Part shown: piece after piece, positions 1 to 64,000 of the stretch
Layout of the letters: each line of letters starts with the position of its first letter
Position numbering within the stretch: the stretch's first letter is position 1
Position numbers and translations under genes: made by a program
Assembly (NCBI GenBank): GCA_040514295.1
Contig: JBEVCE010000039.1
Location: forward strand, 29,524 to 93,523
DNA from: Pyrodictiaceae archaeon
GTDB taxonomy: Archaea; Thermoproteota; Thermoprotei_A; Sulfolobales; Pyrodictiaceae
Direction of reading: 5' to 3'
Length of the DNA: 64,000 bases
Notes under the pieces: model-generated
Databases searched by the model: none
The model's input: the letters and a program-made list of their open reading frames with translations, nothing else
What the model was told of the DNA's origin: nothing

Positions 1-1173
1 TGTGATGTTGGCAAGTTCCTTGACGGCGAGGCTCGTGTTTATGGGTTTAGATCCCAGCCCGAGGTATAATATCCTGTAGATGTAGGAGTTCATGGCCAGG
101 TATATGTTGCCGTCGGCCGTCATATACATTACTGTTGTTGTGGGGCCTAAGATGGTAAGTGTATCCATACTCCACTTGTCTAAGTCTATGGCTGTGATAA
201 TCGTGTAGGCCTCGGGCCTGCCTATGATGAAGGTCTTATTAGGGTTTATGGGTTCGTTGTTTACTCTTGGCAGGATGATCCCGCCGGCTATCCTAGGCTC
301 AGCCCTGGTGACTATGACTAGCTTGCTTCCCAGTAGTCGGCTACCCCTAGGATAGCCGTCGATGCTAGTGACTTCGACTACTCCCTCCCCGGGCTTGTAG
401 AGGATTATCCAGGTTCTTGGTAGCAAGTTCCACCAAGCATAGCCCCTATACTCCCTCGCTATTATCACGAGCTTATCCTTGTAAGCGTAGAGGCCTATTA
501 TCGAGAACCTTGGCTTAACAAACCCTATGGTGGTTGTTCTACCATCCTCGACTAGTAATAGCTTGGACTCGCCCACGAGTGGCGCTAGTAGCTTGTTTAT
601 ATCAATCTCCTCTACCTTCTCTAGCTTATTCGGCGGGTAAGCCCTAAATATTCTCGCCTTGTCCCATGACGCCACGTATATTAGGGTCCCATTAGTCTTC
701 ACTATGTCCTGTTCATCAACCCCCTTTACCTGTACATTCGTCTTAGAGTACTCTAGTCCACCAGCCGTGGTAGTAGGGGCTGTCACTGTAGCTGTGGTGG
801 CTATAGGTGCTGGTGCACCCGTCACGGGCATACCCATAGTGGGAGCCGTGTATACCAATAGCTTGACTGGCAGCATAGCCTCTGGCGCAAGCTCTTCCAC
901 GATCTCGGCTAGTGCACGGAGGCTAGCCGGCTTAAGACCGAAGGCTGTTGGCTCCAACAAGCTGGCGTTATTAGCAGCTCCTATACGCCCTCCTTGGCCA
1001 CCGGACTGGACTACGGTCACGTACTCGGTCTTAGTAATAGTTGTTGTGGCTGATAGCGTCACCGGATTCTGCCGGGCTAGGAGAACAACAGCTGTGAGCA
1101 CGATGGCAACCAATAATAGTCCTAGGGCTAAGACTATTCCACTATCTTTAGATAATCCCTCAGAGTACTCCAT
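1..1173 (-). CDS. Membrane-anchored or secreted beta-propeller domain protein (COG4880 / Beta_propel-like); C-terminus runs off the window
   Basis: Absent from the ORF track because it is open at the window edge. I translated the minus strand from the ATG at complement 1171-1173 and found 391 codons with no stop down to base 1. The product starts MEYSEGLSKDSGIVLALGLLLVAIVLTAVVLLARQ (signal anchor) and continues ...GGLEYSKTNVQVKGVDEQDIVKTNGTLIYVASWDKARIF... The YSxTNxQxxGVDExDxVKTxG block is the signature I recall for this family. The + ORF 659..1204 is its low-complexity shadow. Confidence 0.7.
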   Translation of the reverse strand, partial: MEYSEGLSKDSGIVLALGLLLVAIVLTAVVLLARQNPVTLSATTTITKTEYVTVVQSGGQGGRIGAANNASLLEPTAFGLKPASLRALAEIVEELAPEAMLPVKLLVYTAPTMGMPVTGAPAPIATTATVTAPTTTAGGLEYSKTNVQVKGVDEQDIVKTNGTLIYVASWDKARIFRAYPPNKLEKVEEIDINKLLAPLVGESKLLLVEDGRTTTIGFVKPRFSIIGLYAYKDKLVIIAREYRGYAWWNLLPRTWIILYKPGEGVVEVTSIDGYPRGSRLLGSKLVIVTRAEPRIAGGIILPRVNNEPINPNKTFIIGRPEAYTIITAIDLDKWSMDTLTILGPTTTVMYMTADGNIYLAMNSYIYRILYLGLGSKPINTSLAVKELANIT

Positions 1174-1306
1174 GATAACCTACCCTGGCGTTTGCCACTC
1201 TTAGCCCTAGCAGCCGGTACCTAGATAACACGATGCTCTAGTCTAGGGTGTTCGAAGCTCTAGTACTATAATCCTGGTCTAGCTATCGTTTTCCTGGAGT
1301 TGACGG

Positions 1307-2041
1307 GTGTTGGCGGAGAAGGCTGGGCTACCAGCACTAGCTATTATCGCTACTCTACTAGTCCTGGTCGTAGCCTCTAGCCTAGCGGGTGGCGCTGGGC
1401 AGGCTATCGAGGAGAGAACCTACACCTACCAGGTGACTATTACAAGAGAAATCCCTGTCCCTCATGGCGGGATTCCTCTTCCATGGGGAAGCATAGCCTA
1501 TGCCTGCAAGACGGCTAAGGGGGTCTATGCGCTAGTAAACATTACTGGCAATAAGACGCTGATAGTATTTTACACAATGCATTCCGATATCGCTGGGAAG
1601 CTAAGGGAGTACGCCGCTAGGTGCCTGGAGGAGATCATAGCTGGCGGCTTCCCCTCCAGCATACTAGTCCTCAGGAAGACTACGACAGTTACCCCGACAT
1701 ATACCGTCATGTCTATCTCTACAACCACTAAGACTCCAGCAGTCTCAGCGACCCCCCTTGTAGCATCGAGTACCACAACAAAGACTATTACTGGTGCCCG
1801 GAACCCTCCTTCCACGGCAACAGCTACAGGTAAAGCTGTACCAGCAACCCCTAGCCATACTACAGCCCACGGGGAAGCATCATCCTCTATGATACGGACA
1901 TGGATCACAGGGCCAGCCACAACTAGGGTGACTAGCCTAGCGCCTCTAGAGGAGCCAGCCACGCGCCTAGCTATAATATTCTCGGTTAGTGTTCTAGCCT
2001 CCCTGGCTACACTAGTAGCCTGGAGGAGGCTAGGCTGGTGA
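1307..2041 (+). CDS. Hypothetical surface protein with N-terminal signal anchor, Thr/Ser-rich linker and C-terminal TM anchor
   Basis: GTG start. N-terminal hydrophobic stretch LPALAIIATLLVLVVASSLAGG, a Thr-rich tract (TTTVTPTYTVMSISTTTKTPAVSATPLVASSTTTKT) and a C-terminal TM (LAIIFSVSVLASLATLVAW). The stop overlaps the next start (GTGA). I recognise no family. Confidence 0.55.
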   Translation: MLAEKAGLPALAIIATLLVLVVASSLAGGAGQAIEERTYTYQVTITREIPVPHGGIPLPWGSIAYACKTAKGVYALVNITGNKTLIVFYTMHSDIAGKLREYAARCLEEIIAGGFPSSILVLRKTTTVTPTYTVMSISTTTKTPAVSATPLVASSTTTKTITGARNPPSTATATGKAVPATPSHTTAHGEASSSMIRTWITGPATTRVTSLAPLEEPATRLAIIFSVSVLASLATLVAWRRLGW

Positions 2042-2493
2042 AGAAGGTGGGAGAGGATAGTGGCGGAGCCAGCGAGGACAAGGACCCACTAGAGGTGCTC
2101 GGGGGCACGGGGCTCCGGGTATACCTGTTCATGCTTAGAGCCAAGAGGCCCCTAGGTGTCCGTGAGCTTCAAAGGAGGCTAGGCTTCAAAAGCCCTAGCA
2201 CCGCGAAGCACCACCTTGAGAGACTTGTCTTGCTGGGACTAGCCGAGAAGAAGGGCAATGGCTATGTAGCTAGAAGGCCTAGGGGGATACTGGCAGCCTA
2301 TATAGTGCTGGCTGGGAGGCTTGTACCGCGCAGCCTAGTGACAGCAGTGTTCTCGGCTACAGCCACAGTAGCCTATGCTCTCCTGCCGGGCTCGGATCCG
2401 ATAGCAGTGATCGTGCTAGCAGTAATCACGCTCCTATTACTATATGATGCCCTAGACTCCTATAGATCAGCTAAGAAGCTGATGCGAGCATAG
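2038..2493 (+). CDS. Membrane-tethered winged-helix (wHTH) transcription-regulator-like protein
   Basis: N-terminal wHTH-like segment LRVYLFMLRAKRPLGVRELQRRLGFKSPSTAKHHLERLVLLGLAEKKGNGYV, followed by two predicted TM helices (LVTAVFSATATVAYALL, IAVIVLAVITLLLLY). 4-nt overlap with the upstream ORF. Confidence 0.6.
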   Translation: MKKVGEDSGGASEDKDPLEVLGGTGLRVYLFMLRAKRPLGVRELQRRLGFKSPSTAKHHLERLVLLGLAEKKGNGYVARRPRGILAAYIVLAGRLVPRSLVTAVFSATATVAYALLPGSDPIAVIVLAVITLLLLYDALDSYRSAKKLMRA

Positions 2494-2499
2494 GGTCTT

Positions 2500-2725
2500 A
2501 AAGAGGAAGGGGTGTACGGCGCCCAGACGGGCCGTAGGCTCATCCCGCTGCCAGCGGCAGCGTCGCCTACGGGGAGCCGCCAGGAGGCTAATACTTTGGT
2601 AGGAGACCAGATATCCTTATCGGCTATGGCTAGGATTCTACAGGGCTCGTTGGCCTTCCCCGTTCACGCCTGAGATGTAGATATCTGGCGTGTCCCGGGG
2701 CTTCTTGGCAAGCCCGTATCAGCTG
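2500..2725. ncRNA. Candidate structured non-coding RNA of unknown class
   Basis: No ORF of 60 aa or more on either strand. Nested perfect helices: CCGTAGGC (2532-2539) pairs with GCCTACGG (2565-2572), enclosing GCTGCC-AGC-GGCAGC (2547-2561). Long-range pair CCAGATATC (2607-2615) with GATATCTGG (2680-2688). Hairpin GGGCTT-CTTGGC-AAGCCC (2698-2715). A TTTATA box reads on the minus strand at 2726-2731 just outside the hairpin. Strand and class are unresolved, and I could not find SRP RNA or RNase P signature motifs. Confidence 0.25.
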
Positions 2726-2738
2726 TATAAATTATCTT

Positions 2739-2792
2739 CCCTAGGCCCTTTGCCTAGGGCTATGTGGCTGACAACATAATATAACATAATAT
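2739..2792. repeat. Perfect 8-bp hairpin followed by a tandem 10-mer (AACATAATAT x2)
   Basis: CCCTAGGC (2739-2746), a 5-nt loop, then GCCTAGGG (2752-2759). AACATAATAT occurs at 2773-2782 and is repeated exactly at 2783-2792. The tandem repeat is flanked by GACA...TGTC. Confidence 0.85.
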
Positions 2793-3315
2793 TGTCGTGT
2801 TCTTCTTCGGTGCTATTCTTATGGCCTTCCCCTCCAATCCAGACCCTAGGGAGTAGAGGCTGGAGCTGTACTTGCCGAGGAGCTGCTTATTGGTAGGCAG
2901 GGCTCCTCAGCACCATAGGCGCCGCCTTCTACAATAGGAGTTCGGGGCGGCTAGCCTTACCAGCCCCTAGCATAGTCGCCCTCGACCTTTATGACTTTAT
3001 TGCATTGCTATAGTTCTTCTACAGAAGTCACCCCGCTACAACACTAGCATCGTCAACTATGCTCCTCCCTCCAAGACCTACCAACCTTTTCGCTAAGCTA
3101 GCCACTCGTAGGCATCCCCCATAGCATTATTATTGAGGAGTACTGCCTTAGCTAGATCCCTATCCTCCCGCCATGGCCGTTCTGTTTCAGCGAATAAGGC
3201 TAAAGCCTCCTCATCTTCTCCTTGAGACTGGCGTCTATGCGTCTAGGGGGCTGGCTAGAGGAGATGGTGAAGTGGCATACTGTTATGCGTTAAAGTGTTC
3301 TACTCTAACCAAGTG

Positions 3316-4602
3316 CTATGTCTTCTCCCTCACTCTAGCCCCTAGCAATTGTAGGTTCTCTAGGATCCTAGAAGATATGGCGTTAGGATCTATATCCTCT
3401 AGTACGATTCTCCTAGAGGCTGAGGCTGCTAGCCCTACTAGTATAGCGGTGCATAGTTCCTGGGGTTGTTGGCTACAATCTATTCGCGTCCTAGGCTCTC
3501 TCACCCCCTTTATACTCAGCCTTCCATCCTCGTAGTCAGCCTCCATCCCTGAAGCCGATAATAGCCTCCCATGCCTGCCGAGGTCTATGCCCTCCTCGCT
3601 TAAAGCAGCTAGACCTGTAAGCGTGAAGCTAGCTCGGCTCGCTAGGCTATATGCTATTAGTGGTATGGATAAATGGGGGTAGTTTGAAAGGTTTGCTATG
3701 AGGCTCCTAGGCTCTGAGCCCACGGCCTTGATAATGCCTCTTCCCTGCTCCACCTCTAGACCAGCTGCATGTAGGAACTCCACTATGTCCTCCTCTCCGG
3801 CTAGCTCCCTAGGTAGCCCCCTCACAACCACCTCCCCCTCCACACCAGCAGCTGCTAGGATGAGGCCAGCCTCCATAAACCCTCTAGGAGTCTTGACTCT
3901 TGCCTCGGCCCCTCCGAGCCCCTTAACTTCAACCAAGCCCTCCCTAACAGTGACGTGTATCCCCGCCTCCTCCACCAGCCTAGCCGTGGCCATAAGCCTA
4001 GAGTGTAGCTTGAGGCCGGGTTGATACCTGAGAACTCCTCCCCGAGAAGCTGCCAGAGCGAGTAGCAGCGTGGATGCTATTAAGCCATTGCTACCAGCAG
4101 GGAGGGTTATCATGGTGGCTGTAGGCCTTAGAGGCTTCCCGTGGGCCTCAATAACTATGAGCCTCGAGGCTGATTCTCCGGGCCATATTCTAGCTCCTAG
4201 CGCTGATAGAGCCGATACGAGCCCGTGTACGTTTATGCTTGTGAGCCAGGGGCAGTGAGAGCGCAGGACTATTGTCGTGCCGGGCCGAGCCCTAGCCCAG
4301 GCCACGAGAGGCAGAGTATATGCTAGTAGCCCGCTACAGCCTATATCCAGTAGTATTCGTCTAGGAACTTCAGCTGGCGGCGAGGACCCGACGACCACCC
4401 TATCGCCATACGCTTCTACATCCAGCCCTATCCTCCTTAGCGCTGACACGAATAGCCTTATAGGGGTTGCGGCCACGTCTACACCCTCAACCTCACCACC
4501 GAGAAGCCCTATGAGAGCTATGCCGTAGAGACTAAGAAAGAGTGATGGTGGAGCCTCTACAGACCCCTTAATCCTCTCAGGCTTATCCACTATTATCCTC
4601 AA
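3316..4602 (-). CDS. EPSP synthase (3-phosphoshikimate 1-carboxyvinyltransferase) fold protein, divergent, with predicted catalytic residues apparently substituted
   Basis: At 428 aa, length and overall colinearity match AroA by eye alignment. Blocks compared: IKGSVEAPPSLFLSLYGIALIGL vs LPGSKSVSNRALLLAAL; LDIGCSGLLAYTLPL vs LGNAGTAMRPL; NYPHLSIPLIAYSLAS vs HIPDAAMTIATAALFA. Residues at the K22, R27, R100, D313, R344 and R386 positions appear replaced (see finding). Confidence 0.7.
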   Translation of the reverse strand: MRIIVDKPERIKGSVEAPPSLFLSLYGIALIGLLGGEVEGVDVAATPIRLFVSALRRIGLDVEAYGDRVVVGSSPPAEVPRRILLDIGCSGLLAYTLPLVAWARARPGTTIVLRSHCPWLTSINVHGLVSALSALGARIWPGESASRLIVIEAHGKPLRPTATMITLPAGSNGLIASTLLLALAASRGGVLRYQPGLKLHSRLMATARLVEEAGIHVTVREGLVEVKGLGGAEARVKTPRGFMEAGLILAAAGVEGEVVVRGLPRELAGEEDIVEFLHAAGLEVEQGRGIIKAVGSEPRSLIANLSNYPHLSIPLIAYSLASRASFTLTGLAALSEEGIDLGRHGRLLSASGMEADYEDGRLSIKGVREPRTRIDCSQQPQELCTAILVGLAASASRRIVLEDIDPNAISSRILENLQLLGARVREKT

Positions 4603-4631
4603 GGCCAGCCCCCAGAGGCAAGATAAGAAGG

Positions 4632-5970
4632 CTAGTAGATGAGCCTCCTAGCAAACTTGTAGAAGAATCTACGATAAAGTGCTATGAATACTATCGTTCC
4701 CAGGGCTAGGTCGATGTCCATTGCTATCCAGGCTCCTAGAGCGCAGAGCCCTGGAGGCATTAAATGGGATAGGACGCATGCTGGTACTACGTGGAAGCTG
4801 TAGAGCCCTAATATTGACGAGGCTTGGGACAAGAGCGTTTCCTGCACCTCTAATAGAGCCTGCAAGGCTCATGACCATGCCTAAGGCTGGTTCGCTAACC
4901 CCTGCTAGCAGCAGGTAGGGCATGGCCGGAAAAGCTACTCTCCTGTTCCTGTGAACACAAGCGGAGCTACGGGGGAAATGGCTACGAGGAGTCCACCTAC
5001 AAGGGCCATGAAGATTGTTGATGCCTTTGAAGCCTCCCAGCCTATACGTATAGCTTCACGGAGATTACCTTGCCCTATCTCCTGGCCTGTGAAACTCGAG
5101 GCAGCTGTAGCCATGGAGGATGCTGGTGAGAATGCGAATGACTCGATCCTAACGCCTATGGTGGTACGGCTAGTGCGTTAGAGCAGCATCCAGCTATGCT
5201 ACCGAGATAAGCTAGGTTGCCAGCAGTAAATACTATCCTCTTTACTAGGGCGGGGAGCCAGGCTCGTAGAGATTTTGACGCTAGTCTACCATGTGTCCGA
5301 GGACGTGTTGGAATGGGAGGAGCTTGTAGGCTAGCAGCCCTCCAAGGCTAGCATCAAACACACTATTGCTATGACGCTTGCAGCAGCCCCTTTAACCCCC
5401 ATGGCTGGAAGGCCTGCAAGACCATATATCATTAATGGATCTAGCACGGCGTTGAGAGTCGAGGCAGTGGCCATGGAGAATATTATCGGCTTTGTAGTGC
5501 CCACAGCCCTGAAACTAGCATTATACACCTACATCATGGCGGCAGGTAGTAGGCCTAGCAGCCCAACATGTAGGTAGCCTAAGGAGAGCTGGTATACAAT
5601 GCCTCTATCCACGCCTAATACAAGGCTCATCAACCCGAAATAAGGTAGCCAGCAGCCGTCATCGGTACTGATAGGAATACTGCTGTTGATCAAGCCTCGT
5701 CTACAACACGCCCAGCCTCCTCTAGCTTTTCAGCACCATAGGCTTGTGCCTATTAGAACTAGTATGCCCGTAAAGAATAGCTGGTTTATTACGAAGAACG
5801 TCCATGACGCGTAACCACCGCACCTACAGCTGCAAGCGCTTTATCGCCTAGCCCTGATACGAAGAATACGCCAGTTATCCGGAGCACGCTATCAAGCATC
5901 CTACTATGAGCGGCCATGCCATGCTCCACGTCCCTTGCAGGAACTCCCTATTAACGAGCCATGATAGCAT
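4632..5970 (-). pseudogene. MATE-family efflux transporter pseudogene with multiple frameshifts and stops
   Basis: Minus-strand fragments in different frames all read as MATE sequence. They are MLSWLVNREFLQGTWSMAWPLIVG / GMLDSVLRITGVFFVSGLGDKALAAVGA / GGYASWTFFVINQLFFTGILVLIG / YGAEKLEEAGRVVDEA* / MYNASFRAVGTTKPIIFSMATASTLNAVLDPLMIYGLAGLPAMGVKGAAAS / PYLLLAGVSEPALGMVMSLAGSIRGAGNALVPSLVNI / C-terminal 77-aa ORF. The track shows only short ORFs on both strands here. Confidence 0.75.
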
Positions 5971-6029
5971 AAGGCTACACACTAGGAGGAGCTAGCTGGA
6001 GGAGTGGGACTATATGGCTTACCTCCGGG

Positions 6030-7133
6030 CTAGAATATGCTTGTCCAGCGTGGTACTTTGAGTACAGGTCTACCCCTCATATTAATCTTATAGCCGCATC
6101 TAGGGCACCTACCATCGCTCGTCAAATTATACTCCACAACCGTGTAGCCACTCCTCCTCACGAGTATCTTGCCGCAACGTGGGCACCTCGTATACTCGTA
6201 CTCCTCGTAGGGAGTGTTGCCTATATAGACATACTCTATGCCCTCCTTTCTCGCCTTCCTATACACTGATAGCAGCTTTTCAATGCTGGTTGGTGGTTCG
6301 TGATACCTGTTAGCAGGGTAGTAGCGGTTGACATGAAGAGGTATATCAGGTCCTAGCAGGTCTAGGTGTTTCCCTATAACCCATTCTATGCAGTCCTCGC
6401 CATCATTAGCGCCCGGGATGACGAGGAAGACCATTTCTACGTGGGCCCCCATATCTATTAGTTTCTTCGCGTTACGGTAAACGTACTCTGGGTTTGCTGC
6501 CAGAAACCTACGATAAGTCTCTGGGCAACCCTTGATGTCAATACTGTAGCCATCTATCCCCGCCTCTATGAGCTCCTTAAGGGCCTTGAACGTCATATAG
6601 CCGTTTGTAACCATTGTAGCATAGAGCCCCCTCTTCCTGGCCTCGATGGCCGCGTCGACTACATACTCGAAGTGTATGAGGGGCTCATTGAAGCTGGCAC
6701 AGATGCCCTCATCACCTAGCTTCCTAGCATACTCAGCGAGCTCCCATGGCTCCATGTATATGCTTAGCTGGGGTCTTGGCCTGCTCCACGACAAGTGGTA
6801 ATTCTGACACCACGGGCATCTGAAGTTACAGCCCCAGCCGCTAAAGGTTAGCGCTGTGCTCCCAGGCCAGTAGTGGAAGAGCGGCTTTATCTCAATAGGC
6901 CTACTCTCGACAGCGCTTAGAAGCCCATAAGTCGTTACATAGAGTCTACCCTCCTTCATAACCCTATTACGACAGTAGGCCTCGACAGACTCCCCTAACA
7001 CGCACCTACGCTCGCACACGAGGCAACGTGCAAGGCTTCTACCAGATAACGTGACGCGCTCCCATAGCCTTGCAGGCCTAACTGTAAGCTTCTTGTTGTA
7101 GGCTTCTTCGCCGGATAATGGCATTAGGCTCAC
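6030..7133 (-). CDS. Radical SAM enzyme, AmmeMemoRadiSam-system type (PflA-like activase family)
   Basis: CX3CX2C motif GWGCNFRCPWCQN. N-terminal Cys cluster CLVCERRCVLGESVEAYCRNR. C-terminal zinc-ribbon-like CPRCGKILV...CPRCGYKI. This layout matches what I recall for TIGR04337-type enzymes. Confidence 0.75.
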   Translation of the reverse strand: MSLMPLSGEEAYNKKLTVRPARLWERVTLSGRSLARCLVCERRCVLGESVEAYCRNRVMKEGRLYVTTYGLLSAVESRPIEIKPLFHYWPGSTALTFSGWGCNFRCPWCQNYHLSWSRPRPQLSIYMEPWELAEYARKLGDEGICASFNEPLIHFEYVVDAAIEARKRGLYATMVTNGYMTFKALKELIEAGIDGYSIDIKGCPETYRRFLAANPEYVYRNAKKLIDMGAHVEMVFLVIPGANDGEDCIEWVIGKHLDLLGPDIPLHVNRYYPANRYHEPPTSIEKLLSVYRKARKEGIEYVYIGNTPYEEYEYTRCPRCGKILVRRSGYTVVEYNLTSDGRCPRCGYKINMRGRPVLKVPRWTSIF

Positions 7134-7279
7134 CGTGGTCTGAAATCCTCTGGGGGAACAAGGTAGCGGGAAAGCTATTATTTCGGTATGGTTTTTGGCG
7201 GCTGGGGGGTTATCGTTTTAAGCCTTGTAAGCCCACCTAGTGGTGTAGCGTATGTGCGCTTTTAGGAGTATGCCTCACG

Positions 7280-8500
7280 GTGCCAGCAGCCATGGCTAAC
7301 AGGGTTGCATTAGTCTTATCACTATCTGTGTTCCTATTCTTTGCTGCAACTATGGGGCTTGGATCCATAATAACCAGGTACGCTGATTATCTGGGTGCAG
7401 GTGCTACGGAGGCTGGGGCAGTATACTCAGTAGCCTCTCTCATTAGCGCCTCTCTAAGAATCCCTATAGGCATGCTGGCGGATCGGTTTGGCAGCGTGCC
7501 CTTCATGGTACTAGGCTTAGCCTTCTCAGGTATAGCGGGATTGGCGGCAGCCATGTCTACTAGCGTCGCTCATCTCTACCTAGTTAGGGGGATCCAGGGT
7601 CTAGGCATAGCATCGTATATCGCTCCCTCGATAGCAGTAGCATCACTCCTAGCTAAGGATGTCAGGGATACTGCGAGGATCCTTTCATACCGGTCGGCCT
7701 CGATATCGTTGGCCCTAATAGCTTCTCCCCCTATTGCAGCCTGGCTGGTCGATAACATTAGCTTCCAAGCAGCCTTCCTATACGTGCTAGCAGTATCCCT
7801 AGTGGGGATACCTGTCACGCTGATCCTATTACGCTGGACTCCTAGGAGTAGGCTGGTAGCGGCTGGATCCAAGGCCTGGAGGAAGGCTCTGAGAAGAGAT
7901 GTTGTTAAAAGGAATGTAGCTATAGTAGTAGCTCTAGCGTTTCTCGACGGCTCAGTATTCATCTCCCTACAAGCTATACCGCAGTATGAGGTTGCGGAGA
8001 TAGGGTTGCCGGCCACTGTTTACGGTATGTTCCTAACACTTTACGGGGTTGCAAGCTTCTCCGCCAGAATATCCTCATATAGAGTCATGGACTCCATAGG
8101 CCCGATTAACACAATGATATTAGGCATTGGCTTCGAACTCTCCGGTGTCTCCCTCCTCTCTATAGTGCATGGATCTAGGCTGCTCCATCTCTTCTACATC
8201 TCCGGCATACTCTATGGGCTTGGCCTTGGCCTCCTTGTGCCCAGTGAACAGTATGTGCTCCTCTTAGGCGTCTCACGGGAGACGAGGAACACTATTGCAA
8301 GCCTTTACGCGGTAGGTGTTGATGTGGGAGGAGGTGTTGGGACTATAGCCTACTCGGCCATAGCCGATCTCCTAGGCTATACAGTGGCCTACCAGGCCAT
8401 GGCAGTAATTGAGTTGGTAGGACTCCTGTTAGTCATTCTAGGCCTAGCCCGTGGTGCTCCTCAACCCTCTATTCTCCGGCTTCCTGATTTACCCTCTTAG
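7280..8500 (+). CDS. MFS (major facilitator superfamily) transporter
   Basis: 406 aa with about 12 hydrophobic segments. MFS loop motif GMLADRFGSVP between TM2 and TM3. Confidence 0.8.
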   Translation: MPAAMANRVALVLSLSVFLFFAATMGLGSIITRYADYLGAGATEAGAVYSVASLISASLRIPIGMLADRFGSVPFMVLGLAFSGIAGLAAAMSTSVAHLYLVRGIQGLGIASYIAPSIAVASLLAKDVRDTARILSYRSASISLALIASPPIAAWLVDNISFQAAFLYVLAVSLVGIPVTLILLRWTPRSRLVAAGSKAWRKALRRDVVKRNVAIVVALAFLDGSVFISLQAIPQYEVAEIGLPATVYGMFLTLYGVASFSARISSYRVMDSIGPINTMILGIGFELSGVSLLSIVHGSRLLHLFYISGILYGLGLGLLVPSEQYVLLLGVSRETRNTIASLYAVGVDVGGGVGTIAYSAIADLLGYTVAYQAMAVIELVGLLLVILGLARGAPQPSILRLPDLPS

Positions 8501-8720
8501 CCCTAGACACTATCAGCCAATCCCTTAGTATGGTTATTGATGCCGAGATGAAGACAAAACCTGCTAGGCCAGCCATGATGCCAGCCACTACCCTTGGAGG
8601 ATCACGCTCTAGGAGTGCTAGACTGTACGAGAAGAACGCTATCGAGAGATAGAGCATTACGGCAGCAAAGGCTATCGCTGCACTCATCCTGACAAGCTCC
8701 TTGTCTACGCTGAGCCTCAT
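8469..8720 (-). CDS. Small two-TM membrane protein, last gene of the MoxR operon
   Basis: 83 aa with two hydrophobic helices. Its start lies 4 nt after the stop of the 408-aa ORF, and it is co-directional with the operon. Confidence 0.5.
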   Translation of the reverse strand: MRLSVDKELVRMSAAIAFAAVMLYLSIAFFSYSLALLERDPPRVVAGIMAGLAGFVFISASITILRDWLIVSRAKRVNQEAGE

Positions 8721-8724
8721 GGTA

Positions 8725-9951
8725 TCATCCCCATAATAGTTTTACCGCGAGTTCTAGGAGCTTCTCACTATCCTCTAGACTACGAGTTATGTTTGTTAAA
8801 GCCTTCTCCACCTTAACGTCAAACCCGGCTGGCTCTGGTATCCTACCCCTAGTGAACAAGCCTATTAGGATCTTAGCTGGGTTGAACCCGTAGAGAAGGC
8901 CTAGCGCCACGACGGTTACGGCTAGTATTGCAACTGAGGCTACTAGCATCCTTATCCACCCCTTTGGCCCTGAGAGGCCGGTGACCATAAGCCATCTCCC
9001 GGCATAGTAGGCTAGCGTACCAAGAGCCATAGCTGACACTATGGGTATTGCTTGGACTAGTATGCCTGGAAGCCTATATCCCCCAATAAGGCTTTCAGCA
9101 TAAGGTAGTAGCATTAATGCCATGGAGTAGCCTATGAGGGCTGATGGTATCGAGACGACATAGCCTAGTGCCTGCTGGTGTATAACCTGGTACCAGCTCT
9201 TCCTCCTCCTGAGCCTCTCATACTCTTTCCCAAGGTATCTATCAATGGACCTTGCTAGGGCTTCTGGTGGTGCAGCTATAGCTAGGCCTAGTGGTGTTAC
9301 TATCCTAGAGACGAACGCATATACTATGCCTATAAACGTGAAATAGACTATTGCCTGCAGCAATCTAGTTGATCTAGCTGCAACCCATATGTCTGCTAGC
9401 AAGCCGCTAGGTGTGTAGGATAACATGTAGCTTATAATGCTTCTCAGTGCTACCACGGAGTAGTATGTTATGCCTATTAGGGCAAGATATGCTATGATGA
9501 AGGATAGGATACTTAGCAGCTTGCAACGTAGCTTACACAAGTAGTGGATCGTATCAGGGCTGCCATGCTTCTCGGTATAGTATCTTGTAGAGAAGCTTGA
9601 GAATATACAGGATGTCATGAATAGGGTTAGTAGCAGGGGTAGTCTTGGAGCTACGAGGTAGGGGTCTGCAAGTAGTGCGGCTGCTATAGAAAATACTGCT
9701 ATAACTGCTCCTATGGCACGGTAGGGCCATGCCAGCACAGCTAGTGCTGAAGCAATAGATAATAGTGTAGGCGTGTTGGCGAAGACAATCCTCACCGACG
9801 AGGATTCTATGAGTGCTAAGAGAGGCATTAGCAGAGGGACTACTAGCGAGAAGGTTGTGTAAACGATATATGCGTAGAGGAGGGCTGATGCACCCCTCAA
9901 TATAAGCCATAAGCTTAGTCTAATGATTCTAGCATTCCTCAAGGCAGGCAC
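8725..9951 (-). CDS. Polytopic integral membrane protein (about 10 TM), no family recognised
   Basis: 408 aa, mostly hydrophobic helices, with one cytoplasmic-looking basic loop (DRYLGKEYERLRRRKSWYQ). The start overlaps the DUF58 stop by 1 nt. Confidence 0.65.
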   Translation of the reverse strand: MPALRNARIIRLSLWLILRGASALLYAYIVYTTFSLVVPLLMPLLALIESSSVRIVFANTPTLLSIASALAVLAWPYRAIGAVIAVFSIAAALLADPYLVAPRLPLLLTLFMTSCIFSSFSTRYYTEKHGSPDTIHYLCKLRCKLLSILSFIIAYLALIGITYYSVVALRSIISYMLSYTPSGLLADIWVAARSTRLLQAIVYFTFIGIVYAFVSRIVTPLGLAIAAPPEALARSIDRYLGKEYERLRRRKSWYQVIHQQALGYVVSIPSALIGYSMALMLLPYAESLIGGYRLPGILVQAIPIVSAMALGTLAYYAGRWLMVTGLSGPKGWIRMLVASVAILAVTVVALGLLYGFNPAKILIGLFTRGRIPEPAGFDVKVEKALTNITRSLEDSEKLLELAVKLLWG

Positions 9952-11345
9952 TATCCCATCCTTCTATAAGCCTCGAGTCTAGAGAGGATCATGGAGAGTA
10001 GGTCTGTAGGGCCAGCAGCTAAGACCTTGATGCCTTGTGACCTTAGTATACGGAACATGTCACGGTACTGCTTTATCCTCTCGAAGGCAAGTAGCCTATA
10101 GATCGCAGCGTCAATGCCCTTACCTAGCGCTCTTACCTCGAATAGCGTGGTTAGTGGGGTGACAGCTATCACCTCGTGACGTAGCCTTATGAGTCTTGAA
10201 AGCCTCTCAGCATAAGCCTTGGCGGCCTCCGGGTCTTCATGGAAGTCCGTTAGCAGCATTACGATGGTTTTTTCTCTAGGGAGTATACTTGTTAGCGTCT
10301 TGGAGATAGACTTAACCCTATCCTCGTAGCTTACTCTACTAGCTTCGTCTAGGCTAGGCCATTTAACGGCTGCTAGCCTTCTAAGCGCTATTATACTAGT
10401 CTTCCGTCCTCTAAGCCACGGTGTAGCCGAGGCTTCTCCTTGGGTCCCTGCGACTAGGAGAGTGTAGTAGTCTCCCCGGCTAGCAAAATAAGTTGCAAGT
10501 GATGCTGCAAGCCTCATGCTATATTCTAGCTTCGTTTCCCCTACAACACCATATATCATTGTTGGTGTCACGTCGAGCACTATTATAGCGTATAGTGAAA
10601 CCTCCTGCTCGAACTCCTTGACCATGAGCTTCCTAAGCCTAGCATAGGCCTTCCAGTCCACGAGTCTTATATCATCCCCAGGCATATACTCCCTAACGCT
10701 GTGGAACTCTGTACCTGAGCCCTTCCTGCCAGTCTTCGAAACCCCCGTTGGAAGCGCTGTGGCAATAGAGATCATTATTCTACGTGGTAGTCCGAGGGGC
10801 CTTGGTTGCACCCTTACACGTAGCCCTGTTTTGACTATCCGCTCGGCTCTGAAGAGGCCTAAGGGATCCTCCAATATTAGCCTGGTCTCGCCCCACTCAT
10901 GCTCGCCCATGACAAGCCTAACCCTATACTCTATGACGGCCTCGCCGCCAACTGGTAGGAAGACTACTGCTCGGGGTGCCACGCCAGCTGGTATCTTGAA
11001 GAGTCTTGGGGGGTTATCGATCACGTCTAGCCTTTCTATAAGGATAGGGCTTTTGTTGACTATTCTGAGCCGTACCTTAGCCTCTTTACCCTCAATTAGG
11101 GGTTGTTCAAGCTCATGCTTTACCTCTAGTGAGTCTAATATTGACGCTTTCAAGGCAAAGTATTGTCTAAGCATGATGACTACGATTATTATCGCCATGC
11201 CTATCGAGAGCAGGTAGGCTTGAATCTCGCTGGGAGAGAAGAAGCCTGCTACTGCTAGGAGAGCACCTAGAAGTATAAGAGCTCTGCCATAGCCTGTTAT
11301 TGGAGCTTCATATTCTGTTAGATAGCTTCCAGGGCCTTCAAACAA
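9951..11345 (-). CDS. DUF58 domain protein (vWA-like partner of MoxR ATPases) with N-terminal TM pair
   Basis: Signature block GTEFHSVREYMPGDDIRLVDWKAYARLRKLMVKEFEQE followed by a vWA-like region (LYAIIVLDVTPTM). Confidence 0.85.
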   Translation of the reverse strand: MFEGPGSYLTEYEAPITGYGRALILLGALLAVAGFFSPSEIQAYLLSIGMAIIIVVIMLRQYFALKASILDSLEVKHELEQPLIEGKEAKVRLRIVNKSPILIERLDVIDNPPRLFKIPAGVAPRAVVFLPVGGEAVIEYRVRLVMGEHEWGETRLILEDPLGLFRAERIVKTGLRVRVQPRPLGLPRRIMISIATALPTGVSKTGRKGSGTEFHSVREYMPGDDIRLVDWKAYARLRKLMVKEFEQEVSLYAIIVLDVTPTMIYGVVGETKLEYSMRLAASLATYFASRGDYYTLLVAGTQGEASATPWLRGRKTSIIALRRLAAVKWPSLDEASRVSYEDRVKSISKTLTSILPREKTIVMLLTDFHEDPEAAKAYAERLSRLIRLRHEVIAVTPLTTLFEVRALGKGIDAAIYRLLAFERIKQYRDMFRILRSQGIKVLAAGPTDLLSMILSRLEAYRRMG

Positions 11346-11379
11346 GCCTGGAGGCCTCGCTCTTCCAGTAGAATTTGTT

Positions 11380-12324
11380 CTAGGGCACTGGGACCTCCAC
11401 GCTCTCCAATATGTTCTCTACAATCTTGGACGCTGTTACCCCCTCAACCTCGGCCTCAGGCTTAAGTATGATGCGGTGGGGTAGCACGTAGCGTACAGCC
11501 CTCTTGATGTCATCTGGTATCACATAGTCCCTGCCATCCATCCCCGCTAGTACGCGCCCAATCTGCTGCAACGCTATCGCTGCTCTTGGAGAAGCGCCTA
11601 GCCTTACATCAGGATGCTTATGCGTCGCCTCAACAATGCTGATGATATACTCTCTCACTTCCCTGGACACCTTTATCCTCCACATCTCCTCCCTAGCCTC
11701 TAGAATGTCCTTGGCTGATGCTACTGGTCTTAGAGGCCACTCGTTGATGGTCTTTATCCCCTCTAGTATAGCCATCATTACCTCTCTACTAGGGAATCCT
11801 ATCTCTATTTTTGTTAGGAATCTGTCTAGTTGTGCTTCTGGTAGTGGGAATGTTCCTTCAAGTTCTATCGGGTTTTGTGTTGCTATCACCGTGAATGGTT
11901 CTGGTAGCCTCCACGACTCACCCTCAATAGTAACCTGCTTCTCCTGCATAGCCTCGAGGAGAGCACTCTGGGTACGAGGACTAGCACGATTAACCTCATC
12001 AGCCAAAACAATATTAGCAAAAATAGGGCCCTTGCGTAGGCGGAAGTCGCCTAGCTTCTCGTCAAATATCATTGTCCCTATTACGTCGCTTGGCAGGAGG
12101 TCGGGCGTAAACTGTATCCTCTTAAACTCTAGGTTCAGCGCTGATGCTATTGCCTTGGCTAACGTTGTTTTAGCCACCCCTGGAACCCCCTCTATCAGCA
12201 CATGGCCGTCAGCTATTATCGTAGCTAGTATTATCTTGGCCTCCTCATCTAGCCCATAGACAACCTTACGTACCTCCCCTAGGACAGCGTCAACAAGAGT
12301 CTTTATCTTACCTTGTGAGTTCAA
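11380..12324 (-). CDS. moxR: MoxR-family AAA+ ATPase
   Basis: Walker [34 protein letters not shown], Walker [31 protein letters not shown]. 314 aa is a typical MoxR length. Confidence 0.9.
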
Positions 12325-13672
12325 ACTCGAGACCCCTTAGCTCTCTAAGACTTACGCCTATAGACTCGAATATCCTGTCAGCGCCTTCTATATGGTGTAG
12401 GAGCGCTCTCCTCCACCTTAAAACTATGGGTAGCCTCCTCTTACCACTAACTTTTAAATAAAGTCTATGAAGGCTTGTGAGTTCTCCCTTCAGCCAGTCT
12501 TTATCGAGCCCTGTTCTCGCAGCTAGGAGAGATAGCTTAACATCATCAGCTAGTACCTCCTCGACGCCCGCTCCAAGCCTCCTCTCAAGTACCATGTCTA
12601 GGGCCTCGTATAGGTTTTGGAGTGCTCTCTTAGCCTCCTTAGAGCTTATCTCACCCCTTCTTAGCAACTCATAGATGCTTGTAAACCCATAGACTGCTAT
12701 GGGTGTTAAGGGGCCTGGTGGCGAGAAGTAGGCTAGTACCCTTTCAAGGCTCCTAGCTATAAGCATATAGGCTAGGGCTCCTAGTGAGAGGACAAGGAAG
12801 AGTAGTAACCATTTAACTCTGCCTAGGAATTTTATGAAGGATTCTTCTAGCTGGGTATAATACTTTGTGATCATGGCAACTAGCACACCTGGGTGGAAGA
12901 GGGCCATGGGGCTCCTCGATATTAGCTCGTCTATGCTTGAAACATAGGCTCGGGCTGGGATAATTATAAGCGACGAGGAATTATCAGGGGCCATTAGCCT
13001 AGTGAGGTACTTTGCAAGCTCCATGATACGTGTCTCATTGAGCCCGAGGAGCGCGTTGGTGAATAGATGGCTATCAGAGAATAGTACTACCAAGAGCCCC
13101 TCAGAATAATACTCGGCTCCAATAGTATAGCCCGGGGGGTACACTGTCCTCGAGAACGACGTCCAGCCTTCTATGAGGCTTAGGGGCCTAGCAGTATAAG
13201 CGATATAAAGGCCCTTAGGGTATTCAGCGGCTACAGCCTTAAGCCCGTCAACGTTTATCACGGCACCGCTAAAGCCGGGAGCCGAGCCTACTATACGCGA
13301 GATTAGCTTCAAACACTCCTCGTCCTCCGAGGATACTATAATGCTCGCAACCCCTCCCTTCCCCCTCTCAGCTTTAACGGCACCAGCTATCAGCGAGCTT
13401 AACCCCTCATCGCAATGCCTCGGCCCAGGAAGCCATATAAGCAAATAATCTACTCCCTCAAGGCTCCTAGGAACCTCATAGGCAATCCTATAGCCCATAC
13501 TCCTCAGCAAGTCTACAAGCATGCTATGGCCTAGGGGGCCCGTATCCCCTGGAGACCCCGTCCCAGAGGCTAGAGGACTCCCCTCGAGCACTATTAGTTT
13601 AGGTGTAGCGGTGACAGCCGCCAAGAATGCTATGAGCAGCATAACTGCCTGAAGCCATCTAGGCCCAATCAC
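12308..13672 (-). CDS. DUF4350-like membrane-anchored protein
   Basis: N-terminal signal anchor. [37 protein letters not shown] and [25 protein letters not shown] resemble the DUF4350 pattern as I remember it. A central TM ([19 protein letters not shown]) is followed by a helical cytoplasmic tail. Overlaps both neighbours (4 nt and 17 nt). Confidence 0.6.
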
Positions 13673-16623
13673 CTTAAAACCCTCTTGATAGCCTCAACTA
13701 TCCTCTTTACATGCTCCTTACTCACCGGATGGTCGCTAAACTTGGCCTCCTCATAAGCTAGTGCCGCCTCGTGATAATACTTTCTAGCCTCGCCACTCAC
13801 CATAGCCTCGTACTCTCTATGTGTAGCGTAGGGGGGTTTAGGGCCATAGACCTTGGAACAGGCTTCTAAGAGCTGCCTAAACCTAGCTATGATCTCCCAT
13901 CTCAGCTCCTGGGGCTCCTCTCCTTGTAAGCCTCTAAACCTAGCTCTAACGATAAGCCTCGTTGTAGCTCTTCTCACGAATAGCGTTAAGTTGCCTTTAT
14001 AGCGGTAGAGGATGGCTACCAGCAAGGCTAAGGTGGAAACCGCTACCACGCCCATAATGGTCTCCCGGGAGCCTAGTAGCGGTAGCCCGGCTGCAGGTGC
14101 TTCGAGTCCGGGAAGGCCTGGTAGGGGTGGCAGGCTCCAGCCATGCCCAGCCCCTCTCGAGGAGAAGGGTCCGGCAAACCCTCCTATTCCTGGTAACAGG
14201 CCTAATCCTCCTAGACTTCTATTAGCCTCCCTCACCCTCCCGCTGAGGCTACTTGAAGCCTCAAGCAGCTTGCGCAGAATATCCTCGCCCCCATGTAGCC
14301 TTATCACCTCTATGATCTTCTCCCTCAGCCCGGTGCCGCTCAAGGCCTCCATGACATCCCTTAGCCCGCTAGGCGAGCTACTAGTCCTAGCAGTCTCCTC
14401 CACCATTCTAGCCATCTTCTCTATACTACCGCCAGACTTCCCGATGATAAAGCCTCTTATGAGCCCCCTATACTCATCTAGGTTTATTGTAAGCCCCTTA
14501 TCCTCGAGCCTAATACTAGACAGTTTGGCTAGGCTCAGGAAGGTATCTAGATCCAGGTCGAGGCCACGCCTCCTAAGCTCATCCCTCAGCCTCTCAGCTA
14601 GCATCATAGCGGTAGCGTAATCCCCTCTCTCTATACTAGACGCTATGCCCTCTACTAGTCCAGCTAGCTCTGGATCCCTTTGCCTTAACAGTCTTGCAGC
14701 CTCTTTAGCCCTCTCAACGAGAGCAGCGAGATTACCTTTAGCTAGCTCCTTGGGAGTGGACACGGTGGGTATGAATCCATAGGCCCATAACCTTAAAGGA
14801 TCCGTTGTACCGGGCTTTAGCCTCCACGGAGCCAGCTTACCATGCTCTGGATCAATCTTTTTCAGTAGGATATAGGCGGTAATCCTGAGGGTAGGCAGGA
14901 ATAAGACTAAGTTGTTGTTGATCTCTCTTAGTGATGCTGCACGCGCAAGCCACCCAGCCTCCTCAATGCTTCTAGCCCTTACACTTCCTCGTGCTATGGC
15001 AGCTGCTAGTCTAGCAGAGTCCTTGGCGATGCTCCCGCCGAACAACGTGATGTTCACATGCTCTTTTATCTCCTGGAGCGCGTCCCCTGACACCGGGATC
15101 GATAACCTTATCGCTAACCTAGACCACACCCTAGCTGAATCGTTAAGATAGGCCTTGAGAGCCTTTAGGGTGAAGTCCCTGGTCTCATGGTGTAGTGCTA
15201 GAGCCTTGTTCTCCCTCAATAAGCGTATAGCGTCACTTTTCTTAGCCATGGCCTTAAAGAACTCGTAGTCTGGGACTGCAAGAGGATTTAGTGAGAGTAT
15301 TGCAAGGGGTGTCGCAGCGGTAGCCAGTACTATGCTCGAGAAGCTTGTATTCAGTTTCTGCGATAGACGTAGCAGGTCCTTAGTGCTAAGCGAGAGGGCC
15401 TCAGCTATACCGGTGTTAACGGCCACTGACCACAGATAGGCAGCGCTCCAGGCTTCAGCATTCTCGGCGGCTATCAAGGCCGAGTATGCATCATTAAAGC
15501 CAAGGCTAGAGAAGCCCTTAGCCACTCTATTCCAGGGCTCAATCCACCTAAACCTGGCAAACACTAGCGAAGCTATTATAGGGTTTAAGAGGTTGGCCTC
15601 CCCTAACAGGCTCCAGAGGTCTAGTAGCCCTGGTTTAGACGTGGTATTAGCTATCCTAGGGCCGCTAGCATCAAGGTAAGATACGAGCGCTACTAACGAC
15701 AGAGTATAGGCCGGGCCCATGCCCCCGCTAGCCCTACTTAGGCTCTCACGAGCCTCCACCATGTCATGATACGTGTTGCTGGCGAGCATCATCACAGCGG
15801 AGGCGCATACGCTGTCAAGGTAGCGTATCGTGGGGAGCAAGTAGGAGTAGTCCACGGTAGCCTGGGGGCCAGCTATTTCCCTCAACCCTCTCGTAGCAAC
15901 ACTACGGGGGACGTACTGGTAGTTTATCTGAGAAAACAGGTAGCAGTAGTCCCTCCTATCCCTAAGCAGGCTGAGAGCCCTAGCCCAGAACTCGTGGTCA
16001 ATGCTACCCGTTAGTGCAGGGATAGCGGCTGCTATCCTTACCAATGGATTGCTAGTAGCATAACTTGTTAATACTCTTATCGCCCGTGTAATAGCTGGCG
16101 ATACATCGCTCGTATACCATGATAGCCGGGAGTGCCATATAGATGTCTCAAGGCTCCTTGAGAAGCCTTCCGCGATACCAGGGTCAACCAGCAACTCATT
16201 CGTAAGAGGCCTCGACAAGGATACAAGGAGAAACTCTAATAGTAAGGAGGCATTACAGCCTATAAGCTTACCTTTAGAGGCATCCTCAACGACCATTATC
16301 CTAATGTCCTCCATTAACGACTCTATGGATGTAGCTAGCTGGCTGGATAACACCGTATTATTCCGTGCCTTGCCGAGCAGTGTAGCCAGCTTTGAGGCCA
16401 TGACAGCTAGCGTGTTATCGGTTAGACACTCGGAAGCATTACCGGCTATGGACGATGCTGCTCCATAACTTATGGCTTGGGAGCTTAGCTTTTCAAGTAA
16501 CATCTTAACCTGACTAGCAACCTCCTCCTCGAAGCTGGAGTCGCCAGCGCTAGCGGGGACCATCCAAATGATGGCCGAGAATGCTAGCAATGATAATACT
16601 ATAACCGCGTAGAGTCTAGCCAA
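13669..16623 (-). CDS. 984-aa surface protein: signal anchor, about 830-aa unassigned alpha-helical ectodomain, Gly/Pro linker, TM, cytoplasmic DUF4129-like tail
   Basis: TTG start preceded by GGAGGGG. N-terminal MARLYAVIVLSLLAFSAIIWMVPASA. Linker GLGLLPGIGGFAGPFSSRGAGHGWSLPPLPGLPGLEAPAAGLPLLG. TM IMGVVAVSTLALLVAILY. The tail ...ATHREYEAMVSGEARKYYHEAALAYEEAKFSDHPVSKEHV matches the DUF4129 T-x-x-E-Y ... Y-E-x-A-x-(Y/F) pattern. Confidence 0.7.
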   Translation of the reverse strand: MARLYAVIVLSLLAFSAIIWMVPASAGDSSFEEEVASQVKMLLEKLSSQAISYGAASSIAGNASECLTDNTLAVMASKLATLLGKARNNTVLSSQLATSIESLMEDIRIMVVEDASKGKLIGCNASLLLEFLLVSLSRPLTNELLVDPGIAEGFSRSLETSIWHSRLSWYTSDVSPAITRAIRVLTSYATSNPLVRIAAAIPALTGSIDHEFWARALSLLRDRRDYCYLFSQINYQYVPRSVATRGLREIAGPQATVDYSYLLPTIRYLDSVCASAVMMLASNTYHDMVEARESLSRASGGMGPAYTLSLVALVSYLDASGPRIANTTSKPGLLDLWSLLGEANLLNPIIASLVFARFRWIEPWNRVAKGFSSLGFNDAYSALIAAENAEAWSAAYLWSVAVNTGIAEALSLSTKDLLRLSQKLNTSFSSIVLATAATPLAILSLNPLAVPDYEFFKAMAKKSDAIRLLRENKALALHHETRDFTLKALKAYLNDSARVWSRLAIRLSIPVSGDALQEIKEHVNITLFGGSIAKDSARLAAAIARGSVRARSIEEAGWLARAASLREINNNLVLFLPTLRITAYILLKKIDPEHGKLAPWRLKPGTTDPLRLWAYGFIPTVSTPKELAKGNLAALVERAKEAARLLRQRDPELAGLVEGIASSIERGDYATAMMLAERLRDELRRRGLDLDLDTFLSLAKLSSIRLEDKGLTINLDEYRGLIRGFIIGKSGGSIEKMARMVEETARTSSSPSGLRDVMEALSGTGLREKIIEVIRLHGGEDILRKLLEASSSLSGRVREANRSLGGLGLLPGIGGFAGPFSSRGAGHGWSLPPLPGLPGLEAPAAGLPLLGSRETIMGVVAVSTLALLVAILYRYKGNLTLFVRRATTRLIVRARFRGLQGEEPQELRWEIIARFRQLLEACSKVYGPKPPYATHREYEAMVSGEARKYYHEAALAYEEAKFSDHPVSKEHVKRIVEAIKRVLR

Positions 16624-16691
16624 ATAGAGTAACCCCTCCTAGCTCTAGGGAGAGAAGCACCTAATAGCTTAGCCCTCTAAGGAGACGCCTC

Positions 16692-17030
16692 ATGAGGGGC
16701 AGGAGGTTGAAGGCCAGAGTCTACGGCAACGAGGAGGTTAAGAGGATCATAGCATTCATCCCTCCAGGCCATTACCATGTAAGGCTGATACTTGAGCTAG
16801 CCGACAAGACAATAATACTCCAAGAGGCCACGGTGGCAGCTATAGTTAGGGCTTATGCATCCACAGCACTACATCCGACGAAAAGGGCTACGGAACTCGT
16901 GCACCGCGTCCTCTCCCCGAGGGATAAAAAGCAGGGGTTTGCAAGCCACCAGCTCGTCGAGTCAAGTAGGCGGGAGGACGAGATCCTGGAAGAGGCTACT
17001 AGGATTCTAGAGGAGGCTGAGAGGGGCTAG
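16692..17030 (+). CDS. Hypothetical 112-aa protein
   Basis: ATG-started ORF whose stop lies 2 nt before the start of the next gene. No recognisable motifs. Confidence 0.5.
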   Translation: MRGRRLKARVYGNEEVKRIIAFIPPGHYHVRLILELADKTIILQEATVAAIVRAYASTALHPTKRATELVHRVLSPRDKKQGFASHQLVESSRREDEILEEATRILEEAERG

Positions 17031-17032
17031 CA

Positions 17033-17794
17033 TTGAGGAGGCCCTACGTGCTACTCTTCTCCACTATGACGCTTGATGGAAGGATAGCTTCCTCAACAGG
17101 GTATAGTATGCTAAGTTGTAGCTACGACCTAGCTAGGCTAAGGCTTCTAAGAGGCTATGTAGAAGCTGTCATGGTCGGTGCTAATACTGTTCTCGCCGAT
17201 AACCCGTCTCTCGAGAAGAGGATTGAGCCTAGGACAGCGAGATACTACAGGATAATTGTCGATGGTAGGCTTAGGACAGCCAGGCACGCCGATAAGCTAA
17301 GAATCTATAGTGGGCAAGGCCCGCCAGTCATAGTTATCACCGGCCTCCGAGATAAAGAGGCTATAAGGCTTTTAAAAGAGCATGGCGCCAGCATAGTCGT
17401 AGCAGGTAGTGATGGTAGAGTCGACCTAAGAAGAGCCTTGAACATACTCCTAGAGGAGTATGAGATAAACTCCATTCTCGTCGAGGGTGGGGGTATATTA
17501 GCCTATAACCTCGCTAGAAGCGGCCTCCTAGACGAAGTCAGAGTCACGGTCACTCCCTTCGTATTCGGCTCTGGTAGGAGCATCTTCGACGACCCCCAGG
17601 GCAGGGGCTTTACAACGACTGCTGAGTCGCCTAAGCTTGAGCTGAAATGCGTCGAACACTGCCCGTGCGGCCACTGTATACACTTAGCCTATCGTTTTAC
17701 CCCGTGCTGCCCAGCAGAATCTAGCCCAGAGATACCATATTGTTTATCATCTAGGCTAGCGGCTTACCTCTCTCATCGAGTTGAAAAGGGCTAA
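17033..17794 (+). CDS. ribD: 2,5-diamino-6-ribosylamino-4(3H)-pyrimidinone 5'-phosphate reductase (RibD C-terminal domain family, riboflavin/F420 precursor pathway)
   Basis: PYVLLFSTMTLDGRIASSTGYS...AVMVGANTVLADNPSL...ILVEGGGILAYNLARSGLLDEVRVTVTPFVFG is a typical RibD_C/DHFR-like reductase. TTG start. The C-terminal ~30 aa overlap the convergent gene by 39 nt. Confidence 0.85.
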   Translation: MRRPYVLLFSTMTLDGRIASSTGYSMLSCSYDLARLRLLRGYVEAVMVGANTVLADNPSLEKRIEPRTARYYRIIVDGRLRTARHADKLRIYSGQGPPVIVITGLRDKEAIRLLKEHGASIVVAGSDGRVDLRRALNILLEEYEINSILVEGGGILAYNLARSGLLDEVRVTVTPFVFGSGRSIFDDPQGRGFTTTAESPKLELKCVEHCPCGHCIHLAYRFTPCCPAESSPEIPYCLSSRLAAYLSHRVEKG

Positions 17795-18700
17795 TAGGAT
17801 CAATACAGCCCCCATAATCTGTTGGGGCGTGAGTGTTTCGCTTAGGACTATGTTAGAGAAGACAGCGGCTAGTACAGGCTCCAGCAGGAATACGAGCCCG
17901 GCTATGGCTGGCCGGACAAATCTCTGCCCGTAGACCTGAGCTGCAAAAGCGATATCGCTACATACGAGCCCGAGATAGATTATGGCTGGTAGGACCAGCA
18001 AGGTCTTATCCAACTCATTGCCAGGATTAGAGTCTAGCAGTATGAAGCCGAGGGCTGGCGCCATTTCGAAGAACACGAAGACTAGTGGATCCCCTCTACT
18101 ATACTTATCAACTAGTATCACCTGGGCAGCCCAGGCTACAGCACCAACAAGTACTAGCATGTCTCCAAGACCTAGTCCTCCCGTAGGCCTAGTGAGTAGG
18201 TAAAGCCCAGCAATACTGAAGGCTAGGGAGGCTCCTAGTCTCCAACTATACCTTCTAGTGAATAGTGCCTCGTAAACGTGTATGAAGACTACATTAAGGC
18301 CTGTTATGAACGCGGAATTAGATGCAGTGGTGAGCCCAGTACCCCAGCCTTGAAGCCAGAGCCCCAACGCATAGGCTATACCAGTAACAAGACCCCCTTT
18401 AGCAACAGCAACTCCTAGGCCCCCTCTTAAAGCCTTATAGGCTACATAGGGCGAGAGCCCGAGCATGGCTATGAGGCTTCTAAGCCAGACGTACCTAGCA
18501 CCTCCAATCCCGGTGACCACTATCTTGATGAAGGGGAATGATGACGCCCATAGTACTGTTGTCAGAAGGAGCGACAGAATACCTACAGTTACTAGCCTTC
18601 CCCTAGCTCTGTCCCCTGCAGGCTCCCCCCAGCCACCGTGACTTCCAACCATTTTCTTGATCTTCAAAGTATTTTTAAACCATGGTGGATGGCTTATCAA
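17756..18700 (-). CDS. EamA/DMT-family transporter
   Basis: About 10 TM with two EamA-like halves (LWASSFPFIKI..., VGAVAWAAQVILVDKY...). The true start may be an internal Met (MVGSHGG). Confidence 0.8.
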   Translation of the reverse strand: MISHPPWFKNTLKIKKMVGSHGGWGEPAGDRARGRLVTVGILSLLLTTVLWASSFPFIKIVVTGIGGARYVWLRSLIAMLGLSPYVAYKALRGGLGVAVAKGGLVTGIAYALGLWLQGWGTGLTTASNSAFITGLNVVFIHVYEALFTRRYSWRLGASLAFSIAGLYLLTRPTGGLGLGDMLVLVGAVAWAAQVILVDKYSRGDPLVFVFFEMAPALGFILLDSNPGNELDKTLLVLPAIIYLGLVCSDIAFAAQVYGQRFVRPAIAGLVFLLEPVLAAVFSNIVLSETLTPQQIMGAVLILLALFNSMREVSR

Positions 18701-18855
18701 GCTCCTGCGCGAAGCTCCTCACCGTGTTTGCCCAGGGTTCTTGGAGCCTCGTGGCCGCTAAACAAGTTTAGTACGCTCTACTAAAGTGCTTTCTAAGCAG
18801 AGCAACCGTCTCCTGAATAACGTTAGAAATAGCCTTATCGGCGCTCCTAGAAACC

Positions 18856-19164
18856 TTATGTCTCTCCGGTTCCTGATACCTCGATGCTTCTAGGCCTCCT
18901 CCTATAAGGCTTTATAAGTATCTTATAAGCTGCCACGGCTATGGAGGCATAGAGTGCTGCTACGAGCGCTACGCCTAAGGCCTTTAGGAGAAGACCTGTT
19001 GAGCCTAAGCTGTTACCACTAGACACTGTGAGATAGATGTATACCACGAGCACAGCTATGCTAGCGATGGCTATGGTTGCTCCAACGATGAGATCAGCTA
19101 AGCTAGCTCCTCTACCAGGCTCCTCTACTCCAGGCTCCTTAGCCACTGTTATCGCACACCGCAT
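18856..19164 (-). CDS. Small two-TM membrane protein (shortened from the track ORF 18856..19509)
   Basis: Only the C-terminal ~100 aa, from MRCAITVAKEPG... (ATG at complement 19162-19164), look protein-like, with two TM helices. The upstream 115 codons are low-complexity and collide with the + gene starting at 19298. Confidence 0.4.
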   Translation of the reverse strand: MRCAITVAKEPGVEEPGRGASLADLIVGATIAIASIAVLVVYIYLTVSSGNSLGSTGLLLKALGVALVAALYASIAVAAYKILIKPYRRRPRSIEVSGTGET

Positions 19165-19297
19165 AGCCTTAGCCAGGCCCAGCCTATATATTAGGTTTTG
19201 TGGAGGCCAAGATTTATTCCCTGGTGGTAGGCCACCAGTAGATTTGGAGTAAAGGTTCTCTAGGGTTTTTCCCACTAGATTCGCGGGAGGCTGCCTA

Positions 19298-20074
19298 ATG
19301 GAGGAGCTTACCCTGCCCAAACGGCGTCTGGTACCACCTAGGCCTGAGGTCTCGAGCCTCTCTATTGCCAGCCTGCTGGCCCTCCTGGTCTTCGCCCTCG
19401 TAGGTGACGTCACGGCAACAACTATTGCCTGGGTGCTCGGCTTCCTATTCTCGCTTCCATTCGCCATAATGTTCCGTGAGTTCGTGTTCCTCTCTGGCAC
19501 AGAGCCCATAGAGCCGGAGGAGGCTAGTAAACTACTATACTGGTCGACTATAGCAGCTAGGGCTATGGGCTCCCCGGAGACAGTCTTATTCTATACGACG
19601 CGTACTCGGATAGGCTTCCAGCTCGTGGGTCTAGGTAGTTTTAGGCAGGAGAATGTGCAGGGCAAGATACCATTCCTAGCGCATAAAGCGGCATGGGTAG
19701 GAGCTCCTGTCGCCGAGCTAGACCTCAAGGCGAACACAGTGTATCTCGTTGTGCCAGCCCTAGTCCTTGAGAGAGCCTCTAGGCTGATCAGGAAGGAGGG
19801 GTTCAAGCTAGTCATGTCGATCTCCAGCCTCCGGGACGCCAAGCTGGCATACTCCTTGATAAAGGCTATAGCCTACGCTCTTTACGGGTCGAGGAGGATG
19901 GCAGCCTATATTGCCACGAAGCTCTTCTCTAGACTAATACTAGAGGGCCATATAGTGGTTGAAGCTGATGGCCTTATAGAGGATATTTCTGCTCGCATGC
20001 CCTTCGAAGACCCCATAACCAGAAGGGCTGTGAGAAAGCAGCTTAGAAGCGAAATGATAGAATCCCTTCTCTAA
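19298..20074 (+). CDS. Hypothetical protein with two N-terminal TM helices
   Basis: 258-aa ORF, ATG start, plausible composition, no motif recognised. Confidence 0.55.
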   Translation: MEELTLPKRRLVPPRPEVSSLSIASLLALLVFALVGDVTATTIAWVLGFLFSLPFAIMFREFVFLSGTEPIEPEEASKLLYWSTIAARAMGSPETVLFYTTRTRIGFQLVGLGSFRQENVQGKIPFLAHKAAWVGAPVAELDLKANTVYLVVPALVLERASRLIRKEGFKLVMSISSLRDAKLAYSLIKAIAYALYGSRRMAAYIATKLFSRLILEGHIVVEADGLIEDISARMPFEDPITRRAVRKQLRSEMIESLL

Positions 20075-20288
20075 TGCTAATGCCAGGGAAATAAGCTTAT
20101 ATGAGGGCCACAGTTGATATAGGAAATAGCGCTAGGAGCTCCTTAACCCCTTAGCCTCATTCCCTCCCGGAGGCCCCACCCTTACGCCTAAGCTGCTCTT
20201 AGGCTTGACCAGGACCTCATCCTAGCACTTAGGTTGATGAGATACATACCCTTCGAGGCCTCTGCGGCCTCGCTTTCCACAAATACAC

Positions 20289-21473
20289 GTGGTGCTGAGC
20301 TTGATAGTTGAGGGGCTTAAGAAGTTTGAGGAGTACGGTGCAGTTAAGATCTACGAGGTTATACGTGTACTTGAACTTGACTCCTCTAGCACACATAATA
20401 TTAGGGGGGTTTTCGAACTAGACTATAACACGATAACTGAACTAGCCTACAAGACGGCTATAGTGGTTCCAATAAAAGATGACGAGCTATTCTCATTCGA
20501 GGGTGTTTTATCAGCTATTCCCCATGAGTCCCCGATAATAGTAGTCTCTGCTTCCAGCCGTGAGCCTGTAGACAGGTTTAGGCATGAAGTAGAGGTGGCT
20601 AGGCTACTACATAATAAGACTAAGAAAAGTATTATTGTAGTACACCAGCATGATCCTGCATGGGCTGAGGCCCTACAGGATACCCGTGTGAGCGAGGTAC
20701 TAGGTAGGGATGGGAAAGTTCGTAGCGGTAAGGGAGAGGGTATGCTATTAGGAGTTCTCCTCGCTGCAGGACTTGGTGCAGAGTACGTGGGCTTTGTTGA
20801 CAGCGACTGCTACGTCCCAGGAGCTGTCCACGAGTACGTATGGAGCTATTATGCTGGCTTCGCTCTAGCATCCTCACCCTACGTCATGGTGAGAATAAAG
20901 TGGCCTTATAAGGGGAAGATCGCCGGCATACAACAGGATATCTATTTCAGGAAGAGGGGTAGAGTCTCAATGCATACAAACAATGTCCTTAACATGGTCT
21001 TATCATTGGCGAGGGGTGTGGAGACAGACATAATAGTGACTGCTAATAGCGGAGAGCATGCCCTATCAACCAAATTAGCTATGAGCATGGGTTGGGCAGG
21101 AGGCTTCGCCGTAGAGCCCTACGAGCTAGTCTACCTACTAGAGAGGTGCTGGCTAGGCCTCGATAAAGGCCAATGCCCCCTACTACCCTACGATGCGAAA
21201 ATAATACAGATCGAGACCAGGAACCCCCACATACATGCTGAAAGAGGCGACGAGCATATAATGGATATGCTCTCCCTCAGCCTAGGCACAGTATATCACT
21301 CGAAGCTAGCTGATGGGAGGATAAAATCAGCAATAATGGACATACTACGTAGCTATGGTGTTGAGGGCGAGCCTCCTGCTCCTAGGCTTTATCCCAGCCT
21401 AGCTGGGGTAGACGCGCAAAGGGTTATGGCATCATTCTTCTCGACGAGTGATGAGGCAGTGATATTAGAATAA
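20289..21473 (+). CDS. mpgS: Mannosyl-3-phosphoglycerate synthase
   Basis: 394 aa. The blocks VVPIKDDELFSFEGVLSAIPHESPIIVVS, VRSGKGEGMLLGVLLAAGLGAEYVGFVDSDCYVPGAVHEYV, GEHALSTKLA, EPYELVYLLER and IQIETRNPHIHAERGDEHIMDMLSLSLGTVYHSKLA closely parallel the Pyrococcus MPGS sequence as I remember it. Confidence 0.9.
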   Translation: MVLSLIVEGLKKFEEYGAVKIYEVIRVLELDSSSTHNIRGVFELDYNTITELAYKTAIVVPIKDDELFSFEGVLSAIPHESPIIVVSASSREPVDRFRHEVEVARLLHNKTKKSIIVVHQHDPAWAEALQDTRVSEVLGRDGKVRSGKGEGMLLGVLLAAGLGAEYVGFVDSDCYVPGAVHEYVWSYYAGFALASSPYVMVRIKWPYKGKIAGIQQDIYFRKRGRVSMHTNNVLNMVLSLARGVETDIIVTANSGEHALSTKLAMSMGWAGGFAVEPYELVYLLERCWLGLDKGQCPLLPYDAKIIQIETRNPHIHAERGDEHIMDMLSLSLGTVYHSKLADGRIKSAIMDILRSYGVEGEPPAPRLYPSLAGVDAQRVMASFFSTSDEAVILE

Positions 21474-21514
21474 TGGAGGAGAGTAAAAACGATGAGGCTC
21501 CTAAGGAAGAGGGT

Positions 21515-23239
21515 CTAGCATCTTATCATAGGGGCTCTTATGCCTTTCTCACAGACTATTTGCTTAGCCCTCTCGTAGCCTGCATCAGCATGCCTCACCA
21601 CGCCTATCCCTGGATCAGCTGTTAGTACTCTTTCGGCTCTTAGCTCGGATTCCGGCGAGCCGTCCAGGACAAGGCCTAGTCCTGCGTGGATGCTATAACC
21701 AATCCCTACACCGCCGCCATGGTGTACGCAGACCCATGTTGCCCCTGCGGCAGCATTTAGTAGCGCGTTTAGTATAGGCCAGTCCGCTATAGCATCGCTA
21801 CCGTCCTTCATACCCTCGGTCTCACGGTATGGCGATGCCACGCTTCCTGTATCTAGGTGATCCCTGCCTATCCACATAGGCCCTATCTCTCCAAGCCTTA
21901 TCAAGCTATTCATCAGCTTGCCAAACCTGGCTCTTTCGCCGTAGCCTAGCCAGACTACTCTAGCTGGTAGGCCTTGGAACTTCACATGTCTCCTAGCGTT
22001 CTCAACCCATCTAACCAGCCTCTTGTTGTAACTGAACGTTGCTAGTAGCTCGTCGTCAAGCCTATAAATGTCCTTGGGATCCCCGCGTAGGCTAGTATAC
22101 CTGAAGGGCCCACGGCCCTCCTCAAACATGGGCCTTATGAAGGCTTGGACAAATCCTGGGAACTCAAAAGCATCCTTGAAGCCTGCCTCATAGGCCTGCT
22201 TCCTGATATTATTGCCGTACTCGAAGACTACTGCCCCACGCCTCTTGAACTCCACCATCGCCTCTACTTGTTTCCTCATACTCATCCTTGCGCGCCTAAT
22301 GTACTCCTCTGGATTAGTGTCACGAAGCTTCTCTGCCTCATCGAGGCTCATACCCTCTGGCACATAGCTTAATGGATCGTGTGCAGGCGTCTGGTCGGTG
22401 ACTATGTCTGGTATAATGCCTCTTCGGAGGAACTCTGGATAGACCTCGGCAGCGTTCCCTAGTAGGCCTATGCTCAGACCCTCACCCCTCTCCTTAGCCC
22501 TCAGTGCCATGTCTATTGCTTTGTCTATATCATCAGTCCATGTATCGAGGTAGCCATGTCTAATCCTCCTCTCGATCATCCTCTTATCTACTTCCACGAC
22601 TATTATGGCTGCGCCGTTCATCTTCCCTGCAAGAGGCTGTGCTCCGCCCATCTCTCCTAGGCCTGCGGTAAGGATGAGCCTGCCCTCGAGGCTTCCTCCA
22701 AAATACTTCTCGGCCGCGAATGCGAAGGTCTCGTAAGTCCCCTGCAGAATACCCTGTGTCCCTATATAGGACCAACAGCCAGCTGTCATCTGGCCGTACA
22801 TTGTTAATCCTTTCTTCTCTAGCTCCCAGAAGATCTCCCAGTCAGCCCACTTGGGTACAAGCATGGCGTTAGATATGACCACCCTAGGCGCCATCCTATG
22901 GGTCTTGAATACTGCTACAGGCTTACCACTCTGAACTACTAGGGTATCGTCCTCCTCCATTGTAAGCAGAGTGTCCACTATAGCCTCGAAGGCCTCCCAG
23001 TTCCTGGCGGCCTTGCCTGTTCCACCATAGACGATCAAGTGTTCTGGATCTTTAGCTACCTCCGGGTCTAGGACGTTGAAGAGCATCCTGAGGATTCCTT
23101 CTATCTGCCAGCTACCACTATCCACGTTGAGTTCTTCGCCCGTAATCACACGTACTTTTAGCCTCTCCTCTGGCCTATAGTAGCCCTTCCTGATCAGCCT
23201 CTCTATGGGCCTACCAACATACTTTGAGGGAATGCTCAA
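21515..23239 (-). CDS. hutU: Urocanate hydratase
   Basis: 574 aa. [42 protein letters not shown] and [12 protein letters not shown] are characteristic urocanase blocks. Confidence 0.92.
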
Positions 23240-23351
23240 GGACTAGACTACACCCCAGAGTAACCGGTTCTTGCACTAATCTGATTCCCTGCAGTCTGTC
23301 AGGTTTTAAGCTTAGCCTCGTAGCCTTCTCTCCTAAAACCCTATGTCTATG

Positions 23352-24686
23352 CTACCATAGCTCCAGGTACCGCTTCCTCTCCCACTCATGGACCATCACA
23401 CTATACTCGAACCACTCCCTCTCCTTGAGGGTAATGTATTTCTCGAACGCCTCCCTCCCCCATGCCTCCTCCAGCAGCCTTACCCTACGAGCCTCCTCTA
23501 TAGCCTCCTTGAGAGATGATGGTAGAACCTCTATACCTCTCCTCCTCCTTTCCTCCTCGCTCATATGGTAGACGTTCTCCTCTACGGGTTCGGGTGGCTC
23601 AATCTTCTCTTCTATCCCTTTGAGCCCGGCAGCTAGCATTGCCGAGAATGCTAGGTAGGGGTTCACAGAGCCATCTGTGGCCCGGTATTCTAGCCTCTTC
23701 TGCTTGGGTGTGGCAGCCATCGGTATCCTTATTAGTGCAGATCTATTATAGCGTGCCCATGTCACGTATACTGGTGCCTCCCAGCCTGGGACTAGCCTCT
23801 TATAGGAGTTCACAGTAGGGTTGGTTGCCACGGTTATGGCCTTAGCATATCTTAGTAAGCCCCCTATGAAGTAGAGGGCTGTCTTGGATAGCCCGTAGAC
23901 CTCGTCCCCATGGAAGAGGTTAACGCCCTTAGCAGTATCATATAGGCTCTGGTGTGTATGCATACCCGCTCCATAGGTGCCGTAGAAGGGTTTAGGCATA
24001 AAGGATGCTACTAGGCCATGGCGTGCAGCAATATTTTTGACAGTATACCTATAGAGTATCGTGTTATCAGCTGTGGTTACTGCATCGCTATGCTGGAAGT
24101 CTATCTCGTGTTTTGATGGTGGTACCTCGTGGTGTAGTTTGACGGGCTGTATGCCTAGCTTCTTAAGAGCCCCAGCTATCTCCTTCCTTATCTCATACCC
24201 CTTGTCTGCTGGCGGGGGGTAGAAGTAGCTAGCATCATCATGGAACCTCACGGTATCGTCTGACTTCTCGAAGAGCCAGAACTCTATCTCAGGAGCTGTC
24301 ATGTATTCCACGTTATCACCTAAAACCCTCTTAGCCCTCGCTACAACTTTTTTGAGTATATTGCGAGGGTCTAGCTCGAATGGCTTATCCTCCCTGCATA
24401 CTTGTGCTATCATCACGCCCGTAGGCTTCTCAGCCCATGGCACTACCCTGAACGTATCTGGTACTGGTTTTAGGAATAGATCGCTCTCCTCAACCCCTAC
24501 GAAGCCCACCGAGGACCCGTCAAAGCCGATGCCGTTCTCCATGACATCCTCTATTATGTCAGCTGGTACTGTGAGGACATGGGTTCTACCGGTTATGCTT
24601 GTGAAGAGCAAGTCTATGTACTCAATCCTAGTCCTCTTGATCTTCTCTAGGGTCTCGGGCAAGGGCCTTGCACACCCAGTAGTCAA
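23352..24686 (-). CDS. glnA: Glutamine synthetase, type I
   Basis: FDGSSVGF, KPFYGTYGAGMHTHQSL, NSYKRLVPGWEAP and RLEYRATDGSVNPYLAFSAMLAAGLKGI. TTG start. Confidence 0.9.
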   Translation of the reverse strand: MTTGCARPLPETLEKIKRTRIEYIDLLFTSITGRTHVLTVPADIIEDVMENGIGFDGSSVGFVGVEESDLFLKPVPDTFRVVPWAEKPTGVMIAQVCREDKPFELDPRNILKKVVARAKRVLGDNVEYMTAPEIEFWLFEKSDDTVRFHDDASYFYPPPADKGYEIRKEIAGALKKLGIQPVKLHHEVPPSKHEIDFQHSDAVTTADNTILYRYTVKNIAARHGLVASFMPKPFYGTYGAGMHTHQSLYDTAKGVNLFHGDEVYGLSKTALYFIGGLLRYAKAITVATNPTVNSYKRLVPGWEAPVYVTWARYNRSALIRIPMAATPKQKRLEYRATDGSVNPYLAFSAMLAAGLKGIEEKIEPPEPVEENVYHMSEEERRRRGIEVLPSSLKEAIEEARRVRLLEEAWGREAFEKYITLKEREWFEYSVMVHEWERKRYLELW

Positions 24687-24716
24687 GGTTAAGCCACCTA
24701 TCCTTTACCATGATCT

Positions 24717-24779
24717 CTCACGGTACGTGAGTCTTCTTCTAAAGGATAGTCTGCCGCCGCAATTCAATTTAAATATAAA
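24717..24779. promoter_or_regulatory. Divergent glnA/hutI control region with a perfect inverted repeat and a palindromic AT-rich TATA element
   Basis: CTCACG-GTA-CGTGAG lies at 24717-24731. AATTTAAATATAAAG (about 24765-24779) contains the palindrome ATTTAAAT and could serve as a TATA box in both directions. Confidence 0.4.
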
Positions 24780-24819
24780 GTCCACGCATATGCAACAATA
24801 GTATTGGTGGGTCTAGGCC

Positions 24820-26112
24820 TTGGTTAAAGCAGACCTTGTTATAGTTCATGCAAACGAGCTTCTCACGATGAGGGGCTTCTCCGATAAGCCTAAGAGGAGG
24901 GATGAACTCAAAGACCTAGGGATTATAAGGGATGGGGCAGTAGCCATCAAGGAAGACAAGATAGTAGCTGTTGGGACTACTAGAGAAGTTCTAGATAGAG
25001 TAGAGAAGGGCTTTCAGGTTATAGATGCCTCCGGCAAGGTAGTCGCGCCAGCCTTCATAGACCCCCATGTGCATCTAGTGTTCGGGTGTACCAGGGAAGA
25101 CGAGCTAGAAATGATGGTTATGGGCGAATCTTATATAGAGATCAAGAAGAAGACCGGCGGCATAATGAGGACCATCAACTGCACGAGGAACGCCTCGACG
25201 GAGGAACTATTGAAGAGGACTGCTAGGATACTGGACCAGATGCTGCTTCACGGAACAACAGTCATTGAAGGCAAGAGCGGTTACGAGATGACCCTTGAGG
25301 GTGAGATCAGACAGCTAGAGATCATGAAGATGCTCGACAAGCTTCACCCCGTAGACATTATACCAACCTTCAACCCCCAAGCGATACCACCAGAGTATGA
25401 GGGGAGGGAGGATGAGTTCGCTGAGGAGATAGCCATGAAATGGGTGCCCGAGATAGCGAAGAGAGGGCTAGCGGTCTACTGTGACGCATTCTGTGACGTA
25501 GGCTACTTCCAGCCTCACCATTGTCGAAGGATATTCGCTGAGTGTAGGAAGCATGGAATGAAGCTAAAGATCCACGCCGACTGGCTAGCCAATAGTGGTG
25601 GAGGCAGGCTCGCTGTAGAACTTGGAGTAGTTTCTGCCGACCACCTCATACACACCCCCATGGAGATCATAGATGAGATAGCCAAGAAGAATATAATAGG
25701 AGTCCTATTACCTACAACACCCTTCTGCTACCTAGGCCGCTACGCTAATGCGAGAGAAATTATTAAACGTGGTGTACCAGTAGCCCTAGGCACTGATGTA
25801 AGTGCAATAGACATGTCGGAGTCCATGCAGATGATGATGACGATAGCATCCCTCCAGATGAAAATGCTGTCTGCCGAGGTCTGGAGCGCGGCAACAATAA
25901 ATGCTGCTCACGCCGTGGAGAAGGCTCATATGGTTGGCAGTATAGAGGAGGGGAAGAGAGCCGACATAATAATACTTGATATACCTAACTATAGGCATAT
26001 ACCATTCCACTATGGAGTAAACCATGTGGAGACCGTGATAAAAGCTGGGAGGATAGTTGTCGAGGACCGGAGGCTGGTGAAAGAGGCCATACCTTACCAT
26101 GAGATATTCTAG
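24820..26112 (+). CDS. hutI: Imidazolonepropionase
   Basis: Colinear with Bacillus HutI as I recall it: FIDPHVHLVFGCTRE, GTTVIEGKSGYEMTLEGEIRQL, KIHADWL, VSADHL, VALGTDV, NYRHIPFHYGVNHVETVIKAGRIVV. TTG start. Confidence 0.9.
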   Translation: MVKADLVIVHANELLTMRGFSDKPKRRDELKDLGIIRDGAVAIKEDKIVAVGTTREVLDRVEKGFQVIDASGKVVAPAFIDPHVHLVFGCTREDELEMMVMGESYIEIKKKTGGIMRTINCTRNASTEELLKRTARILDQMLLHGTTVIEGKSGYEMTLEGEIRQLEIMKMLDKLHPVDIIPTFNPQAIPPEYEGREDEFAEEIAMKWVPEIAKRGLAVYCDAFCDVGYFQPHHCRRIFAECRKHGMKLKIHADWLANSGGGRLAVELGVVSADHLIHTPMEIIDEIAKKNIIGVLLPTTPFCYLGRYANAREIIKRGVPVALGTDVSAIDMSESMQMMMTIASLQMKMLSAEVWSAATINAAHAVEKAHMVGSIEEGKRADIIILDIPNYRHIPFHYGVNHVETVIKAGRIVVEDRRLVKEAIPYHEIF

Positions 26113-26130
26113 CCCTATCTCCCTCCATCC

Positions 26131-27057
26131 CTAGAAATAGGGGCGAGCGTAGACTATAGTCTGCCTAATCCTATCATAGAACGCCTCTACGCCCAGCATT
26201 CGCGGTAATTTTACTACAACATCTCTCTCGGTCATAATGCCTACAAGCCTGTTAGTCGCATCGACAACTATTATGCTGCTAAGCCCACGTCCCCTCATAA
26301 GCCTAAGCGCCGTGTTTAGATCCTCGTGTGGCGGTACTGATACTATGGCGTGTGAAGCTATCTCCGTGACTGGCCTGTCTAGCACCTCGCTCTCCATACC
26401 CCGGCGTAGCGCTCTCAGAGTCTGCTCATGGCTAAGATAGTCTATTATGTCTCTTGATGTAACCATCGCTACAGGCCTACCATCCTCATCTACTACCGGT
26501 AGGTGGCGAATCCATTTCTCAGACATAGTCTCTATGGCCTCCCTTATAGTGCTCTTATAGCTAATAGTTATGGGGTTTACTGTCATGATCTCGTGGACGG
26601 CTATATGCATAGGAGCGACTTGTGTTATGGCTGCTATATGCCTCTCGGTGATAATTCCGACAACAGTTTTATCTTCGAGGACAACAGGTATTGCTCCAAG
26701 CCTTTCCCTAGCCATAATTTCTATTACCTTCTCTAGGTCGTGCCTGCCTAGTACAACATATGGCGTATCCCTCCTCATTACCTCAGAAACCCTGGTTGAG
26801 ACCAGGGTGTTATAGATGCTGCCATTCTTCTCGCACAATTCTTTCCAGTCGCCGTGGCACGAGACTAGTTTTATTATCCTCTTCACCGACATTAGGCCCT
26901 TTAGCTTCCTAGAGGAGTCGACTACAACACCAAACCTCACACCACGAATATTGAATGCTATGAGAGCATCTAGCATTGACTCGTTCTCTTCGAGGACTAC
27001 TGCTGGTGGATAATGGCCTAGGACGGGGAAGAGCTTCTCAGACAAGCCCGAGCACAC
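26131..27057 (-). CDS. CBS-domain protein (four tandem CBS repeats, two Bateman modules)
   Basis: Four repeats of the CBS pattern (e.g. GAIPVVLEDKTVVGIITERHI, RHLPVVDEDGRPVAMVTSRDI, SSIIVVDATNRLVGIMTERDV). No fused catalytic domain. Confidence 0.8.
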   Translation of the reverse strand: MCSGLSEKLFPVLGHYPPAVVLEENESMLDALIAFNIRGVRFGVVVDSSRKLKGLMSVKRIIKLVSCHGDWKELCEKNGSIYNTLVSTRVSEVMRRDTPYVVLGRHDLEKVIEIMARERLGAIPVVLEDKTVVGIITERHIAAITQVAPMHIAVHEIMTVNPITISYKSTIREAIETMSEKWIRHLPVVDEDGRPVAMVTSRDIIDYLSHEQTLRALRRGMESEVLDRPVTEIASHAIVSVPPHEDLNTALRLMRGRGLSSIIVVDATNRLVGIMTERDVVVKLPRMLGVEAFYDRIRQTIVYARPYF

Positions 27058-27093
27058 CCAGGCTCTAGTCTAGAACCCTATAAGCCTAAAATA

Positions 27094-27190
27094 GGCTAGT
27101 CCTAGAGGCGCCCAGGGCTGCATAGGGACTAGCCCTCCAAGCAGGATTATATTTGCAGGTAGGAGCCTTATTGATAGCTAGCTTTTAATA
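27094..27190. promoter_or_regulatory. 9-bp inverted repeat plus TATA-like box in the CBS/SBP divergent intergenic region
   Basis: GGCTAGTCC (27094-27102) and GGACTAGCC (27126-27134) are perfect reverse complements separated by 23 nt. TTTTAATA at 27183-27190 lies ~37 nt upstream of the GTG start at 27227. Confidence 0.35.
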
Positions 27191-27226
27191 CCAGGCCTCT
27201 CTCCTCTGGGGCTTGGTGAACGTATA

Positions 27227-28729
27227 GTGGGAGCTAGGCTCGCCTTAGCCGTAATTCTAGCAGTTGTCTTCGTGGCCCCACTAGCTGGCATAGCTATGCC
27301 AGCTAGTGGCCAGAAAACAATAGTGGTAGGTGCTCTCCTACCATTAACTGGTGACCTACAAAGCTACGGGGTTCGAGCCAAGGCGGCTATAGAGGTCGCG
27401 GTGGACGATGTAAACAAGTACCTGGAAGAGAAGAATGCATGGTTCCGCATAAAGCTTGTGACGGAGGATACTGGCACTAAGCCCGATATCGCTGTACAGA
27501 AGTTTAATGCGCTGGTAGCCCAGGGCATAAAGTTCATAGTAGGCCCCATGACGAGCGCGGAGGTCAAGAAGATTAAAGACCTAGCTACACAACACAACAT
27601 ACTCGTAATAAGCCCCTCTAGCACAGCGCTCGAGCTAGCAATACCAGGAGACAATGTCTTTAGATTCTGCCCAGCAGACGATGTGCAGGCGCAGGCTATA
27701 GCAAAGCTAGTAGAGGACATGGGGGTAAAGGCTGTAGTCCTCATAATTAGGGCTGATACCTGGGGTGAGGGCCTAAAGGATGAGATCAGCAAGAGGCTTA
27801 AGAAGATGGGCGTTGAGATAGCGGGGACCATAGAGTATAACCCAGAGTCGCCCAACTTCCCAGCAGTGGCTACAGAGGCCAATAACTTCGTTACAAGTCT
27901 TTTAGGTAAGTATAAGCCCAGCGAGGTAGCAGTCATACTAGTAGCCTTCAACGAGGCTGTAGGATTATTCAAGCAGGCGGCCAAGTATCCCAACCTAGCC
28001 AAGGTGCCATGGTTCGGGAGTGATGGTACAGCAAAGCTAGCCGAGATAGTCAAGGATCCAGTATCAGCACAGTTCGCGGAGAAAGTATTATTCATAAACC
28101 CGATCTATAGTCCAGCAGCTACAGCCAAGCAGAAGGAGGTAGCCGAGAAGGTTAAGGCCAAGATAGGTGAAGAGCCAGACGCATATAGCTACGCGGCGCA
28201 CGACGCTATATGGGCTATAGCACTAGCACTGCTAAAGATAGGGCCGACAAGTGACATGAACACGCTCGTCAATAAGGTCAAGGAGCTACTACCGCAGATA
28301 ACGACTAGCGACGAGTTCGGCAAGGAGGCTGCTACAGGCAAGTTCCCTCTAAACAAGGCTGGAGATAGGGCAACAGCAGACTATGATATGTGGCTAGTCT
28401 ACACTGTAGGCGGTAAGACAGACTGGCTTAAGGTAGGCACATACCTAGGCAACGAGAACAAGTTCAGATGGTATTCCGTCATGGACGGGAAGACCTTCCC
28501 AGAGGTCTACAAGGAGACATTCGGTGGTGCAGCCATCAAGACAACTACGACTCCTACAACCAGCAGCCCCTCCCCGACAGTCGCAACACCAGCGTCACCT
28601 GCGAGCACAAGCCCCTCGCCAACCTCGCCAGCAGCTGCTGGAGGCCAGACAGCCCTAGCAGTAGGCATAGCGATCGTAGTAATAGTGATAATAATTGCAG
28701 CAGTCCTAGCGCTCCGGAGGAGGAGGTAA
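27227..28729 (+). CDS. ABC transporter substrate-binding protein (branched-chain amino acid / Peripla_BP_6 type) with C-terminal S/T/P linker and TM anchor
   Basis: LivJ-like core (VVGALLPLTGDLQSYG..., GPMTSAEV...). C-terminus TTTTPTTSSPSPTVATPASPASTSPSPTSP...LAVGIAIVVIVIIIAAVLALRRRR. Confidence 0.85.
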   Translation: MGARLALAVILAVVFVAPLAGIAMPASGQKTIVVGALLPLTGDLQSYGVRAKAAIEVAVDDVNKYLEEKNAWFRIKLVTEDTGTKPDIAVQKFNALVAQGIKFIVGPMTSAEVKKIKDLATQHNILVISPSSTALELAIPGDNVFRFCPADDVQAQAIAKLVEDMGVKAVVLIIRADTWGEGLKDEISKRLKKMGVEIAGTIEYNPESPNFPAVATEANNFVTSLLGKYKPSEVAVILVAFNEAVGLFKQAAKYPNLAKVPWFGSDGTAKLAEIVKDPVSAQFAEKVLFINPIYSPAATAKQKEVAEKVKAKIGEEPDAYSYAAHDAIWAIALALLKIGPTSDMNTLVNKVKELLPQITTSDEFGKEAATGKFPLNKAGDRATADYDMWLVYTVGGKTDWLKVGTYLGNENKFRWYSVMDGKTFPEVYKETFGGAAIKTTTTPTTSSPSPTVATPASPASTSPSPTSPAAAGGQTALAVGIAIVVIVIIIAAVLALRRRR

Positions 28730-28762
28730 AGGGCAAGGCCCCCCTCAACCCCTAAATCCCGG

Positions 28763-28768
28763 TTTTTT
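28763..28768 (+). terminator. Oligo-T (T6) archaeal terminator candidate after the substrate-binding protein gene
   Basis: GGTTTTTTAT lies 34 nt after the stop at 28729. Confidence 0.4.
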
Positions 28769-28841
28769 ATGACTATGCAATGCCCCTTAGGGCCTTACTT
28801 GTTTTCTCCTTAACCTGCTTTATCCTAGGAGGGACTTATCC

Positions 28842-29816
28842 TTGGTCAAAGCGGCAGTGTTAGAGGAGTTTGGAAAGCCCTTCAAGATAGCTGATGTAGA
28901 CCTAAAGCCCTTGTCTTCCGACTGGGTTGAGGTTGAAGTCAAGGCTGTAGGGATATGTGGGCGTGATGTTGTTGTATGGCGTGGGGGGTTTCGGAGCCTC
29001 AGGCCACCCCTAATACTAGGCCATGAGGTTTTTGGGCTTTATGAGGGTAGGCCTGTCGCAGTATACCCTGCCATAGTCACTGACAAGAATTGTTTAAAGT
29101 ATATGGAGGGGAGGGAGAACCTATGTGAAGGCTACCTTATCCTTGGAGAATCTGTTCCTGGTGGCTACGCTGAGAAAGTCTATGTACCTCAATGGAACCT
29201 CATAGAGCTAAGCGAGGCTAGCTTCGAAAAATACGCTGCAGCAGCCTGCGGCGTAGCAACCTTCATACATGCTGCTAGGAAGGCTGGTATATCAGGAGGC
29301 TCTAAGGTGCTTGTCACAGGTGCTAGTGGGGGTGTAGCGGTGCATGGGATTCAGTTCCTCGTATCCATGGGTGTAGAGGTTTATGCTGCTACACGTAGCG
29401 AGGAGAAGGCGAGACTGCTAGAAAAGCTGGGAGCAACCCCAGTAATCGCCCAAAAAGGGTTTGGAGCAGAGCTTGCTAGGAGCCATGGTAGGGTCGACGC
29501 AGTCTTCGAGGTGGCAGGAGCCCCCACGATAAATGAGTCGCTGAGGGCTTTGAAGCCTGGCGGCACATTAGTCCTCATAGGAAATGTCGAGGGGCAGCCC
29601 ATTGTCCTCGAGAGGCCGGCCCTAACTGTTATGAGGGAGCACCACATAGTAGGCTCGGCAGCCTATACCAAGAGGGAGTATGCTTCAGCGATAAGGATTA
29701 TAGAGAAGGGTCTTATAAAGCCGTTCTATAAGACATACAAGCTTAACGAGGTCAACAAGGCCTACGAGGATATAGTTGCTGGTAGGCTCGTTGGGAGAGC
29801 AATACTAAAGCCTTAA
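28842..29816 (+). CDS. Zinc-type medium-chain alcohol dehydrogenase/reductase family protein
   Basis: GICGRDVVVW, GHEVFG and a Rossmann motif VLVTGASGGVAVHGIQF. TTG start. Sits between the SBP gene and the ATPase genes of the ABC system. Confidence 0.8.
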   Translation: MVKAAVLEEFGKPFKIADVDLKPLSSDWVEVEVKAVGICGRDVVVWRGGFRSLRPPLILGHEVFGLYEGRPVAVYPAIVTDKNCLKYMEGRENLCEGYLILGESVPGGYAEKVYVPQWNLIELSEASFEKYAAAACGVATFIHAARKAGISGGSKVLVTGASGGVAVHGIQFLVSMGVEVYAATRSEEKARLLEKLGATPVIAQKGFGAELARSHGRVDAVFEVAGAPTINESLRALKPGGTLVLIGNVEGQPIVLERPALTVMREHHIVGSAAYTKREYASAIRIIEKGLIKPFYKTYKLNEVNKAYEDIVAGRLVGRAILKP

Positions 29817-29903
29817 GGTAAGCGAAGCCCTTAGAAACCTACTTAAGTAACCTCTACCTCTAGAGCGGCTCTGGTATTAAAAGGAGGATACTGGTGGGCT
29901 TAG

Positions 29904-30704
29904 GTGGCTGGAACTCTAGGGCAAGAGGCTGCAGCTGTCAGTGCGAAGCCTATGCTAGAGACTAGGGATGTAGTCAAGAGGTTCGGTGGTGTTGTAGCCC
30001 TAGATGGCGTCAGCATAAGTGTTCCGGAGAGGGGTTTCATCCTCCTCATAGGCCCTAATGGCAGCGGTAAGACCACCCTAGTCAACGTTATAACGGGCTT
30101 TCTTAAGCCTGATCACGGCAGGGTATTCTATAAGGGTAGAGACATAACGGGACTACCCCCCCATCAGATAGCTAAGATGGGTATAATCAGGACGTTCCAG
30201 ATACCAAAGCCATTCATGAACCTAACTGTGCTCGAGAACCTACTCGTGGCACGCTTCGGCCATCCAGGCGAGAACCCCTATAGCGCGCCTCTATCTAAGA
30301 GGAGTTGGCTACGCTTCGAGCGCGAGAGCGTCTCCAAGGCCTTCACCATCCTAAAGTGGCTTGGACTAGAAAAGTCCTGGGATCATAAGGCGACCGAGCT
30401 TAGTGGTGCAGAGTTAAAGCTCCTAGAGGTTGGCAGGGCCTTGATGAGCGGTGCCAAGATGATGATCATGGACGAGCCTGCTGCAGGTGTCAATCCCACC
30501 CAGGCCCACGAGATCTTCGCGACCCTTACAAGGCTTAGGGAGGAGCAGGGGATAACATTCCTAGTTATAGAGCACCGTATTGATATTGCGGCTAGGTACG
30601 TTGATTACATCTATGCAATGCATCTCGGCAAGGTAATCAGCCAAGGCCCTCCTGACAAGGTGCTTCGAGACCCAGTTGTCATAGAGAGCTATATAGGGGG
30701 GTGA
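29904..30704 (+). CDS. livG: ABC transporter ATP-binding protein, LivG type
   Basis: Walker A GPNGSGKTT, signature LSGAELKLLEVGRAL, Walker B MMIMDEPAAG. Confidence 0.85.
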   Translation: MAGTLGQEAAAVSAKPMLETRDVVKRFGGVVALDGVSISVPERGFILLIGPNGSGKTTLVNVITGFLKPDHGRVFYKGRDITGLPPHQIAKMGIIRTFQIPKPFMNLTVLENLLVARFGHPGENPYSAPLSKRSWLRFERESVSKAFTILKWLGLEKSWDHKATELSGAELKLLEVGRALMSGAKMMIMDEPAAGVNPTQAHEIFATLTRLREEQGITFLVIEHRIDIAARYVDYIYAMHLGKVISQGPPDKVLRDPVVIESYIGG

Positions 30705-30712
30705 GACCCTAG

Positions 30713-31432
30713 ATGCCCGAGGACATAGTCCGAATTGAGGGCGTCGACGCAGGCTACGGGAAGTTCCATGTCCTCTTCGACGTGAATCTTAGGATACCAC
30801 GTGGAGAGATAACAGTCATAGTAGGGCCTAATGGTGCCGGCAAGACCACATTACTCAACACAATATTCGGTCTAACAACGGTGTATAAGGGGAGAATAGT
30901 TTACAAGGGAGAAGATATCACACATGTACCACCACATCGTAGGGCTAAGATGGGGATGGCCTACACACTCCAGTTGTTTAATATCTTCTCGAATCTCACT
31001 GTAAGAGAGAACCTAATGCTAGCATCATATGATCTACCAGCTAATGTCGTCGAGGAAAGGCTCAAGGAGATCTACGAACTCTTCCCGGTGCTCAAAGAGA
31101 GGCAGAACCAGAAGGCAGGGACCCTTAGTGGCGGCGAGAGACAAATGCTGGCCATATCGATCAGCCTAATCCGTAGCCCGGAGCTACTGCTACTAGACGA
31201 GCCCACGGCGGGCCTAGCTCCAAAGCTTGCCAAGGAGGTCTTTCAGGCTATTAGGAGGCTTAGGGAGATGGGCTACACGGTTATACTCGCCGAGCAGAAC
31301 GCCAAGGCAGCTCTCGAGATAGGTGACAAGGGTGTCCTCATAGTTAGCGGAAGAATCATCTTCGAAAGCGATGCCAAGGAGCTATTATCGCGGAAGGATC
31401 TAGCAGAAATGTATCTCGGGCTAAGAGGGTGA
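30713..31432 (+). CDS. livF: ABC transporter ATP-binding protein, LivF type
   Basis: GPNGAGKTT, LSGGERQMLAISISL, LLLLDEPTAGLAP. Confidence 0.85.
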   Translation: MPEDIVRIEGVDAGYGKFHVLFDVNLRIPRGEITVIVGPNGAGKTTLLNTIFGLTTVYKGRIVYKGEDITHVPPHRRAKMGMAYTLQLFNIFSNLTVRENLMLASYDLPANVVEERLKEIYELFPVLKERQNQKAGTLSGGERQMLAISISLIRSPELLLLDEPTAGLAPKLAKEVFQAIRRLREMGYTVILAEQNAKAALEIGDKGVLIVSGRIIFESDAKELLSRKDLAEMYLGLRG

Positions 31433-32517
31433 GGGGCATGGTTTTCATAGACCCCGTGCTCATAATGAACTCTGTGACCTTTGCAAGCATACTATCACTG
31501 CTAAGCCTGGGCATAACGCTATCATACATGACTACTAGGGTGTTCAACTTCGCTCATACAAGATTCGCTACGCTAGCAGCCTATGCTGCAGCAACAGTAA
31601 TGTTTGCTGTAGCGCCACGCCCCCAACTAACACCACAGACCATGGGGGGAGTAGTAATCCTTGTACCTATGCCTTGGTGGTGGTATCTTCTAGGTTTCGT
31701 CGTGGCCACCATAGTTGGTGGTATAATAGCAGTGGTACAGTTCTTCGCGGTACTTAGGCCTCTACAGGCTCGTGGAGCAGACTATCTAACCCTAATGATA
31801 TCGACCCTAGGCTTTGACTTCATACTACTAGCATTCCTATTCATATATAGCACGATGAGCCAGGTCAGAGGCTTAGCTGCTGCAAGTGGGCTCGGCACAA
31901 GCCCTGATAGGCTAACATTCTCCTCGTACGATATAGGCATTAGTGCTGGTGGGATATACTATGCAGGCTCCTTTATAGAAGCCTTGATAATTGCTGTAGC
32001 AATGGTCATATTACTAGGGATCATGCTGACCAAGACAAAGATAGGCATAATGATGAGGGCCTCTATAGAGAATCCGCAGCTAGCGCTAGTACTAGGCATA
32101 GATGTTAACAAGGTATATGCTTTGACATGGTTCCTTGCAGGAGCTACAGCTGGCATAGCAGGCTACCTCATACTCTTCTCCACGGATACTATACTGTCGG
32201 TCTACATAACACCTGTGACGCCATCAGATAACATTATTGTAAGCGTCTTCGCTGGGAGCATAGTGGGCGGGGTAAACAGTATATTTGGGAGCATAGGCGG
32301 TGGCTTCCTCATAGGCCTTGTAGAGCAGCTCCTCGTACCAATACTAGCCACATTAGTCATGTTCCCTGATCTCACCAAGTACGCCAAGGTATTCTCGATG
32401 GGTGCTGTAGCTTTAACCCTACTCTTTCTACCCGAGGGTATAGCATCCCTAGGCCGGACCCGTTGGGCTAGAAGCTTCATGAGGATAATGGGTAGGAGGG
32501 TTGAGGAGGTGGCTTAG
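31429..32517 (+). CDS. livH: ABC transporter permease, LivH type
   Basis: Polytopic, 4-nt overlap with livF, BPD_transp_2-like (SLLSLGITLSYMTTRVFNFAH). Confidence 0.8.
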   Translation: MRGMVFIDPVLIMNSVTFASILSLLSLGITLSYMTTRVFNFAHTRFATLAAYAAATVMFAVAPRPQLTPQTMGGVVILVPMPWWWYLLGFVVATIVGGIIAVVQFFAVLRPLQARGADYLTLMISTLGFDFILLAFLFIYSTMSQVRGLAAASGLGTSPDRLTFSSYDIGISAGGIYYAGSFIEALIIAVAMVILLGIMLTKTKIGIMMRASIENPQLALVLGIDVNKVYALTWFLAGATAGIAGYLILFSTDTILSVYITPVTPSDNIIVSVFAGSIVGGVNSIFGSIGGGFLIGLVEQLLVPILATLVMFPDLTKYAKVFSMGAVALTLLFLPEGIASLGRTRWARSFMRIMGRRVEEVA

Positions 32518-32519
32518 CC

Positions 32520-33668
32520 ATGGTCGACCCAATCCTCCTAGCTGAGCAAATAATCTCCTTCATAGGGCTCTATGTTATAGTAACTATAGGGCTTAACATA
32601 AAGGCTGGAGTCACAGGTATACCTGACTTCGGCCACGCAATGTTCTTTGCCATGGGAGGCATTGTGGTGGGCAACATCGTCGCTCATATAGCCGCAGCCC
32701 TGGCCTCCATGGTGCTACCCGATGTGAATGTAGGCAGGGTGCTAGCAGACAATACTAGGCTCATGGCGGAGCTGAACGAGAAGTACTTTCCAACACATCC
32801 TCTTGAGTCAATACTATTGCTGGTAATAGCCATAGTGCTCTCAGTGCTTCTCGGAGGCCTATTAGGCTGGATAGCATCCTATCCAGGCCTAAGGTTGCGG
32901 GGAGAATACCTAGCCATCCTGCTATTGAGCGTAGCCGAGGCCTTGAGGATCTTCGTAACCTATACTACATGGATAATGGGCAATACCCCTACAGTGGGCC
33001 TCTCAACACCAGACCTCTTCGCGTGGACCGGTAATTCCGGGCTAGCTGTAACAGTATTCACGTTAGTGGTTGCAGTAGGCGTCTACATTTATGCCGAGAG
33101 GCTGCACCACTCTCCTGCGGGCAGGCTCTTTAGGGCCGTAAGGGATGACGAGGATGCTGCCAAGGCTCTCGGCAAGGACGTTTCTTTGGTGAGGAGGGAT
33201 GCAATGATAATCGGTAGTGCCCTAGCAGGGCTAGCAGGAGCAATATACGCTCTCAACCCATGGTATGGCGGCGGGGCTGTAGCAGCCGAGTCTATATTCA
33301 ACCGTGTATGGTGGACTTTCTGGCCATGGGCCCTGATGATACTAGGGGGTATGGCCAGTAACAAGGGTATAGGCCTGGCCACGGTAATAGTAGGCGTGCT
33401 ACTAATATGGCCTATAAGAATATATAAAAATGTTATAGCCTCGGCGCTGAGAGTACAAACAGTAGGGATAGACCCTGGCTTCTTTGCTAGTGCTCTCGAG
33501 TACCTCCTACTAGGAGTCCTAATAATACTAGTACTATTCCTTAGGCCGCAGGGTATAGTACCCGAGTATGTCTCGAGAACGACTGATTTCGAGAGAATAG
33601 CCTTGGACAAGGGTATACCCATAACAAGAACTAAGTCTGAGAAGGGGGCTGGCGAGGAGAAGTCCTAG
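32520..33668 (+). CDS. livM: ABC transporter permease, LivM type
   Basis: Polytopic, with GIPDFGHAMFFAMGG and RAVRDDEDAAKALGKDV motifs typical of LivM. A T5 run at 33700-33704 follows. Confidence 0.8.
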   Translation: MVDPILLAEQIISFIGLYVIVTIGLNIKAGVTGIPDFGHAMFFAMGGIVVGNIVAHIAAALASMVLPDVNVGRVLADNTRLMAELNEKYFPTHPLESILLLVIAIVLSVLLGGLLGWIASYPGLRLRGEYLAILLLSVAEALRIFVTYTTWIMGNTPTVGLSTPDLFAWTGNSGLAVTVFTLVVAVGVYIYAERLHHSPAGRLFRAVRDDEDAAKALGKDVSLVRRDAMIIGSALAGLAGAIYALNPWYGGGAVAAESIFNRVWWTFWPWALMILGGMASNKGIGLATVIVGVLLIWPIRIYKNVIASALRVQTVGIDPGFFASALEYLLLGVLIILVLFLRPQGIVPEYVSRTTDFERIALDKGIPITRTKSEKGAGEEKS

Positions 33669-33992
33669 GACAACACCCCCTAATTCTCATGTTCTAAAGT
33701 TTTTGGCAAGGTTTATCCTCCTAGCCTAAGAACGTTGATATAGTTACCAGCCACTGCAATGCCAAGGCTATCCCAGGAAGACCATGCACGGGCACTTAAT
33801 GTCGGGCTAGCGCTCCATTGCCCTCTATGGGCTTGGCCTTCAACAGGGTAGGTGGAAAAGGGTACTTGTGCTCTACTTACTGCTAGTCCATGGCGGGGCT
33901 AATAGGATGCTCTTGCTTTATTATGATGGGGTTAGCCGTATGGCGGGAGGCGTGGACGAGGATAGGCTCGTGGTACTATGTGATCTAATTTT

Positions 33993-36900
33993 CTATAGCC
34001 TGGGCTCTATCACGCCTACCTCGATAAGCTTTATTATTGATTTCCTCGCCTCCTGGTAGTCCATGCCTAGCCTGGATGATACTATTTTGGCTGCGTCGGA
34101 TAAGCTTAGTTCCCCCTGCTCCTTCTTAGCCTCGGCTATGACAAGGTATGTCTTTATGAGGCGATGGTCTCCACGGCCTCTCGAGGCTAGTTCCTCAAGG
34201 GCCGTGTTCTTGGCCTCCACTATCTTGGTGAGCACTCCCACCAGCTCCTCAACACTATTACTTGATGTTATAGCCCAGCTAGCCTTGGCCATGATCTTCC
34301 TGTACTGATCTCTATGCTCTCCTATTACTCCTATTATGTTCTCTAGGAGGCCTAGCTCACTCCTAATGTTGGTCCTCAGCTCTTCTAATAGCTCCCTTCT
34401 GGCCTCACGATATAGCTCTATGGCTTTTCCTGCTAGGATCTCCACCTCCTCTAGCATTGCAACGGCCTCCGAGGGACTGAGGGCTCTAGCTTTGGCGTCC
34501 TTCAGTAGCTCTAGGGCCCTCCTCTGCATGGTCTGAGCCTGTTCTAATAGGCTGCTAGCCCTAGCAGGAGATATTGTTGGCCTTAGCTTCGCTAGTAGCT
34601 CCTTAAGCTCCTCCTCTTCTACTACCGCTTTTCTAAGCTTAGCCTCAGCTCCTCCTAGCTTTAGCTCTAAGCTTCTAAGCCTCCACTCATACTCCTTAGC
34701 CTCCTCCAGGAGCTCTGAGATCTTCTCGGATATAGTCTTGAGCGTCTTCTCCAAGTCTTTGAGTCCACGGATAGCGGTTATCCTGGCTACTATAGGCTTA
34801 TGTTCTTTAACGGCTATATTGAGCCCTCTACTCCTAAGCTTCTCCACCATCTTAGCTAGCCTCTCTGAGAGCTTACCATACTCGTTTATCCCCTTCTCCA
34901 GCCACCTCATAGCCTGGCCCAGTAGGTTCTCCAGCATCCTTAGATGCTCTAGTAGCTTAGAGGGCGCGTGGGCTACGGGCAGGCCTATTATGCTCGATCC
35001 TGCTAGGAGCTTGTAAAACAAGTATATGGCTAGGTCCCCTCCACTGGCTCTTAGCAGCTTCTCGTCCACGGCTTCGCTAGGCTCCTCGGAGGACTCTAGC
35101 AGTCTCCTCGCCTTAACTGTCAGCTCCCCTAACTCCTCTAGCAGCCTCCTAGGGATCTCAACATGATAGCCTAGCCTCATAGCTTCTCCTATTAGTTTCT
35201 CCAAGCTATTTGTGATCCTCTCTAGCGAGTAGACTATGTCTCCTGCAAGCTTCATTCTCCTCTCGTGAGACTCGATGAAAGCCTCTAGGTCATCCACTAG
35301 GTATAGGGCGGCTGCTGAGAGCCTTGCAGCCTCCTCGGTCACCCCCGCCTCCAAAGCCTTCGCTGCCATGCTAGCTACCTCTAATGCGAGGCTAGCTGCA
35401 TCGGCTACGCTAGCCACAATGGGTATACCCTCTACAAGCGATATTACCTTAGCCTTCACGCCTACTAGTCTCTTAGCCTTCTCCTCTACAGCTCTAATCC
35501 TCCTAGCTATATCCTCCCTAGTCGCTATCCTTACCTCGACTGAGCCATTACGCCTTCTAGCCTCTATGAGCCCCCTAGCTTGAAGCAGCTCGAGCCATGC
35601 TATGAGATCCTCTCCTCTAGGCGCTATAAGCCTTGACTTTAGCTCCTCTAGGCTAATCCATCTACCGCTGCTACCGATGCTTCTAAGTACTCTCAGTATA
35701 CTCTTCTCGGCTTGGGCTAGCGTGTGACTGATCCTATCATCCTCTAAGCTTATAGCGCCCTGGCTTACTAGCATCCTTACAGCATCCGCTACCACCCTCT
35801 CTACACCGATTCTTCCATAAAGGGGTGCTAGGGGGTGTCTCCGAGACCAGGGCCTGGGGGGATGCTTAGAGGCGTAGCCCCTCAGCATCCTCACGGCATC
35901 CCTTATACTGGTACGGCTCGGTACTAGTGCTAGTAGCTTCAAAGCTGCAGTAGTTCCTGGCCTAGGCTGCCTACTGATGACCAAAGGGGTCCCGCCGACT
36001 CCTTCCTCCAAGAGCTTGGCTAGCCTTGAGGGCATTAGCTCGGGTGGCAGGATCCTATCAGCCTCAAGCGCTAGCAGAGTCCATGGTATCTTCAACTTAC
36101 CTCTTCTAAGCTTATCCACCACCTCTTCCAGCTTCATCTCCTTCAGCAGATAATGTCCTAGTACTAGTAGCTTCGTGAGCCTTCTATAGTCGAGGCCTAC
36201 AGCCACTATCCTGGCCATGTACTTCTCTTCGAGCCTAGCTTTACAGTCCTCGAGTCTAGCTGGGCCATGGCCTACCGTTACCACCAGGTGAGGGTATATG
36301 CCCATTACAGTGGAGGATGATAATGCCTCTTCTAGCGCCCTACAAGCTCCGGTAGAGAATAGTACTGCTGGCCTTACCTCCCCGAGCTTAAGCCTAGCCA
36401 GTATACTATCATCCCTAAACACCTTAGCGTCTTCGATGGCCAGGGCCCTGGGGTCCACGACCCCTAGCAGGACCAGGAGCCCTGTCAGGGGTTTTACAGG
36501 CTTGTACTCCCTATACGCCTCCCTTAGCAGCGTCATCCTCTCCTCGGCTGGCAGGAAGCTTAGTTCCGAGAGCCTACGCGTGTTAAACAACAAGTCTATG
36601 GCTACGGGTGTTAAGGCTATGAGCCTAGAGCCCTCAGCTATGAGCCTAGGAGCTCCTTGTTCATCTACTACTACGAGGCCCTGGCTTTCACGGCCTGCTA
36701 TTCTACCCCATTCTCCTAGTACAAGTAGCTTGTTTGCTAGCCTACCCAGTAGTGGAGAGGCCCTAGCTTTAGCCGGGAGCCTCCTCACAGCCTCGATAAC
36801 CACTGGCTTGCCCACACCTATCCTCTCTGCAGCCTCCTCAACATCTACAGCTATCCTGGCAACAAGCATGGCTAGCAATTTCTTAGCCTCGGCACGAGTA

Positions 36901-37808
36901 TAGCCCATCTCCTCGAATACCTGCCCTAGGATCTCTTCGAGCTCCGAGTAGACTGTTGACGAGAGGGGTTGTAGGCCGACGCCAGCTACCACCACAGGCT
37001 CCTCCAGTAACAAGCTTACAAGCTCTTCATCGCCTATCCTAGTGGCCTTCCCAGCTCCACATAGCCTCCTAGCAGTATTAGCTGAGAACGCTGCTAGCCT
37101 ACGATATAGGGCTACTAGTAGACCTAGATTCCCGGCGGAAGCATAAATTATGGAGTTCGCCTCCTGTATGCTCTCGAAGATGCCTTGGAGCCCCCTAGGG
37201 TGGGATCTTGACGCGATATACTCTAGTACCCTATAGGCCTCCAGTGGCTCTATGGGCTTGAGCCATACTATCCTAGTCCTCCTCATAAGCCTAGCTAGTA
37301 GTCCCCTGATCCTAGCTTCTCCTATAAGCCTGGTATAGGCTGGGGGTGTTAGGGAGAAGACTACTCCAAGCCTGTGTGAAGGCCTGGTCTCCGTTAACGC
37401 TAATAAGGACTCGAGGGACTCCTCTAGCAGCTCCTCTCCAGCCAGCACTAGATCCTCGGCCTCATCAACAAAGACTATGGCTCCATCCTTATAGTGTCTA
37501 GCAGCATCCAGTATCCTCTGGTAGAGCCCCCCCTTGAGGCTAGAGGCTCTGAGATAGACAGGCTTGAGGCCATAGTCTTTAGTACTCCTAGCTATCAGTG
37601 CCTCGTATACACTGGTTCTACCATCCCCTGGCTCAGCGACTAAGAGGGCTATAACAGGGTGCTGGGATAGAGAAGCCTCGGTCATGAACTCCTCTATCGC
37701 CCGGTAAGCCTGGCTCCTAGACTCAAGCAGCTGTATAGCCTCGATAACCTTATCGTCTAGCCCGGATACTGGCGGTATCCACATGAAGCCTTCGCTGCAT
37801 CCAACCAT
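33993..37808 (-). CDS. 1271-aa orphan protein: ORC/Cdc6- or BrxC-like AAA+ module with degenerate Walker A, wHTH-like segments, and a ~400-aa coiled-coil region
   Basis: Single uninterrupted ORF. Walker A position reads LLVAEPGDGRTSVYE (Arg instead of Lys). Walker B IVFVDEAEDL. Lid-like RIVWLKPIEPLEAYRVLEYI. wHTH-like SILRVLRSIGSSGRWISLEELKSRL...LIEARRRNGSVEV, and C-terminal LSLSDAAKIVSSRLGMDYQEARKSIIKLIEVGVIEPRL. A long E/K/L/A heptad-rich stretch spans roughly residues 760-1200. Confidence 0.8.
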   Translation of the reverse strand: MVGCSEGFMWIPPVSGLDDKVIEAIQLLESRSQAYRAIEEFMTEASLSQHPVIALLVAEPGDGRTSVYEALIARSTKDYGLKPVYLRASSLKGGLYQRILDAARHYKDGAIVFVDEAEDLVLAGEELLEESLESLLALTETRPSHRLGVVFSLTPPAYTRLIGEARIRGLLARLMRRTRIVWLKPIEPLEAYRVLEYIASRSHPRGLQGIFESIQEANSIIYASAGNLGLLVALYRRLAAFSANTARRLCGAGKATRIGDEELVSLLLEEPVVVAGVGLQPLSSTVYSELEEILGQVFEEMGYTRAEAKKLLAMLVARIAVDVEEAAERIGVGKPVVIEAVRRLPAKARASPLLGRLANKLLVLGEWGRIAGRESQGLVVVDEQGAPRLIAEGSRLIALTPVAIDLLFNTRRLSELSFLPAEERMTLLREAYREYKPVKPLTGLLVLLGVVDPRALAIEDAKVFRDDSILARLKLGEVRPAVLFSTGACRALEEALSSSTVMGIYPHLVVTVGHGPARLEDCKARLEEKYMARIVAVGLDYRRLTKLLVLGHYLLKEMKLEEVVDKLRRGKLKIPWTLLALEADRILPPELMPSRLAKLLEEGVGGTPLVISRQPRPGTTAALKLLALVPSRTSIRDAVRMLRGYASKHPPRPWSRRHPLAPLYGRIGVERVVADAVRMLVSQGAISLEDDRISHTLAQAEKSILRVLRSIGSSGRWISLEELKSRLIAPRGEDLIAWLELLQARGLIEARRRNGSVEVRIATREDIARRIRAVEEKAKRLVGVKAKVISLVEGIPIVASVADAASLALEVASMAAKALEAGVTEEAARLSAAALYLVDDLEAFIESHERRMKLAGDIVYSLERITNSLEKLIGEAMRLGYHVEIPRRLLEELGELTVKARRLLESSEEPSEAVDEKLLRASGGDLAIYLFYKLLAGSSIIGLPVAHAPSKLLEHLRMLENLLGQAMRWLEKGINEYGKLSERLAKMVEKLRSRGLNIAVKEHKPIVARITAIRGLKDLEKTLKTISEKISELLEEAKEYEWRLRSLELKLGGAEAKLRKAVVEEEELKELLAKLRPTISPARASSLLEQAQTMQRRALELLKDAKARALSPSEAVAMLEEVEILAGKAIELYREARRELLEELRTNIRSELGLLENIIGVIGEHRDQYRKIMAKASWAITSSNSVEELVGVLTKIVEAKNTALEELASRGRGDHRLIKTYLVIAEAKKEQGELSLSDAAKIVSSRLGMDYQEARKSIIKLIEVGVIEPRL

Positions 37809-37901
37809 TCCCTATCCCAAGCTATAGGGATGCTAGTAACACATGCATTGGGTAACCGCACTAGGGGTGTGGATAGAGCCTATTGCTCCGGGTAACACAT
37901 G
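37809..37901. promoter_or_regulatory. Divergent control region with a 7-bp inverted repeat and a 10-nt direct repeat
   Basis: TCCCTAT (37809-37815) and ATAGGGA (37824-37830) abut the start of the 1271-aa gene. GTAACACATG occurs at 37836-37845 and again at 37892-37901, the second copy containing the ATG of the 147-aa ORF. GGTAACC lies at 37851-37857. Confidence 0.4.
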
Positions 37902-38342
37902 GATATAGTAGGAGCGGTGGAGCTCGTGGCTAGGCGTGGTAGCGTAGCCTTATCAGTACTAGCCCTGGCCCTCCTTGTAGTTACCTTCCTAGCCCACTTA
38001 GAAGGCTATAGGAACCATTATAAGCTAAGCCTCGAAGAAGCACGGGTAAAGGTGGTAGCCTCTAGCCAGGGCATACTAGTCTTTGTTGAGACTAAGCTGA
38101 GGGATAGGGACGTCCTATTAGGGCTCAAGAATGCTAGGCTAATATGCGATAATATTAGCGTGAAGCTACGTATTTTAAGCCTAGAGGCTAAGGAAGGCAT
38201 CCTAAAGGCCCTCCTCGAGCCTCTCCCCTCATCCCTGGCTGGCTGTAGCCTGATCCTGAAGCTTGTAGCGGAGCCAGCTAATCCCCTGGATAGGCTACTC
38301 ATTGGTAATGTGACGGTTACCGTGGAGGCTGGTGTTAGATGA
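37899..38342 (+). CDS. Hypothetical 147-aa protein, N-terminal TM anchor plus beta-rich domain
   Basis: ATG start. TM VALSVLALALLVVTFLA, then alternating-pattern sequence (VKVVASSQGILVFVETKL, ARLICDNISVKLRILSL, NVTVTVEAG). ATGA overlap with the next ORF. Confidence 0.5.
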   Translation: MDIVGAVELVARRGSVALSVLALALLVVTFLAHLEGYRNHYKLSLEEARVKVVASSQGILVFVETKLRDRDVLLGLKNARLICDNISVKLRILSLEAKEGILKALLEPLPSSLAGCSLILKLVAEPANPLDRLLIGNVTVTVEAGVR

Positions 38343-38566
38343 GCAAAAACATGGAGGAGCTTATACGCGGTATCCTCTCACGTAGGGATCCCGAGGGCTA
38401 CTATGTGATCCCAGCAAGTCCGAGAGCCATGAGCATGCTCCAGGGCATTAGGGGCGTCGAGGTTGTAGAGACAGGTGATGTAATCCTGGCTAGGACTAGG
38501 TCTCGGAGGCTTGCAGCGAGGATCGCTAGGATGCTAGCTCGTCTCGGCCTTCTTGCCCTCCTCTGA
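38339..38566 (+). CDS. Hypothetical 75-aa protein
   Basis: Translationally coupled (ATGA) to the upstream ORF. Basic amphipathic C-terminus RSRRLAARIARMLARLGLLALL. Overlaps the 3' end of the convergent ATPase gene by 33 nt. Confidence 0.4.
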   Translation: MSKNMEELIRGILSRRDPEGYYVIPASPRAMSMLQGIRGVEVVETGDVILARTRSRRLAARIARMLARLGLLALL

Positions 38567-39349
38567 AGCCCCCGCCCTCCTCCTAAGCTTGATGGGGATC
38601 ACCCCCTCCTTTGTTATCATGTAGGGGATCCAGCTCGCTTGTACAGGCACCCCTCTCGCCTTCTTGACGAGGAGTTGTTTGACAGGATAACCTTGCGCTA
38701 CGGCCTCTCTGTAGTGCTGCATCCATACGAATACGTCAACCATGTACTCTAAGTTCGCAGCTACCTCACTATAGAATTGCGTGGGGGTGTGAAGAGTCGC
38801 TATGGATAGTACACCTCTCTTCTTCGCCATGTGCGCTCTCAACGCGTTTACAAAGTCCAGCACCCTTGTCGCCTCATACCTTGCTAGGAGCGGGTTGAGG
38901 CTGTCAAGCACTAGTAGTCCCGAGCACCTCATGCCGTGCTCATCGCTTATCCTTGAGACCGTGGAGAGTATACGGTCTGGGTCTATGTCCTGGAGCGCCG
39001 CCTTGACAAAGGACTCTGGCTCTACACCGTAACGCGGCCCATAGCCATCTACCAGGATGAGCTCCTCCCCCCTAACCAGCTCCATAGCATTCATTCTTGA
39101 AGACTCGAGGGCCGAGACTATAGTTATAGGGTCATCGTCCAGGGCTACATAGATTACTTTCTCCCCTCTCTCGAGAAAGCTAGCAGCTATTAATGTGACG
39201 AAGAAGCTCTTCCCAACACCACCATCCCCTGCAATCACAACCATGCTTCTCCTAAGAATACCCTCAGGGAGCAGGTCGTCCAGTATCGGTATACCTAGCT
39301 TGACCCTGGCCAGGACACGCCCAGCCCCAGACAAGGCCAAAGATAGCAC
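38534..39349 (-). CDS. KaiC/RadA-like RecA-superfamily ATPase (single domain, COG0467-like)
   Basis: GIPILDDLLPEGILRRSMVVIAGDGGVGKSFFVTLIA (Walker A), GLLVLDSLNPL (Walker B). 271 aa. Confidence 0.8.
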   Translation of the reverse strand: MLSLALSGAGRVLARVKLGIPILDDLLPEGILRRSMVVIAGDGGVGKSFFVTLIAASFLERGEKVIYVALDDDPITIVSALESSRMNAMELVRGEELILVDGYGPRYGVEPESFVKAALQDIDPDRILSTVSRISDEHGMRCSGLLVLDSLNPLLARYEATRVLDFVNALRAHMAKKRGVLSIATLHTPTQFYSEVAANLEYMVDVFVWMQHYREAVAQGYPVKQLLVKKARGVPVQASWIPYMITKEGVIPIKLRRRAGASEEGKKAETS

Positions 39350-39376
39350 CTCTAGAAGGAAAAATACACAATCGCG

Positions 39377-39595
39377 TTCTATAATACTTTCTATAGTACT
39401 AATAGTTTGAAAATAAAAATATTAATTATGATGCTTACTCTAGCGTCCCTGGAACCGACCAAGCCATGGCATGGATAGAGCTACAATTCCCCATGATGTG
39501 GTCTAGTAAGACTCCTCGGCCTACACGCGTCTGCTACGACATTTGCTGTAGTGTCTTCGGGGACTAGTTCCGGGAAAAGGGTTTTTCTATAGTAA
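39377..39595. promoter_or_regulatory. AT-rich divergent promoter region with three copies of TTCTATA(A/G)TA
   Basis: TTCTATAATAC at 39377-39387, TTCTATAGTAC at 39389-39399 and TTCTATAGTAA at 39585-39595, the last ~55 nt upstream of the fumarase TTG start. AAATAAAAATATTAATTA lies at about 39411-39428. Confidence 0.4.
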
Positions 39596-39648
39596 TTCTT
39601 ATCGTAAGAGATGCGGGGCGTATTAACGCCCTCTGGGGGAGTGTATCC

Positions 39649-40560
39649 TTGTCTACCACGAGCCTAGAAGCTAAGCTAAAGGAGTTCCTAGTGCACCTTA
39701 TAAGAGTCGCTACCACCCAGTTGCCCCCTGATGTTGTTGAGGCGTTGAGGAGGGCTTACGAGAGAGAGACCCACCCATTAGCGAAGAAGCAGCTCGAAGC
39801 CATACTGAGGAACGTTGAGCTTGCCTCAAAGCTGTGGAAGCCTATTTGTCAGGATACCGGTACCCCATACTTCTACATAAAGCTCGGAGAGAACTTTCCT
39901 GTGAGATCCAGGTTATACGATGTGATTAAGGAGGCTATGAGAGAGGCTACAAGAATTGTACCCCTAAGGCCCAATGCGGTCGACCCCTTCAGGGAGAGGA
40001 ATACAGGCGATAATACTGGGCAGCGCGTGCCCTGGGTGCATGTAGAGATAGTGCCTGGCGATAGACTAGAGGTAACCTATGTGCCTAAGGGTGGTGGTAG
40101 CGAAGCCCCCTCGACACTAGTAATGGCTCCCCCTATCAAGGGCCTAGAGAAGCTCAAGGAGACAGTCGTCAAGACCATACTAGAGGCGGGTGCTAGGCCT
40201 TGTCCACCCGTGATCGTGGGTGTAGGGGTAGCAGCTGGAGCAGACATGGCCCTGACTCTCGCCAAGATGGCTGCCGTTCTAAGGCCTGTAGGCTCTAGGC
40301 ATCCTGACCCCGAGATAGCTAAGCTGGAGGAGGAGCTCCTAGAAGCTGTGAACAAGATAGGCATAGGCCCTCACGGCTTCGGGGGATCGACTACAGCCCT
40401 AGACCTGCACATAGAGTATGCCCATAGGCATCCAGCAACCTATGCCATAGCGGTGGTAACGAGCTGCTGGGCTACAAGGAGGGCTAGCGGCGTCTTTAGG
40501 CCTGACGGATCCTGGGAGATAACCTCACACAAGAACTTACCCCCGATTCCCGAGGAATAA
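39649..40560 (+). CDS. fumA: Class I fumarate hydratase, alpha (N-terminal domain) subunit
   Basis: ICQDTGTPYFYIKLG, VPKGGGSEAPS and the Cys ligands typical of Fe-S hydro-lyases. TTG start. Confidence 0.88.
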   Translation: MSTTSLEAKLKEFLVHLIRVATTQLPPDVVEALRRAYERETHPLAKKQLEAILRNVELASKLWKPICQDTGTPYFYIKLGENFPVRSRLYDVIKEAMREATRIVPLRPNAVDPFRERNTGDNTGQRVPWVHVEIVPGDRLEVTYVPKGGGSEAPSTLVMAPPIKGLEKLKETVVKTILEAGARPCPPVIVGVGVAAGADMALTLAKMAAVLRPVGSRHPDPEIAKLEEELLEAVNKIGIGPHGFGGSTTALDLHIEYAHRHPATYAIAVVTSCWATRRASGVFRPDGSWEITSHKNLPPIPEE

Positions 40561-40592
40561 TCCTAGACCCTGGATCCCTGGGTGGTGTAGCC

Positions 40593-41219
40593 GTGTCCGA
40601 GCTAAGAGAGTTCCATCTCCGGACCCCTCTAAGCGAGGAGGATGTTAGAAGGCTCAAGGTAGGCGATGTAGTCTACTTGTCTGGCATCATAGTCTCAGCC
40701 AGGGACTCAGCCCACAAGAAGGTGCTAGAACTCATAGAGAAGGGAGAGAAGCTGCCAATAGACTTGAAGGGCCTAGCACTATACCATGTCGGGCCAGTGG
40801 TACGTAGGAGGCCCGACGGCTCATGGGAGGTCGTGGCGGCGGGCCCGACCACGAGTGCCAGGATGGAGTCAGTAGAGTATGATTTTATAGAGAAGACGGG
40901 AATCAGGATGATTATAGGCAAGGGCGGCATGGGGGCTAGGACAGCAGAGGCATGTAAAAGGTTTGGCGCAGTCTATGCAGTGTTCACGGGTGGTGCAGCA
41001 GTATTAGCAGCTCAAGCCATAAAGAGAGTTGTCGACGTCTACTGGCTCGACGAGCTAGGAATGGCCGAGGCTATGTGGGTCTTCGAGGTAGAAGAGTTCG
41101 GGCCCCTAGTGGTCACGATAGACTCTGAGGGTAGGAACTTCTACCAAGAGAGGGAGAAGGAGGCTAGGGAAAGGGTAGAGAAGGAGATCTTACCACAACT
41201 ACTAGGCTTGAAGTCATAG
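40593..41219 (+). CDS. fumB: Class I fumarate hydratase, beta (C-terminal domain) subunit
   Basis: GDVVYLSGIIVSARDSAHKK, YHVGPVV, MIIGKGGMG. Confidence 0.88.
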   Translation: MSELREFHLRTPLSEEDVRRLKVGDVVYLSGIIVSARDSAHKKVLELIEKGEKLPIDLKGLALYHVGPVVRRRPDGSWEVVAAGPTTSARMESVEYDFIEKTGIRMIIGKGGMGARTAEACKRFGAVYAVFTGGAAVLAAQAIKRVVDVYWLDELGMAEAMWVFEVEEFGPLVVTIDSEGRNFYQEREKEARERVEKEILPQLLGLKS

Positions 41220-41300
41220 CTCTCTATAGGCTAGGAAATAAAAATCTAATATGTGTGGGGGCTAGGAAGCTTAGAGAATCGATGGAGGTGCCTGCTGTCC

Positions 41301-43058
41301 ATGCCGGACACAATATATCACGACGTAATAGTCATTGGTAGCGGTATTGCAGGGCTGAGAGCAGCCTTAGAGGTCAAGAGGACTGCTGGTGACAAGGTAG
41401 ATGTGGCAGTTATAAGTAAGGTCCACTTGATGAGGAGTCATAGCGTCTCGGCAGAGGGTGGAACAGCAGCAGTACTCTATCCTGAAGAAGGGGATAGCTT
41501 CGCCCTACACGCCTGGGACACGATTAAGGGCAGCGACTTCCTAGCAGACCAGGATTCAGTATGGCTCATGGTAAAGCTAATGCCTGAGGAGGTAAGGCTA
41601 CTGGAGAGGTGGGGGCTTCCGTGGAGCAGGAGGCCTGACGGCAGACTAGCTCAGAGGCCCTTCGGAGGCCATAGCTTCCCCCGAGCATGCTTTGCAGCCG
41701 ACAAGACGGGCTTCTATGAGATGCAGACCCTCTATAGCCGCCTAGTAGGCTATGATAACTGGGAACGCTATGACGAGGTCTATGTGACGAGCTTCATAGT
41801 CGAGGATGGCCAGTTCAAGGGAGTCACAGCGATAGACATGAAGACCGGAGAATTCCTAGTCTTCAGGGCCAGGGCGGGCATAATAGCAACAGGTGGTGGG
41901 GGCAGGCTCTACAAGTTCACCACATACGCCCACACAGCAACAGCCGACGGCCATGGAATGGCGCTTAGAGCAGGTATACCCCTCAAGGACATGGAGTTCG
42001 TACAATTCCATCCAACAGGGCTAGTGCCAAGCGGTATACTGATAACAGAGGGTGCTAGGGGTGAGGGCGGCTACCTCAAGAACAAGGATGGAGAAAGATT
42101 CATGAAGAAGTACGCGCCGGAGAGAATGGAGCTAGCACCTAGAGACGTCGTCTCTAGGGCTATGATGAGGGAGATCATAGAGGGTAGGGGCTTCACGGAC
42201 CCGATAAGCGGGCTAAGCTACGTCCACCTAGACTTAACACACCTAGGAGAGGAGAAGATCAATGAGAGGCTACCAGCGGTAAGAGAGATCGCCATAAAGC
42301 ATGCAGGCATAGACCCGGTGTCAGAGCCTATACCCGTTAGGCCTGCAGCGCACTACACTATGGGCGGTATACACACGGATCTATACTATAGGGTGCTAAC
42401 GGTTGAGGGCAAGTGGATTAAAGGCCTATGGGCTGTAGGTGAGGCAGCATGCTCTAGCGTTCATGGGGCTAACAGGCTTGGTTCAAATAGTACAGCTGAG
42501 TGCCTAACAAGCGGTAGGATCGCTGGTAGGCAGGCAGCACAGTATGTGCTCAAGACGAAGGAGATGGGGATGCCTGATCCCAAGCCGAGCGATGATGCGG
42601 TGGCTAGGGAGGAGAAGAGGGTCTTCGACTATATACTGAAACACGAGTCTGGCTCGGCAACAGTCTACGAGATTAGGAGTAAGCTGAGAGAAACCATGGA
42701 CAAGTATGTCTACGTGTTCCGCGACGAGTCCGGCCTCCAGAAGGCCCTCAAGACCATACTAGAGCTGCGTGAGCAGTATAAGAAGGTCTATCCGAGCGAT
42801 AAGAGCAGGATCTACAATACTGACTGGACCACAGTGCTCGAGACAGGGAACATGCTGGACACAGCCTACATAATAGTCTACAGTGCTCTGATGAGAACCG
42901 AGAGCCGTGGAGCGCACTTCAGAATAGACTACCCGAAGAGAGACGACACTAACTGGCTTAAGCATACACTAGCATACATAAACGCTGACGGCAAGGTAGA
43001 GACAACCTACATACCTGTCCGGATAACCACGTGGAAGCCCATAGAACGTAAATACTAG
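41301..43058 (+). CDS. sdhA: Succinate dehydrogenase/fumarate reductase flavoprotein subunit
   Basis: FAD motif [25 protein letters not shown] (covalent-FAD His region), [18 protein letters not shown] prefer the ATG at 41301 over the track's GTG at 41253 because the latter sits ~10 nt from the AAATAAAAATC TATA-like element (about 41236-41246). Confidence 0.9.
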
Positions 43059-43120
43059 GCCTATTGTTTTAGGCAAGGCAGAGCTACCCGTAGTAATCAA
43101 GCCCATGTAAAGGTCTTAGG

Positions 43121-43618
43121 ATGGTGATAGGAATGGCAGAGGAGAAGCGTAAGCCTAGAACCATAACCATAATGCCTGGCCTGATAAAGTCAAGTCTATA
43201 CCCATGGGTTATCAAGGCGAGGAATAACCCTGAGAGAGTGATGTTCGTACTCCATAGAGTGACGGGCGTTATAATAATACTATACCTTATGGCCCACGTG
43301 ATTGTGACAAGCCTTTCGCTCAACGAAGCCCTATGGACCCAGACCATGAGCGCCTTCGCTGGCAGCATAGCTAATAAGATCGGGGAATGGATAGTAGCAG
43401 GAGCAGTATTCTTCCACGGCCTTAATGGTATTAGGCTGCTCCTAGTAGAGTTCTTCGGGCTAGGCGTAGGGAGGCCAGAGAGGCCTAAGCCACCATACAT
43501 ACCACCTAGCCTTAGGTCAGGCCAGAGGATCGGGATATACATAGTTGCCATCCTAGCCCTCATAGGCTGGATACTATCCGGTATACTGATTTTCACAGAT
43601 AAGCTGATATTACCATGA
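43121..43618 (+). CDS. sdhC: Succinate dehydrogenase membrane subunit C (cytochrome b-like)
   Basis: LHRVTGVIIILYLMAHV and FFHGLNGIRLLL (His ligand contexts), three TM. The antisense ORF 43084..43596 was rejected. Confidence 0.7.
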   Translation: MVIGMAEEKRKPRTITIMPGLIKSSLYPWVIKARNNPERVMFVLHRVTGVIIILYLMAHVIVTSLSLNEALWTQTMSAFAGSIANKIGEWIVAGAVFFHGLNGIRLLLVEFFGLGVGRPERPKPPYIPPSLRSGQRIGIYIVAILALIGWILSGILIFTDKLILP

Positions 43619-43635
43619 AAAGGGGGTGAAGTGCC

Positions 43636-43992
43636 GTGGTGCGCGCTTCAAGCATAAACATATGGCAGTACATCACAGCTATAATACTGATATTCGTGCT
43701 AAGCTTCCATTTGATAGAGAGAGTTCCAGGACTTTCGCCTCTAGGGGCTACTGGCTACGAGGAGAGTGTCGAATATGAGAAGGTCAAGACAGCCTATGAG
43801 AGCTATGGGTGGGTCCTAGGCCTACTGCTCATAGTGGCCCTCTTCCACGGGTTCAATGGCCTCCGTGGAATCCTGCTCGAGTGGAGGCAAGGCAGGGGGT
43901 GGAGCATCTTTGCCAATGCCTTGTTCTGGATCTTGTTTCTCGGGTTTACAGCCTACGGGCTCGCCACCATAATAGGTCACTTGGCAGGCTAG
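43636..43992 (+). CDS. sdhD: Succinate dehydrogenase membrane subunit D
   Basis: 118 aa, three TM, FHLIERV and LFHGFNGLRGILLEW. Lies between sdhC and sdhB. Confidence 0.6.
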   Translation: MVRASSINIWQYITAIILIFVLSFHLIERVPGLSPLGATGYEESVEYEKVKTAYESYGWVLGLLLIVALFHGFNGLRGILLEWRQGRGWSIFANALFWILFLGFTAYGLATIIGHLAG

Positions 43993-44014
43993 GATAGGGC
44001 CTCCTGGAGGTGAA

Positions 44015-44989
44015 TTGGTGGTGGCTGGCTCCTCGGCTAGGAACCGGAGGAGGATACCTAAGGGCTATGAGAGTCTGCTAGCAGCAACCTTCGAGCCCCC
44101 CAAAGAGGTTATCGTCAGGATTAGGAGATATGACCCTGAAAAGGGGAGGGCATACTGGAAGGAGTACAAGGTTCCAGCCCACCGTGGTATGACGGTACTC
44201 GATGCCCTCATATGGATCAAGGAGAACGTTGACTCGACGCTATCAATGAGGTATAGTTGCCGTATGGGCGTATGTGGAAGCTGTGGCATGGTGATAAACG
44301 GTACACCTGCACTAGCATGCCAGACCCAGATAGCTGCTGTAGCTACCCCCGAGAACCCGGTCATAACGGTGGAGCCCCTCTACAACTTCCCGGTGGTCAG
44401 GGACCTCTACACAGACTTCTCCTCGTTCTTCGAGAAACACAAGAGTATAATGCCGTACATAATTAGGAGGGATCCCAAGGAGGTTGATGAGGCTGAGAGA
44501 GAGTTCCTAATGTACCCGGACCAGCACGAGGAGATATACGAGTACACGCTCTGCATAATGTGTGGGCTATGCTATGCAGCATGCCCTGTGGCAGCCTCAG
44601 ACCCCCTATATTTAGGCCCACAAGCGTTAGCCCAGGCCTACAGGTTTATAGCCGATGTGCGTGACGAGGCAGCTGATAAGAGGATACTAGTAGTGGATAC
44701 CGAGCACGGCTGCCACCGCTGCCACTTCGCGGCCACGTGTAGTGCTGTATGCCCTAAGGAGGTGGATCCTGCAGCAGCTATACAGAGGCTACGCCGAATA
44801 GTATTCCTCAGGAGGCTAGGCCTATGGCGTAAGGATAAAGGCTCGCCTGTGGCTGGCCCCCTAGAGAAACCGCTACGGCAGGTGAGGGCGGAGTATCCCA
44901 AGCACAACCTCCTGGAGGGCGTAGACCCAGAGGAGCAGGCTAAGGAGCCCGTAAATATAGACTTCAGGGATGAGTGGCTAAGGGAGTAA
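44015..44989 (+). CDS. sdhB: Succinate dehydrogenase/fumarate reductase iron-sulfur subunit
   Basis: 2Fe-2S CRMGVCGSCGMVINGTPALAC, CIMCGLCYAACP, CHRCHFAATCSAVCP. N- and C-terminal extensions relative to typical SdhB of about 250 aa. Confidence 0.9.
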   Translation: MVVAGSSARNRRRIPKGYESLLAATFEPPKEVIVRIRRYDPEKGRAYWKEYKVPAHRGMTVLDALIWIKENVDSTLSMRYSCRMGVCGSCGMVINGTPALACQTQIAAVATPENPVITVEPLYNFPVVRDLYTDFSSFFEKHKSIMPYIIRRDPKEVDEAEREFLMYPDQHEEIYEYTLCIMCGLCYAACPVAASDPLYLGPQALAQAYRFIADVRDEAADKRILVVDTEHGCHRCHFAATCSAVCPKEVDPAAAIQRLRRIVFLRRLGLWRKDKGSPVAGPLEKPLRQVRAEYPKHNLLEGVDPEEQAKEPVNIDFRDEWLRE

Positions 44990-44993
44990 GCTC

Positions 44994-45046
44994 TTTTTAG
45001 CCCACTATACATCCTAGTAGGCTTCCATCAAGCTTCTCCTCTTTTT
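44994..45046 (+). terminator. Two oligo-T runs after sdhB
   Basis: T5 at 44994-44998, 5 nt after the TAA stop, and T5 at 45042-45046. Confidence 0.45.
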
Positions 45047-45200
45047 CTCCTCAGATAAAGCATGTGCTGCATTGTTATCCCACGTATTGCACATAATGAA
45101 TAACGTTAGGCAGGATTAAATGGATAAGCGTTTGTAGGAGTGCTAAACCTATTCTATCCCTGGGGTACAAGCCCCTCATCCCATAGGGCGGGGTAGCCCG

Positions 45201-46580
45201 ATGTCATCCGAGAAAATAGACTGGTATAAGATATCGGAAAGGCTCCATAGGTACTATGAGGGCAAGATCGAGGTTATACTCAAGGTTCCCTCAGATAAGC
45301 AGCAGCACTTTGCCATATGGTATACTCCTGGCGTTGCTGGCCCCTCGAGGAGGATTGCAGAGGAACCCGACGAGTCCTTCCACCTCACGTGGCGCTGGAA
45401 CTTCATCGCAGTTGTAAGCGATGGTACGAGGGTCCTAGGCCTAGGCAATATTGGTCCAGAGGGAGCATATCCTGTTATGGAGGGTAAGGCCCTCCTCTTT
45501 AAAGCCCTTGGGGGAGTCGACGCAATCCCCTTGGTGCATAGGGCTCGTGATCCAGAAAAATTCCTCGAGCTACTAGAGCTGATCGAGCCAAGCTTTGGCG
45601 GTATAAACTTAGAGGACATCGAGAGCCCCAAGTGCTTCTACATCCTAGACGAGGCGCGTAAGAGGCTCAAGATACCCGTATGGCACGATGACCAGCAGGG
45701 TACGGCCACCGTGACGCTAGCAGGACTCATAAATGCTGCCAAGCTAGTTGGCAAGAACCTCAAGAAGATGAAGATAGCATTGATAGGTGCTGGGGCAGCC
45801 AACATAGCTCTATATAGGCTGCTCAAGGCTTACGGCGTCCCCCCGAAGAACATTGTCGTGGTTGATAGTAAGGGCGTATTACACCCAGACCGTAGTGACA
45901 TAGACAGGCTAATGGTGAGTAATAAGTGGAAGTACCAGATCGCGATAGAGACTGATGGCGGGTGGAACAGGCTTAGGGGAGGAGGAATACCTGAGGCCAT
46001 GAAGGGTGCTGACGCCGTCGTGGCGGCTTCGAGGCCAGGCCCAGGCATAATAAAGAAGGAGTGGATTAAGCTCATGGAGAAGGATCCGATAGTTTTCGCT
46101 GAGGCAAACCCGGTTCCTGAGATATGGCCGTGGGAGGCCAAGGAGGCTGGGGCTAAGGTTGTTGCAACAGGTAGGAGTGATCTACCAAACCAGGTTAACA
46201 ACAGCCTGGCATTCCCAGCAGTGTTCAGGGGAGTACTGGATGTCAGAGCCAAGACCATAACAGACACCATGGCTATAGCAGCAGCGGAGGAGCTAGCTAG
46301 GTTCGCTGAGGAGAAGGGAATCCACGAGGACTACATACTGCCTAAGATGGAGGAGTGGGAGGTGTACCCGAGAGTAGCTACAGCCACCGCCCTCAAAGCC
46401 ATAGAGGAGGGCCTCGCAAGAGTCAAGATGAGCCGTGAAGAGATCTACGAGAGAGCTTATAACATCATAAAAACAACTAGGGAGAAGCTAAGAATACTCT
46501 TCGAGCATGGCCTTATAAAACCATTACCCGAGGATGTAGAGAAGCTAATAGCTAAGCCACCTGTACAGTCGAATGAGTAG
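45201..46580 (+). CDS. maeA: NAD(P)-dependent malic enzyme (oxaloacetate-decarboxylating malate dehydrogenase), short form
   Basis: [43 protein letters not shown]. Confidence 0.9.
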
Positions 46581-46594
46581 AGAGGAGTAGAGTC

Positions 46595-47086
46595 ATGGCG
46601 GAGATGAGCGTGGTCGTCAGACCCCCTACAAGCGATGAAGAGCTAGAACAAGTAGCGAAGCTACTGGTAAGATTCTACCAAGTTAACGAGGAGTTTGACC
46701 CCCTCTACGCCATGGTGGAGAATCCCCGAGAGAAGGCACTAGAACTAGTCAAGAAATATAATAATGATCCCAGGTCCGTGCTACTAGTCGCTCTCTACGA
46801 GGGCTTCGTGGTAGGCTTCATACATGGGGAGGTAAGAGAGAATCCAATGCTAAGAGCTAACCCCCTTGGAGTACTCATGGAGCTATACGTGCACCCATCC
46901 TACCGTAGGAGAGGTATAGCGCGTAGGCTAATAGAGGAGGCCTCAAAAGTCCTAAGAGAGAAGGGCGCGGTAGCCATAGCAGCCGAGTTCCCCTATCTAA
47001 ACGAGATAGCTGTTTCATTCTACAAGAAGCTGGGCTTCAGGCCCCTAACGTCAGTATACATAAAGGAGATAGAGGGGGTAGAGTAA
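46595..47086 (+). CDS. GNAT-family N-acetyltransferase
   Basis: LYVHPSYRRRGIARRLIEEA (acetyl-CoA binding Q/RxxGxG/A motif), 163 aa. Confidence 0.8.
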   Translation: MAEMSVVVRPPTSDEELEQVAKLLVRFYQVNEEFDPLYAMVENPREKALELVKKYNNDPRSVLLVALYEGFVVGFIHGEVRENPMLRANPLGVLMELYVHPSYRRRGIARRLIEEASKVLREKGAVAIAAEFPYLNEIAVSFYKKLGFRPLTSVYIKEIEGVE

Positions 47087-47088
47087 GA

Positions 47089-47577
47089 GTGTCCCGTAGG
47101 GAGCTAGAGGACATGATTATACGTAGAGCCGAGGAGAAGGATGTAGACGCCCTAGTGGACTTCATAGTAAGGCTCAAGCAAGTGAACGAGGAGCTGGACC
47201 CCACATATATCGTGAGAGACGATGTAGAAGAAGTTGCTAGAAGGTACATAAAAGAGAGCCTGGGCAGGGACGACGTAATAATCCTAGTAGCAGAGCATAA
47301 CGGCAGGCCTATAGCCATGGTTCGTGCCGAGCTTAGGGAGAGGCTCTTCTACGAGCCTAGGAGAGAGGCGCTAATAACGGATCTCTATGTACATCCCTCC
47401 TACCGTAGGAGAGGTATTGGTGAAAAGCTGGTAAGAAGCCTAGAGTCCATATTAGTAGATAAAGGTATTAGGCTGCTAGCAGCAGAATACCCGCCAGGCA
47501 ATACCATAGCCTCAAGGTTCTTCGAGAAAGAGGGCTTCAAGAAGCTGCTCGTAAGAGTCTATAGGAGGCTAAGCTAG
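47089..47577 (+). CDS. GNAT-family N-acetyltransferase (tandem paralogue)
   Basis: LYVHPSYRRRGIGEKLVRSLE. Same length and the same shared N-terminal block (RLKQVNEELDPTY vs RFYQVNEEFDPLY). Starts 2 nt after the previous stop. Confidence 0.8.
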   Translation: MSRRELEDMIIRRAEEKDVDALVDFIVRLKQVNEELDPTYIVRDDVEEVARRYIKESLGRDDVIILVAEHNGRPIAMVRAELRERLFYEPRREALITDLYVHPSYRRRGIGEKLVRSLESILVDKGIRLLAAEYPPGNTIASRFFEKEGFKKLLVRVYRRLS

Positions 47578-47587
47578 GGATTAAGTC

Positions 47588-47625
47588 CTCCAAACCCTTG
47601 GAGTCTTAGTAGCCCCAGCTTTTTT
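47588..47625 (+). terminator. Hairpin plus T6 terminator candidate
   Basis: CTCCAA-ACCC-TTGGAG at 47588-47603, then a T6 run at 47620-47625. Confidence 0.45.
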
Positions 47626-47745
47626 CCTCTTCAGACTCTTCTCCGAGAGCGGTATGGTCGCTACCCGGGAGAGCCCCTAGCTTCTCCATGCTAGCTCTTA
47701 GCGTAAACTCATTATTCCCTCGTAGGCTCTTAGAGGAGGACTAGG

Positions 47746-49335
47746 GTGCATCCCTTGGTGCTAGGATTCTCCAACTATATATCGTCCATAGAGATGAGGA
47801 TTATTGATAGGAACTCTGCCGGCCTAGGAGTCTCAAGCCTAATGCTCATGGAGAATGCTGGTAGGAGTGTAGCGGATCTCGTCGAGAAGGTTCTCGGGGA
47901 TGTAAAGGGTAAGGACATAGTTGTCTTCGCTGGTGCTGGCGGTAATGCTGGCGATGGCCTTACGGCTGCAAGGCACCTTGCCAGTAGGGGTGCCCGGGTT
48001 CGCGTCTATCTTCTCACGAAGCCTAGCGAGTTAAGGGGAGAGGAGACCGTGATAGAGTACCAGGCAGTTGAGCACATGGATTTAAGTATAGAGATTATAC
48101 AGGTGAGGGAGGAGAAGGATATTCCTGACAGTATTAGAGCTGATGCAGTGATCGATGCACTACTAGGCATAGGGGTTAAGGGTAGAGTCCGCAGCCTATA
48201 CGCTAAAGCCATCGAGGCGATAAACTCCTCGCAGGGAGTCAAGGTGGCAGTAGATGTACCCTCCGGCTTAGACCCTGACACGGGGAAGGAGCTAGGCCCG
48301 GTGGTGAGAGCAGACTATACGGTCACCTTCCATAAGCCGAAGAAGGGGCTCATAGGAAGGGAGGAGTATACTGGTAGGCTAGTCGTAGCAAGCATAGGCA
48401 TACCTAGGGAGGCCGAGATATATGTGGGGCCAGGCGACCTAGAGTTTAGGCTGACGCGAAGAGACTGGAGGAGCCATAAGGGCTCAAACGGCAGGGTCCT
48501 TGTAATCGGGGGCTCCGAGGATTATACTGGAGCACCCGCCCTAGCAGCTCAGGCAGCATACTATGCTGGTGTAGACCTGGTGGTTATTGCGGCGCCGAGG
48601 AGGGCCGCGGATATCATAGCATCCTTCACCCCTACTATGATAGCTGTTAGGCTCGAAGGCCACGACAACCTCCATCCAGACCACTTGAGTAAGCTTAGAA
48701 GCCTAATGGAGAAAGCTGATGCAATCGCACTAGGAATGGGGCTGGGCCTCTCAAAGGAGACAGGGGAGGCCGTGAGAGCAGTGGTTGAGGAGGCTATTAG
48801 GATGGGCAAGAAGCTAGTGGTGGATGCTGACGGCCTCAAGCATCTAGCTGGGCACGAGAGGCTACTCTCGAGAAGCATGATCCTAACACCTCATGCAGGC
48901 GAGCTGAGGATTTTATTCGGCGTCGAGCCCCCGCCACCAGAGAGAGTGATCGAGAGAGCTAGGCTTGTGGAGGAGCTAGCTAGGAGACATGGCAATGTGA
49001 CAATCCTCTTCAAGGGTCCCGTGGATGTAATATCCGATGGAGAGACCACGAGGCTGAACAAGACGGGCTCACCCTTAATGGCTGTGGGAGGTACAGGGGA
49101 TCTATTAGCGGGTCTAGCAGCTGCATTCCTAGCCCAGGGCCTAGAGCCTGTGCACGCAGCAAGCCTAGCAGCCTTCGTAAATGGTGTCGCCGGCGGCCTC
49201 GCGTACAGGGAGTATGGGGACCATGCTTCAACAGTAGAGATACTAGCCAAGATACCTGAGGTATTCAGAAACCCTATGGAGGCTTTCAAGAAGAGCCTAG
49301 TATACTCTAGGCTCCCACTGGAAAGAATAGGATAA
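47746..49335 (+). CDS. nnr: Bifunctional NAD(P)H-hydrate repair enzyme (epimerase / ADP-dependent dehydratase, YjeF N+C)
   Basis: N-terminal YjeF_N (LMENAGRSVA, AGAGGNAGDGL). C-terminal carbohydrate-kinase-like domain (SHKGSNGRVLVIGGSEDYTGAPALAA, TPHAGE, GGTGDLLAG). Confidence 0.9.
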   Translation: MHPLVLGFSNYISSIEMRIIDRNSAGLGVSSLMLMENAGRSVADLVEKVLGDVKGKDIVVFAGAGGNAGDGLTAARHLASRGARVRVYLLTKPSELRGEETVIEYQAVEHMDLSIEIIQVREEKDIPDSIRADAVIDALLGIGVKGRVRSLYAKAIEAINSSQGVKVAVDVPSGLDPDTGKELGPVVRADYTVTFHKPKKGLIGREEYTGRLVVASIGIPREAEIYVGPGDLEFRLTRRDWRSHKGSNGRVLVIGGSEDYTGAPALAAQAAYYAGVDLVVIAAPRRAADIIASFTPTMIAVRLEGHDNLHPDHLSKLRSLMEKADAIALGMGLGLSKETGEAVRAVVEEAIRMGKKLVVDADGLKHLAGHERLLSRSMILTPHAGELRILFGVEPPPPERVIERARLVEELARRHGNVTILFKGPVDVISDGETTRLNKTGSPLMAVGGTGDLLAGLAAAFLAQGLEPVHAASLAAFVNGVAGGLAYREYGDHASTVEILAKIPEVFRNPMEAFKKSLVYSRLPLERIG

Positions 49336-49381
49336 CCCCCTTTACCCCCAAAGAGACTGCATAGGTTATACGGGTACCCTA

Positions 49382-49972
49382 GTGAGCCTAGCCCCTCAAA
49401 CATTCGAGAGGCTACGGCCACCCCTAAGAATAGTGTTGCCCTCAGGGCAGAAGATACTAGTATGCAAGGCCGGGCCGGAGGATAGGGATAAGCTAAGAGC
49501 CTTCTACGAGTCACTAACCCCTGAGACCATCTATTCCAGATTTCTTCACATAGTCAAGGACTTCACAAGGTACGTGGAGTTGGTACTAGGCCCCCTCAAC
49601 AAGTACGGCGTAGTCCTATTAGCCTATGACGAGAAGAAGGGCTTAGAGAAGCCGGTAGCAGTAGCGGAAGTTTTCTCTAAGGAGGGTATCGTTGGAGAGG
49701 TTGCTGTAACAGTCCACGAGGAGTATAGGGGGAGGGGTATAGGGACAATACTAGTCATACTAGCAGTACTCGAAGCCTACCACAATGGTATTAGGAGGAT
49801 AGAAGCCTATGTCCTAGCAGACAACATTGCAGCCTTAAGAATAGCTAGGAAGATGGGGATGAAGCTAGCCTATACGGGTAGTGGGGTATATCACGCCATA
49901 GTGGAGATAGAGGAGGCCGCTCCTAAGGCGCTACAACTCCTTACGAGCTTCAAGATAGAAAAGATAACCTAG
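49382..49972 (+). CDS. GNAT-family acetyltransferase
   Basis: VHEEYRGRGIGTILV motif, 196 aa, GTG start. Confidence 0.7.
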   Translation: MSLAPQTFERLRPPLRIVLPSGQKILVCKAGPEDRDKLRAFYESLTPETIYSRFLHIVKDFTRYVELVLGPLNKYGVVLLAYDEKKGLEKPVAVAEVFSKEGIVGEVAVTVHEEYRGRGIGTILVILAVLEAYHNGIRRIEAYVLADNIAALRIARKMGMKLAYTGSGVYHAIVEIEEAAPKALQLLTSFKIEKIT

Positions 49973-50171
49973 CCCATAGTATCCCCCTAGAGGCGAGGCA
50001 TAGTGGCAGCCTAGTATAAAGGGCGTGCATAGCTTATAAGGACACAGGTACAGAGACCATAGAGAGACTACTTTCGCATAGATAAACCACTAGGGTTTTT
50101 GGCTTCGAGGGGCTAGGAGAAGACTGGAAGAGTATTAGAGCCCACTATATCTTTGCCTCTAAACCAGTATG

Positions 50172-50179
50172 TTTTATAA
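50172..50179 (+). promoter_or_regulatory. TATA box candidate upstream of the EF-2 gene
   Basis: TTTTATAA lies ~41 nt upstream of the TTG start at 50220. Confidence 0.4.
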
Positions 50180-50219
50180 CCAGTTCTTGTCCTAGGGAGG
50201 GCTATCCTGGGTGTCATAG

Positions 50220-52436
50220 TTGAGAGTCAAGCATGTAGAAGAGATCCTCAAGATTATGAGGAATCCCGAGCAAGTACGCAATATCGGTATAGTAGCCCAT
50301 GTCGATCACGGTAAGACGACTACTACTGACTCCCTATTAGCAGCAGCTGGTATTATATCCGAGCGTGTAGCTGGAGAAGCACTAGCAATGGACTATCTGG
50401 CTGTTGAGCAGCAACGTGGTATAACGGTGAAATCGGCTAATATAAGCCTCTACCACGAATACCATGGAAGACCCTACGTCATCAACCTAGTCGATACACC
50501 TGGCCACGTAGACTTCTCTGGCAAGGTTACTCGAAGCCTTAGAATGATAGACGGGAGCATCGTGGTCGTGGACGCCGTGGAGGGGGTGATGCCCCAGACA
50601 GAGACTGTACTACGCCAAAGCCTTGAAGAGAGGGTGAGACCCCTACTCTTCATAAACAAGGTTGATAGGCTCATTAAGGAGCTGAAGTATACGCCTCAGC
50701 AGATCCAGCGCAGGTTTATAGAGATAATAAAGGAGGTTAACGAGCTAATAGCACTCTACGCTGAGCCGGAGTTCAAGAAGAAATGGCTACTAGACATAAC
50801 CCAGGGCATGGTTGCTTTCGGTAGTGCTAGGGACAAGTGGGGCATAAGCATACCAATGGCCCAGAAGAAGGGCATAAAGTTTAGCGACATAATAGAGGCC
50901 TATAAGCGTGGCAAGGAGGCTGTAGAGGAGTTCGCTACAAAGGTAGCACCACTCCACGAGACCCTACTAGACATGGTTGTCAAGTTTATACCGAACCCTC
51001 TCGAGGCACAAGCATACCGTATCCAAAAGATATGGAAGGGCGACGTAAACAGCGACATAGGCAGGGCGATGGCTAAAGCGGATCCGGATGGCCCACTAGT
51101 CTTCGCTATAGCGGATATGAGGCTAGACCCGAGGATCAGGAGGTTGGTGGCGACAGGCAGGATATTTAGTGGCACCCTGAGGGCTGGCGAGGAGGTATAC
51201 TTGCTCAATGCTAGAAGGAGTAGTAGGGTGCTACAAGTAAGCATTTACATGGGCCCCGACAGAGAGGTTGTCGACGAAATACCTGCAGGGAACATAGCAG
51301 CAGCACTAGGCCTTGAGGATGCTAGAGCGGGCGAGACAGCGGTAGCTGTGGAGTACAAGGATAAGATGGCACCCTTCGAGAAGCTCCACTATGTCAGCGA
51401 GCCGGTAGTCACCGTGGCTATAGAGCCCAAGGATCCGAGAGAGCTACCAAAGCTCATAGACGCTTTACACAAGCTCAGCATAGAAGACCCCAACATACTC
51501 GTAAAGATAAACGAGGAGACCGGGGAATACCTGCTAAGCGGTATGGGGCCACTACACATAGAGATAGCCCTATGGTGGCTAAAGGAGAACTTCGGCCTAG
51601 AAGTCAAGACCTCTCCACCCATAGTAGTATACCGTGAGACCGTGAGATCCCGGAGCCAGATATTCGAGGGCAAGAGCCCCAACAAGCATAACAAGCTATA
51701 CATAAGCGTTGAGCCGCTGAACGAGGAGACTCTTCAACTCCTTCAGGAGGGCACTGTAACGGAGGACATGGATCCCTACCAGAGAGCTAAGATACTAAGA
51801 GATAAGGCTGGATGGGACTACGACGAGGCTAAGAGGATCTGGGCTATAGACGAGAACCTAAACATATTTGTTGATAGGACAACAGGTGTTCAGCACCTAA
51901 GAGAGGTCAAGGACACCATAATCCAAGGCTTCAGGTTAGCTATGAGGGAAGGCCCGCTAGCCAAGGAGCCTGTGAGGGGAATCAAGGTAGTACTACACGA
52001 TGCTGTGATACACGAAGACCCAGCGCACCGCGGGCCAGCCCAAATATTCCCAGCAGTAAGGAACGCTATCTATGCTGGAATACTTACCTCCAAGCCTACG
52101 CTATTAGAGCCTATACAGAAGCTGGACATAAGGGTTCCTCAAGAATACGTTAGTAACATCATAGCAGTGATCAGCAGGAAGAGAGGCAGGATCATGGATA
52201 TGAGGGAGTATGGTCTAATGATGAGGATCCTGGCAGAGATACCGGTGGCAGAGAGCTTCGACCTGGCGGCAGAGCTTCGTGGAGCAAGCAGTGGCAGGGC
52301 CTTCTGGGGTACAGAGTTTAGCCGCTGGGCCCCAGTACCAGATAATATGCTACCAGACTTGATAAGGAAGATTAGGGAGAGGAAGGGCTTACCACCAGAA
52401 CCCCCAAAGCCCGAGGACTTCATCACACCATACTAG
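50220..52436 (+). CDS. fusA: Translation elongation factor 2 (aEF-2)
   Basis: [33 protein letters not shown] and the diphthamide region [18 protein letters not shown]. 738 aa. Confidence 0.96.
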
Positions 52437-52439
52437 GCT

Positions 52440-53153
52440 CTATAGAAGCTCTTTTAGCAATCTTCCTACAGCCATCCCAACCTCCCTAACCCCTAGTCTT
52501 CTCAGCGTAGCCCATACTGTAGCCGTATTACTCGAGAACACTGGGAGGCCCAGATCCTTCTCAAGAGCGTCAATAACCTCTATGGTTCTCAAGTTAGTGC
52601 AGCTTATAAAGACGGCGTCTAGATCTCTCCTAACCTCCCTAGCTAGCCTATAAACCTGGTAGGGCTCGAGCTTGCCTATCTCAATATTAGCCTTAATCCT
52701 AAAGGATCTTAGCTCCTCAACCTGGACTCCATGATGCTCTAGGAACTTTATTTCTCTTTCATTAACCTCGTCGATATATGGCGTGACTAGAGCTATCCTC
52801 TTCGCTCTAAGCGCCCTAAGAGCCTCTATAACAGCAGTTGCCGTTGGTAGCACAGGCTTACCGGAAGCCTTTGAGAGCCTACGTGCAATCTCCTCGTCAT
52901 GGCCAGGGCCTTTGACGAGGCTGCCTGTAGTACAGCCATAGACTATTATATCTACGTCGGCTGTCGCGAGTAGTTCAGCGGCTTCGACAGCTTTCTCCTC
53001 CATCCTGATAAGCTCCTCGCTAGTGACCTCTCTTAGGGGTACTCGGGTAGTATGTACACTCACCCCGACAGGCATTAAGGAGTAGAATTCGGGCTCCATC
53101 GTCGTATTAGAGGAGGGTATTATTAGGCCTACGCGCCCCCTCCAGCCATACAT
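52440..53153 (-). CDS. Asp/Glu/hydantoin racemase superfamily protein, maleate isomerase / arylmalonate decarboxylase-like
   Basis: RVGLIIPSSNTTMEPEF and two catalytic-Cys contexts, YGCTTGS and ISCTNLRT. 237 aa. Confidence 0.75.
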   Translation of the reverse strand: MYGWRGRVGLIIPSSNTTMEPEFYSLMPVGVSVHTTRVPLREVTSEELIRMEEKAVEAAELLATADVDIIVYGCTTGSLVKGPGHDEEIARRLSKASGKPVLPTATAVIEALRALRAKRIALVTPYIDEVNEREIKFLEHHGVQVEELRSFRIKANIEIGKLEPYQVYRLAREVRRDLDAVFISCTNLRTIEVIDALEKDLGLPVFSSNTATVWATLRRLGVREVGMAVGRLLKELL

Positions 53154-53225
53154 AGCTATTCAGGCCTCCCAAAGCCCATGGTTGTAGGAGAGTTTAATAA
53201 GTTTAGCTCTTTCTAGTGGGAAAAG

Positions 53226-53233
53226 TTTTTATT
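53226..53233 (+). promoter_or_regulatory. TATA box candidate for the second ABC operon
   Basis: TTTTTATT ends 25 nt upstream of the GTG start at 53259, consistent with a leaderless or short-leader transcript. Confidence 0.4.
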
Positions 53234-53258
53234 CAAGCCTCTAGGATTTTAAAACCTA

Positions 53259-54668
53259 GTGCCTCAAAGGGAAGAGGACGAGATCTTGCATAGTTCTCTA
53301 AGAGGGTTATCTCGGACAGCTGCCATAGTAACAGCCATTGTTATTATCGTGGTTGTAGTTGCTGCCATCGCAGTATATCTTTATGCTACGCCGCCTAGGC
53401 CTTCGCCCGCACCCTCGCCTACGGCCTCAGCTCCATCACCCACGACCTCGGCACCAGCTGCAGCTTCTCCAGCCAAGGTCACTGAGATCAAGGTGGGTGT
53501 TATCCTGCCTTTGAGCGGTAGGCTCGCTGAAACTGGTGCTGACCTCAAGCACGGTATAGAGTTTGCCGTCAAGCAGATCAACTCCATGGGTGGCGTGAAG
53601 AACTGTGGTGGTGCCAAGATAGTAGTGGTCTATGGTGATAGCGCTGGTAAGCCTGAGACTGGTGCAGCGGAGGCTGAGAGGCTTATAACCCAGGAGCATG
53701 TCGTAGCGCTAGTAGGCGCGTACCAGAGTGCTGTCACTAAGACGGCTAGCGAGGTCGCTGAGAGATACCACGTACCCTTCGTCAACCCTGACTCTACATC
53801 ACCCGCCTTGACCGAGAGGGGCTATAAGTGGTTCTTTAGAGTAACACCACACGACGGTATGTTTGCTAAGCAACAAGTCGAGTTCATTAAGTGGCTCAAT
53901 GAGAAGTATAAGCTCAACCTAAAGACCTATGCTATCATACACGAGGATACCGAGTGGGGTACAAAGGTGGCCGAGGCATGGAAGAAGTACTTTAATGAGG
54001 CAGGCTTCAAGCTGGTAAAGGAGATAAGCTACCACGCAGCCACAGTGACGAGCCTAGACTCGGAGGTTAAGGCCCTAAAGGCTGCCAACCCTGATATCCT
54101 CCTAGTTGCATCCTATGTACAGGATGCTATTCTGCTAGTCCAGGCTATGAAAGCCAACAACTTCGCGCCCAAGGTGGTATTAGCGCAGGATGCTGGCTTC
54201 ATAACCCCGAGCTACGTGAAACAGGTAGGCAAGGATGGCTGGTACATATTCTCCAGGGAGGTCTTCAACTGGGACTTGTTTGAGAAGATACCGAGGCTGA
54301 AAAAGGTTAACGAGGAGTATAAGAAGGAGTATGGCGTCGACTTGAACGGCAACTCAGCTAGAGACTACACTGGTATGTGGGTACTATACTATGCCCTCGA
54401 AGAGGCGTGCAAGAAAGCTAGTCCAGCATATCTAGAGGAGTTCCGTAAGGCGCTGCGCGATGCACTAGCAAACCTCAATATACCAGGAGATAAGCTGATA
54501 ATGCCCTGGAAGGGTGTTAAGTTCGACGAGAAGGGCCAGAATATCCTAGGCCAGGGCATTATAGTACAAATGCTTGAGGACGGTAAGTACCATACAGTTT
54601 ACCCGCCGGAGTATGCGACTACAGAGCCCAAGGTACCGTTCCCACCCTGGACCGAGAGGGGAGGATAG
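53259..54668 (+). CDS. ABC transporter substrate-binding protein (Peripla_BP_6 / LivJ-like) with N-terminal TM anchor and S/P/A/T linker
   Basis: TM AAIVTAIVIIVVVVAAIAVYLYA, linker PPRPSPAPSPTASAPSPTTSAPAAASP, then a LivJ-like core (IKVGVILPLSGRLAETG, LVGAYQSAVT). Confidence 0.85.
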   Translation: MPQREEDEILHSSLRGLSRTAAIVTAIVIIVVVVAAIAVYLYATPPRPSPAPSPTASAPSPTTSAPAAASPAKVTEIKVGVILPLSGRLAETGADLKHGIEFAVKQINSMGGVKNCGGAKIVVVYGDSAGKPETGAAEAERLITQEHVVALVGAYQSAVTKTASEVAERYHVPFVNPDSTSPALTERGYKWFFRVTPHDGMFAKQQVEFIKWLNEKYKLNLKTYAIIHEDTEWGTKVAEAWKKYFNEAGFKLVKEISYHAATVTSLDSEVKALKAANPDILLVASYVQDAILLVQAMKANNFAPKVVLAQDAGFITPSYVKQVGKDGWYIFSREVFNWDLFEKIPRLKKVNEEYKKEYGVDLNGNSARDYTGMWVLYYALEEACKKASPAYLEEFRKALRDALANLNIPGDKLIMPWKGVKFDEKGQNILGQGIIVQMLEDGKYHTVYPPEYATTEPKVPFPPWTERGG

Positions 54669-54699
54669 AGAATACTCCCTGCCTAAGCCCATCTACCTC

Positions 54700-54713
54700 T
54701 TTTTACTGTTTTT
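54700..54713 (+). terminator. Two T5 runs after the substrate-binding protein gene
   Basis: CTCTTTTTACTGTTTTTCC, with T5 at 54700-54704 and 54709-54713, ~32 nt after the stop. Confidence 0.45.
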
Positions 54714-54848
54714 CCCGGCTTCTTGTATCCTCTGAGTTCGTTTTACCCAGAGCATGCTTATGGCTAGGAGGGATGAGGGGTCTCTGGCTAGAGAATCTTG
54801 GAGGTAGGATAGAGGAGAAGTATAGGTTACTGGAGGGTTGGTGGCCAT

Positions 54849-55733
54849 ATGGGTATATTCGGGGTGGGATGGGGAGATATCATCGCTGCGGCCGTTGATG
54901 GCGTATTGATAGGTAGCGTCTATGGGCTTATAGGTGTTGGCTTGGCATTGATCTGGGGCGTTATGGAGGTAATAAACTTTGCCCATGGAGACTACATGAT
55001 GCTCGGCGCCCTGACAACATACTTTCTCTTCACGCTTGCAGGTATTGACCCCTTAGTTTCAGCTCCACTCTCCTTCGCCATTGTCTTTCTCCTCGGCGTA
55101 TTAACGCAAAGAGCTGCTATCAATAGGATCCTAGATGCTCCGCTCCTCACCCAGATAGCTGTCACCTTCGCAATATTATTAATCATAAGATACGGTGTTG
55201 AGGCCCTTTTAGGCCCCTATACTAGGCGTATCGTATCGTGGTATGCTAACATCTACTACTATCTAGGCCCTGTAGTGATCCCTCTTCCCAAGCTCATAAG
55301 CTTCATAGTATCCATCATTGTTGCTATAGGCCTCTACGTATTCCTTTTCAAGACACGTACTGGCATAGCGTTAAGGGCTACCTCGCAGAATAGAATTGTA
55401 GCCCAGCTAATGGGGATAAACGTTTACAGGATGTACGAGATAGCCTTCGGGATAGGTGTAGGCGTGGCAGCACTAGCTGGCTCTCTCTTAGCCCTCTTTT
55501 ACCCCATATTCCCTGAGATGGGTGCCTTCTTCGCTCTAATAGCATTCATAGTTGTGGTGCTAGGAGGATTCGGTAGCGTGTTTGGAGCCTACGTAGGTGG
55601 TATCATAGTGGGGCTCACTGAGACCCTTAGCGCTTTATTCATAGAGCCTGCATTGAAGGATGTGGTAGCCTTCATGCTATTTATAATAATTATCCTGGTT
55701 AAGCCCACCGGGCTCTTCGGCAAGAAGGTGTAA
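54849..55733 (+). CDS. livH: ABC transporter permease, LivH type
   Basis: IGSVYGLIGVGLALIWGVMEVINFAHGD is a canonical LivH N-terminus. 294 aa. Confidence 0.88.
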   Translation: MGIFGVGWGDIIAAAVDGVLIGSVYGLIGVGLALIWGVMEVINFAHGDYMMLGALTTYFLFTLAGIDPLVSAPLSFAIVFLLGVLTQRAAINRILDAPLLTQIAVTFAILLIIRYGVEALLGPYTRRIVSWYANIYYYLGPVVIPLPKLISFIVSIIVAIGLYVFLFKTRTGIALRATSQNRIVAQLMGINVYRMYEIAFGIGVGVAALAGSLLALFYPIFPEMGAFFALIAFIVVVLGGFGSVFGAYVGGIIVGLTETLSALFIEPALKDVVAFMLFIIIILVKPTGLFGKKV

Positions 55734-55742
55734 GCCTAGAGG

Positions 55743-56762
55743 GTGTTGGCCTTGTCTAGCCAGTTGGCCTTGAGCCTAATAGCTGAGGCGAGAAGGCCCG
55801 TCACGATAGTAGCCTCGCTTCTGCTTGTAGCCGCCCCCCTTATCTTCATGTGGCTTGACATGCCCTTCTACGCTAACATGTTATTCCTATCACTAATGTA
55901 CGGTATAGCTGCCTTAGCCTGGAATCTCATGGAGGGCTATACCGGCTTCTTCAGCTTAGGCCATGCAGTATTCTTTGGCGTTGGCGCCTATACAACTATG
56001 GTGTTAGCAGTAAAGTATGGAGTAACCCCGTGGATAGGTATATGGGTTGGAGGTGTAATAGCGTCTATAGTTGGCTTCCTCCTAGGCTTCCCCCTTTTCA
56101 GGCTCCGTAGCCACTGGTTTACACTAGCAACTATAGCTCTGGGAGAGATATTCAAGCTTCTTTTTGCCCACTGGGACTACGTGGGTGGCTCAGCAGGGCT
56201 ACAAGCGCCCATAGTAGGGCCTAACGAGAAGCTCTACTACATTCAGTACGCTGGTCCTTACATCTACGTCTACATAGCGCTACTAGTGCTTCTTGTAGAG
56301 CTTATTGTCCTCTACCTTGTGGTGAATAGTAGGATAGGCTACTACCTTCAGACCATTAGGGAGGATGAGCTTGTAGCAGAGACCCTGGGAATAGATACTT
56401 TCAAGTACAAAATGATATCCATGGTGCTCAGCAGCTTCTTTACAGGCCTCGCAGGTTCCTTATATGCTATAAGATTCCGCTTCGTAGACCCATTCGCAGT
56501 ATTTGATCTAATAACGATCTCAACCTATATAAGCGTGGCAGGCATTGTCGGAGGAATATATAGTTTCATAGGCCCCTTGGTAGGCTCCTTCATCTTCGTA
56601 CCAGCAGCAGAATATGTTAGAGCTACTATTGTTAGTGCATTCCCACGCTACTTTGGCCTCCACGTAGTCGTAGTCGGGCTCATACTCCTCTTCATATCCC
56701 TCTTTGTCCCAGAAGGCGTAATGGGCTATGCTAAGAGGAGGCTTGGGAGGGTAGCAGCCTAA
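55743..56762 (+). CDS. livM: ABC transporter permease, LivM type
   Basis: GYTGFFSLGHAVFFGVGAY and TIREDELVAETLGIDT motifs. Confidence 0.88.
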   Translation: MLALSSQLALSLIAEARRPVTIVASLLLVAAPLIFMWLDMPFYANMLFLSLMYGIAALAWNLMEGYTGFFSLGHAVFFGVGAYTTMVLAVKYGVTPWIGIWVGGVIASIVGFLLGFPLFRLRSHWFTLATIALGEIFKLLFAHWDYVGGSAGLQAPIVGPNEKLYYIQYAGPYIYVYIALLVLLVELIVLYLVVNSRIGYYLQTIREDELVAETLGIDTFKYKMISMVLSSFFTGLAGSLYAIRFRFVDPFAVFDLITISTYISVAGIVGGIYSFIGPLVGSFIFVPAAEYVRATIVSAFPRYFGLHVVVVGLILLFISLFVPEGVMGYAKRRLGRVAA

Positions 56763-57490
56763 TGGGCTCGAGTAAGCCTCTCCTAATAGTAGATAAGGTT
56801 GTAAAGAGGTTCGGCGGGCTAGTAGCGCTAAGAGGTGTTAGCATCACGGTCAGTGAAGGCGAGCGGGTGGGCCTTATAGGCCCCAATGGTGCCGGGAAGA
56901 CAACGTTGTTCAATGTTATAACTGGCGTCTACAGGCCCGAGGAGGGCAGGATCATATTCGATGGCAGGGATATAACGGGCTGGCCCCCACACAGGATAAC
57001 GAGGCTTGGCGTGGCAAGAACGTTTCAGATCGTAAGGCCCTTAGCTAACATGACCGTGCTTGATAATGTTGTTGTCGGCTCTCTCCTAAGGAGCACTGAT
57101 ATAGAGGAAGCCCGTAGGAGGGCCCTAGAGATCCTAGAGCTTGTAGGCCTTTACGATAAGAGGGCTATGCTTGCCAAGGACCTTAACCTTGTCGAGAAGA
57201 AGAGGCTGGAAGTCGCAAGGGCTCTCGCAACTCAGCCTAGGCTCCTTCTTCTTGACGAGATAGCTGCTGGGCTCCGGCCTAACGAGATCGACGAGCTAGT
57301 CAATATGCTAATAGAGATCAATAAGAAGGGTGTAGCGATGATAATGGTTGAACATGTCATGAGGGCTGTAATGAACTTCGCTGAGAGGGTAGTGGTGCTA
57401 CACTATGGAAAGAAAATAGCTGAGGGTAGCCCAGAGGAGGTTGCAAGCAACCCTCAAGTGATAGAGGCTTACCTAGGTGTGGAGGCTTAA
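56762..57490 (+). CDS. livG: ABC transporter ATP-binding protein, LivG type
   Basis: GPNGAGKTT, LLLLDEIAAG. 1-nt overlap (TAATG) with livM. Confidence 0.88.
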   Translation: MGSSKPLLIVDKVVKRFGGLVALRGVSITVSEGERVGLIGPNGAGKTTLFNVITGVYRPEEGRIIFDGRDITGWPPHRITRLGVARTFQIVRPLANMTVLDNVVVGSLLRSTDIEEARRRALEILELVGLYDKRAMLAKDLNLVEKKRLEVARALATQPRLLLLDEIAAGLRPNEIDELVNMLIEINKKGVAMIMVEHVMRAVMNFAERVVVLHYGKKIAEGSPEEVASNPQVIEAYLGVEA

Positions 57491-58220
57491 GGGAGCCTTG
57501 AAGGCTAGACCACTCTTAGAAGTAGAAGGAATAGATGTGTTCTATGGCGAGTTCCAAGCATTATTCGGGGTAAGCCTCAAGGTCTACGAGGGCGAGGTCG
57601 TAGCCTTAATTGGGGCCAACGGGGCCGGCAAGACAACAACGCTTAGGGCTATATCAGGCCTCTTAATCCCCCGTCATGGGAGGATACTATGGATGGGGAG
57701 GGATATAACTAGGATGCCAGCCTACAAGAGGGTAGAGGAGGGCATAGTCCATGTACCAGAGGGCCGTGGAATCTTCCCTTATCTGTCAGTCTACGAGAAC
57801 CTCGTAGTAGCGGCATACTCTAAGAGGGCTAGGGAGAAGTTCGAGGAGAGCCTAGAAATGGTCTACAATTTATTTCCAGTGCTCAAGGAGAGGAGAAGCC
57901 AGCTAGCAGGCACACTTAGCGGTGGTGAGCAGCAGATGCTTGCTATCGCACGCGCCCTCGTTCAAAGGCCTAGGCTGCTAATGATGGATGAGCCTAGCTT
58001 AGGCTTAGCACCCAAGCTGGCTAGGGAGGTCATTATGCTAGCCAAAAGGTTGCGCGATGAGTACAAGATAACTGTTTTACTCGTGGAGCAGAATGTTAGG
58101 CTCTCGCTAAAGGTCTCAGACCGAGCGTACGTATTGGAGACCGGGAGGATCGTCAAGGAGGGTCCTAGCTCCGAGCTAGAGAGGGACCCGATGATAAGGA
58201 AGGCGTACCTCGGCTTATGA
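57477..58220 (+). CDS. livF: ABC transporter ATP-binding protein, LivF type
   Basis: GANGAGKTT, LSGGEQQMLAIARAL, LLMMDEPSLGLAP. GTG start overlapping livG by 14 nt. Confidence 0.88.
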   Translation: MWRLKGALKARPLLEVEGIDVFYGEFQALFGVSLKVYEGEVVALIGANGAGKTTTLRAISGLLIPRHGRILWMGRDITRMPAYKRVEEGIVHVPEGRGIFPYLSVYENLVVAAYSKRAREKFEESLEMVYNLFPVLKERRSQLAGTLSGGEQQMLAIARALVQRPRLLMMDEPSLGLAPKLAREVIMLAKRLRDEYKITVLLVEQNVRLSLKVSDRAYVLETGRIVKEGPSSELERDPMIRKAYLGL

Positions 58221-58229
58221 GGGTACAGG

Positions 58230-60287
58230 GTGCGTATCATGAGGAGGATAGGAGTAGACATAGGTGGTACCTTCACAGACTTGGTAGCCTTCGACGACGA
58301 GACGGGAGAGATCCAGCACATAAAGGTGTTGACGACACCGAGGGAGCCGTGGAGGGGCTTTATGGAGTCATTAGCGCAGCTTGGGTGGGATCTAAGTGAG
58401 GTACAGACTATAATACATGCGTCTACTCTGGGCACAAACTTGTTCCTAGGACAAGTGGGGCTTGAGCCCCCCAAGGTGCTACTACTAACCAACATGGGTT
58501 TTAGGGATGTACTGGAGATTGGCCGGCAGAATAGATCTGAGCTCTACAATCTCTTCTTCACCAGGCCTAAGCCGCTAGTACCCCGCTCTAGGAGGATAGG
58601 GGTTAGGGGTAGGATAGGTCCACGGGGAGAAGTCATAGAGCCGCTCGACGAGGATGCTGTGCGTAGGATAGCTAGAGAGTGGTGTGGTAGGGTAGACGTC
58701 TTCGTAGTCTCATTCCTCCATAGCTACGCAAATCCTTCCCACGAGCTAAGAGCAAAAGAGCTTATATTGGAGGAGTGTAGTAGTGCCGAGGTCATAACTA
58801 GCTACGAGGTCGACCCCCAGCCAAAAGAATATGAGAGGACGAGTACAGCAGTCGTAAATGCTGTACTTAAGCCAATGCTTTCAAGATACCTCTCGAAGGT
58901 AGTGAGCCAGTTGGATAGAGCAGGCTTCAAGGGCAAGCTCCTGGTGATGCAGAGTAGTGGTGGCGTAGCCGACGTAAAGCATGCTGTCGAGAGGCCAGCA
59001 GCCTTCATCGAGAGCGGGCCAGCGGCCGGGGCTATAGCTACAGCATACTTCTCTAGGATCATAGGTACAGAGTACGCCATAGGCTTCGACATGGGGGGTA
59101 CAACAGCAAAAGCGTCATCGATAATCCATGGAGAGCCCTTAGTGGTCTCCGAGTACGAGGTTGGAGGCAAGGTGCACATGGGGAGACTGCTCCGTGGCTC
59201 AGGCTACCCTGTGAGATACCCCTACATAGACCTGGCAGAGGTTAGTGCAGGTGGAGGCACCATAGCATGGATAGACCAGGGTGGCGCCCTGAGAGTCGGC
59301 CCCCTTAGTGCTGGTGCTGATCCAGGCCCAGCATGCTATGGTAAGGGGGGCACGGAGCCTACGATAACAGACGCTAACTACGTACTAGGAAGGCTCCCTG
59401 ATAAGCTAGCTGGCGGCAGGATTACGCTAAGGAGGGATCTAGCCGAGAAGGCTGTAGGCAGGATAGCCGAGAGGATGGGCTACACCGTGACAGAGGCGGC
59501 AAGATCAATCATAAGGATAGCCAACACGATAATGGCTAGGGCTCTTAGACTGGTCACGGTCGAGAGAGGCTATGACCCTAGAAGCTTCACCCTATACGCA
59601 TTCGGGGGGGCTGGCCCCCTCCACGCAGCGGCTCTTGGGCTAGAGCTAGGTGTGGCCGAGATAATCGTACCTCCCTTACCTGGTGTATTCTCTGCATTAG
59701 GCCTCCTCGTTACAGACTATCGACACGACTACCATAGAGCAGTGGTCAGGAGGGCCGATGAGATAGAAGAGGTCTGGCTTGAGAGAATATTTGACGAGAT
59801 GTCCTCCAAGGCCGTCAAGACCTTGCTCGAGGAGGGTGTTACCAAGGAGAATATCAAGCTAGCGAGATTCCTGGATATGAGGTACTGGGGCCAGGCTTAC
59901 GAGCTAACAGTCCCCTATAACGGGGATCTAGCAGAAGCCATAGAGTCGTTCCATAGGATGCATAGGGATAGATATGGCTACGATCTGAGGGACACTCCTG
60001 TAGTAGTCGTTAACGCTAGGCTGGTGAGCTATGGTATAGTCTCGAAGCCTAAGCTGCCTAGAGGTAAGCTAGAAGTCTACAAGCCCAGCCCTAGCTATGA
60101 GAAGAAAGTATACTTCGAGGAGACAGAGTGGGTTAGTACGCCAGTCTACAAGAGGAGTGAGCTTCGGCCTGGCGCGGAGTTCGAGGGACCAGCCCTCGTA
60201 GAGGCCGATGAGAGCACCATCCTGGTTCCCCCAGGCTTTGTAGCCTACGTAGACGAGTACTACGCGATACACCTTAGAAGGATCTAG
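58230..60287 (+). CDS. hyuA: Hydantoinase/oxoprolinase family, A (HyuA-like) subunit
   Basis: RIGVDIGGTFTD, GFDMGGTTAK and the overall length. The start may instead be the ATG at 58239. Confidence 0.88.
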   Translation: MRIMRRIGVDIGGTFTDLVAFDDETGEIQHIKVLTTPREPWRGFMESLAQLGWDLSEVQTIIHASTLGTNLFLGQVGLEPPKVLLLTNMGFRDVLEIGRQNRSELYNLFFTRPKPLVPRSRRIGVRGRIGPRGEVIEPLDEDAVRRIAREWCGRVDVFVVSFLHSYANPSHELRAKELILEECSSAEVITSYEVDPQPKEYERTSTAVVNAVLKPMLSRYLSKVVSQLDRAGFKGKLLVMQSSGGVADVKHAVERPAAFIESGPAAGAIATAYFSRIIGTEYAIGFDMGGTTAKASSIIHGEPLVVSEYEVGGKVHMGRLLRGSGYPVRYPYIDLAEVSAGGGTIAWIDQGGALRVGPLSAGADPGPACYGKGGTEPTITDANYVLGRLPDKLAGGRITLRRDLAEKAVGRIAERMGYTVTEAARSIIRIANTIMARALRLVTVERGYDPRSFTLYAFGGAGPLHAAALGLELGVAEIIVPPLPGVFSALGLLVTDYRHDYHRAVVRRADEIEEVWLERIFDEMSSKAVKTLLEEGVTKENIKLARFLDMRYWGQAYELTVPYNGDLAEAIESFHRMHRDRYGYDLRDTPVVVVNARLVSYGIVSKPKLPRGKLEVYKPSPSYEKKVYFEETEWVSTPVYKRSELRPGAEFEGPALVEADESTILVPPGFVAYVDEYYAIHLRRI

Positions 60288-60301
60288 GAGGAGGAAGGAT
60301 C

Positions 60302-61957
60302 ATGGTTGACCCGGTCACTGTTGAGGTCATAAGGCATGCAGCTATATTTGCAGCTGAGGAGATGGGTGTAGTACTAAGGAATGCAGCGTTTAGCCCAAAC
60401 ATAAAGGATAGGCTGGACCACTCTTGTGCAATATTAACGCCGGAGGGCGATCTAGTAGCACAGGCTGAGCACATACCAGTACATCTTGGCAGCATGCCGG
60501 TTGGAGTAAAGAACATGGTTAGCTATTTGGAGCGTGAGGGCATAGAGATTAGGCCTGGAGATGTTTTCCTCTCGAACGATCCCTACATCACTGGGACCCA
60601 TCTCAACGACCTAATGCTGTTAAAGCCTGTCTTCGTAGGCGAAACACTAGTAGCCTTCGTAGCTAACAAGGCACACCACGTAGATGTGGGTGGAAGCGCT
60701 CCTGGCAGCATGGGTGTAGAGGCTAGGTCCCTTATAGAGGAGGGGTTAGTGATACCCCCCGTGAGGATTGCATCCCAGGGCAGGCTTAGAAGCGACCTAC
60801 TAAAGCTGCTAGAGGCCAACGTGAGGACTCCAAGGTATTTCAGGGGCGACCTACTAGCCCAGATAGCAGCCCTCAACGTCGGAGAGAGGAGGATTAGGGA
60901 GCTAGTCTCAAAGTATGGTACCACAGCAGTCCTCGATGCATGGAGCGAGATACTAGCCTATACAGAGAGGTATACTAGGTCAGTGATTAGGGAGCTGGTC
61001 GAGAAGCACGGTGAGGGGGAATATACGGCCGAGGACTACATGGAGATGCCTAGCGACGAGCTAGTAAGGATAAAGACAACTTTGTCAATAAAGGCTGATA
61101 GCATTAGGGTGGACTTTACTGGCACCAGCCGCCAGGTCAATATACCTATAAATGCTGTCTACGGAGTCACAGTAGCAGCTACGACCTTCGCCCTCAAATC
61201 CGTCATAGACCCTGAGATGCCGATGAACCAGGGCTTCTATAGGGTAGTGGATATCAAGGCTCCTTCAGGCACCCTTGTCAACCCAGTACCACCAGCACCC
61301 GTAGGGGGAGGTAATGTTGAGACCTCCCAGAGGATAGCGGACGTTGTCCTCAAGGCGCTTGCTCAAGCCTTTCCAGGGAGAGTTCCAGCAGCAAGCTGCG
61401 GCACCATGACAAACCTACTCTTAGGCGGTAGTAGGTGGGCCTTCTACGAGACAATAGCATGTGGGAGCGGGGCTAGGCCATGCTGTGATGGAGTCGACGG
61501 AGTACACACCAATATGACCAACACCCTCAATACTCCTATAGAATCTGCCGAGCAGGAGTACCCACTCCTCTTCGTAGCATACGAGCTTAGACCCGATAGT
61601 GGAGGGCCCGGGGAATATAGGGGTGGGCTAGGAGTGATAAGAGCTATCCGGGTTCTTGAGGATAATGTAGTAGCCACCGTGTTCTCCGAGAGGGCTAGGC
61701 TTAGGCCATGGGGGCTAGCAGGCGGTAAGCCTGGCGAGCCCAGCAACCACTACGTCGTTAAAGCAGATGGTAGCATAGTGAAGCTCGGCTCGAAGGCCAC
61801 CATAATTCTCGGCAAGGGCGATACGATATACATTAACACTCCTGGCGGCGGCGGCTATGGAGACCCGTGTAGGAGGCCTAGAGAGCTAGTCGAGAGAGAC
61901 TTAGAGGATGGCAAGATAAGCCTTGATCACGCTAAGCAGTACTACTGCTACGGTTAG
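60302..61957 (+). CDS. hyuB: Hydantoinase B/oxoprolinase family, B (HyuB-like) subunit
   Basis: DPVTVEVIRHAAIFAAEEMG, NDPYITGTHLNDL, GGGGYGDP. Confidence 0.88.
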   Translation: MVDPVTVEVIRHAAIFAAEEMGVVLRNAAFSPNIKDRLDHSCAILTPEGDLVAQAEHIPVHLGSMPVGVKNMVSYLEREGIEIRPGDVFLSNDPYITGTHLNDLMLLKPVFVGETLVAFVANKAHHVDVGGSAPGSMGVEARSLIEEGLVIPPVRIASQGRLRSDLLKLLEANVRTPRYFRGDLLAQIAALNVGERRIRELVSKYGTTAVLDAWSEILAYTERYTRSVIRELVEKHGEGEYTAEDYMEMPSDELVRIKTTLSIKADSIRVDFTGTSRQVNIPINAVYGVTVAATTFALKSVIDPEMPMNQGFYRVVDIKAPSGTLVNPVPPAPVGGGNVETSQRIADVVLKALAQAFPGRVPAASCGTMTNLLLGGSRWAFYETIACGSGARPCCDGVDGVHTNMTNTLNTPIESAEQEYPLLFVAYELRPDSGGPGEYRGGLGVIRAIRVLEDNVVATVFSERARLRPWGLAGGKPGEPSNHYVVKADGSIVKLGSKATIILGKGDTIYINTPGGGGYGDPCRRPRELVERDLEDGKISLDHAKQYYCYG

Positions 61958-62810
61958 CCTCAAGACCCCCTACCACCCCCTAGTACCAGACTGGTGGCTA
62001 GACGCCTTGAGCAGCCTAGAGGACCTAGGCAGGCTCGTGGCCACAGACCTAGAGGACGGGATCAGGCTGCTTAGGATAGAAAGGCCTAGGAAGCTTAATG
62101 CTCTTAACAGTTATCTCTGGGGAAGGCTTATAGAGGAGCTCGAGAAGGCATGTAGGGATAAGAATGTCAAGGCTATAGTACTAGCTGGAACCAGTAAGGC
62201 CTTCTCGGTCGGCGATGACATCTACGAGATGTATGAGCTAGCTGATAGGCTTGATGCTAGAAGGTTTTTCGAGCTAGTTGGACAAGCCGTTGGGAAGCTC
62301 ATAGAGTGTCCAAAGCTAGTAATCGCGGCTGTCGAGGGCTATGCTTATGGAGGAGGATTCGAGATACTACTAGCATGCGATATCGTAGTCTCCTCAAAGA
62401 GTGCTAGGTTCTCGGCTCCCGAAGCAAGGCTAGGCCTCTACCCCCCGCTACTCTCAACCCTCGGGGTTCTTGTACTAGGGCTACGAAGAGCTAAGAGCTT
62501 AGCAGTATCAGCTGTAAGCCTCTCAGCCGAGGAGGCTAGAAGCATGGGTATTGTAGACATTGTGGTAGGGGATGGAGAGGCCTTGGAGAAGGCCATAGAG
62601 ATTGCTAGGACTATAACCTCCGAGATACCAGTAGAGGCCATAGAGACCATCAAGCAGGTATCGACCGGTATAGTCAGGAGATTACTAGGAGGGGAGCTAG
62701 AGAAAGCCCTTCAGAGGCTAGAGGAGCTAAGCATCTCAGAGAGGGGCAAGGAGTATATGGGTAAGTGGATTGAGGAGCGTAGAAAGAGGCACCGAGAGCA
62801 AAACCCGTAG
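61923..62810 (+). CDS. Enoyl-CoA hydratase/isomerase (crotonase) family protein
   Basis: LLRIERPRKLNALN, AFSVGDDI, GYAYGGGFEILLACD. The start is uncertain: the track's TTG overlaps hyuB by 35 nt, and an in-frame TTG near 62006 is an alternative. Confidence 0.8.
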   Translation: MITLSSTTATVSLKTPYHPLVPDWWLDALSSLEDLGRLVATDLEDGIRLLRIERPRKLNALNSYLWGRLIEELEKACRDKNVKAIVLAGTSKAFSVGDDIYEMYELADRLDARRFFELVGQAVGKLIECPKLVIAAVEGYAYGGGFEILLACDIVVSSKSARFSAPEARLGLYPPLLSTLGVLVLGLRRAKSLAVSAVSLSAEEARSMGIVDIVVGDGEALEKAIEIARTITSEIPVEAIETIKQVSTGIVRRLLGGELEKALQRLEELSISERGKEYMGKWIEERRKRHREQNP

Positions 62811-62825
62811 AGGGAGAGCTGAGGA

Positions 62826-63254
62826 ATGTCCAGCCGACCCATCTACAGCTCCACCTACAGGGTATACTGGAGTGAGACAGACGCAGCCCTAATGATGCAT
62901 TTCTCCAATTTCTTCAGGGTATGCGAGAGAGTAGAGGAGGAGTTCTTCTGGACGCTAGGCCTCCGCTTCGACCCCCATAGCGATATAATATTCCCCCGTG
63001 TGCATGCTAGCTGCGACTATCGTAGCCCGCTACATCCGGGGGATGCTTACCGAGTCGACCTCGTAGAGATCCTTGTAGGCAAGTCCAGTATAACCTATAG
63101 GTATAGGTTCTACAACGAGTCTAGGGGTGGTAGGCTCGCAGCAGAGTGTACCATAGTGGCGGTAGCTTATGATAGGAGGACTGGTAGGAGCATAGAGGTA
63201 CCAGGAGAGCTTAGGAAGCTCCTATTGGAGAAAGGCGCTAAGCCCAAGAGCTAG
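62826..63254 (+). CDS. Acyl-CoA thioesterase, 4HBT/YbgC-like hotdog fold
   Basis: YRVYWSETDAALMMHFSNFFRVCERVEEEF is a typical 4HBT N-terminus with the catalytic Asp context. 142 aa. Confidence 0.8.
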   Translation: MSSRPIYSSTYRVYWSETDAALMMHFSNFFRVCERVEEEFFWTLGLRFDPHSDIIFPRVHASCDYRSPLHPGDAYRVDLVEILVGKSSITYRYRFYNESRGGRLAAECTIVAVAYDRRTGRSIEVPGELRKLLLEKGAKPKS

Positions 63255-63757
63255 GAGGGTAGGAGCATGGGAGTAATAAATACCTCTATGACTGCCGCTA
63301 GGAGGAGTAGGGGGGCAACCACCAGCCCCCATCTCCTGACAGCCATTACTAGCCCTCGACGTAGCCCACCAGCCCTCCTGTAAGCAGGAATATAGCCTCC
63401 AAGATAGATGCTATAGGCTATGACGGGTAGCTCTATAAGGCCATGGGGTAGGATATAGGCTAGTAATAGTATGTTTATCGAGGCCATGCTGCCTAGTACA
63501 GCAGTATTTGCCCCGAGGATTACTAGGCCTAGGAAGGGTACTAGGCCTACAAGAGACACCAGGAGATTGTTCAGGTAAATGAGAGCCATGGCTGCCAAAG
63601 GATTGGTTCTAAGCAGGCTAATAATGTATTCTTTCCCCTTAGCCACGCTATAGAATAACCCTGGCCCCAGTATGACTCCTACGAGGAACCCTGCCAAAGA
63701 GGCTATGACAACTAGCCTAAGGTAGAGGGCTAGGAACCTGCTTACGGTATCGCTCAA
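63251..63757 (-). CDS. SpoIIM-like (DUF95) integral membrane protein
   Basis: ILPHGLIELPVIAYSIYLGG matches the LPHGxxExP motif of the stage II sporulation protein M family. Five to six TM. Confidence 0.7.
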   Translation of the reverse strand: MSDTVSRFLALYLRLVVIASLAGFLVGVILGPGLFYSVAKGKEYIISLLRTNPLAAMALIYLNNLLVSLVGLVPFLGLVILGANTAVLGSMASINILLLAYILPHGLIELPVIAYSIYLGGYIPAYRRAGGLRRGLVMAVRRWGLVVAPLLLLAAVIEVFITPMLLPS

Positions 63758-64000
63758 GAGTCTTCCCGTGAGTCATCTTAGAAAGGGCCAAGGCTAATAT
63801 AGTAAGCTGCTAGTGCCTCATTCTGGGGTGCTTCTCTAGAATTGGAGGCTAGGAGGCTAAGGCCCCGCTACGAGCTATCTCTTAGGCCTGCGAGGGGATT
63901 CAGCCTCCTACAGACAATAAGCACTTATAGCTTTGGCTGGCAGTTTGATGGGAGAAGAGGCTTCATAGAACTCTGCCCAGAGGCGGTAGCAATCCTCTCA

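Follow-up and report, generated by a model that had tools for sequence, protein, structure and literature searches.

MoxR ATPases and their vWA adaptors act on specific clients, as in the RavA-ViaA, CbbQ-CbbO and NorQ-NorD pairs. Archaeal neighbourhoods combining arCOG01314 (DUF4350) with MoxR and vWA proteins have been described as a putative novel secretion system (Makarova, Galperin and Koonin, 2015; PMC5898192), and a sister operon of MoxR, vWA and transglutaminase proteins has been reported (Zhang and Aravind, 2012; PMC3495828). Equally, a DUF4350-MoxR-DUF58 cluster of Mycobacterium chelonae, a distant homologue, has been found to be co-regulated (PMC8191103). The operon of six genes, g1 to g6, analysed here in a 64,000-nucleotide stretch of a Pyrodictiaceae contig (the window) is the archaeal arCOG01314 neighbourhood and sister to the bacterial TgpA/YebA-DUF58-MoxR operon. 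As a lineage-specific version of an already catalogued neighbourhood, its novelty is moderate, not high. A first-pass annotation had stated that the DUF4129-DUF4350-MoxR-DUF58 neighbourhood recurs without an assigned function; the recurrence stands, but the second part was overstated, as the neighbourhood had been described together with a prediction of secretion (PMC5898192) and the sister operon was likewise on record (PMC3495828).

Gene order and synteny

In this hyperthermophilic archaeon, the six genes form a real conserved operon that encodes MoxR and DUF58 beside four membrane proteins. Co-directional on the minus strand, to which all coordinates below refer, the open reading frames encode proteins of 984, 454, 314, 464, 408 and 83 aa and are joined by a 4-nt overlap (g1/g2, 13669-13672), a 17-nt overlap (g2/g3, 12308-12324), a 34-nt gap (g3/g4), a 1-nt overlap (g4/g5, 9951) and a 4-nt gap (g5/g6, 8721-8724), in exact agreement with the reading frames and spacings of the first-pass annotation. 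A purine-rich, Shine-Dalgarno-like motif of the GGNGG type precedes the start of all six genes by 8-14 nt, and the intergenic region 5′ of the operon (16624..16691) contains the Shine-Dalgarno-like motif GGAGGGG at 16633-16639. Beyond this region lies a divergent 112-aa open reading frame unrelated to the operon. The neighbours of the operon (RibD_C, EamA, MFS and radical SAM) are equally unrelated, and 32 nt at the 3′ end of g6 are shared with the MFS transporter gene, which is convergent.

The order g1 to g6 is also present in five further independent contigs with 25-70% protein identity and different flanks, namely in the cultured Pyrodictium occultum, the Pyrodictiaceae-like loci L083, L084 and L086 and a Staphylothermus MAG (L003). 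The six genes had been proposed to be one unit, and this gene order bears the proposal out, with orthologues of the 984-aa and 408-aa proteins syntenic with MoxR/DUF58 in relatives including P. occultum. Identity between loci amounts to approximately 70% for MoxR, 43% for DUF58 and 25-33% for g1, g2 and g5. All six components are retained, in rearranged form, in a Desulfurococcales MAG (L002), and a second Desulfurococcales MAG (L004) has a similar divergent layout; synteny and rearranged form together show a functional unit rather than chance adjacency. The six genes are not obligatorily linked, however, as locus L081 continues after MoxR without DUF58, g5 and g6 and encodes at this place a TM-anchored WD40/PQQ beta-propeller protein, and at locus L087 no MoxR gene is called.

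Between related loci, the core of DUF4129 tail, DUF4350, MoxR and DUF58 is constant, whereas the extracellular head varies. The head of an Asgard MAG (L006) is composed of TgpA_N, Transglut_core (3.8e-17), Ig and DUF4129 and is followed by DUF4350, MoxR, a DUF58 homologue that also matches BatD and VWA_2, and a polytopic protein. In Thermoplasmatales (L052), an Ig and DUF4129 head precedes DUF4350 and MoxR, and the DUF4350 proteins of both loci also match ABC_transp_aux/GldG-type profiles. In two actinobacterial loci (L016, L068), a DUF4129 protein is followed by a small TM protein, MoxR, DUF58 and a five-TM protein, and the heads comprise 242-271 aa only. The first-pass annotation had not recognized that, beside this constant core, the 984-aa protein is the member that varies.

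The six proteins and their predicted topology

The MoxR-family AAA+ ATPase g3 of the MRP type (314 aa; 11380..12324) consists of AAA_3 (9.3e-66, 220 bits) and AAA_lid_2 (1.4e-24) according to Pfam, has PDB entry 2r44 as closest solved structure (1e-83) and displays in its translation Walker A (GVPGVAKT), Walker B (LADE), sensor and Arg-finger motifs; being devoid of hydrophobic segments by hydropathy, the protein is soluble and cytoplasmic. The DUF58 protein g4 (464 aa; 9951..11345) matches PF01882 (89.8 bits, 1.8e-25) with a DUF58/vWA-like domain at aa 216-396 (10158-10700), which a beta-rich segment separates from an N-terminal two-TM hairpin recognized by hydropathy (aa 20-62; 11160-11288). 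The MIDAS position of the vWA-like domain is degenerate and not conserved among orthologues, so that the domain may not capture ligands through a metal ion in the classical way.

The head g1 (984 aa; 13669..16623), a type-I membrane protein according to open reading frame and hydropathy, is arranged into a signal peptide, an all-alpha, lineage-specific ectodomain (aa 28-852; 14068..16542) ending in a disordered Gly/Pro-rich linker (approximately aa 805-852), one TM helix (aa 855-875; 13999..14061; hydropathy peak 2.34) with an Arg/Lys-rich stretch next to it and a cytoplasmic DUF4129 tail (PF13559; aa 914-979; 13687..13884). Pfam confirms the DUF4129 assignment made earlier for this tail (33 bits; gathering score 24.8); the domain is modelled by AF2 at pLDDT 81-90, residues T934, H935, E937, Y938, A954, Y957, E958 and F962 are invariant in a 14-sequence alignment, the tail is basic (22 K+R versus 14 D+E), and an identical protein from a Pyrodictiaceae MAG is annotated as DUF4129 domain-containing. 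The AF2 model of g1 is nearly all helix, with pLDDT values in the ectodomain of 85-95 at aa 40-290 and lower elsewhere. In line with the failure of the first-pass annotation to place the ectodomain in any family or fold, Foldseek finds no match below E 0.04 in PDB or BFVD, and just 23 relatives exist among 1.84 billion representative proteins, most of which align to the C-terminal part only.

The second protein, g2 (454 aa; 12308..13672), comprises a signal peptide, an ectodomain (approximately aa 23-280), a TM helix (aa 285-307) and, in the cytoplasm, a helical tail of 145 aa that is not DUF4129-like and belongs to no Pfam family. Its ectodomain is divergent DUF4350/GldG-like with invariant Cys87 and Cys120. 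There is no direct Pfam match for g2 itself, and the DUF4350 assignment is borne out only at the profile level (Pyrodictiaceae g2 clade versus bona fide DUF4350 in hhalign: 99.3%, E 1.3e-20, 372 columns) and via orthologues that score 31.4, 43.1 and 69.4 bits against DUF4350 in Pfam.

The polytopic membrane protein g5 (408 aa; 8725..9951; approximately 9-10 helices by hydropathy) has an invariant W332 and (L/F/I)-W-G as its extreme C-terminus, and shares position, size and C-terminal WG with its counterparts in P. occultum, L083, L084 and L003. Just as the earlier reading had placed it in no family, g5 has no match in Pfam, NCBIfam or PADLOC, including any transporter or channel family, and its AF2 model is unusable (pLDDT 44.7). 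The small protein g6 (83 aa; 8469..8720) is a two-TM hairpin by hydropathy and alignment with the conserved motif DPPRVxAGxMAGLAGFxF...T.LRDW; it is 45-54% identical to its operon counterparts and finds the Staphylothermus counterpart in BLASTP with 4e-06, and paralogues exist outside the operon too.

Hydropathy agrees with the signal and TM layouts described before for g1, g2, g4, g5 and g6, and all non-ATPase partners are, as claimed, membrane-anchored. The positive-inside pattern is kept in seven of seven DUF58 orthologues. Equally, sequons and cysteines are confined to the ectodomains of g1 (8 N-x-S/T sequons between aa 29 and 849, 4 Cys) and g2, being absent or rare in MoxR, the tails and the soluble part of DUF58, from which Cys is missing altogether and in which sequons are very few. 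On this evidence, a cytoplasmic location is predicted for the DUF58 domain, MoxR and the tails of g1 and g2, and an outside location for both ectodomains. The vWA proteins of the arCOG01314 neighbourhood have, in contrast, been considered likely to be secreted (Makarova et al., 2015; PMC5898192), which would position the adaptor on the opposite side of the membrane from MoxR and counts against a remodelling model.

Proposed remodelling of a surface complex and its alternatives

The most likely reading, with a probability somewhat short of even, is a DUF4129/DUF4350-class module embedded in the membrane, in which MoxR and DUF58 would remodel or assemble a surface complex in an ATP-driven manner via cytoplasmic tails. 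The machine proposed in the first-pass annotation, which would assemble or mature a surface structure and have the 984-aa protein as a client, is a reasonable inference. The two type-I proteins, the head with its fast-evolving all-alpha ectodomain, sequons and cysteines and the GldG-like DUF4350 protein, would face outward, each ending in a cytoplasmic helical tail, DUF4129 in g1 and the unclassified 145-aa domain in g2. Tethered to the membrane by its N-terminal hairpin and with the vWA-like domain in the cytoplasm, the DUF58 protein might serve as the adaptor that carries the MoxR hexamer into putative contact with these tails. Hydrolysis of ATP may then lead to the assembly, activation or resetting of the surface complex, a presumed inside-out control, with g5 and g6 as candidate integral-membrane partners. 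In favour of this model are the synteny, the domain identities, the constant core with its variable head, the predicted topology, the gradient of identities from MoxR to g1, g2 and g5, the MoxR-vWA precedents and the co-regulation in M. chelonae; the degenerate MIDAS position, the incomplete loci L081 and L087 and the g6 paralogues elsewhere weigh against it.

Less probably, information might flow outside-in, with the fast-evolving head as a surface sensor, for instance of viruses, of nearby cells or of damage to the envelope, that signals via the DUF4129 tail to DUF58/MoxR, as in models proposed for the MoxR-vWA ternary conflict systems and the actinobacterial Esr pathway (PMC7159879; bioRxiv 10.64898/2026.09.08.750141). 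Esr clusters with surface sensor, transglutaminase, MoxR, vWA and kinases encode a pathway that experiments have shown to sense epibionts (bioRxiv 10.64898/2026.09.08.750141), g3 clears the Pfam cut-off of bpMoxR (37.3 bits versus 27), and a TM-anchored beta-propeller protein follows MoxR in L081; the AAA_3 score of g3 (220 bits) lies, however, far above its bpMoxR score, PADLOC gives nothing past generic AAA similarity, and kinase, FHA, effector and toxin domains are absent from the operon and from the genes beside it at all loci examined. The head ectodomain is the fastest evolving and most replaceable part, although rapid divergence is usual in any surface-exposed archaeal protein.

A novel secretion system, in which MoxR would energise or assemble a conduit made of DUF4350 and the polytopic protein for the export of a surface protein, is improbable. 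This prediction has been published for neighbourhoods of arCOG01314, MoxR and vWA (PMC5898192), to whose arCOG01314/DUF4350 family g2 belongs, the partners are all membrane proteins, and the DUF4350 proteins of L006 and L052 show the ABC_transp_aux/GldG-type matches. On the other hand, MoxR is a remodelling AAA+ protein that is not known to act as a translocation motor, g5 falls into none of the families of transporters or channels, the Ig-like S-layer proteins of the published model (arCOG02884, pfam07760) are absent from the operon, and g1 and g2 carry Sec-type signal peptides and do therefore not need a dedicated exporter.

Membrane-proximal ATP-dependent degradation, whereby vWA would recruit the substrate, MoxR unfold it and a transglutaminase-like peptidase cleave it, was proposed for MoxR-vWA-YebA/TgpA operons (Zhang and Aravind, 2012; PMC3495828) and is very improbable here. 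The TgpA-like head with Transglut_core in the same gene order in Asgard L006 shows an evolutionary connection between the two systems; the head domain of the operon is, however, extracellular and away from MoxR, its all-alpha ectodomain in the AF2 model is incompatible with a papain-like fold, and none of the six proteins possesses a transglutaminase or other peptidase domain, by which this reading is refuted for the six-gene variant. That the genes constitute no functional unit, being adjacent by chance or unrelated in function, has a negligible probability and is effectively refuted by synteny, as against the members missing in L081 and L087 and the g6 paralogues in other contexts stand the collinearity of six independent contigs (25-70% identity, differing flanks), the survival of all components upon rearrangement in L002 and the overlapping or tightly spaced genes with their Shine-Dalgarno-like motifs.

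Comparison with known systems

The MoxR-vWA-beta-propeller ternary conflict systems (Kaur, Burroughs, Iyer and Aravind, 2020; PMC7159879) resemble the operon in the MoxR and vWA-type pair with a variable third component, a likeness extended by g3 above the bpMoxR threshold and the beta-propeller after MoxR in L081, whereas g1-g6 lacks a beta-propeller and effector or signalling domains nearby. The Bacteroides Bat (aerotolerance) and other MRP-type MoxR-DUF58-vWA operons share with g3-g4 the position of DUF58 directly after an MRP-type MoxR and the association with the cell envelope; in place of the TM-vWA proteins BatA/BatB and the TPR proteins BatC/BatE of the Bat operon, g1-g6 has DUF4129 and DUF4350 partners. 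In the actinobacterial Rv3689-Rv3695-type cluster (membrane protein, DUF4350, MoxR2, DUF58, SpoIIM-like, RDD), DUF4350, MoxR and DUF58 are likewise flanked by integral membrane proteins, but g5 and g6 match neither the SpoIIM-like nor the RDD accessory proteins at Pfam level. The co-regulated cluster of M. chelonae (PMC8191103) is the homologue of this actinobacterial cluster.

The TgpA/YebA-DUF58/vWA-MoxR operons (PMC3495828), which include the Bifidobacterium PFNA cluster and EsrD-containing Esr clusters, equally couple MoxR and DUF58 to a membrane protein with a cytoplasmic DUF4129 after the last TM, and Asgard L006, with a TgpA-like head in a g1-g6-type order, bridges the two. Instead of a transglutaminase core, a polytopic TgpA_N domain and Ig, the g1 head bears an all-alpha domain of approximately 800 aa, and g1-g6 encodes DUF4350 and the membrane components as proteins of their own. 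From the arCOG01314 system (PMC5898192), the operon differs by its DUF4129-tailed head, ~10-TM and two-TM proteins, which are missing from Table 2 of that study, by the lack of Ig-like or S-layer proteins (arCOG02884, pfam07760) and by a DUF58/vWA domain predicted to be cytoplasmic, not secreted. Both are archaeal, contain further membrane proteins, have a predicted function and combine a signal-peptide-bearing, C-terminally anchored DUF4350/GldG-like protein with a COG0714 MoxR and a vWA-type (DUF58) protein.

Layout and products of the operon

The six genes form a tightly packed unit on the minus strand at 8469-16623, comprising, in transcription order, the head gene g1 (13669-16623, 984 aa), the DUF4350-like gene g2 (12308-13672, 454 aa), the MoxR gene g3 (11380-12324, 314 aa), the DUF58 gene g4 (9951-11345, 464 aa), g5 for a polytopic membrane protein (8725-9951, 408 aa) and g6 for a small hairpin protein (8469-8720, 83 aa). 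By the coordinates of the ORF table, g1 and g2 overlap by 4 nt and g2 and g3 by 17 nt, 34 nt separate g3 from g4, g4 and g5 share 1 nt, and g5 and g6 lie 4 nt apart, exactly the co-directional arrangement and spacing that the first-pass annotation had reported. The g1 and g5 products are identical to annotated proteins of a Pyrodictiaceae archaeon MAG. A purine-rich GGNGG-type motif is located 8-14 nt 5' of all six start codons, which fits genes internal to a polycistronic mRNA in archaea. The flanks consist of unrelated genes (radical SAM, MFS transporter, RibD_C, EamA), among which the plus-strand MFS transporter gene (7280-8500) is convergent with g6, the 3' ends overlapping by 32 nt (8469-8500). 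No intrinsic-terminator-like structure was seen between these two genes, but the scan was of a bacterial type (sigma-70 promoters, intrinsic terminators), is unsuited to an archaeon and has been left out of the evidence. On the other side, a 112-aa ORF devoid of a Pfam match (16692-17030, plus strand) diverges from the operon start at 68 nt and is located directly 5' of the RibD_C-domain gene (17033-17794). A genomic island has been ruled out, as the GC content of the operon region, 0.49-0.535, matches the rest of the window.

The ATPase g3 is a MoxR AAA+ protein of the MRP subfamily (Pfam AAA_3, 220 bits, 9e-66; AAA_lid_2, 86 bits, 1e-24) in which the Walker A/B, sensor and Arg-finger elements are intact, the motifs (20 residues) and SPR being read in the translation, and with an MRP-type MoxR (PDB 2r44, 1e-83) as the nearest solved structure. 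Beginning 34 nt downstream, g4 encodes a DUF58 protein (PF01882, 89.8 bits against a gathering score of 23.4; 1.8e-25), whose signature G-x-G-x-EF..REY..GD..R.IDWK..AR...L.VK.FE.E has been kept in seven orthologues; a sequence search of PDB found no solved relative.

Hydropathy divides the head protein g1 into a signal peptide, an ectodomain of ~825 aa, a single TM (855-875) and, at aa 876-984, a basic tail with the invariant ETHREY/YEEAKF residues. Its DUF4129 domain (PF13559, aa 914-979, 33 bits against a gathering score of 24.8) is C-terminal beyond the TM, a placement as in TgpA, and DUF4129 equally follows the last TM in the heads of four related loci (L002, L005, L016, L068). The AF2 model, based on a 14-sequence alignment, is nearly all helical with a mean pLDDT of 63, aa 40-290, 500-590 and 610-730 as well as the DUF4129 domain being the confident regions. 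Foldseek searches with this model gave best E-values of 0.14 in PDB and 0.04 in BFVD, the matches, at TM <0.2, being limited to tape-measure proteins and generic solenoids of the HEAT/ARM type with no fold assignable, and the family profile against PDB retrieved only coiled-coil and designed helical proteins (E >0.07). In the modelled ectodomain, units of helix, beta-hairpin and helix recur at aa 137-146, 565-575 and 704-713 and resemble one another in local sequence (A-S-L/I-R ... V/L-x-I/V-D) in g1 and its orthologues L083-L086, which hints at an internal duplication. An exhaustive HMMER search with g1 across 1.84 billion representative proteins identified just 23 relatives at E <= 1e-3, including Pyrodictium occultum CF15_01165 / WP_058370163; most align solely to the linker-TM-DUF4129 part, and about ten, of 900-1200 aa, share the architecture of g1. 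A word-indexed homology search (one match for g1, two for the alignment of the DUF4129 tail) returned almost only the queries and is no census of heads.

The product of g2 consists, by hydropathy, of a signal peptide, an ectodomain, a single TM (285-307) and a 145-aa tail at aa 310-454. It has no match in Pfam at E <= 1, so that PF14258 is not reached directly; its orthologues score 69.4 bits (L006), 43.1 (L004) and 31.4 (L002) against a threshold of 30.4, and lower in L003 (22.4) and in L081 and L082 (about 15). When the profile of the Pyrodictiaceae g2 clade, which contains the window protein, was compared by hhalign with a bona fide DUF4350 profile, in whose alignment three of four members pass the Pfam threshold, 372 columns including the N-terminal domain were aligned at a probability of 99.3 % (E 1.3e-20). 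The orthologue scores and this alignment together identify g2, on profile grounds, as a divergent DUF4350/arCOG01314 protein. Thus, of the two family assignments in the first-pass annotation, DUF4129 is borne out directly in Pfam and DUF4350 at the profile level. The g2 tail as a second DUF4129 domain has been ruled out (hhalign E 0.38, no Pfam family).

Like g2, the membrane proteins g5 (~9-10 helices by hydropathy) and g6 (two TMs) have no match in Pfam or NCBIfam. The AF2 model of g5 from an 11-sequence alignment is unusable (pLDDT 44.7), and a word-indexed search with the g5 alignment yielded two matches. Within the Pyrodictiaceae clade, g5 proteins share 22-31 % identity, an invariant W332 and a C-terminus ending in L/F-W-G. 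The comparison of this clade with the Staphylothermus and L002 counterparts is marginal (hhalign E 0.006-0.008), so counterparts outside the clade appear linked mainly by position, size and the C-terminal WG, with marginal collinear similarity. No homology was found to the polytopic proteins after DUF58 in the Asgard locus L006, nor to the L004 polytopic protein encoded between the head and DUF4350 genes. Pfam and NCBIfam searches, and for g1 also Foldseek and the family profile against PDB, agree with the earlier statement that neither the g1 ectodomain nor the 408-aa protein can be placed in any family. The locus defines three unannotated families specific to Desulfurococcales/Pyrodictiaceae, represented by the g1 ectodomain, g5 and g6. 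Scanning metagenomes with g6 revealed six loci, several lacking the operon context, so the hairpin protein is not exclusive to the six-gene operon. Five extra-operon homologues (L088:1143-1388, L090:1337-1630, L089:10001-10207, L092:1946-2398, L093:1416-1601), with the motif PPxVTAGLMAGLAGFTF, are located after a helicase-like gene (two), alone (two) or directly 3' of a MoxR gene (one).

The DUF58 protein g4 starts with an N-terminal two-TM hairpin ahead of its soluble domain at aa 70-464, and in 7/7 orthologues the inter-TM loop is uncharged or nearly so with Arg/Lys following TM2, a charge distribution that by the positive-inside rule predicts a cytoplasmic DUF58 domain. The number of N-glycosylation sequons across seven loci is 3-14 in the g1 ectodomains, the long Pyrodictiaceae-type heads also having 4-7 Cys, and 1-8 in the g2 ectodomains, where two Cys are invariant in the Pyrodictiaceae clade; sequons and Cys are almost absent from MoxR, the soluble part of DUF58 and the g1 and g2 tails. 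This distribution independently supports the topology from hydropathy and the positive-inside rule, in which MoxR, DUF58 and both tails are predicted to lie together on one membrane face and the two large ectodomains on the opposite one.

A constant core with a changing head

The neighbourhood, whose conservation the first-pass annotation had proposed to check, has been kept in relatives. In Pyrodictium occultum the genes encode proteins of 1013, 453, 317 (MoxR), 467 (DUF58), 406 and 95 aa, and this cultured species, with the operon at CF15_01165 to about CF15_01190, is a starting organism for study. The six-gene order is identical to the window in L083, L084 and L086 and is also found in a Staphylothermus MAG (L003), where the head has just 365 aa. 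Two Desulfurococcales MAGs show rearrangements: in L002 the head, polytopic, small and DUF4350 genes are divergent from MoxR-DUF58 with all six components present, and in L004 the same holds for the head, polytopic and DUF4350 genes, the comparison there covering these and MoxR-DUF58. As flanking genes vary between loci, the six-gene block itself is the conserved part; identity to the window amounts to ~70 % for MoxR, 45-54 % for g6, 41-45 % for DUF58 and 25-33 % for g1, g2 and g5. In L086 a Cas_APE2256-family gene (2728-3750, plus strand) is located ~4 kb upstream of the operon.

Two loci are exceptions. In L081, from the metagenome contig JOHN19-1 scaffold_225, head, DUF4350 and MoxR genes are followed by a gene (15451-17607, plus strand) for a TM-anchored WD40/PQQ beta-propeller protein that replaces DUF58 and g5, g6 equally being absent. 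This 718-aa protein combines a signal peptide and a double beta-propeller with a stalk rich in Thr/Pro and a TM at its C-terminus; the arrangement recalls MoxR-vWA-beta-propeller ternary systems, and the L081 head gene is the nearest relative of g1 (33 % identity). In L087 (GCA_054016935.1) no MoxR gene was called; ~5 kb upstream of its head-gene homologue, a gene at 2615-3718 (plus strand) encodes a 367-aa Linocin_M18 encapsulin shell fused to a rubrerythrin/EncFtn-like domain.

In species-representative genomes, the set of the 80 closest MoxR loci has MoxR paired with DUF58 in 40, a DUF4129-tailed protein encoded within 10 kb in ten, and a DUF4350-like protein in six, all archaeal. The head in the Promethearchaeota (Asgard) MAG L006 (JBHLMG010000001, complete operon at 5052-13548, plus strand) is a TgpA-like transglutaminase made up of a TgpA_N fragment, Transglut_core (3.8e-17), Ig domains, a TM and DUF4129, and is followed by DUF4350, MoxR, DUF58 (with BatD-like and VWA_2 matches) and a 419-aa polytopic protein. 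A Thermoplasmatales MAG (L052) has an Ig-DUF4129 head, then DUF4350 and MoxR, and in Micromonospora and Intrasporangium (L068, L016) a 242-271-aa DUF4129 protein precedes a small TM protein, MoxR, DUF58 and a five-TM protein. The common core is thus a DUF4129 tail, in part DUF4350, MoxR, DUF58 and an integral membrane protein, with an exchangeable extracellular head; as modelled, the window is the variant of this core with a long all-alpha head domain. Read across loci, a constant cytoplasmic engine (MoxR, DUF58, DUF4129 tail) stands beside a constant GldG-like ectodomain protein, and the DUF4129 tail is probably the handle for the MoxR engine.

Possible mode of action

To our knowledge, few uncharacterised ATPase systems of prokaryotic envelopes are as widespread as MoxR-DUF58 modules, for which no archaeal client is defined, and our literature search found no experimental work on archaeal systems of this kind. 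MoxR ATPases work with vWA adaptors on defined clients, as in RavA-ViaA, CbbQ-CbbO and NorQ-NorD. Because of these precedents, and because the g1 and g2 tails are the sole parts of the surface proteins that MoxR can reach, we infer that the membrane-tethered cytoplasmic DUF58 protein would act as an adaptor delivering the MoxR hexamer to both tails, upon which ATP hydrolysis would assemble, activate or reset the extracellular complex. A weak point is the MIDAS motif of DUF58: a functional vWA MIDAS reads D-x-S-x-S...T...D, and its first position, DVTPT in the window and DAWPS, DETPS, DATPT, DASAE, NATME or ETSLF in orthologues, is not conserved. The first-pass annotation, which had seen in the operon an ATP-driven machine for a surface structure, described a real arrangement well; its functional interpretation is plausible and unproven.

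A further reading, which we consider improbable, is a hitherto unrecognised archaeal transmembrane mechanotransduction machine, whereby a DUF58-docked MoxR hexamer would pull on the DUF4129 and g2 tails and so change how a lineage-specific, fast-diversifying surface protein is folded or oligomerised, analogous to integrin-like inside-out activation. If true, such a machine would govern adhesion, networks between cells or the exposure of virus receptors in Pyrodictiaceae, and transglutaminase, Ig and all-alpha heads would be alternative outputs of a single conserved engine.

The main rival to ATP-driven action from the inside is outside-in sensing by the head, which is favoured by the variability of heads and by the propeller variant of L081; against it, no signalling or effector gene was found in operon or flanks. 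MoxR-vWA ternary systems have been proposed as conflict sensors (Kaur et al., 2020; PMC7159879), and the actinobacterial Esr pathway, with clusters of surface sensor, transglutaminase, MoxR, vWA and kinases, has been shown experimentally to sense epibionts (bioRxiv 10.64898/2026.09.08.750141). A known defence system has been ruled out, PADLOC returning only generic AAA matches. Less likely for this variant is a secretion system; arCOG01314 (DUF4350, GldG-like) with MoxR ATPase, vWA and other membrane proteins has been proposed to form a novel secretion or membrane-remodelling complex (Makarova, Galperin & Koonin, 2015; PMC5898192), a paper that also places the family in Thermococcales, but the operon proteins include no translocation motor or channel family. 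Membrane-proximal proteolysis, proposed for the widespread MoxR-vWA-YebA/TgpA transglutaminase operon (Zhang & Aravind, 2012; PMC3495828), is also less likely here, as neither a peptidase domain nor a transglutaminase core was found.

Relation to known systems

The neighbourhood is already in the literature (PMC5898192; PMC3495828); our finding overturns nothing known, the function of the operon being inferred. The g2 protein has the arCOG01314 layout of signal peptide, extracellular domain and one C-terminal-side TM, with the cytoplasmic 145-aa tail as an extra. In contrast to the full arCOG01314 secretion model, Pfam searches of operon and flanks found no arCOG02884 / pfam07760 Ig-like/S-layer proteins, and DUF58 is predicted to be cytoplasmic here, whereas the vWA proteins of that neighbourhood have been suggested to be secreted (PMC5898192). 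Unlike MoxR-vWA-beta-propeller and Esr systems, operon and flanks of the window have no propeller, effector or kinase/FHA genes, a propeller occurring only in L081. The Bat operon differs by its BatA/BatB TM-vWA and TPR proteins after DUF58; in Pfam, neither vWA nor TPR profiles match g5 or g6. A homologous DUF4350-MoxR-DUF58-SpoIIM-RDD cluster is co-regulated in Mycobacterium chelonae (PMC8191103); g5 and g6 do not match the SpoIIM-like (PF01944) or RDD accessory proteins of the actinobacterial cluster (Pfam, E <= 1).

From the TgpA/YebA system the window departs in that the Cys-His-Asp transglutaminase core is missing from all six proteins (Pfam), TgpA_N (DUF3488) is unmatched in g1, g5 and orthologues at E <= 1, and the head is modelled as all-alpha (AF2). 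The Asgard locus L006, which has the transglutaminase core, is the clearest bridge from the bacterial TgpA system to the archaeal DUF4350 neighbourhood.

Follow-up and report, generated by a model that had tools for sequence, protein, structure and literature searches.

We examined a block of four genes in a window of 64 kb (the whole stretch of DNA that was analysed; Table 1). Its largest gene is a single unbroken 3.8-kb ORF for a protein of 1271 aa, as the initial annotation had described, and its frame scores far above the other five frames in codon usage. The score of this ORF, 0.37, is typical of the genome (0.35 ± 0.08 for 28 long genes), gene calls for it are present in two public assemblies (NCBI and Logan), and the gene is real. 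One flank of the block is occupied by ABC-transporter ATPases and BPD_transp_2 permeases and the other by class-I fumarase and succinate dehydrogenase, congruently with the ABC importer and TCA-branch genes recognized before. Annotation of the neighbours likewise confirmed that no methyltransferase, PglZ, nuclease or SMC hinge lies near the gene, and no NurA, HerA, TGT, DUF5591 or second member of the protein's family was found within the 64-kb window.

Table 1. Genes and protein regions at the locus, with window coordinates, strand and supporting evidence.
Feature	Coordinates	Strand	Evidence
Giant ORC/Cdc6-type AAA+ protein gene, 1271 aa, Arg-P-loop subclade	33993..37808	-	ORF; gene calls in NCBI and Logan assemblies; coding score 0.37; 28 homologous clusters
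AAA+ module, aa 48-250	37059..37667	-	AlphaFold model; Orc1/Cdc6 Foldseek matches; weak Pfam AAA and AAA_22 matches
Walker A AEPGDGRTS, aa 58-66, Arg64 for Lys	37611..37637	-	Motif table; alignments
Walker B IVFVDEAEDL, aa 111-120	37449..37478	-	Alignments A1-A3; motif table
First winged-helix region, aa ~254-348	36765..37049	-	Model secondary structure; profile matches
Middle alpha/beta domain, aa ~421-650	35859..36548	-	Model, pLDDT mostly >90; conservation table
Tandem winged-helix domains, aa ~661-762	35523..35828	-	Model
Segmented heptad-rich alpha-helical/coiled-coil region, aa 791-1190	34239..35438	-	Heptad scan vs shuffles; composition
C-terminal winged-helix-like domain, aa ~1205-1271	33996..34196	-	Profile of the family's last 95 residues
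Divergent 147-aa ORF, hydrophobic segment aa 16-34	37899..38342	+	ORF; coding score 0.23, best of six frames
75-aa ORF	38339..38566	+	ORF; coding score 0.15, best of six frames
Single-domain KaiC/RecA-superfamily ATPase, 271 aa, Walker A GDGGVGKS	38534..39349	-	PF06745 match

Across a 90-bp spacer (37809-37898) the large gene faces the divergent 147-aa and 75-aa ORFs, which overlap by 4 nt (ATGA, 38339-38342), and the KaiC-like gene converges on the 75-aa ORF with an overlap of 33 nt (38534-38566); this is exactly the geometry first reported. The coding scores of the two small ORFs are below that of the large one. For the 147-aa ORF, the public gene caller chose a GTG start at 37926 that yields 138 aa, and profile searches returned zero family matches. 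The KaiC-like product matched PF06745 (E 5.7e-22, 78.7 bits, cut-off 26.6), and all its matches to KaiC/ArlH-type NCBIfam models were under their cut-offs. The close packing of the four genes (divergent spacer, translationally coupled pair, convergent overlap) and the lack of a specific annotation for any of them would fit a single module, such as a membrane-anchored sensor, the 147-aa membrane protein, working with two ATPases. We consider this quite unlikely: the genes form three transcription units in opposed orientations, flanking repeats marking the block as an inserted unit were not found, and genes for KaiC-like ATPases are generic and plentiful among archaea. Moreover, a tblastn search of 29 related loci, including those of the two other lineages that share the P-loop change described below, detected no homologue of the 147-aa, 75-aa or KaiC-like genes. 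Synteny with the neighbours is not conserved, the co-occurrence that the initial annotation had raised was not observed, and the three genes are, as this comparison indicates, ordinary neighbours outside the system.

An AlphaFold model of the 1271-aa protein, built from a 31-sequence alignment (pLDDT 86.8, pTM 0.83), outlined the following domain order: AAA+ base and lid, winged helix-turn-helix (wHTH), alpha/beta domain, two wHTH, ~400 aa of segmented coiled coil and a terminal wHTH. In the AAA+ module, the strands of the alpha/beta base lie at aa 52-57, 82-87, 110-115, 147-153 and 178-182, and the helical lid spans aa 188-250. The segment RIVWLKPIEPLEAYRVLEYI (aa 179-198), which comprises beta-5 and part of the lid and had been noticed as lid-like, resembles the corresponding motif of Orc1/Cdc6. 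As in Orc1/Cdc6, the first winged helix comes directly after the lid; here the family profile weakly matches MarR 2eth_A (E 0.0075) and PF0095, and there is a weak TrmB match at aa 300-345. The middle domain consists of a two-helix connector, a beta-beta-beta-alpha-beta-alpha-beta stretch (aa 456-539) and further helices, and carries a 'PH' motif (aa 506-507) kept in many family members; in the family conservation table it shows no conserved D...(D/E)xK catalytic signature. The second of the tandem wHTH (aa 699-761) has the classical H-H-H-beta-beta layout in the model. The profile of the family's last 95 residues (A6) matched winged-helix proteins only (ArsR 4e-4, CodY, LrpA, MecI and others), and the domain it describes ends in ...LIEVGVIEPRL and is kept in the long family members. 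Model and profile together give at least four wHTH domains, in agreement with the downstream and terminal wHTH-like segments read from the sequence.

The best Foldseek matches of the model were 2qby_A (5.6e-7), 1fnn_A (TM 0.53 on the target) and ORC1/Cdc6; the archaeal Orc1/Cdc6 initiators correspond to aa ~1-400 (base, lid and winged helix), which upholds the Orc1/Cdc6-like N-terminal layout proposed before. With archaeal Orc1/Cdc6 and eukaryotic ORC/Cdc6 leading the structural matches, and a weak match of the family profile to 2qby_A (E 0.005), the protein might be a paralogue of the Orc1/Cdc6-type replication initiators, working for an integrated element or at a secondary origin. This seems to us very improbable. 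Initiators have ~400 aa and a canonical GKT, whereas the query, three times that size, has ~870 more residues and an insert after strand 2 that is shorter throughout its subclade. The Orc1/Cdc6 models of NCBIfam and Pfam did not match it, no origin-like repeat arrays or flanking repeats were found around the gene and no integrase or tRNA in the window, and its relatives are located in nuclease operons.

The ~400-aa region rich in E, K, L and A that the initial annotation had read as heptad-rich proved to be so: 81% of aa 791-1190, against only 19% of aa 1-790, had a register-scanning heptad score above the 99th percentile of shuffles, and the PDB matches of the corresponding profile were coiled coils or helical bundles only (EzrA, chemoreceptors, designed bundles). 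Nine prolines (796, 886, 910, 944, 949, 1005, 1077, 1081 and 1112) split the helices into segments of ~30-110 aa. SMC, Rad50 and coalescin-type proteins are similarly large DNA-associated ATPases with long coiled coils; however, they have an ABC head split between the termini and, at the apex, a hinge or zinc hook, while the query has an N-terminal AAA+ domain and proline-segmented helices. There is no zinc hook, because aa 791-1190 contain zero cysteine. With Walker A and Walker B both N-terminal and in an AAA+ fold, we discarded an SMC-like identity, and the suggested resemblance to SMC-like DNA organisers did not hold.

Next to the domain layout, the nucleotide-binding motifs were as first described, with Arg64 (codon AGA, 37619-37617) at the position of the invariant Walker A Lys and an intact Walker B, and no canonical GKT P-loop occurs elsewhere in the protein. 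All 28 other family members have the Lys, in the pattern [AG]EWGEGKT[ST]; P0009 and P0011 share the Arg (codons AGG and AGA, respectively). Because these three lineages carry the same Arg while being only ~26% identical, the alignments indicate that the change is neither an error nor strain-specific. Residues G61, G63, D115, E116, E118, A157 and R177 are invariant family-wide in the alignments (A1-A3 for the three Walker B acidic residues), and the 'DEAED' form of Walker B is found in the Arg subclade only, which retains Walker B, sensor 1 (TPxAY) and the RRxR arginines. When the Walker A Lys of RecA/Rad51-type and AAA+ ATPases is engineered to Arg, the mutants typically still bind nucleotide and no longer hydrolyse it. 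For an Arg P-loop accompanied by the other motifs, an ATPase that binds but hydrolyses poorly would be the most reasonable reading; in the query, Pro also replaces the near-invariant Trp60, which could impair nucleotide binding altogether.

The protein had been regarded as an orphan. An exhaustive HMMER/phmmer search corrected this view, with 28 homologous clusters (580-1502 aa), all unannotated and nearly all from hyperthermophilic archaea, and 26 related genomic loci encoding family members. Pfam matches among 29 individual members were to AAA_16 (13/29), nSTAND_NTPase5 (11), AAA_22 (11) and KAP_NTPase (6). No viral or plasmid relatives were found, and neither a confident full-length match to a characterized family nor a family name emerged from the sources searched, just as the initial annotation had been unable to name one. 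These giant Orc1/Cdc6-type AAA+ proteins form a small archaeal family with no name of its own, to which the 1271-aa protein belongs as a divergent member.

A gene for a NurA-domain protein lies within 10 kb of the family gene in 17 of the 26 loci and a HerA/DUF87 gene does so in 10, and a DpdA-like TGT and/or DUF5591 accompanies it in five to seven. The relatives' HerA-like gene matches the PADLOC HerA model (3.6e-33). Loci with nuclease partners have defence-island-like settings, and the flanks of related loci contain a D12 methyltransferase, an AbiEii-like ATPase with PIN and a ResIII helicase. Since the link to NurA and HerA comes from relatives 19-30% identical to the query and is missing both from the query subclade and from some Pyrodictiaceae loci of the Lys form (L003-L005), the function of the query may have diverged completely from that of these relatives.

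The three Arg-form lineages (the query, P0009 and P0011) can be aligned end to end. Besides the Arg and the DEAED Walker B, they share a deletion of ~45 residues within the helical insert that separates strand 2 from strand 3, and the loss of all operon partners; no NurA, HerA, TGT, DUF5591 or second family member was found in loci L028-L030. The subclade had a neighbour-joining (NJ) bootstrap of 73/100, and the long branch of P0027 disturbs the full NJ tree. Distance-tree support for monophyly is thus moderate, and the shared indel and motifs would be the stronger argument. Each Arg-form gene is a full-length, intact ORF that retains the other ATPase motifs, a PPRP motif and the C-terminal wHTH. 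Because such ORFs and motifs persist at ~26% identity, the pattern indicates long-term purifying selection. The absence of the catalytic Lys, of Trp60, of part of the ATPase insert and of every operon partner might instead mark a decaying, functionless relic, ATPase-dead after partner loss. With an intact ORF of genome-typical codon usage, and with Walker B, sensor 1, RRxR, PPRP and the C-terminal wHTH kept in three lineages so far apart, we find such decay hardly credible.

All three Arg-form genes are located among housekeeping genes. This setting, the long heptad-rich region with its wHTH domains and the lack of viral or plasmid relatives would suit an SMC-, Rad50- or coalescin-like chromosome organiser whose coiled coil bridges or loops DNA and which is unrelated to nucleases or defence. 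We judge it unlikely, as the AAA+ domain has Walker A and B within 60 residues and no split ABC head, prolines interrupt the helices with neither hinge nor Cys hook, and most relatives are found in NurA/HerA operons and defence-type neighbourhoods.

Taken together, we favour, at slightly better than even, a giant ORC-like protein that originated in a nuclease-associated family, belongs to a derived Arg subclade, acts as an ATP-binding, slow-turnover, DNA-bound scaffold and is unrelated to its neighbours. Most likely, it serves as a scaffold that binds DNA and ATP, hydrolyses the latter poorly and stems from a defence-type system with an associated nuclease; we infer DNA binding, oligomerisation and nucleotide state from folds and motifs only. 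Ancestrally, the giant protein would have been an ATP-dependent, DNA-bound sensor or scaffold that positions a nuclease/translocase. The ATP site of the query lineage would still bind nucleotide, with slow or absent turnover, giving a long-lived, DNA-bound and probably oligomeric scaffold. It may cooperate in trans with a nuclease/translocase whose genes lie elsewhere; alternatively, it may be re-used in a chromosome-associated role.

Among known systems, BrxC has been described as an ORC/Cdc6 AAA+ with a helical lid, wHTH, alpha+beta domain, one to three wHTH and a 250-500-aa coiled coil, and proposed as the scaffold that anchors a defence complex of several proteins to DNA (PMC12839542). When our model is compared with this description, BREX BrxC/PglY (DUF6079/DUF499-type) resembles the query in size (~1200-1300 aa) and domain order; that part of the BrxC resemblance noted initially stands, but membership of BrxC/DUF499/DUF2791 was undetectable by Pfam, PADLOC or profile-profile comparison. 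The BrxC-specific Pfam models (PF25796, PF25792, PF25791 and PF19557), which detect real BrxC at 1e-44 to 2e-6, were silent on the query (E up to 1) and on 29 family members, and the PADLOC BrxC/PglY models on the query and two Lys-form relatives. Default profile-profile comparison with BrxC gave 7% probability, over a generic stretch from Walker B to RRxR only, and greedy hhalign a long collinear alignment at 40% probability, with Walker A in the wrong register. The P-loop reads GFFGSGKSH in BrxC and EWGEGKT in the query family, which has an additional C-terminal wHTH not described for BrxC. BrxC is partnered by PglX, PglZ, BrxA, BrxB and BrxL, and the family by NurA, HerA, TGT and DUF5591; the query differs further in its Arg P-loop and its zero partners. 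A highly diverged true BrxC/PglY orthologue, left over from a BREX-type system minus PglX, PglZ and others, would account for the size, domain order and collinear alignment, and a published BREX-related 'capture' system does pair a BrxC-like ATPase with HerA and TGT. We nevertheless give it little credence in view of the silent models, the low default score, the misregistered Walker A, the terminal wHTH and the absence of PglZ and PglX among the recurrent neighbours.

Orc/Cdc6-HerA/FtsK capture systems unite a HerA/FtsK translocase and a nuclease with an Orc/Cdc6-type ATPase that has wHTH and, as an insertion, a non-catalytic alpha/beta domain, and the task proposed for this ATPase is to place the restriction apparatus on DNA (PMC10853773); TGT is also present in the BREX-Related Capture (BRC) system (PMC12839542). 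These systems use REase-fold nucleases (PglZ in BRC) in place of the NurA of the query family; NurA has 0 occurrences in PMC10853773, nor does that paper describe a giant coiled-coil ATPase bearing the EWGEGKT signature. Capture systems have HerA and a nuclease, whereas the query locus is without either. As for the Dpd system of 7-deazaguanine DNA modification/restriction, no DpdB-K homologues were recognised, no Dpd-like gene lies in the query window, and the relatives' partners are instead NurA and HerA. In five distant relatives, however, the TGT that ends the operon, beside DUF5591, matches DpdA (PADLOC 1.5e-14), and this pair suggests DNA base exchange.

The 1271-aa protein is encoded by an unbroken ORF whose codon-usage log-odds (0.37) compares with 0.35 +/- 0.08 for 28 long genes of the window and far exceeds that of its five other frames. 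Since the ORF is intact and its codon usage is typical of the genome, we rejected its reading as a pseudogene or decayed relic. The ORF, the Walker motifs and the heptad-rich region described in the initial annotation were all confirmed in place. In a register scan, the heptad score lay above the 99th percentile of shuffles across 81% of residues 791-1190, compared with 19% of residues 1-790, and the former region is divided by nine prolines into segments of ~30-110 aa. The N-terminus of P0009, a homologous protein, aligns with the query from Met9 onwards; judged from this alignment, the real start may be the second ATG (Met9) rather than Met1. The positions of these and the following features are collected in the table.

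Positions of the features of the query gene, its surroundings and the related loci (aa, residues of the 1271-aa protein; window, nucleotide positions; L0xx, loci encoding relatives)
Feature	Position	Remark
Gene of the 1271-aa protein	window 33993-37808 (-)	
N-terminal alignment with P0009	window 37784-37808 (aa 1-9)	MLPPLTG of P0009 with M9-WIPPVSG of the query
AAA+ base and lid	aa ~48-250	model
Walker A, AEPGDGRTS	aa 58-66	Arg64 codon AGA
Walker B, IVFVDEAEDL	aa 111-120	
RIVWLKPIEPLEAYRVLEYI	aa 179-198	
Winged-helix region	aa ~254-348	model; weak MarR/PF0095 profile matches
Two-helix connector and beta-beta-beta-alpha-beta-alpha-beta domain	aa ~421-650	model; 'PH' motif partly conserved
Alpha-beta-beta-beta-alpha-beta order	aa ~438-540	model; positioned after a wHTH
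Two more winged helices	aa ~661-762	model
Segmented coiled coil	aa 791-1190	heptad scan
C-terminal domain, winged helix		family profile matches winged-helix proteins only (ArsR 4e-4, CodY, LrpA, MecI, others)
Direct repeat GTAACACATG	window 37836-37845, 37892-37901	10 nt; copies 56 nt apart
TATA-like GATATAG	window 37902-37908	18-24 nt upstream of GTG 37926
Antisense ORF, 94 aa	window 38018-38302 (-)	within the 147-aa gene
KaiC-like gene	window 38534-39349	
Giant protein split into two genes	L013:1790-6319, L014:4180-8650, L015:9959-14420, L019:9959-14415	Desulfurococcales/Ignisphaera
NurA-like, HerA-like, giant ATPase, DUF5591, DpdA-like TGT	L018:3585-12464, L021:7543-15791, L022:1420-10306, L027:7132-16014	five-gene operon
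Protein of 122-125 aa, tail to tail with ThiDN	L028:9331-9708 (-), L030:257-625 (-)	68% identical
Giant gene adjoining GT2 glycosyltransferase and DUF711 gene	L028:13727-15803, L030:7268-9356	block inverted between loci

The gene had been called an orphan, a label that does not survive database searches. A phmmer search with residues 1-790 against 1.84 billion representative proteins recovered 28 further clusters of 581-1488 aa, 19 of them at E <1e-10; a profile search added two family proteins of 1461 and 1502 aa, and a P-loop-pattern scan of genomes yielded 26 loci. The latter belong to Thermoproteota (Pyrodictiaceae, other Desulfurococcales, the complete genome of Ignicoccus pacificus, Ignisphaera and a Methanodesulfokora genome) and to Aenigmatarchaeota, Hydrothermarchaeum and a Thermoplasmata MAG. 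The query is thus a member of an archaeal family, for no member of which any source that we examined gives a name. The identical protein occurs in a single public record ('hypothetical protein', Pyrodictiaceae archaeon MAG) and a Logan assembly. Approximately 30 'hypothetical protein' clusters from the same Thermoproteota groups, Aenigmatarchaeota, Hydrothermarchaeota and Thermoplasmata now fall into one family, for which the role of a DNA-binding ATPase is predicted. Its invariant residues in the alignment are G61, G63, D115, E116, E118, A157 and R177, and a C-terminal motif, ...LIEKGxIEPRL, is common to it.

The family was uncovered by the exhaustive HMMER search. Word-index searches with the full protein and with full-length and N-terminal family alignments had their candidate lists filled by coiled-coil words and so returned no more than the query and two distant proteins, and an earlier genome scan using query-derived peptides found no match. 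A metagenome scan for further members with Arg at the Walker A lysine site (Arg form, as opposed to Lys form) returned generic AAA proteins only, and the viral-contig scan revealed no contig encoding a relative. The locus L036 was rejected as an Arg-form member, its product being a Cdc48/FtsH-type AAA. We found no description of the family in the literature on NurA/HerA, DpdA, DUF5591 and archaeal dark matter, and in membership tests no characterised family claimed the 1271-aa protein.

An AlphaFold model of residues 1-790, built with a 31-sequence family alignment as input, was confident (pLDDT 86.8, pTM 0.83); the single-sequence model of the same residues (pLDDT 39.5) was discarded. The best Foldseek matches in the PDB were archaeal Orc1/Cdc6 (2qby_A, 5.6e-7; 1fnn_A, TM 0.53 on target) and eukaryotic ORC1/Cdc6, followed by FtsH and RFC, while a BFVD fold search gave generic RFC/AAA+ matches only and the full-length family profile returned coiled-coil noise against the PDB. 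The N-terminus of the query therefore has an Orc1/Cdc6-type fold, followed by several winged helices and then by a coiled coil in segments. The structural intuition of the first reading was good. Pfam matches across the family were weak (AAA_16 in 13/29 members, nSTAND_NTPase5 in 11/29, KAP_NTPase in 6/29, and AAA_22 too), the query itself matching only AAA and AAA_22 among ATPase models; NCBIfam, PADLOC and PHROGs returned nothing for the large protein. Neither the model nor the conservation table revealed a nuclease-type signature or a conserved D...(D/E)xK in the alpha/beta domain.

Two readings suggested by this architecture were weighed and rejected. The query shares the AAA+ base, lid and winged-helix fold of the Orc1/Cdc6 initiators, as the structural matches attest, and could on that ground be a replication initiator. 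The NCBIfam Orc1/Cdc6 and Pfam Cdc6_C models nevertheless gave no query match at E up to 1, the family profile matched 2qby_A at E 0.005 only, a search for repeats found no att-like or origin-like ones flanking the block, and the relatives lie in nuclease operons. The second reading, an SMC-like DNA organiser, had been proposed at first. SMC, Rad50 and coalescin proteins have a split ABC head, whereas both Walker motifs of the query are N-terminal and belong to an AAA+ fold, and its C-terminus is a wHTH; moreover, the heptad-rich region has no cysteine that could form a CxxC zinc hook and no hinge-like Pfam match.

ORFs were predicted at every locus and grouped with BLASTP. NurA and HerA emerged as genomic partners of the family, joined in some lineages by TGT and DUF5591: a NurA-domain protein (PF09376, E ~1e-8) lies within 10 kb in 17/26 loci and a HerA/DUF87 ATPase (PF01935, 2e-24; PADLOC HerA, 3.6e-33) in 10/26. 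The order NurA, HerA, giant ATPase, DUF5591, TGT-family protein occurs in Methanodesulfokora, Hydrothermarchaeum and Thermoplasmata loci and in two others, and this TGT-family protein matches PADLOC DpdA at 1.5e-14. Hosts of the five-gene operon are Methanodesulfokora, Hydrothermarchaeum, a Thermoplasmata MAG and an unclassified archaeal MAG; it is partial in L020, L024 and L025, with partial versions found in Aenigmatarchaeota. The flanking genes, of restriction-modification, Abi and toxin type (D12 DNA methyltransferase with DUF6996/6997, AbiEii-like ATPase with a PIN protein, ResIII helicase), indicate a defence-island setting. The operon had no whole-system PADLOC match and was not found in the literature, and we consider it a candidate 7-deazaguanine-linked archaeal defence system. 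One of the partial loci, L020 (DQTF01000096.1), carries archaeal-type NurA-HerA-giant ATPase genes with TGT and DUF5591 close by on a contig binned as a 'Crocinitomicaceae bacterium' MAG; either the contig is archaeal and was misbinned, or the genes passed horizontally to a bacterium.

In seven crenarchaeal loci a NurA-like gene directly follows the giant gene and HerA is absent. Four of these seven encode the giant protein as two adjacent genes (~600 aa with the ATPase and first domains, ~885 aa with the rest), the NurA-like gene coming next; P0012, P0013, P0015 and P0022 are such N-terminal halves, and the split implies that the two halves can function as separate polypeptides. Three Lys-form loci with NurA (L002, L009 and L010, from Desulfurococcales/Pyrodictium MAGs) share unannotated upstream genes of ~348, 177 and 245 aa, none of them with a Pfam match, which suggests a neighbourhood inherited vertically on the chromosome and not a mobile island.

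The Arg-form subclade, formed by the query, P0009 and P0011, is solitary. In the 64-kb window a local profile search detected neither another family member nor any gene resembling NurA, HerA, TGT or DUF5591, and NurA/HerA/TGT/DUF5591-like genes are also absent from the loci of P0009 (219-kb contig) and P0011 (131-kb contig), where the surroundings are ThiDN, glycosyltransferase, DUF711, SRP19 and succinyl-CoA-ligase genes. The query is flanked by ABC-transporter genes on one side and by class-I fumarase and succinate dehydrogenase on the other. These flanks and the geometry of the neighbours (90-bp spacer, ATGA overlap, 33-nt convergent overlap) agree exactly with the initial annotation. The module of four genes that it implied, formed with the 147-aa, 75-aa and KaiC-like neighbours, had to be rejected: in tblastn searches of 29 related loci these three proteins matched only a duplicate assembly of the same contig, and the large gene shows no conserved synteny with any of them.

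The KaiC-like product scores 78.7 bits with PF06745 (cut-off 26.6; E 5.7e-22) and has a canonical Walker A, GDGGVGKS. Its matches to the NCBIfam equivalogs (KaiC, ArlH) all fall far under cut-off, which marks it as generically KaiC-like rather than as part of a clock or an archaellum. The 147-aa and 75-aa ORFs had no family match in Pfam, NCBIfam, PADLOC or PHROGs; their coding scores (0.23 and 0.15) are lower than that of the large gene, yet each is the best of six frames. An antisense ORF inside the 147-aa gene scored -0.06 against 0.27 for the sense frame and is therefore not a gene. The 90-bp divergent spacer contains a direct repeat, the second copy of which runs into the ATG of the 147-aa ORF. 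A TATA-like element precedes the start chosen by the public gene caller (GTG 37926, 138 aa), and its spacing would fit a leaderless transcript from that GTG. Scans of the 64-kb window for tRNA and Rfam families were empty. At the loci of the two other Arg-form organisms, L028 and L030, a protein unrelated to the small ORFs of the query lies tail to tail with ThiDN, and the giant gene adjoins a GT2 glycosyltransferase and DUF711 block that has no counterpart in the query window; this block probably reflects the shared ancestry of the two genomes and not a functional link.

Next to this solitary state, the Arg subclade is set apart by its P-loop. The canonical Walker A GxxGxGK[ST] is absent in the query (GDGRTS) and present in its Lys-form relatives, where [AG]EWGEGKT[ST] or a close variant occurs in all the other 28 clusters and in P0030 and P0031; this G-x-W-G-x-G-K-T P-loop appears to resemble the KAP signature. 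Arg is confined to the query, P0009 (GEWGDGRSS, 1185 aa, codon AGG) and P0011 (GEWGNGRTT, 1224 aa, codon AGA), which can be aligned end to end at ~26% identity. The trio shares a Walker A-to-B spacing of 48-51 residues, as against 78-112 in every other member, a Walker B of the form DEAED (DE[FVLMI]E[DE] elsewhere in the family), and a PPRP motif. Some 45 residues are missing between strand 2 (aa 82-87) and strand 3 (aa 110-115), the site of a helical insert typical of the ORC/Cdc6 clade (PMC12839542). In a neighbour-joining distance tree the trio had a bootstrap of 73/100; some pairwise distances were saturated, and a single long branch disturbed the tree. The shared indel is the stronger evidence for the subclade. 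Walker B, sensor 1 (TPxAY) and RRxR are kept in 3/3 Arg forms. Given these shared traits and retained motifs, Arg is an old, conserved and subclade-defining state, neither a sequencing error nor the strain-specific substitution that had been considered at first; likewise, no canonical P-loop lies elsewhere in the 1271-aa protein.

Engineered Walker A Lys-to-Arg mutants are well known to bind nucleotide and to hydrolyse it poorly, and by analogy the Arg form would do the same. A Trp60-to-Pro change, present in the query only, may weaken nucleotide binding itself there. BrxC and the Orc/Cdc6-HerA capture systems offer an analogy on which the giant protein would be the sensor or scaffold, bound to DNA and dependent on ATP, in a nuclease/translocase system. 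The Arg form, if it hydrolyses as poorly as supposed, would be a long-lived DNA-bound scaffold, working in trans with nucleases from other loci or, alternatively, re-used for a role on the chromosome. Taken together, the family could be the core of an undescribed archaeal DNA-targeting system (giant scaffold and NurA, optionally HerA, and in some lineages DUF5591 and a DpdA-like transglycosylase, which would mark DNA with a 7-deazaguanine), and the query subclade an 'ATP-locked' Lys-to-Arg derivative re-used as a stand-alone chromosomal scaffold in hyperthermophilic archaea; we put forward this combined proposal as a speculative and rather improbable one. The Arg subclade is a natural experiment in which a catalytic lysine became arginine under long-term conservation and with no partner. 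If it binds ATP without turnover, it would give a direct view of how a nucleotide-bound scaffold acts on DNA and would document the re-use of a defence component for another role. What gives these results most of their value is the family-level NurA-HerA-TGT operon, together with the naturally Arg-substituted subclade, which lacks partners and so offers a test of what such scaffolds do.

Finally, we compared the family with known systems. BrxC is a protein of 1200-1300 aa with an ORC/Cdc6 AAA+ domain, a helical bundle, a wHTH, a ~200-aa alpha+beta domain with a bi-helical connector, 1-3 wHTH and a coiled coil of 250-500 aa (PMC12839542). The query has an N-terminal ORC/Cdc6-clade AAA+ with a helical lid (Foldseek) and the same order of domain types (wHTH, an alpha/beta domain that is possibly the counterpart of the six-stranded fourth domain of BrxC, wHTHs, long coiled coil; model, heptad scan and C-terminal profile), so the resemblance to BrxC noted in the initial annotation appears real at the level of architecture. 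Membership in BrxC, DUF499 or DUF2791, however, failed every sequence test that we ran. Up to E 1 the query matched no model of BrxC, DUF6079, DUF499 or DUF2791 (PF25796, PF25792, PF25791, PF19557, PF04465), while the BrxC-specific Pfam models match real BrxC at 1e-44 to 2e-6; no BrxC-type model stood among the best 25 of 31 families for 29 family members at E up to 0.01, and PADLOC BrxC/PglY was silent for the query and two Lys-form relatives. Against a profile of BrxC from E. coli HS and six diverse plasmids, default hhalign gave the family a probability of 7%, spanning only the generic Walker B-to-RRxR stretch, and greedy hhalign gave 40% with Walker A in the wrong register. Moreover, neither PglZ nor PglX was found among the query neighbours (SDH, fumarase, KaiC-like gene, ABC permeases), the recurrent neighbours in the 26 loci (NurA, HerA, TGT, DUF5591) or the examined flanks. 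On these sequence tests and the absence of PglZ/PglX we rejected a genuine BrxC orthologue.

The closest published concept is that of the HerA/FtsK capture systems, in which HerA/FtsK and a nuclease are coupled to an Orc/Cdc6-type ATPase that carries wHTH domains and, inserted between these and the AAA+ core, an inactive REase domain (PMC10853773). The query differs from them in having neither HerA nor NurA in its window; its relatives do have these partners, their nuclease being NurA, which has no occurrence in that paper, and not an REase. A close likeness is also offered by the BREX-Related Capture system, with its BrxC-like ATPase, HerA and TGT (PMC12839542). The family, itself absent from the literature that we found, is probably one of ORC/Cdc6-type scaffold ATPases of DNA-targeting systems, a known kind. 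A number of large defence systems are believed to be anchored on DNA by giant AAA+ hubs of the ORC/Cdc6 type, BrxC being one, and the family adds an independent archaeal example with a BrxC-like domain order and different partners, namely NurA, HerA and a DpdA-like TGT.
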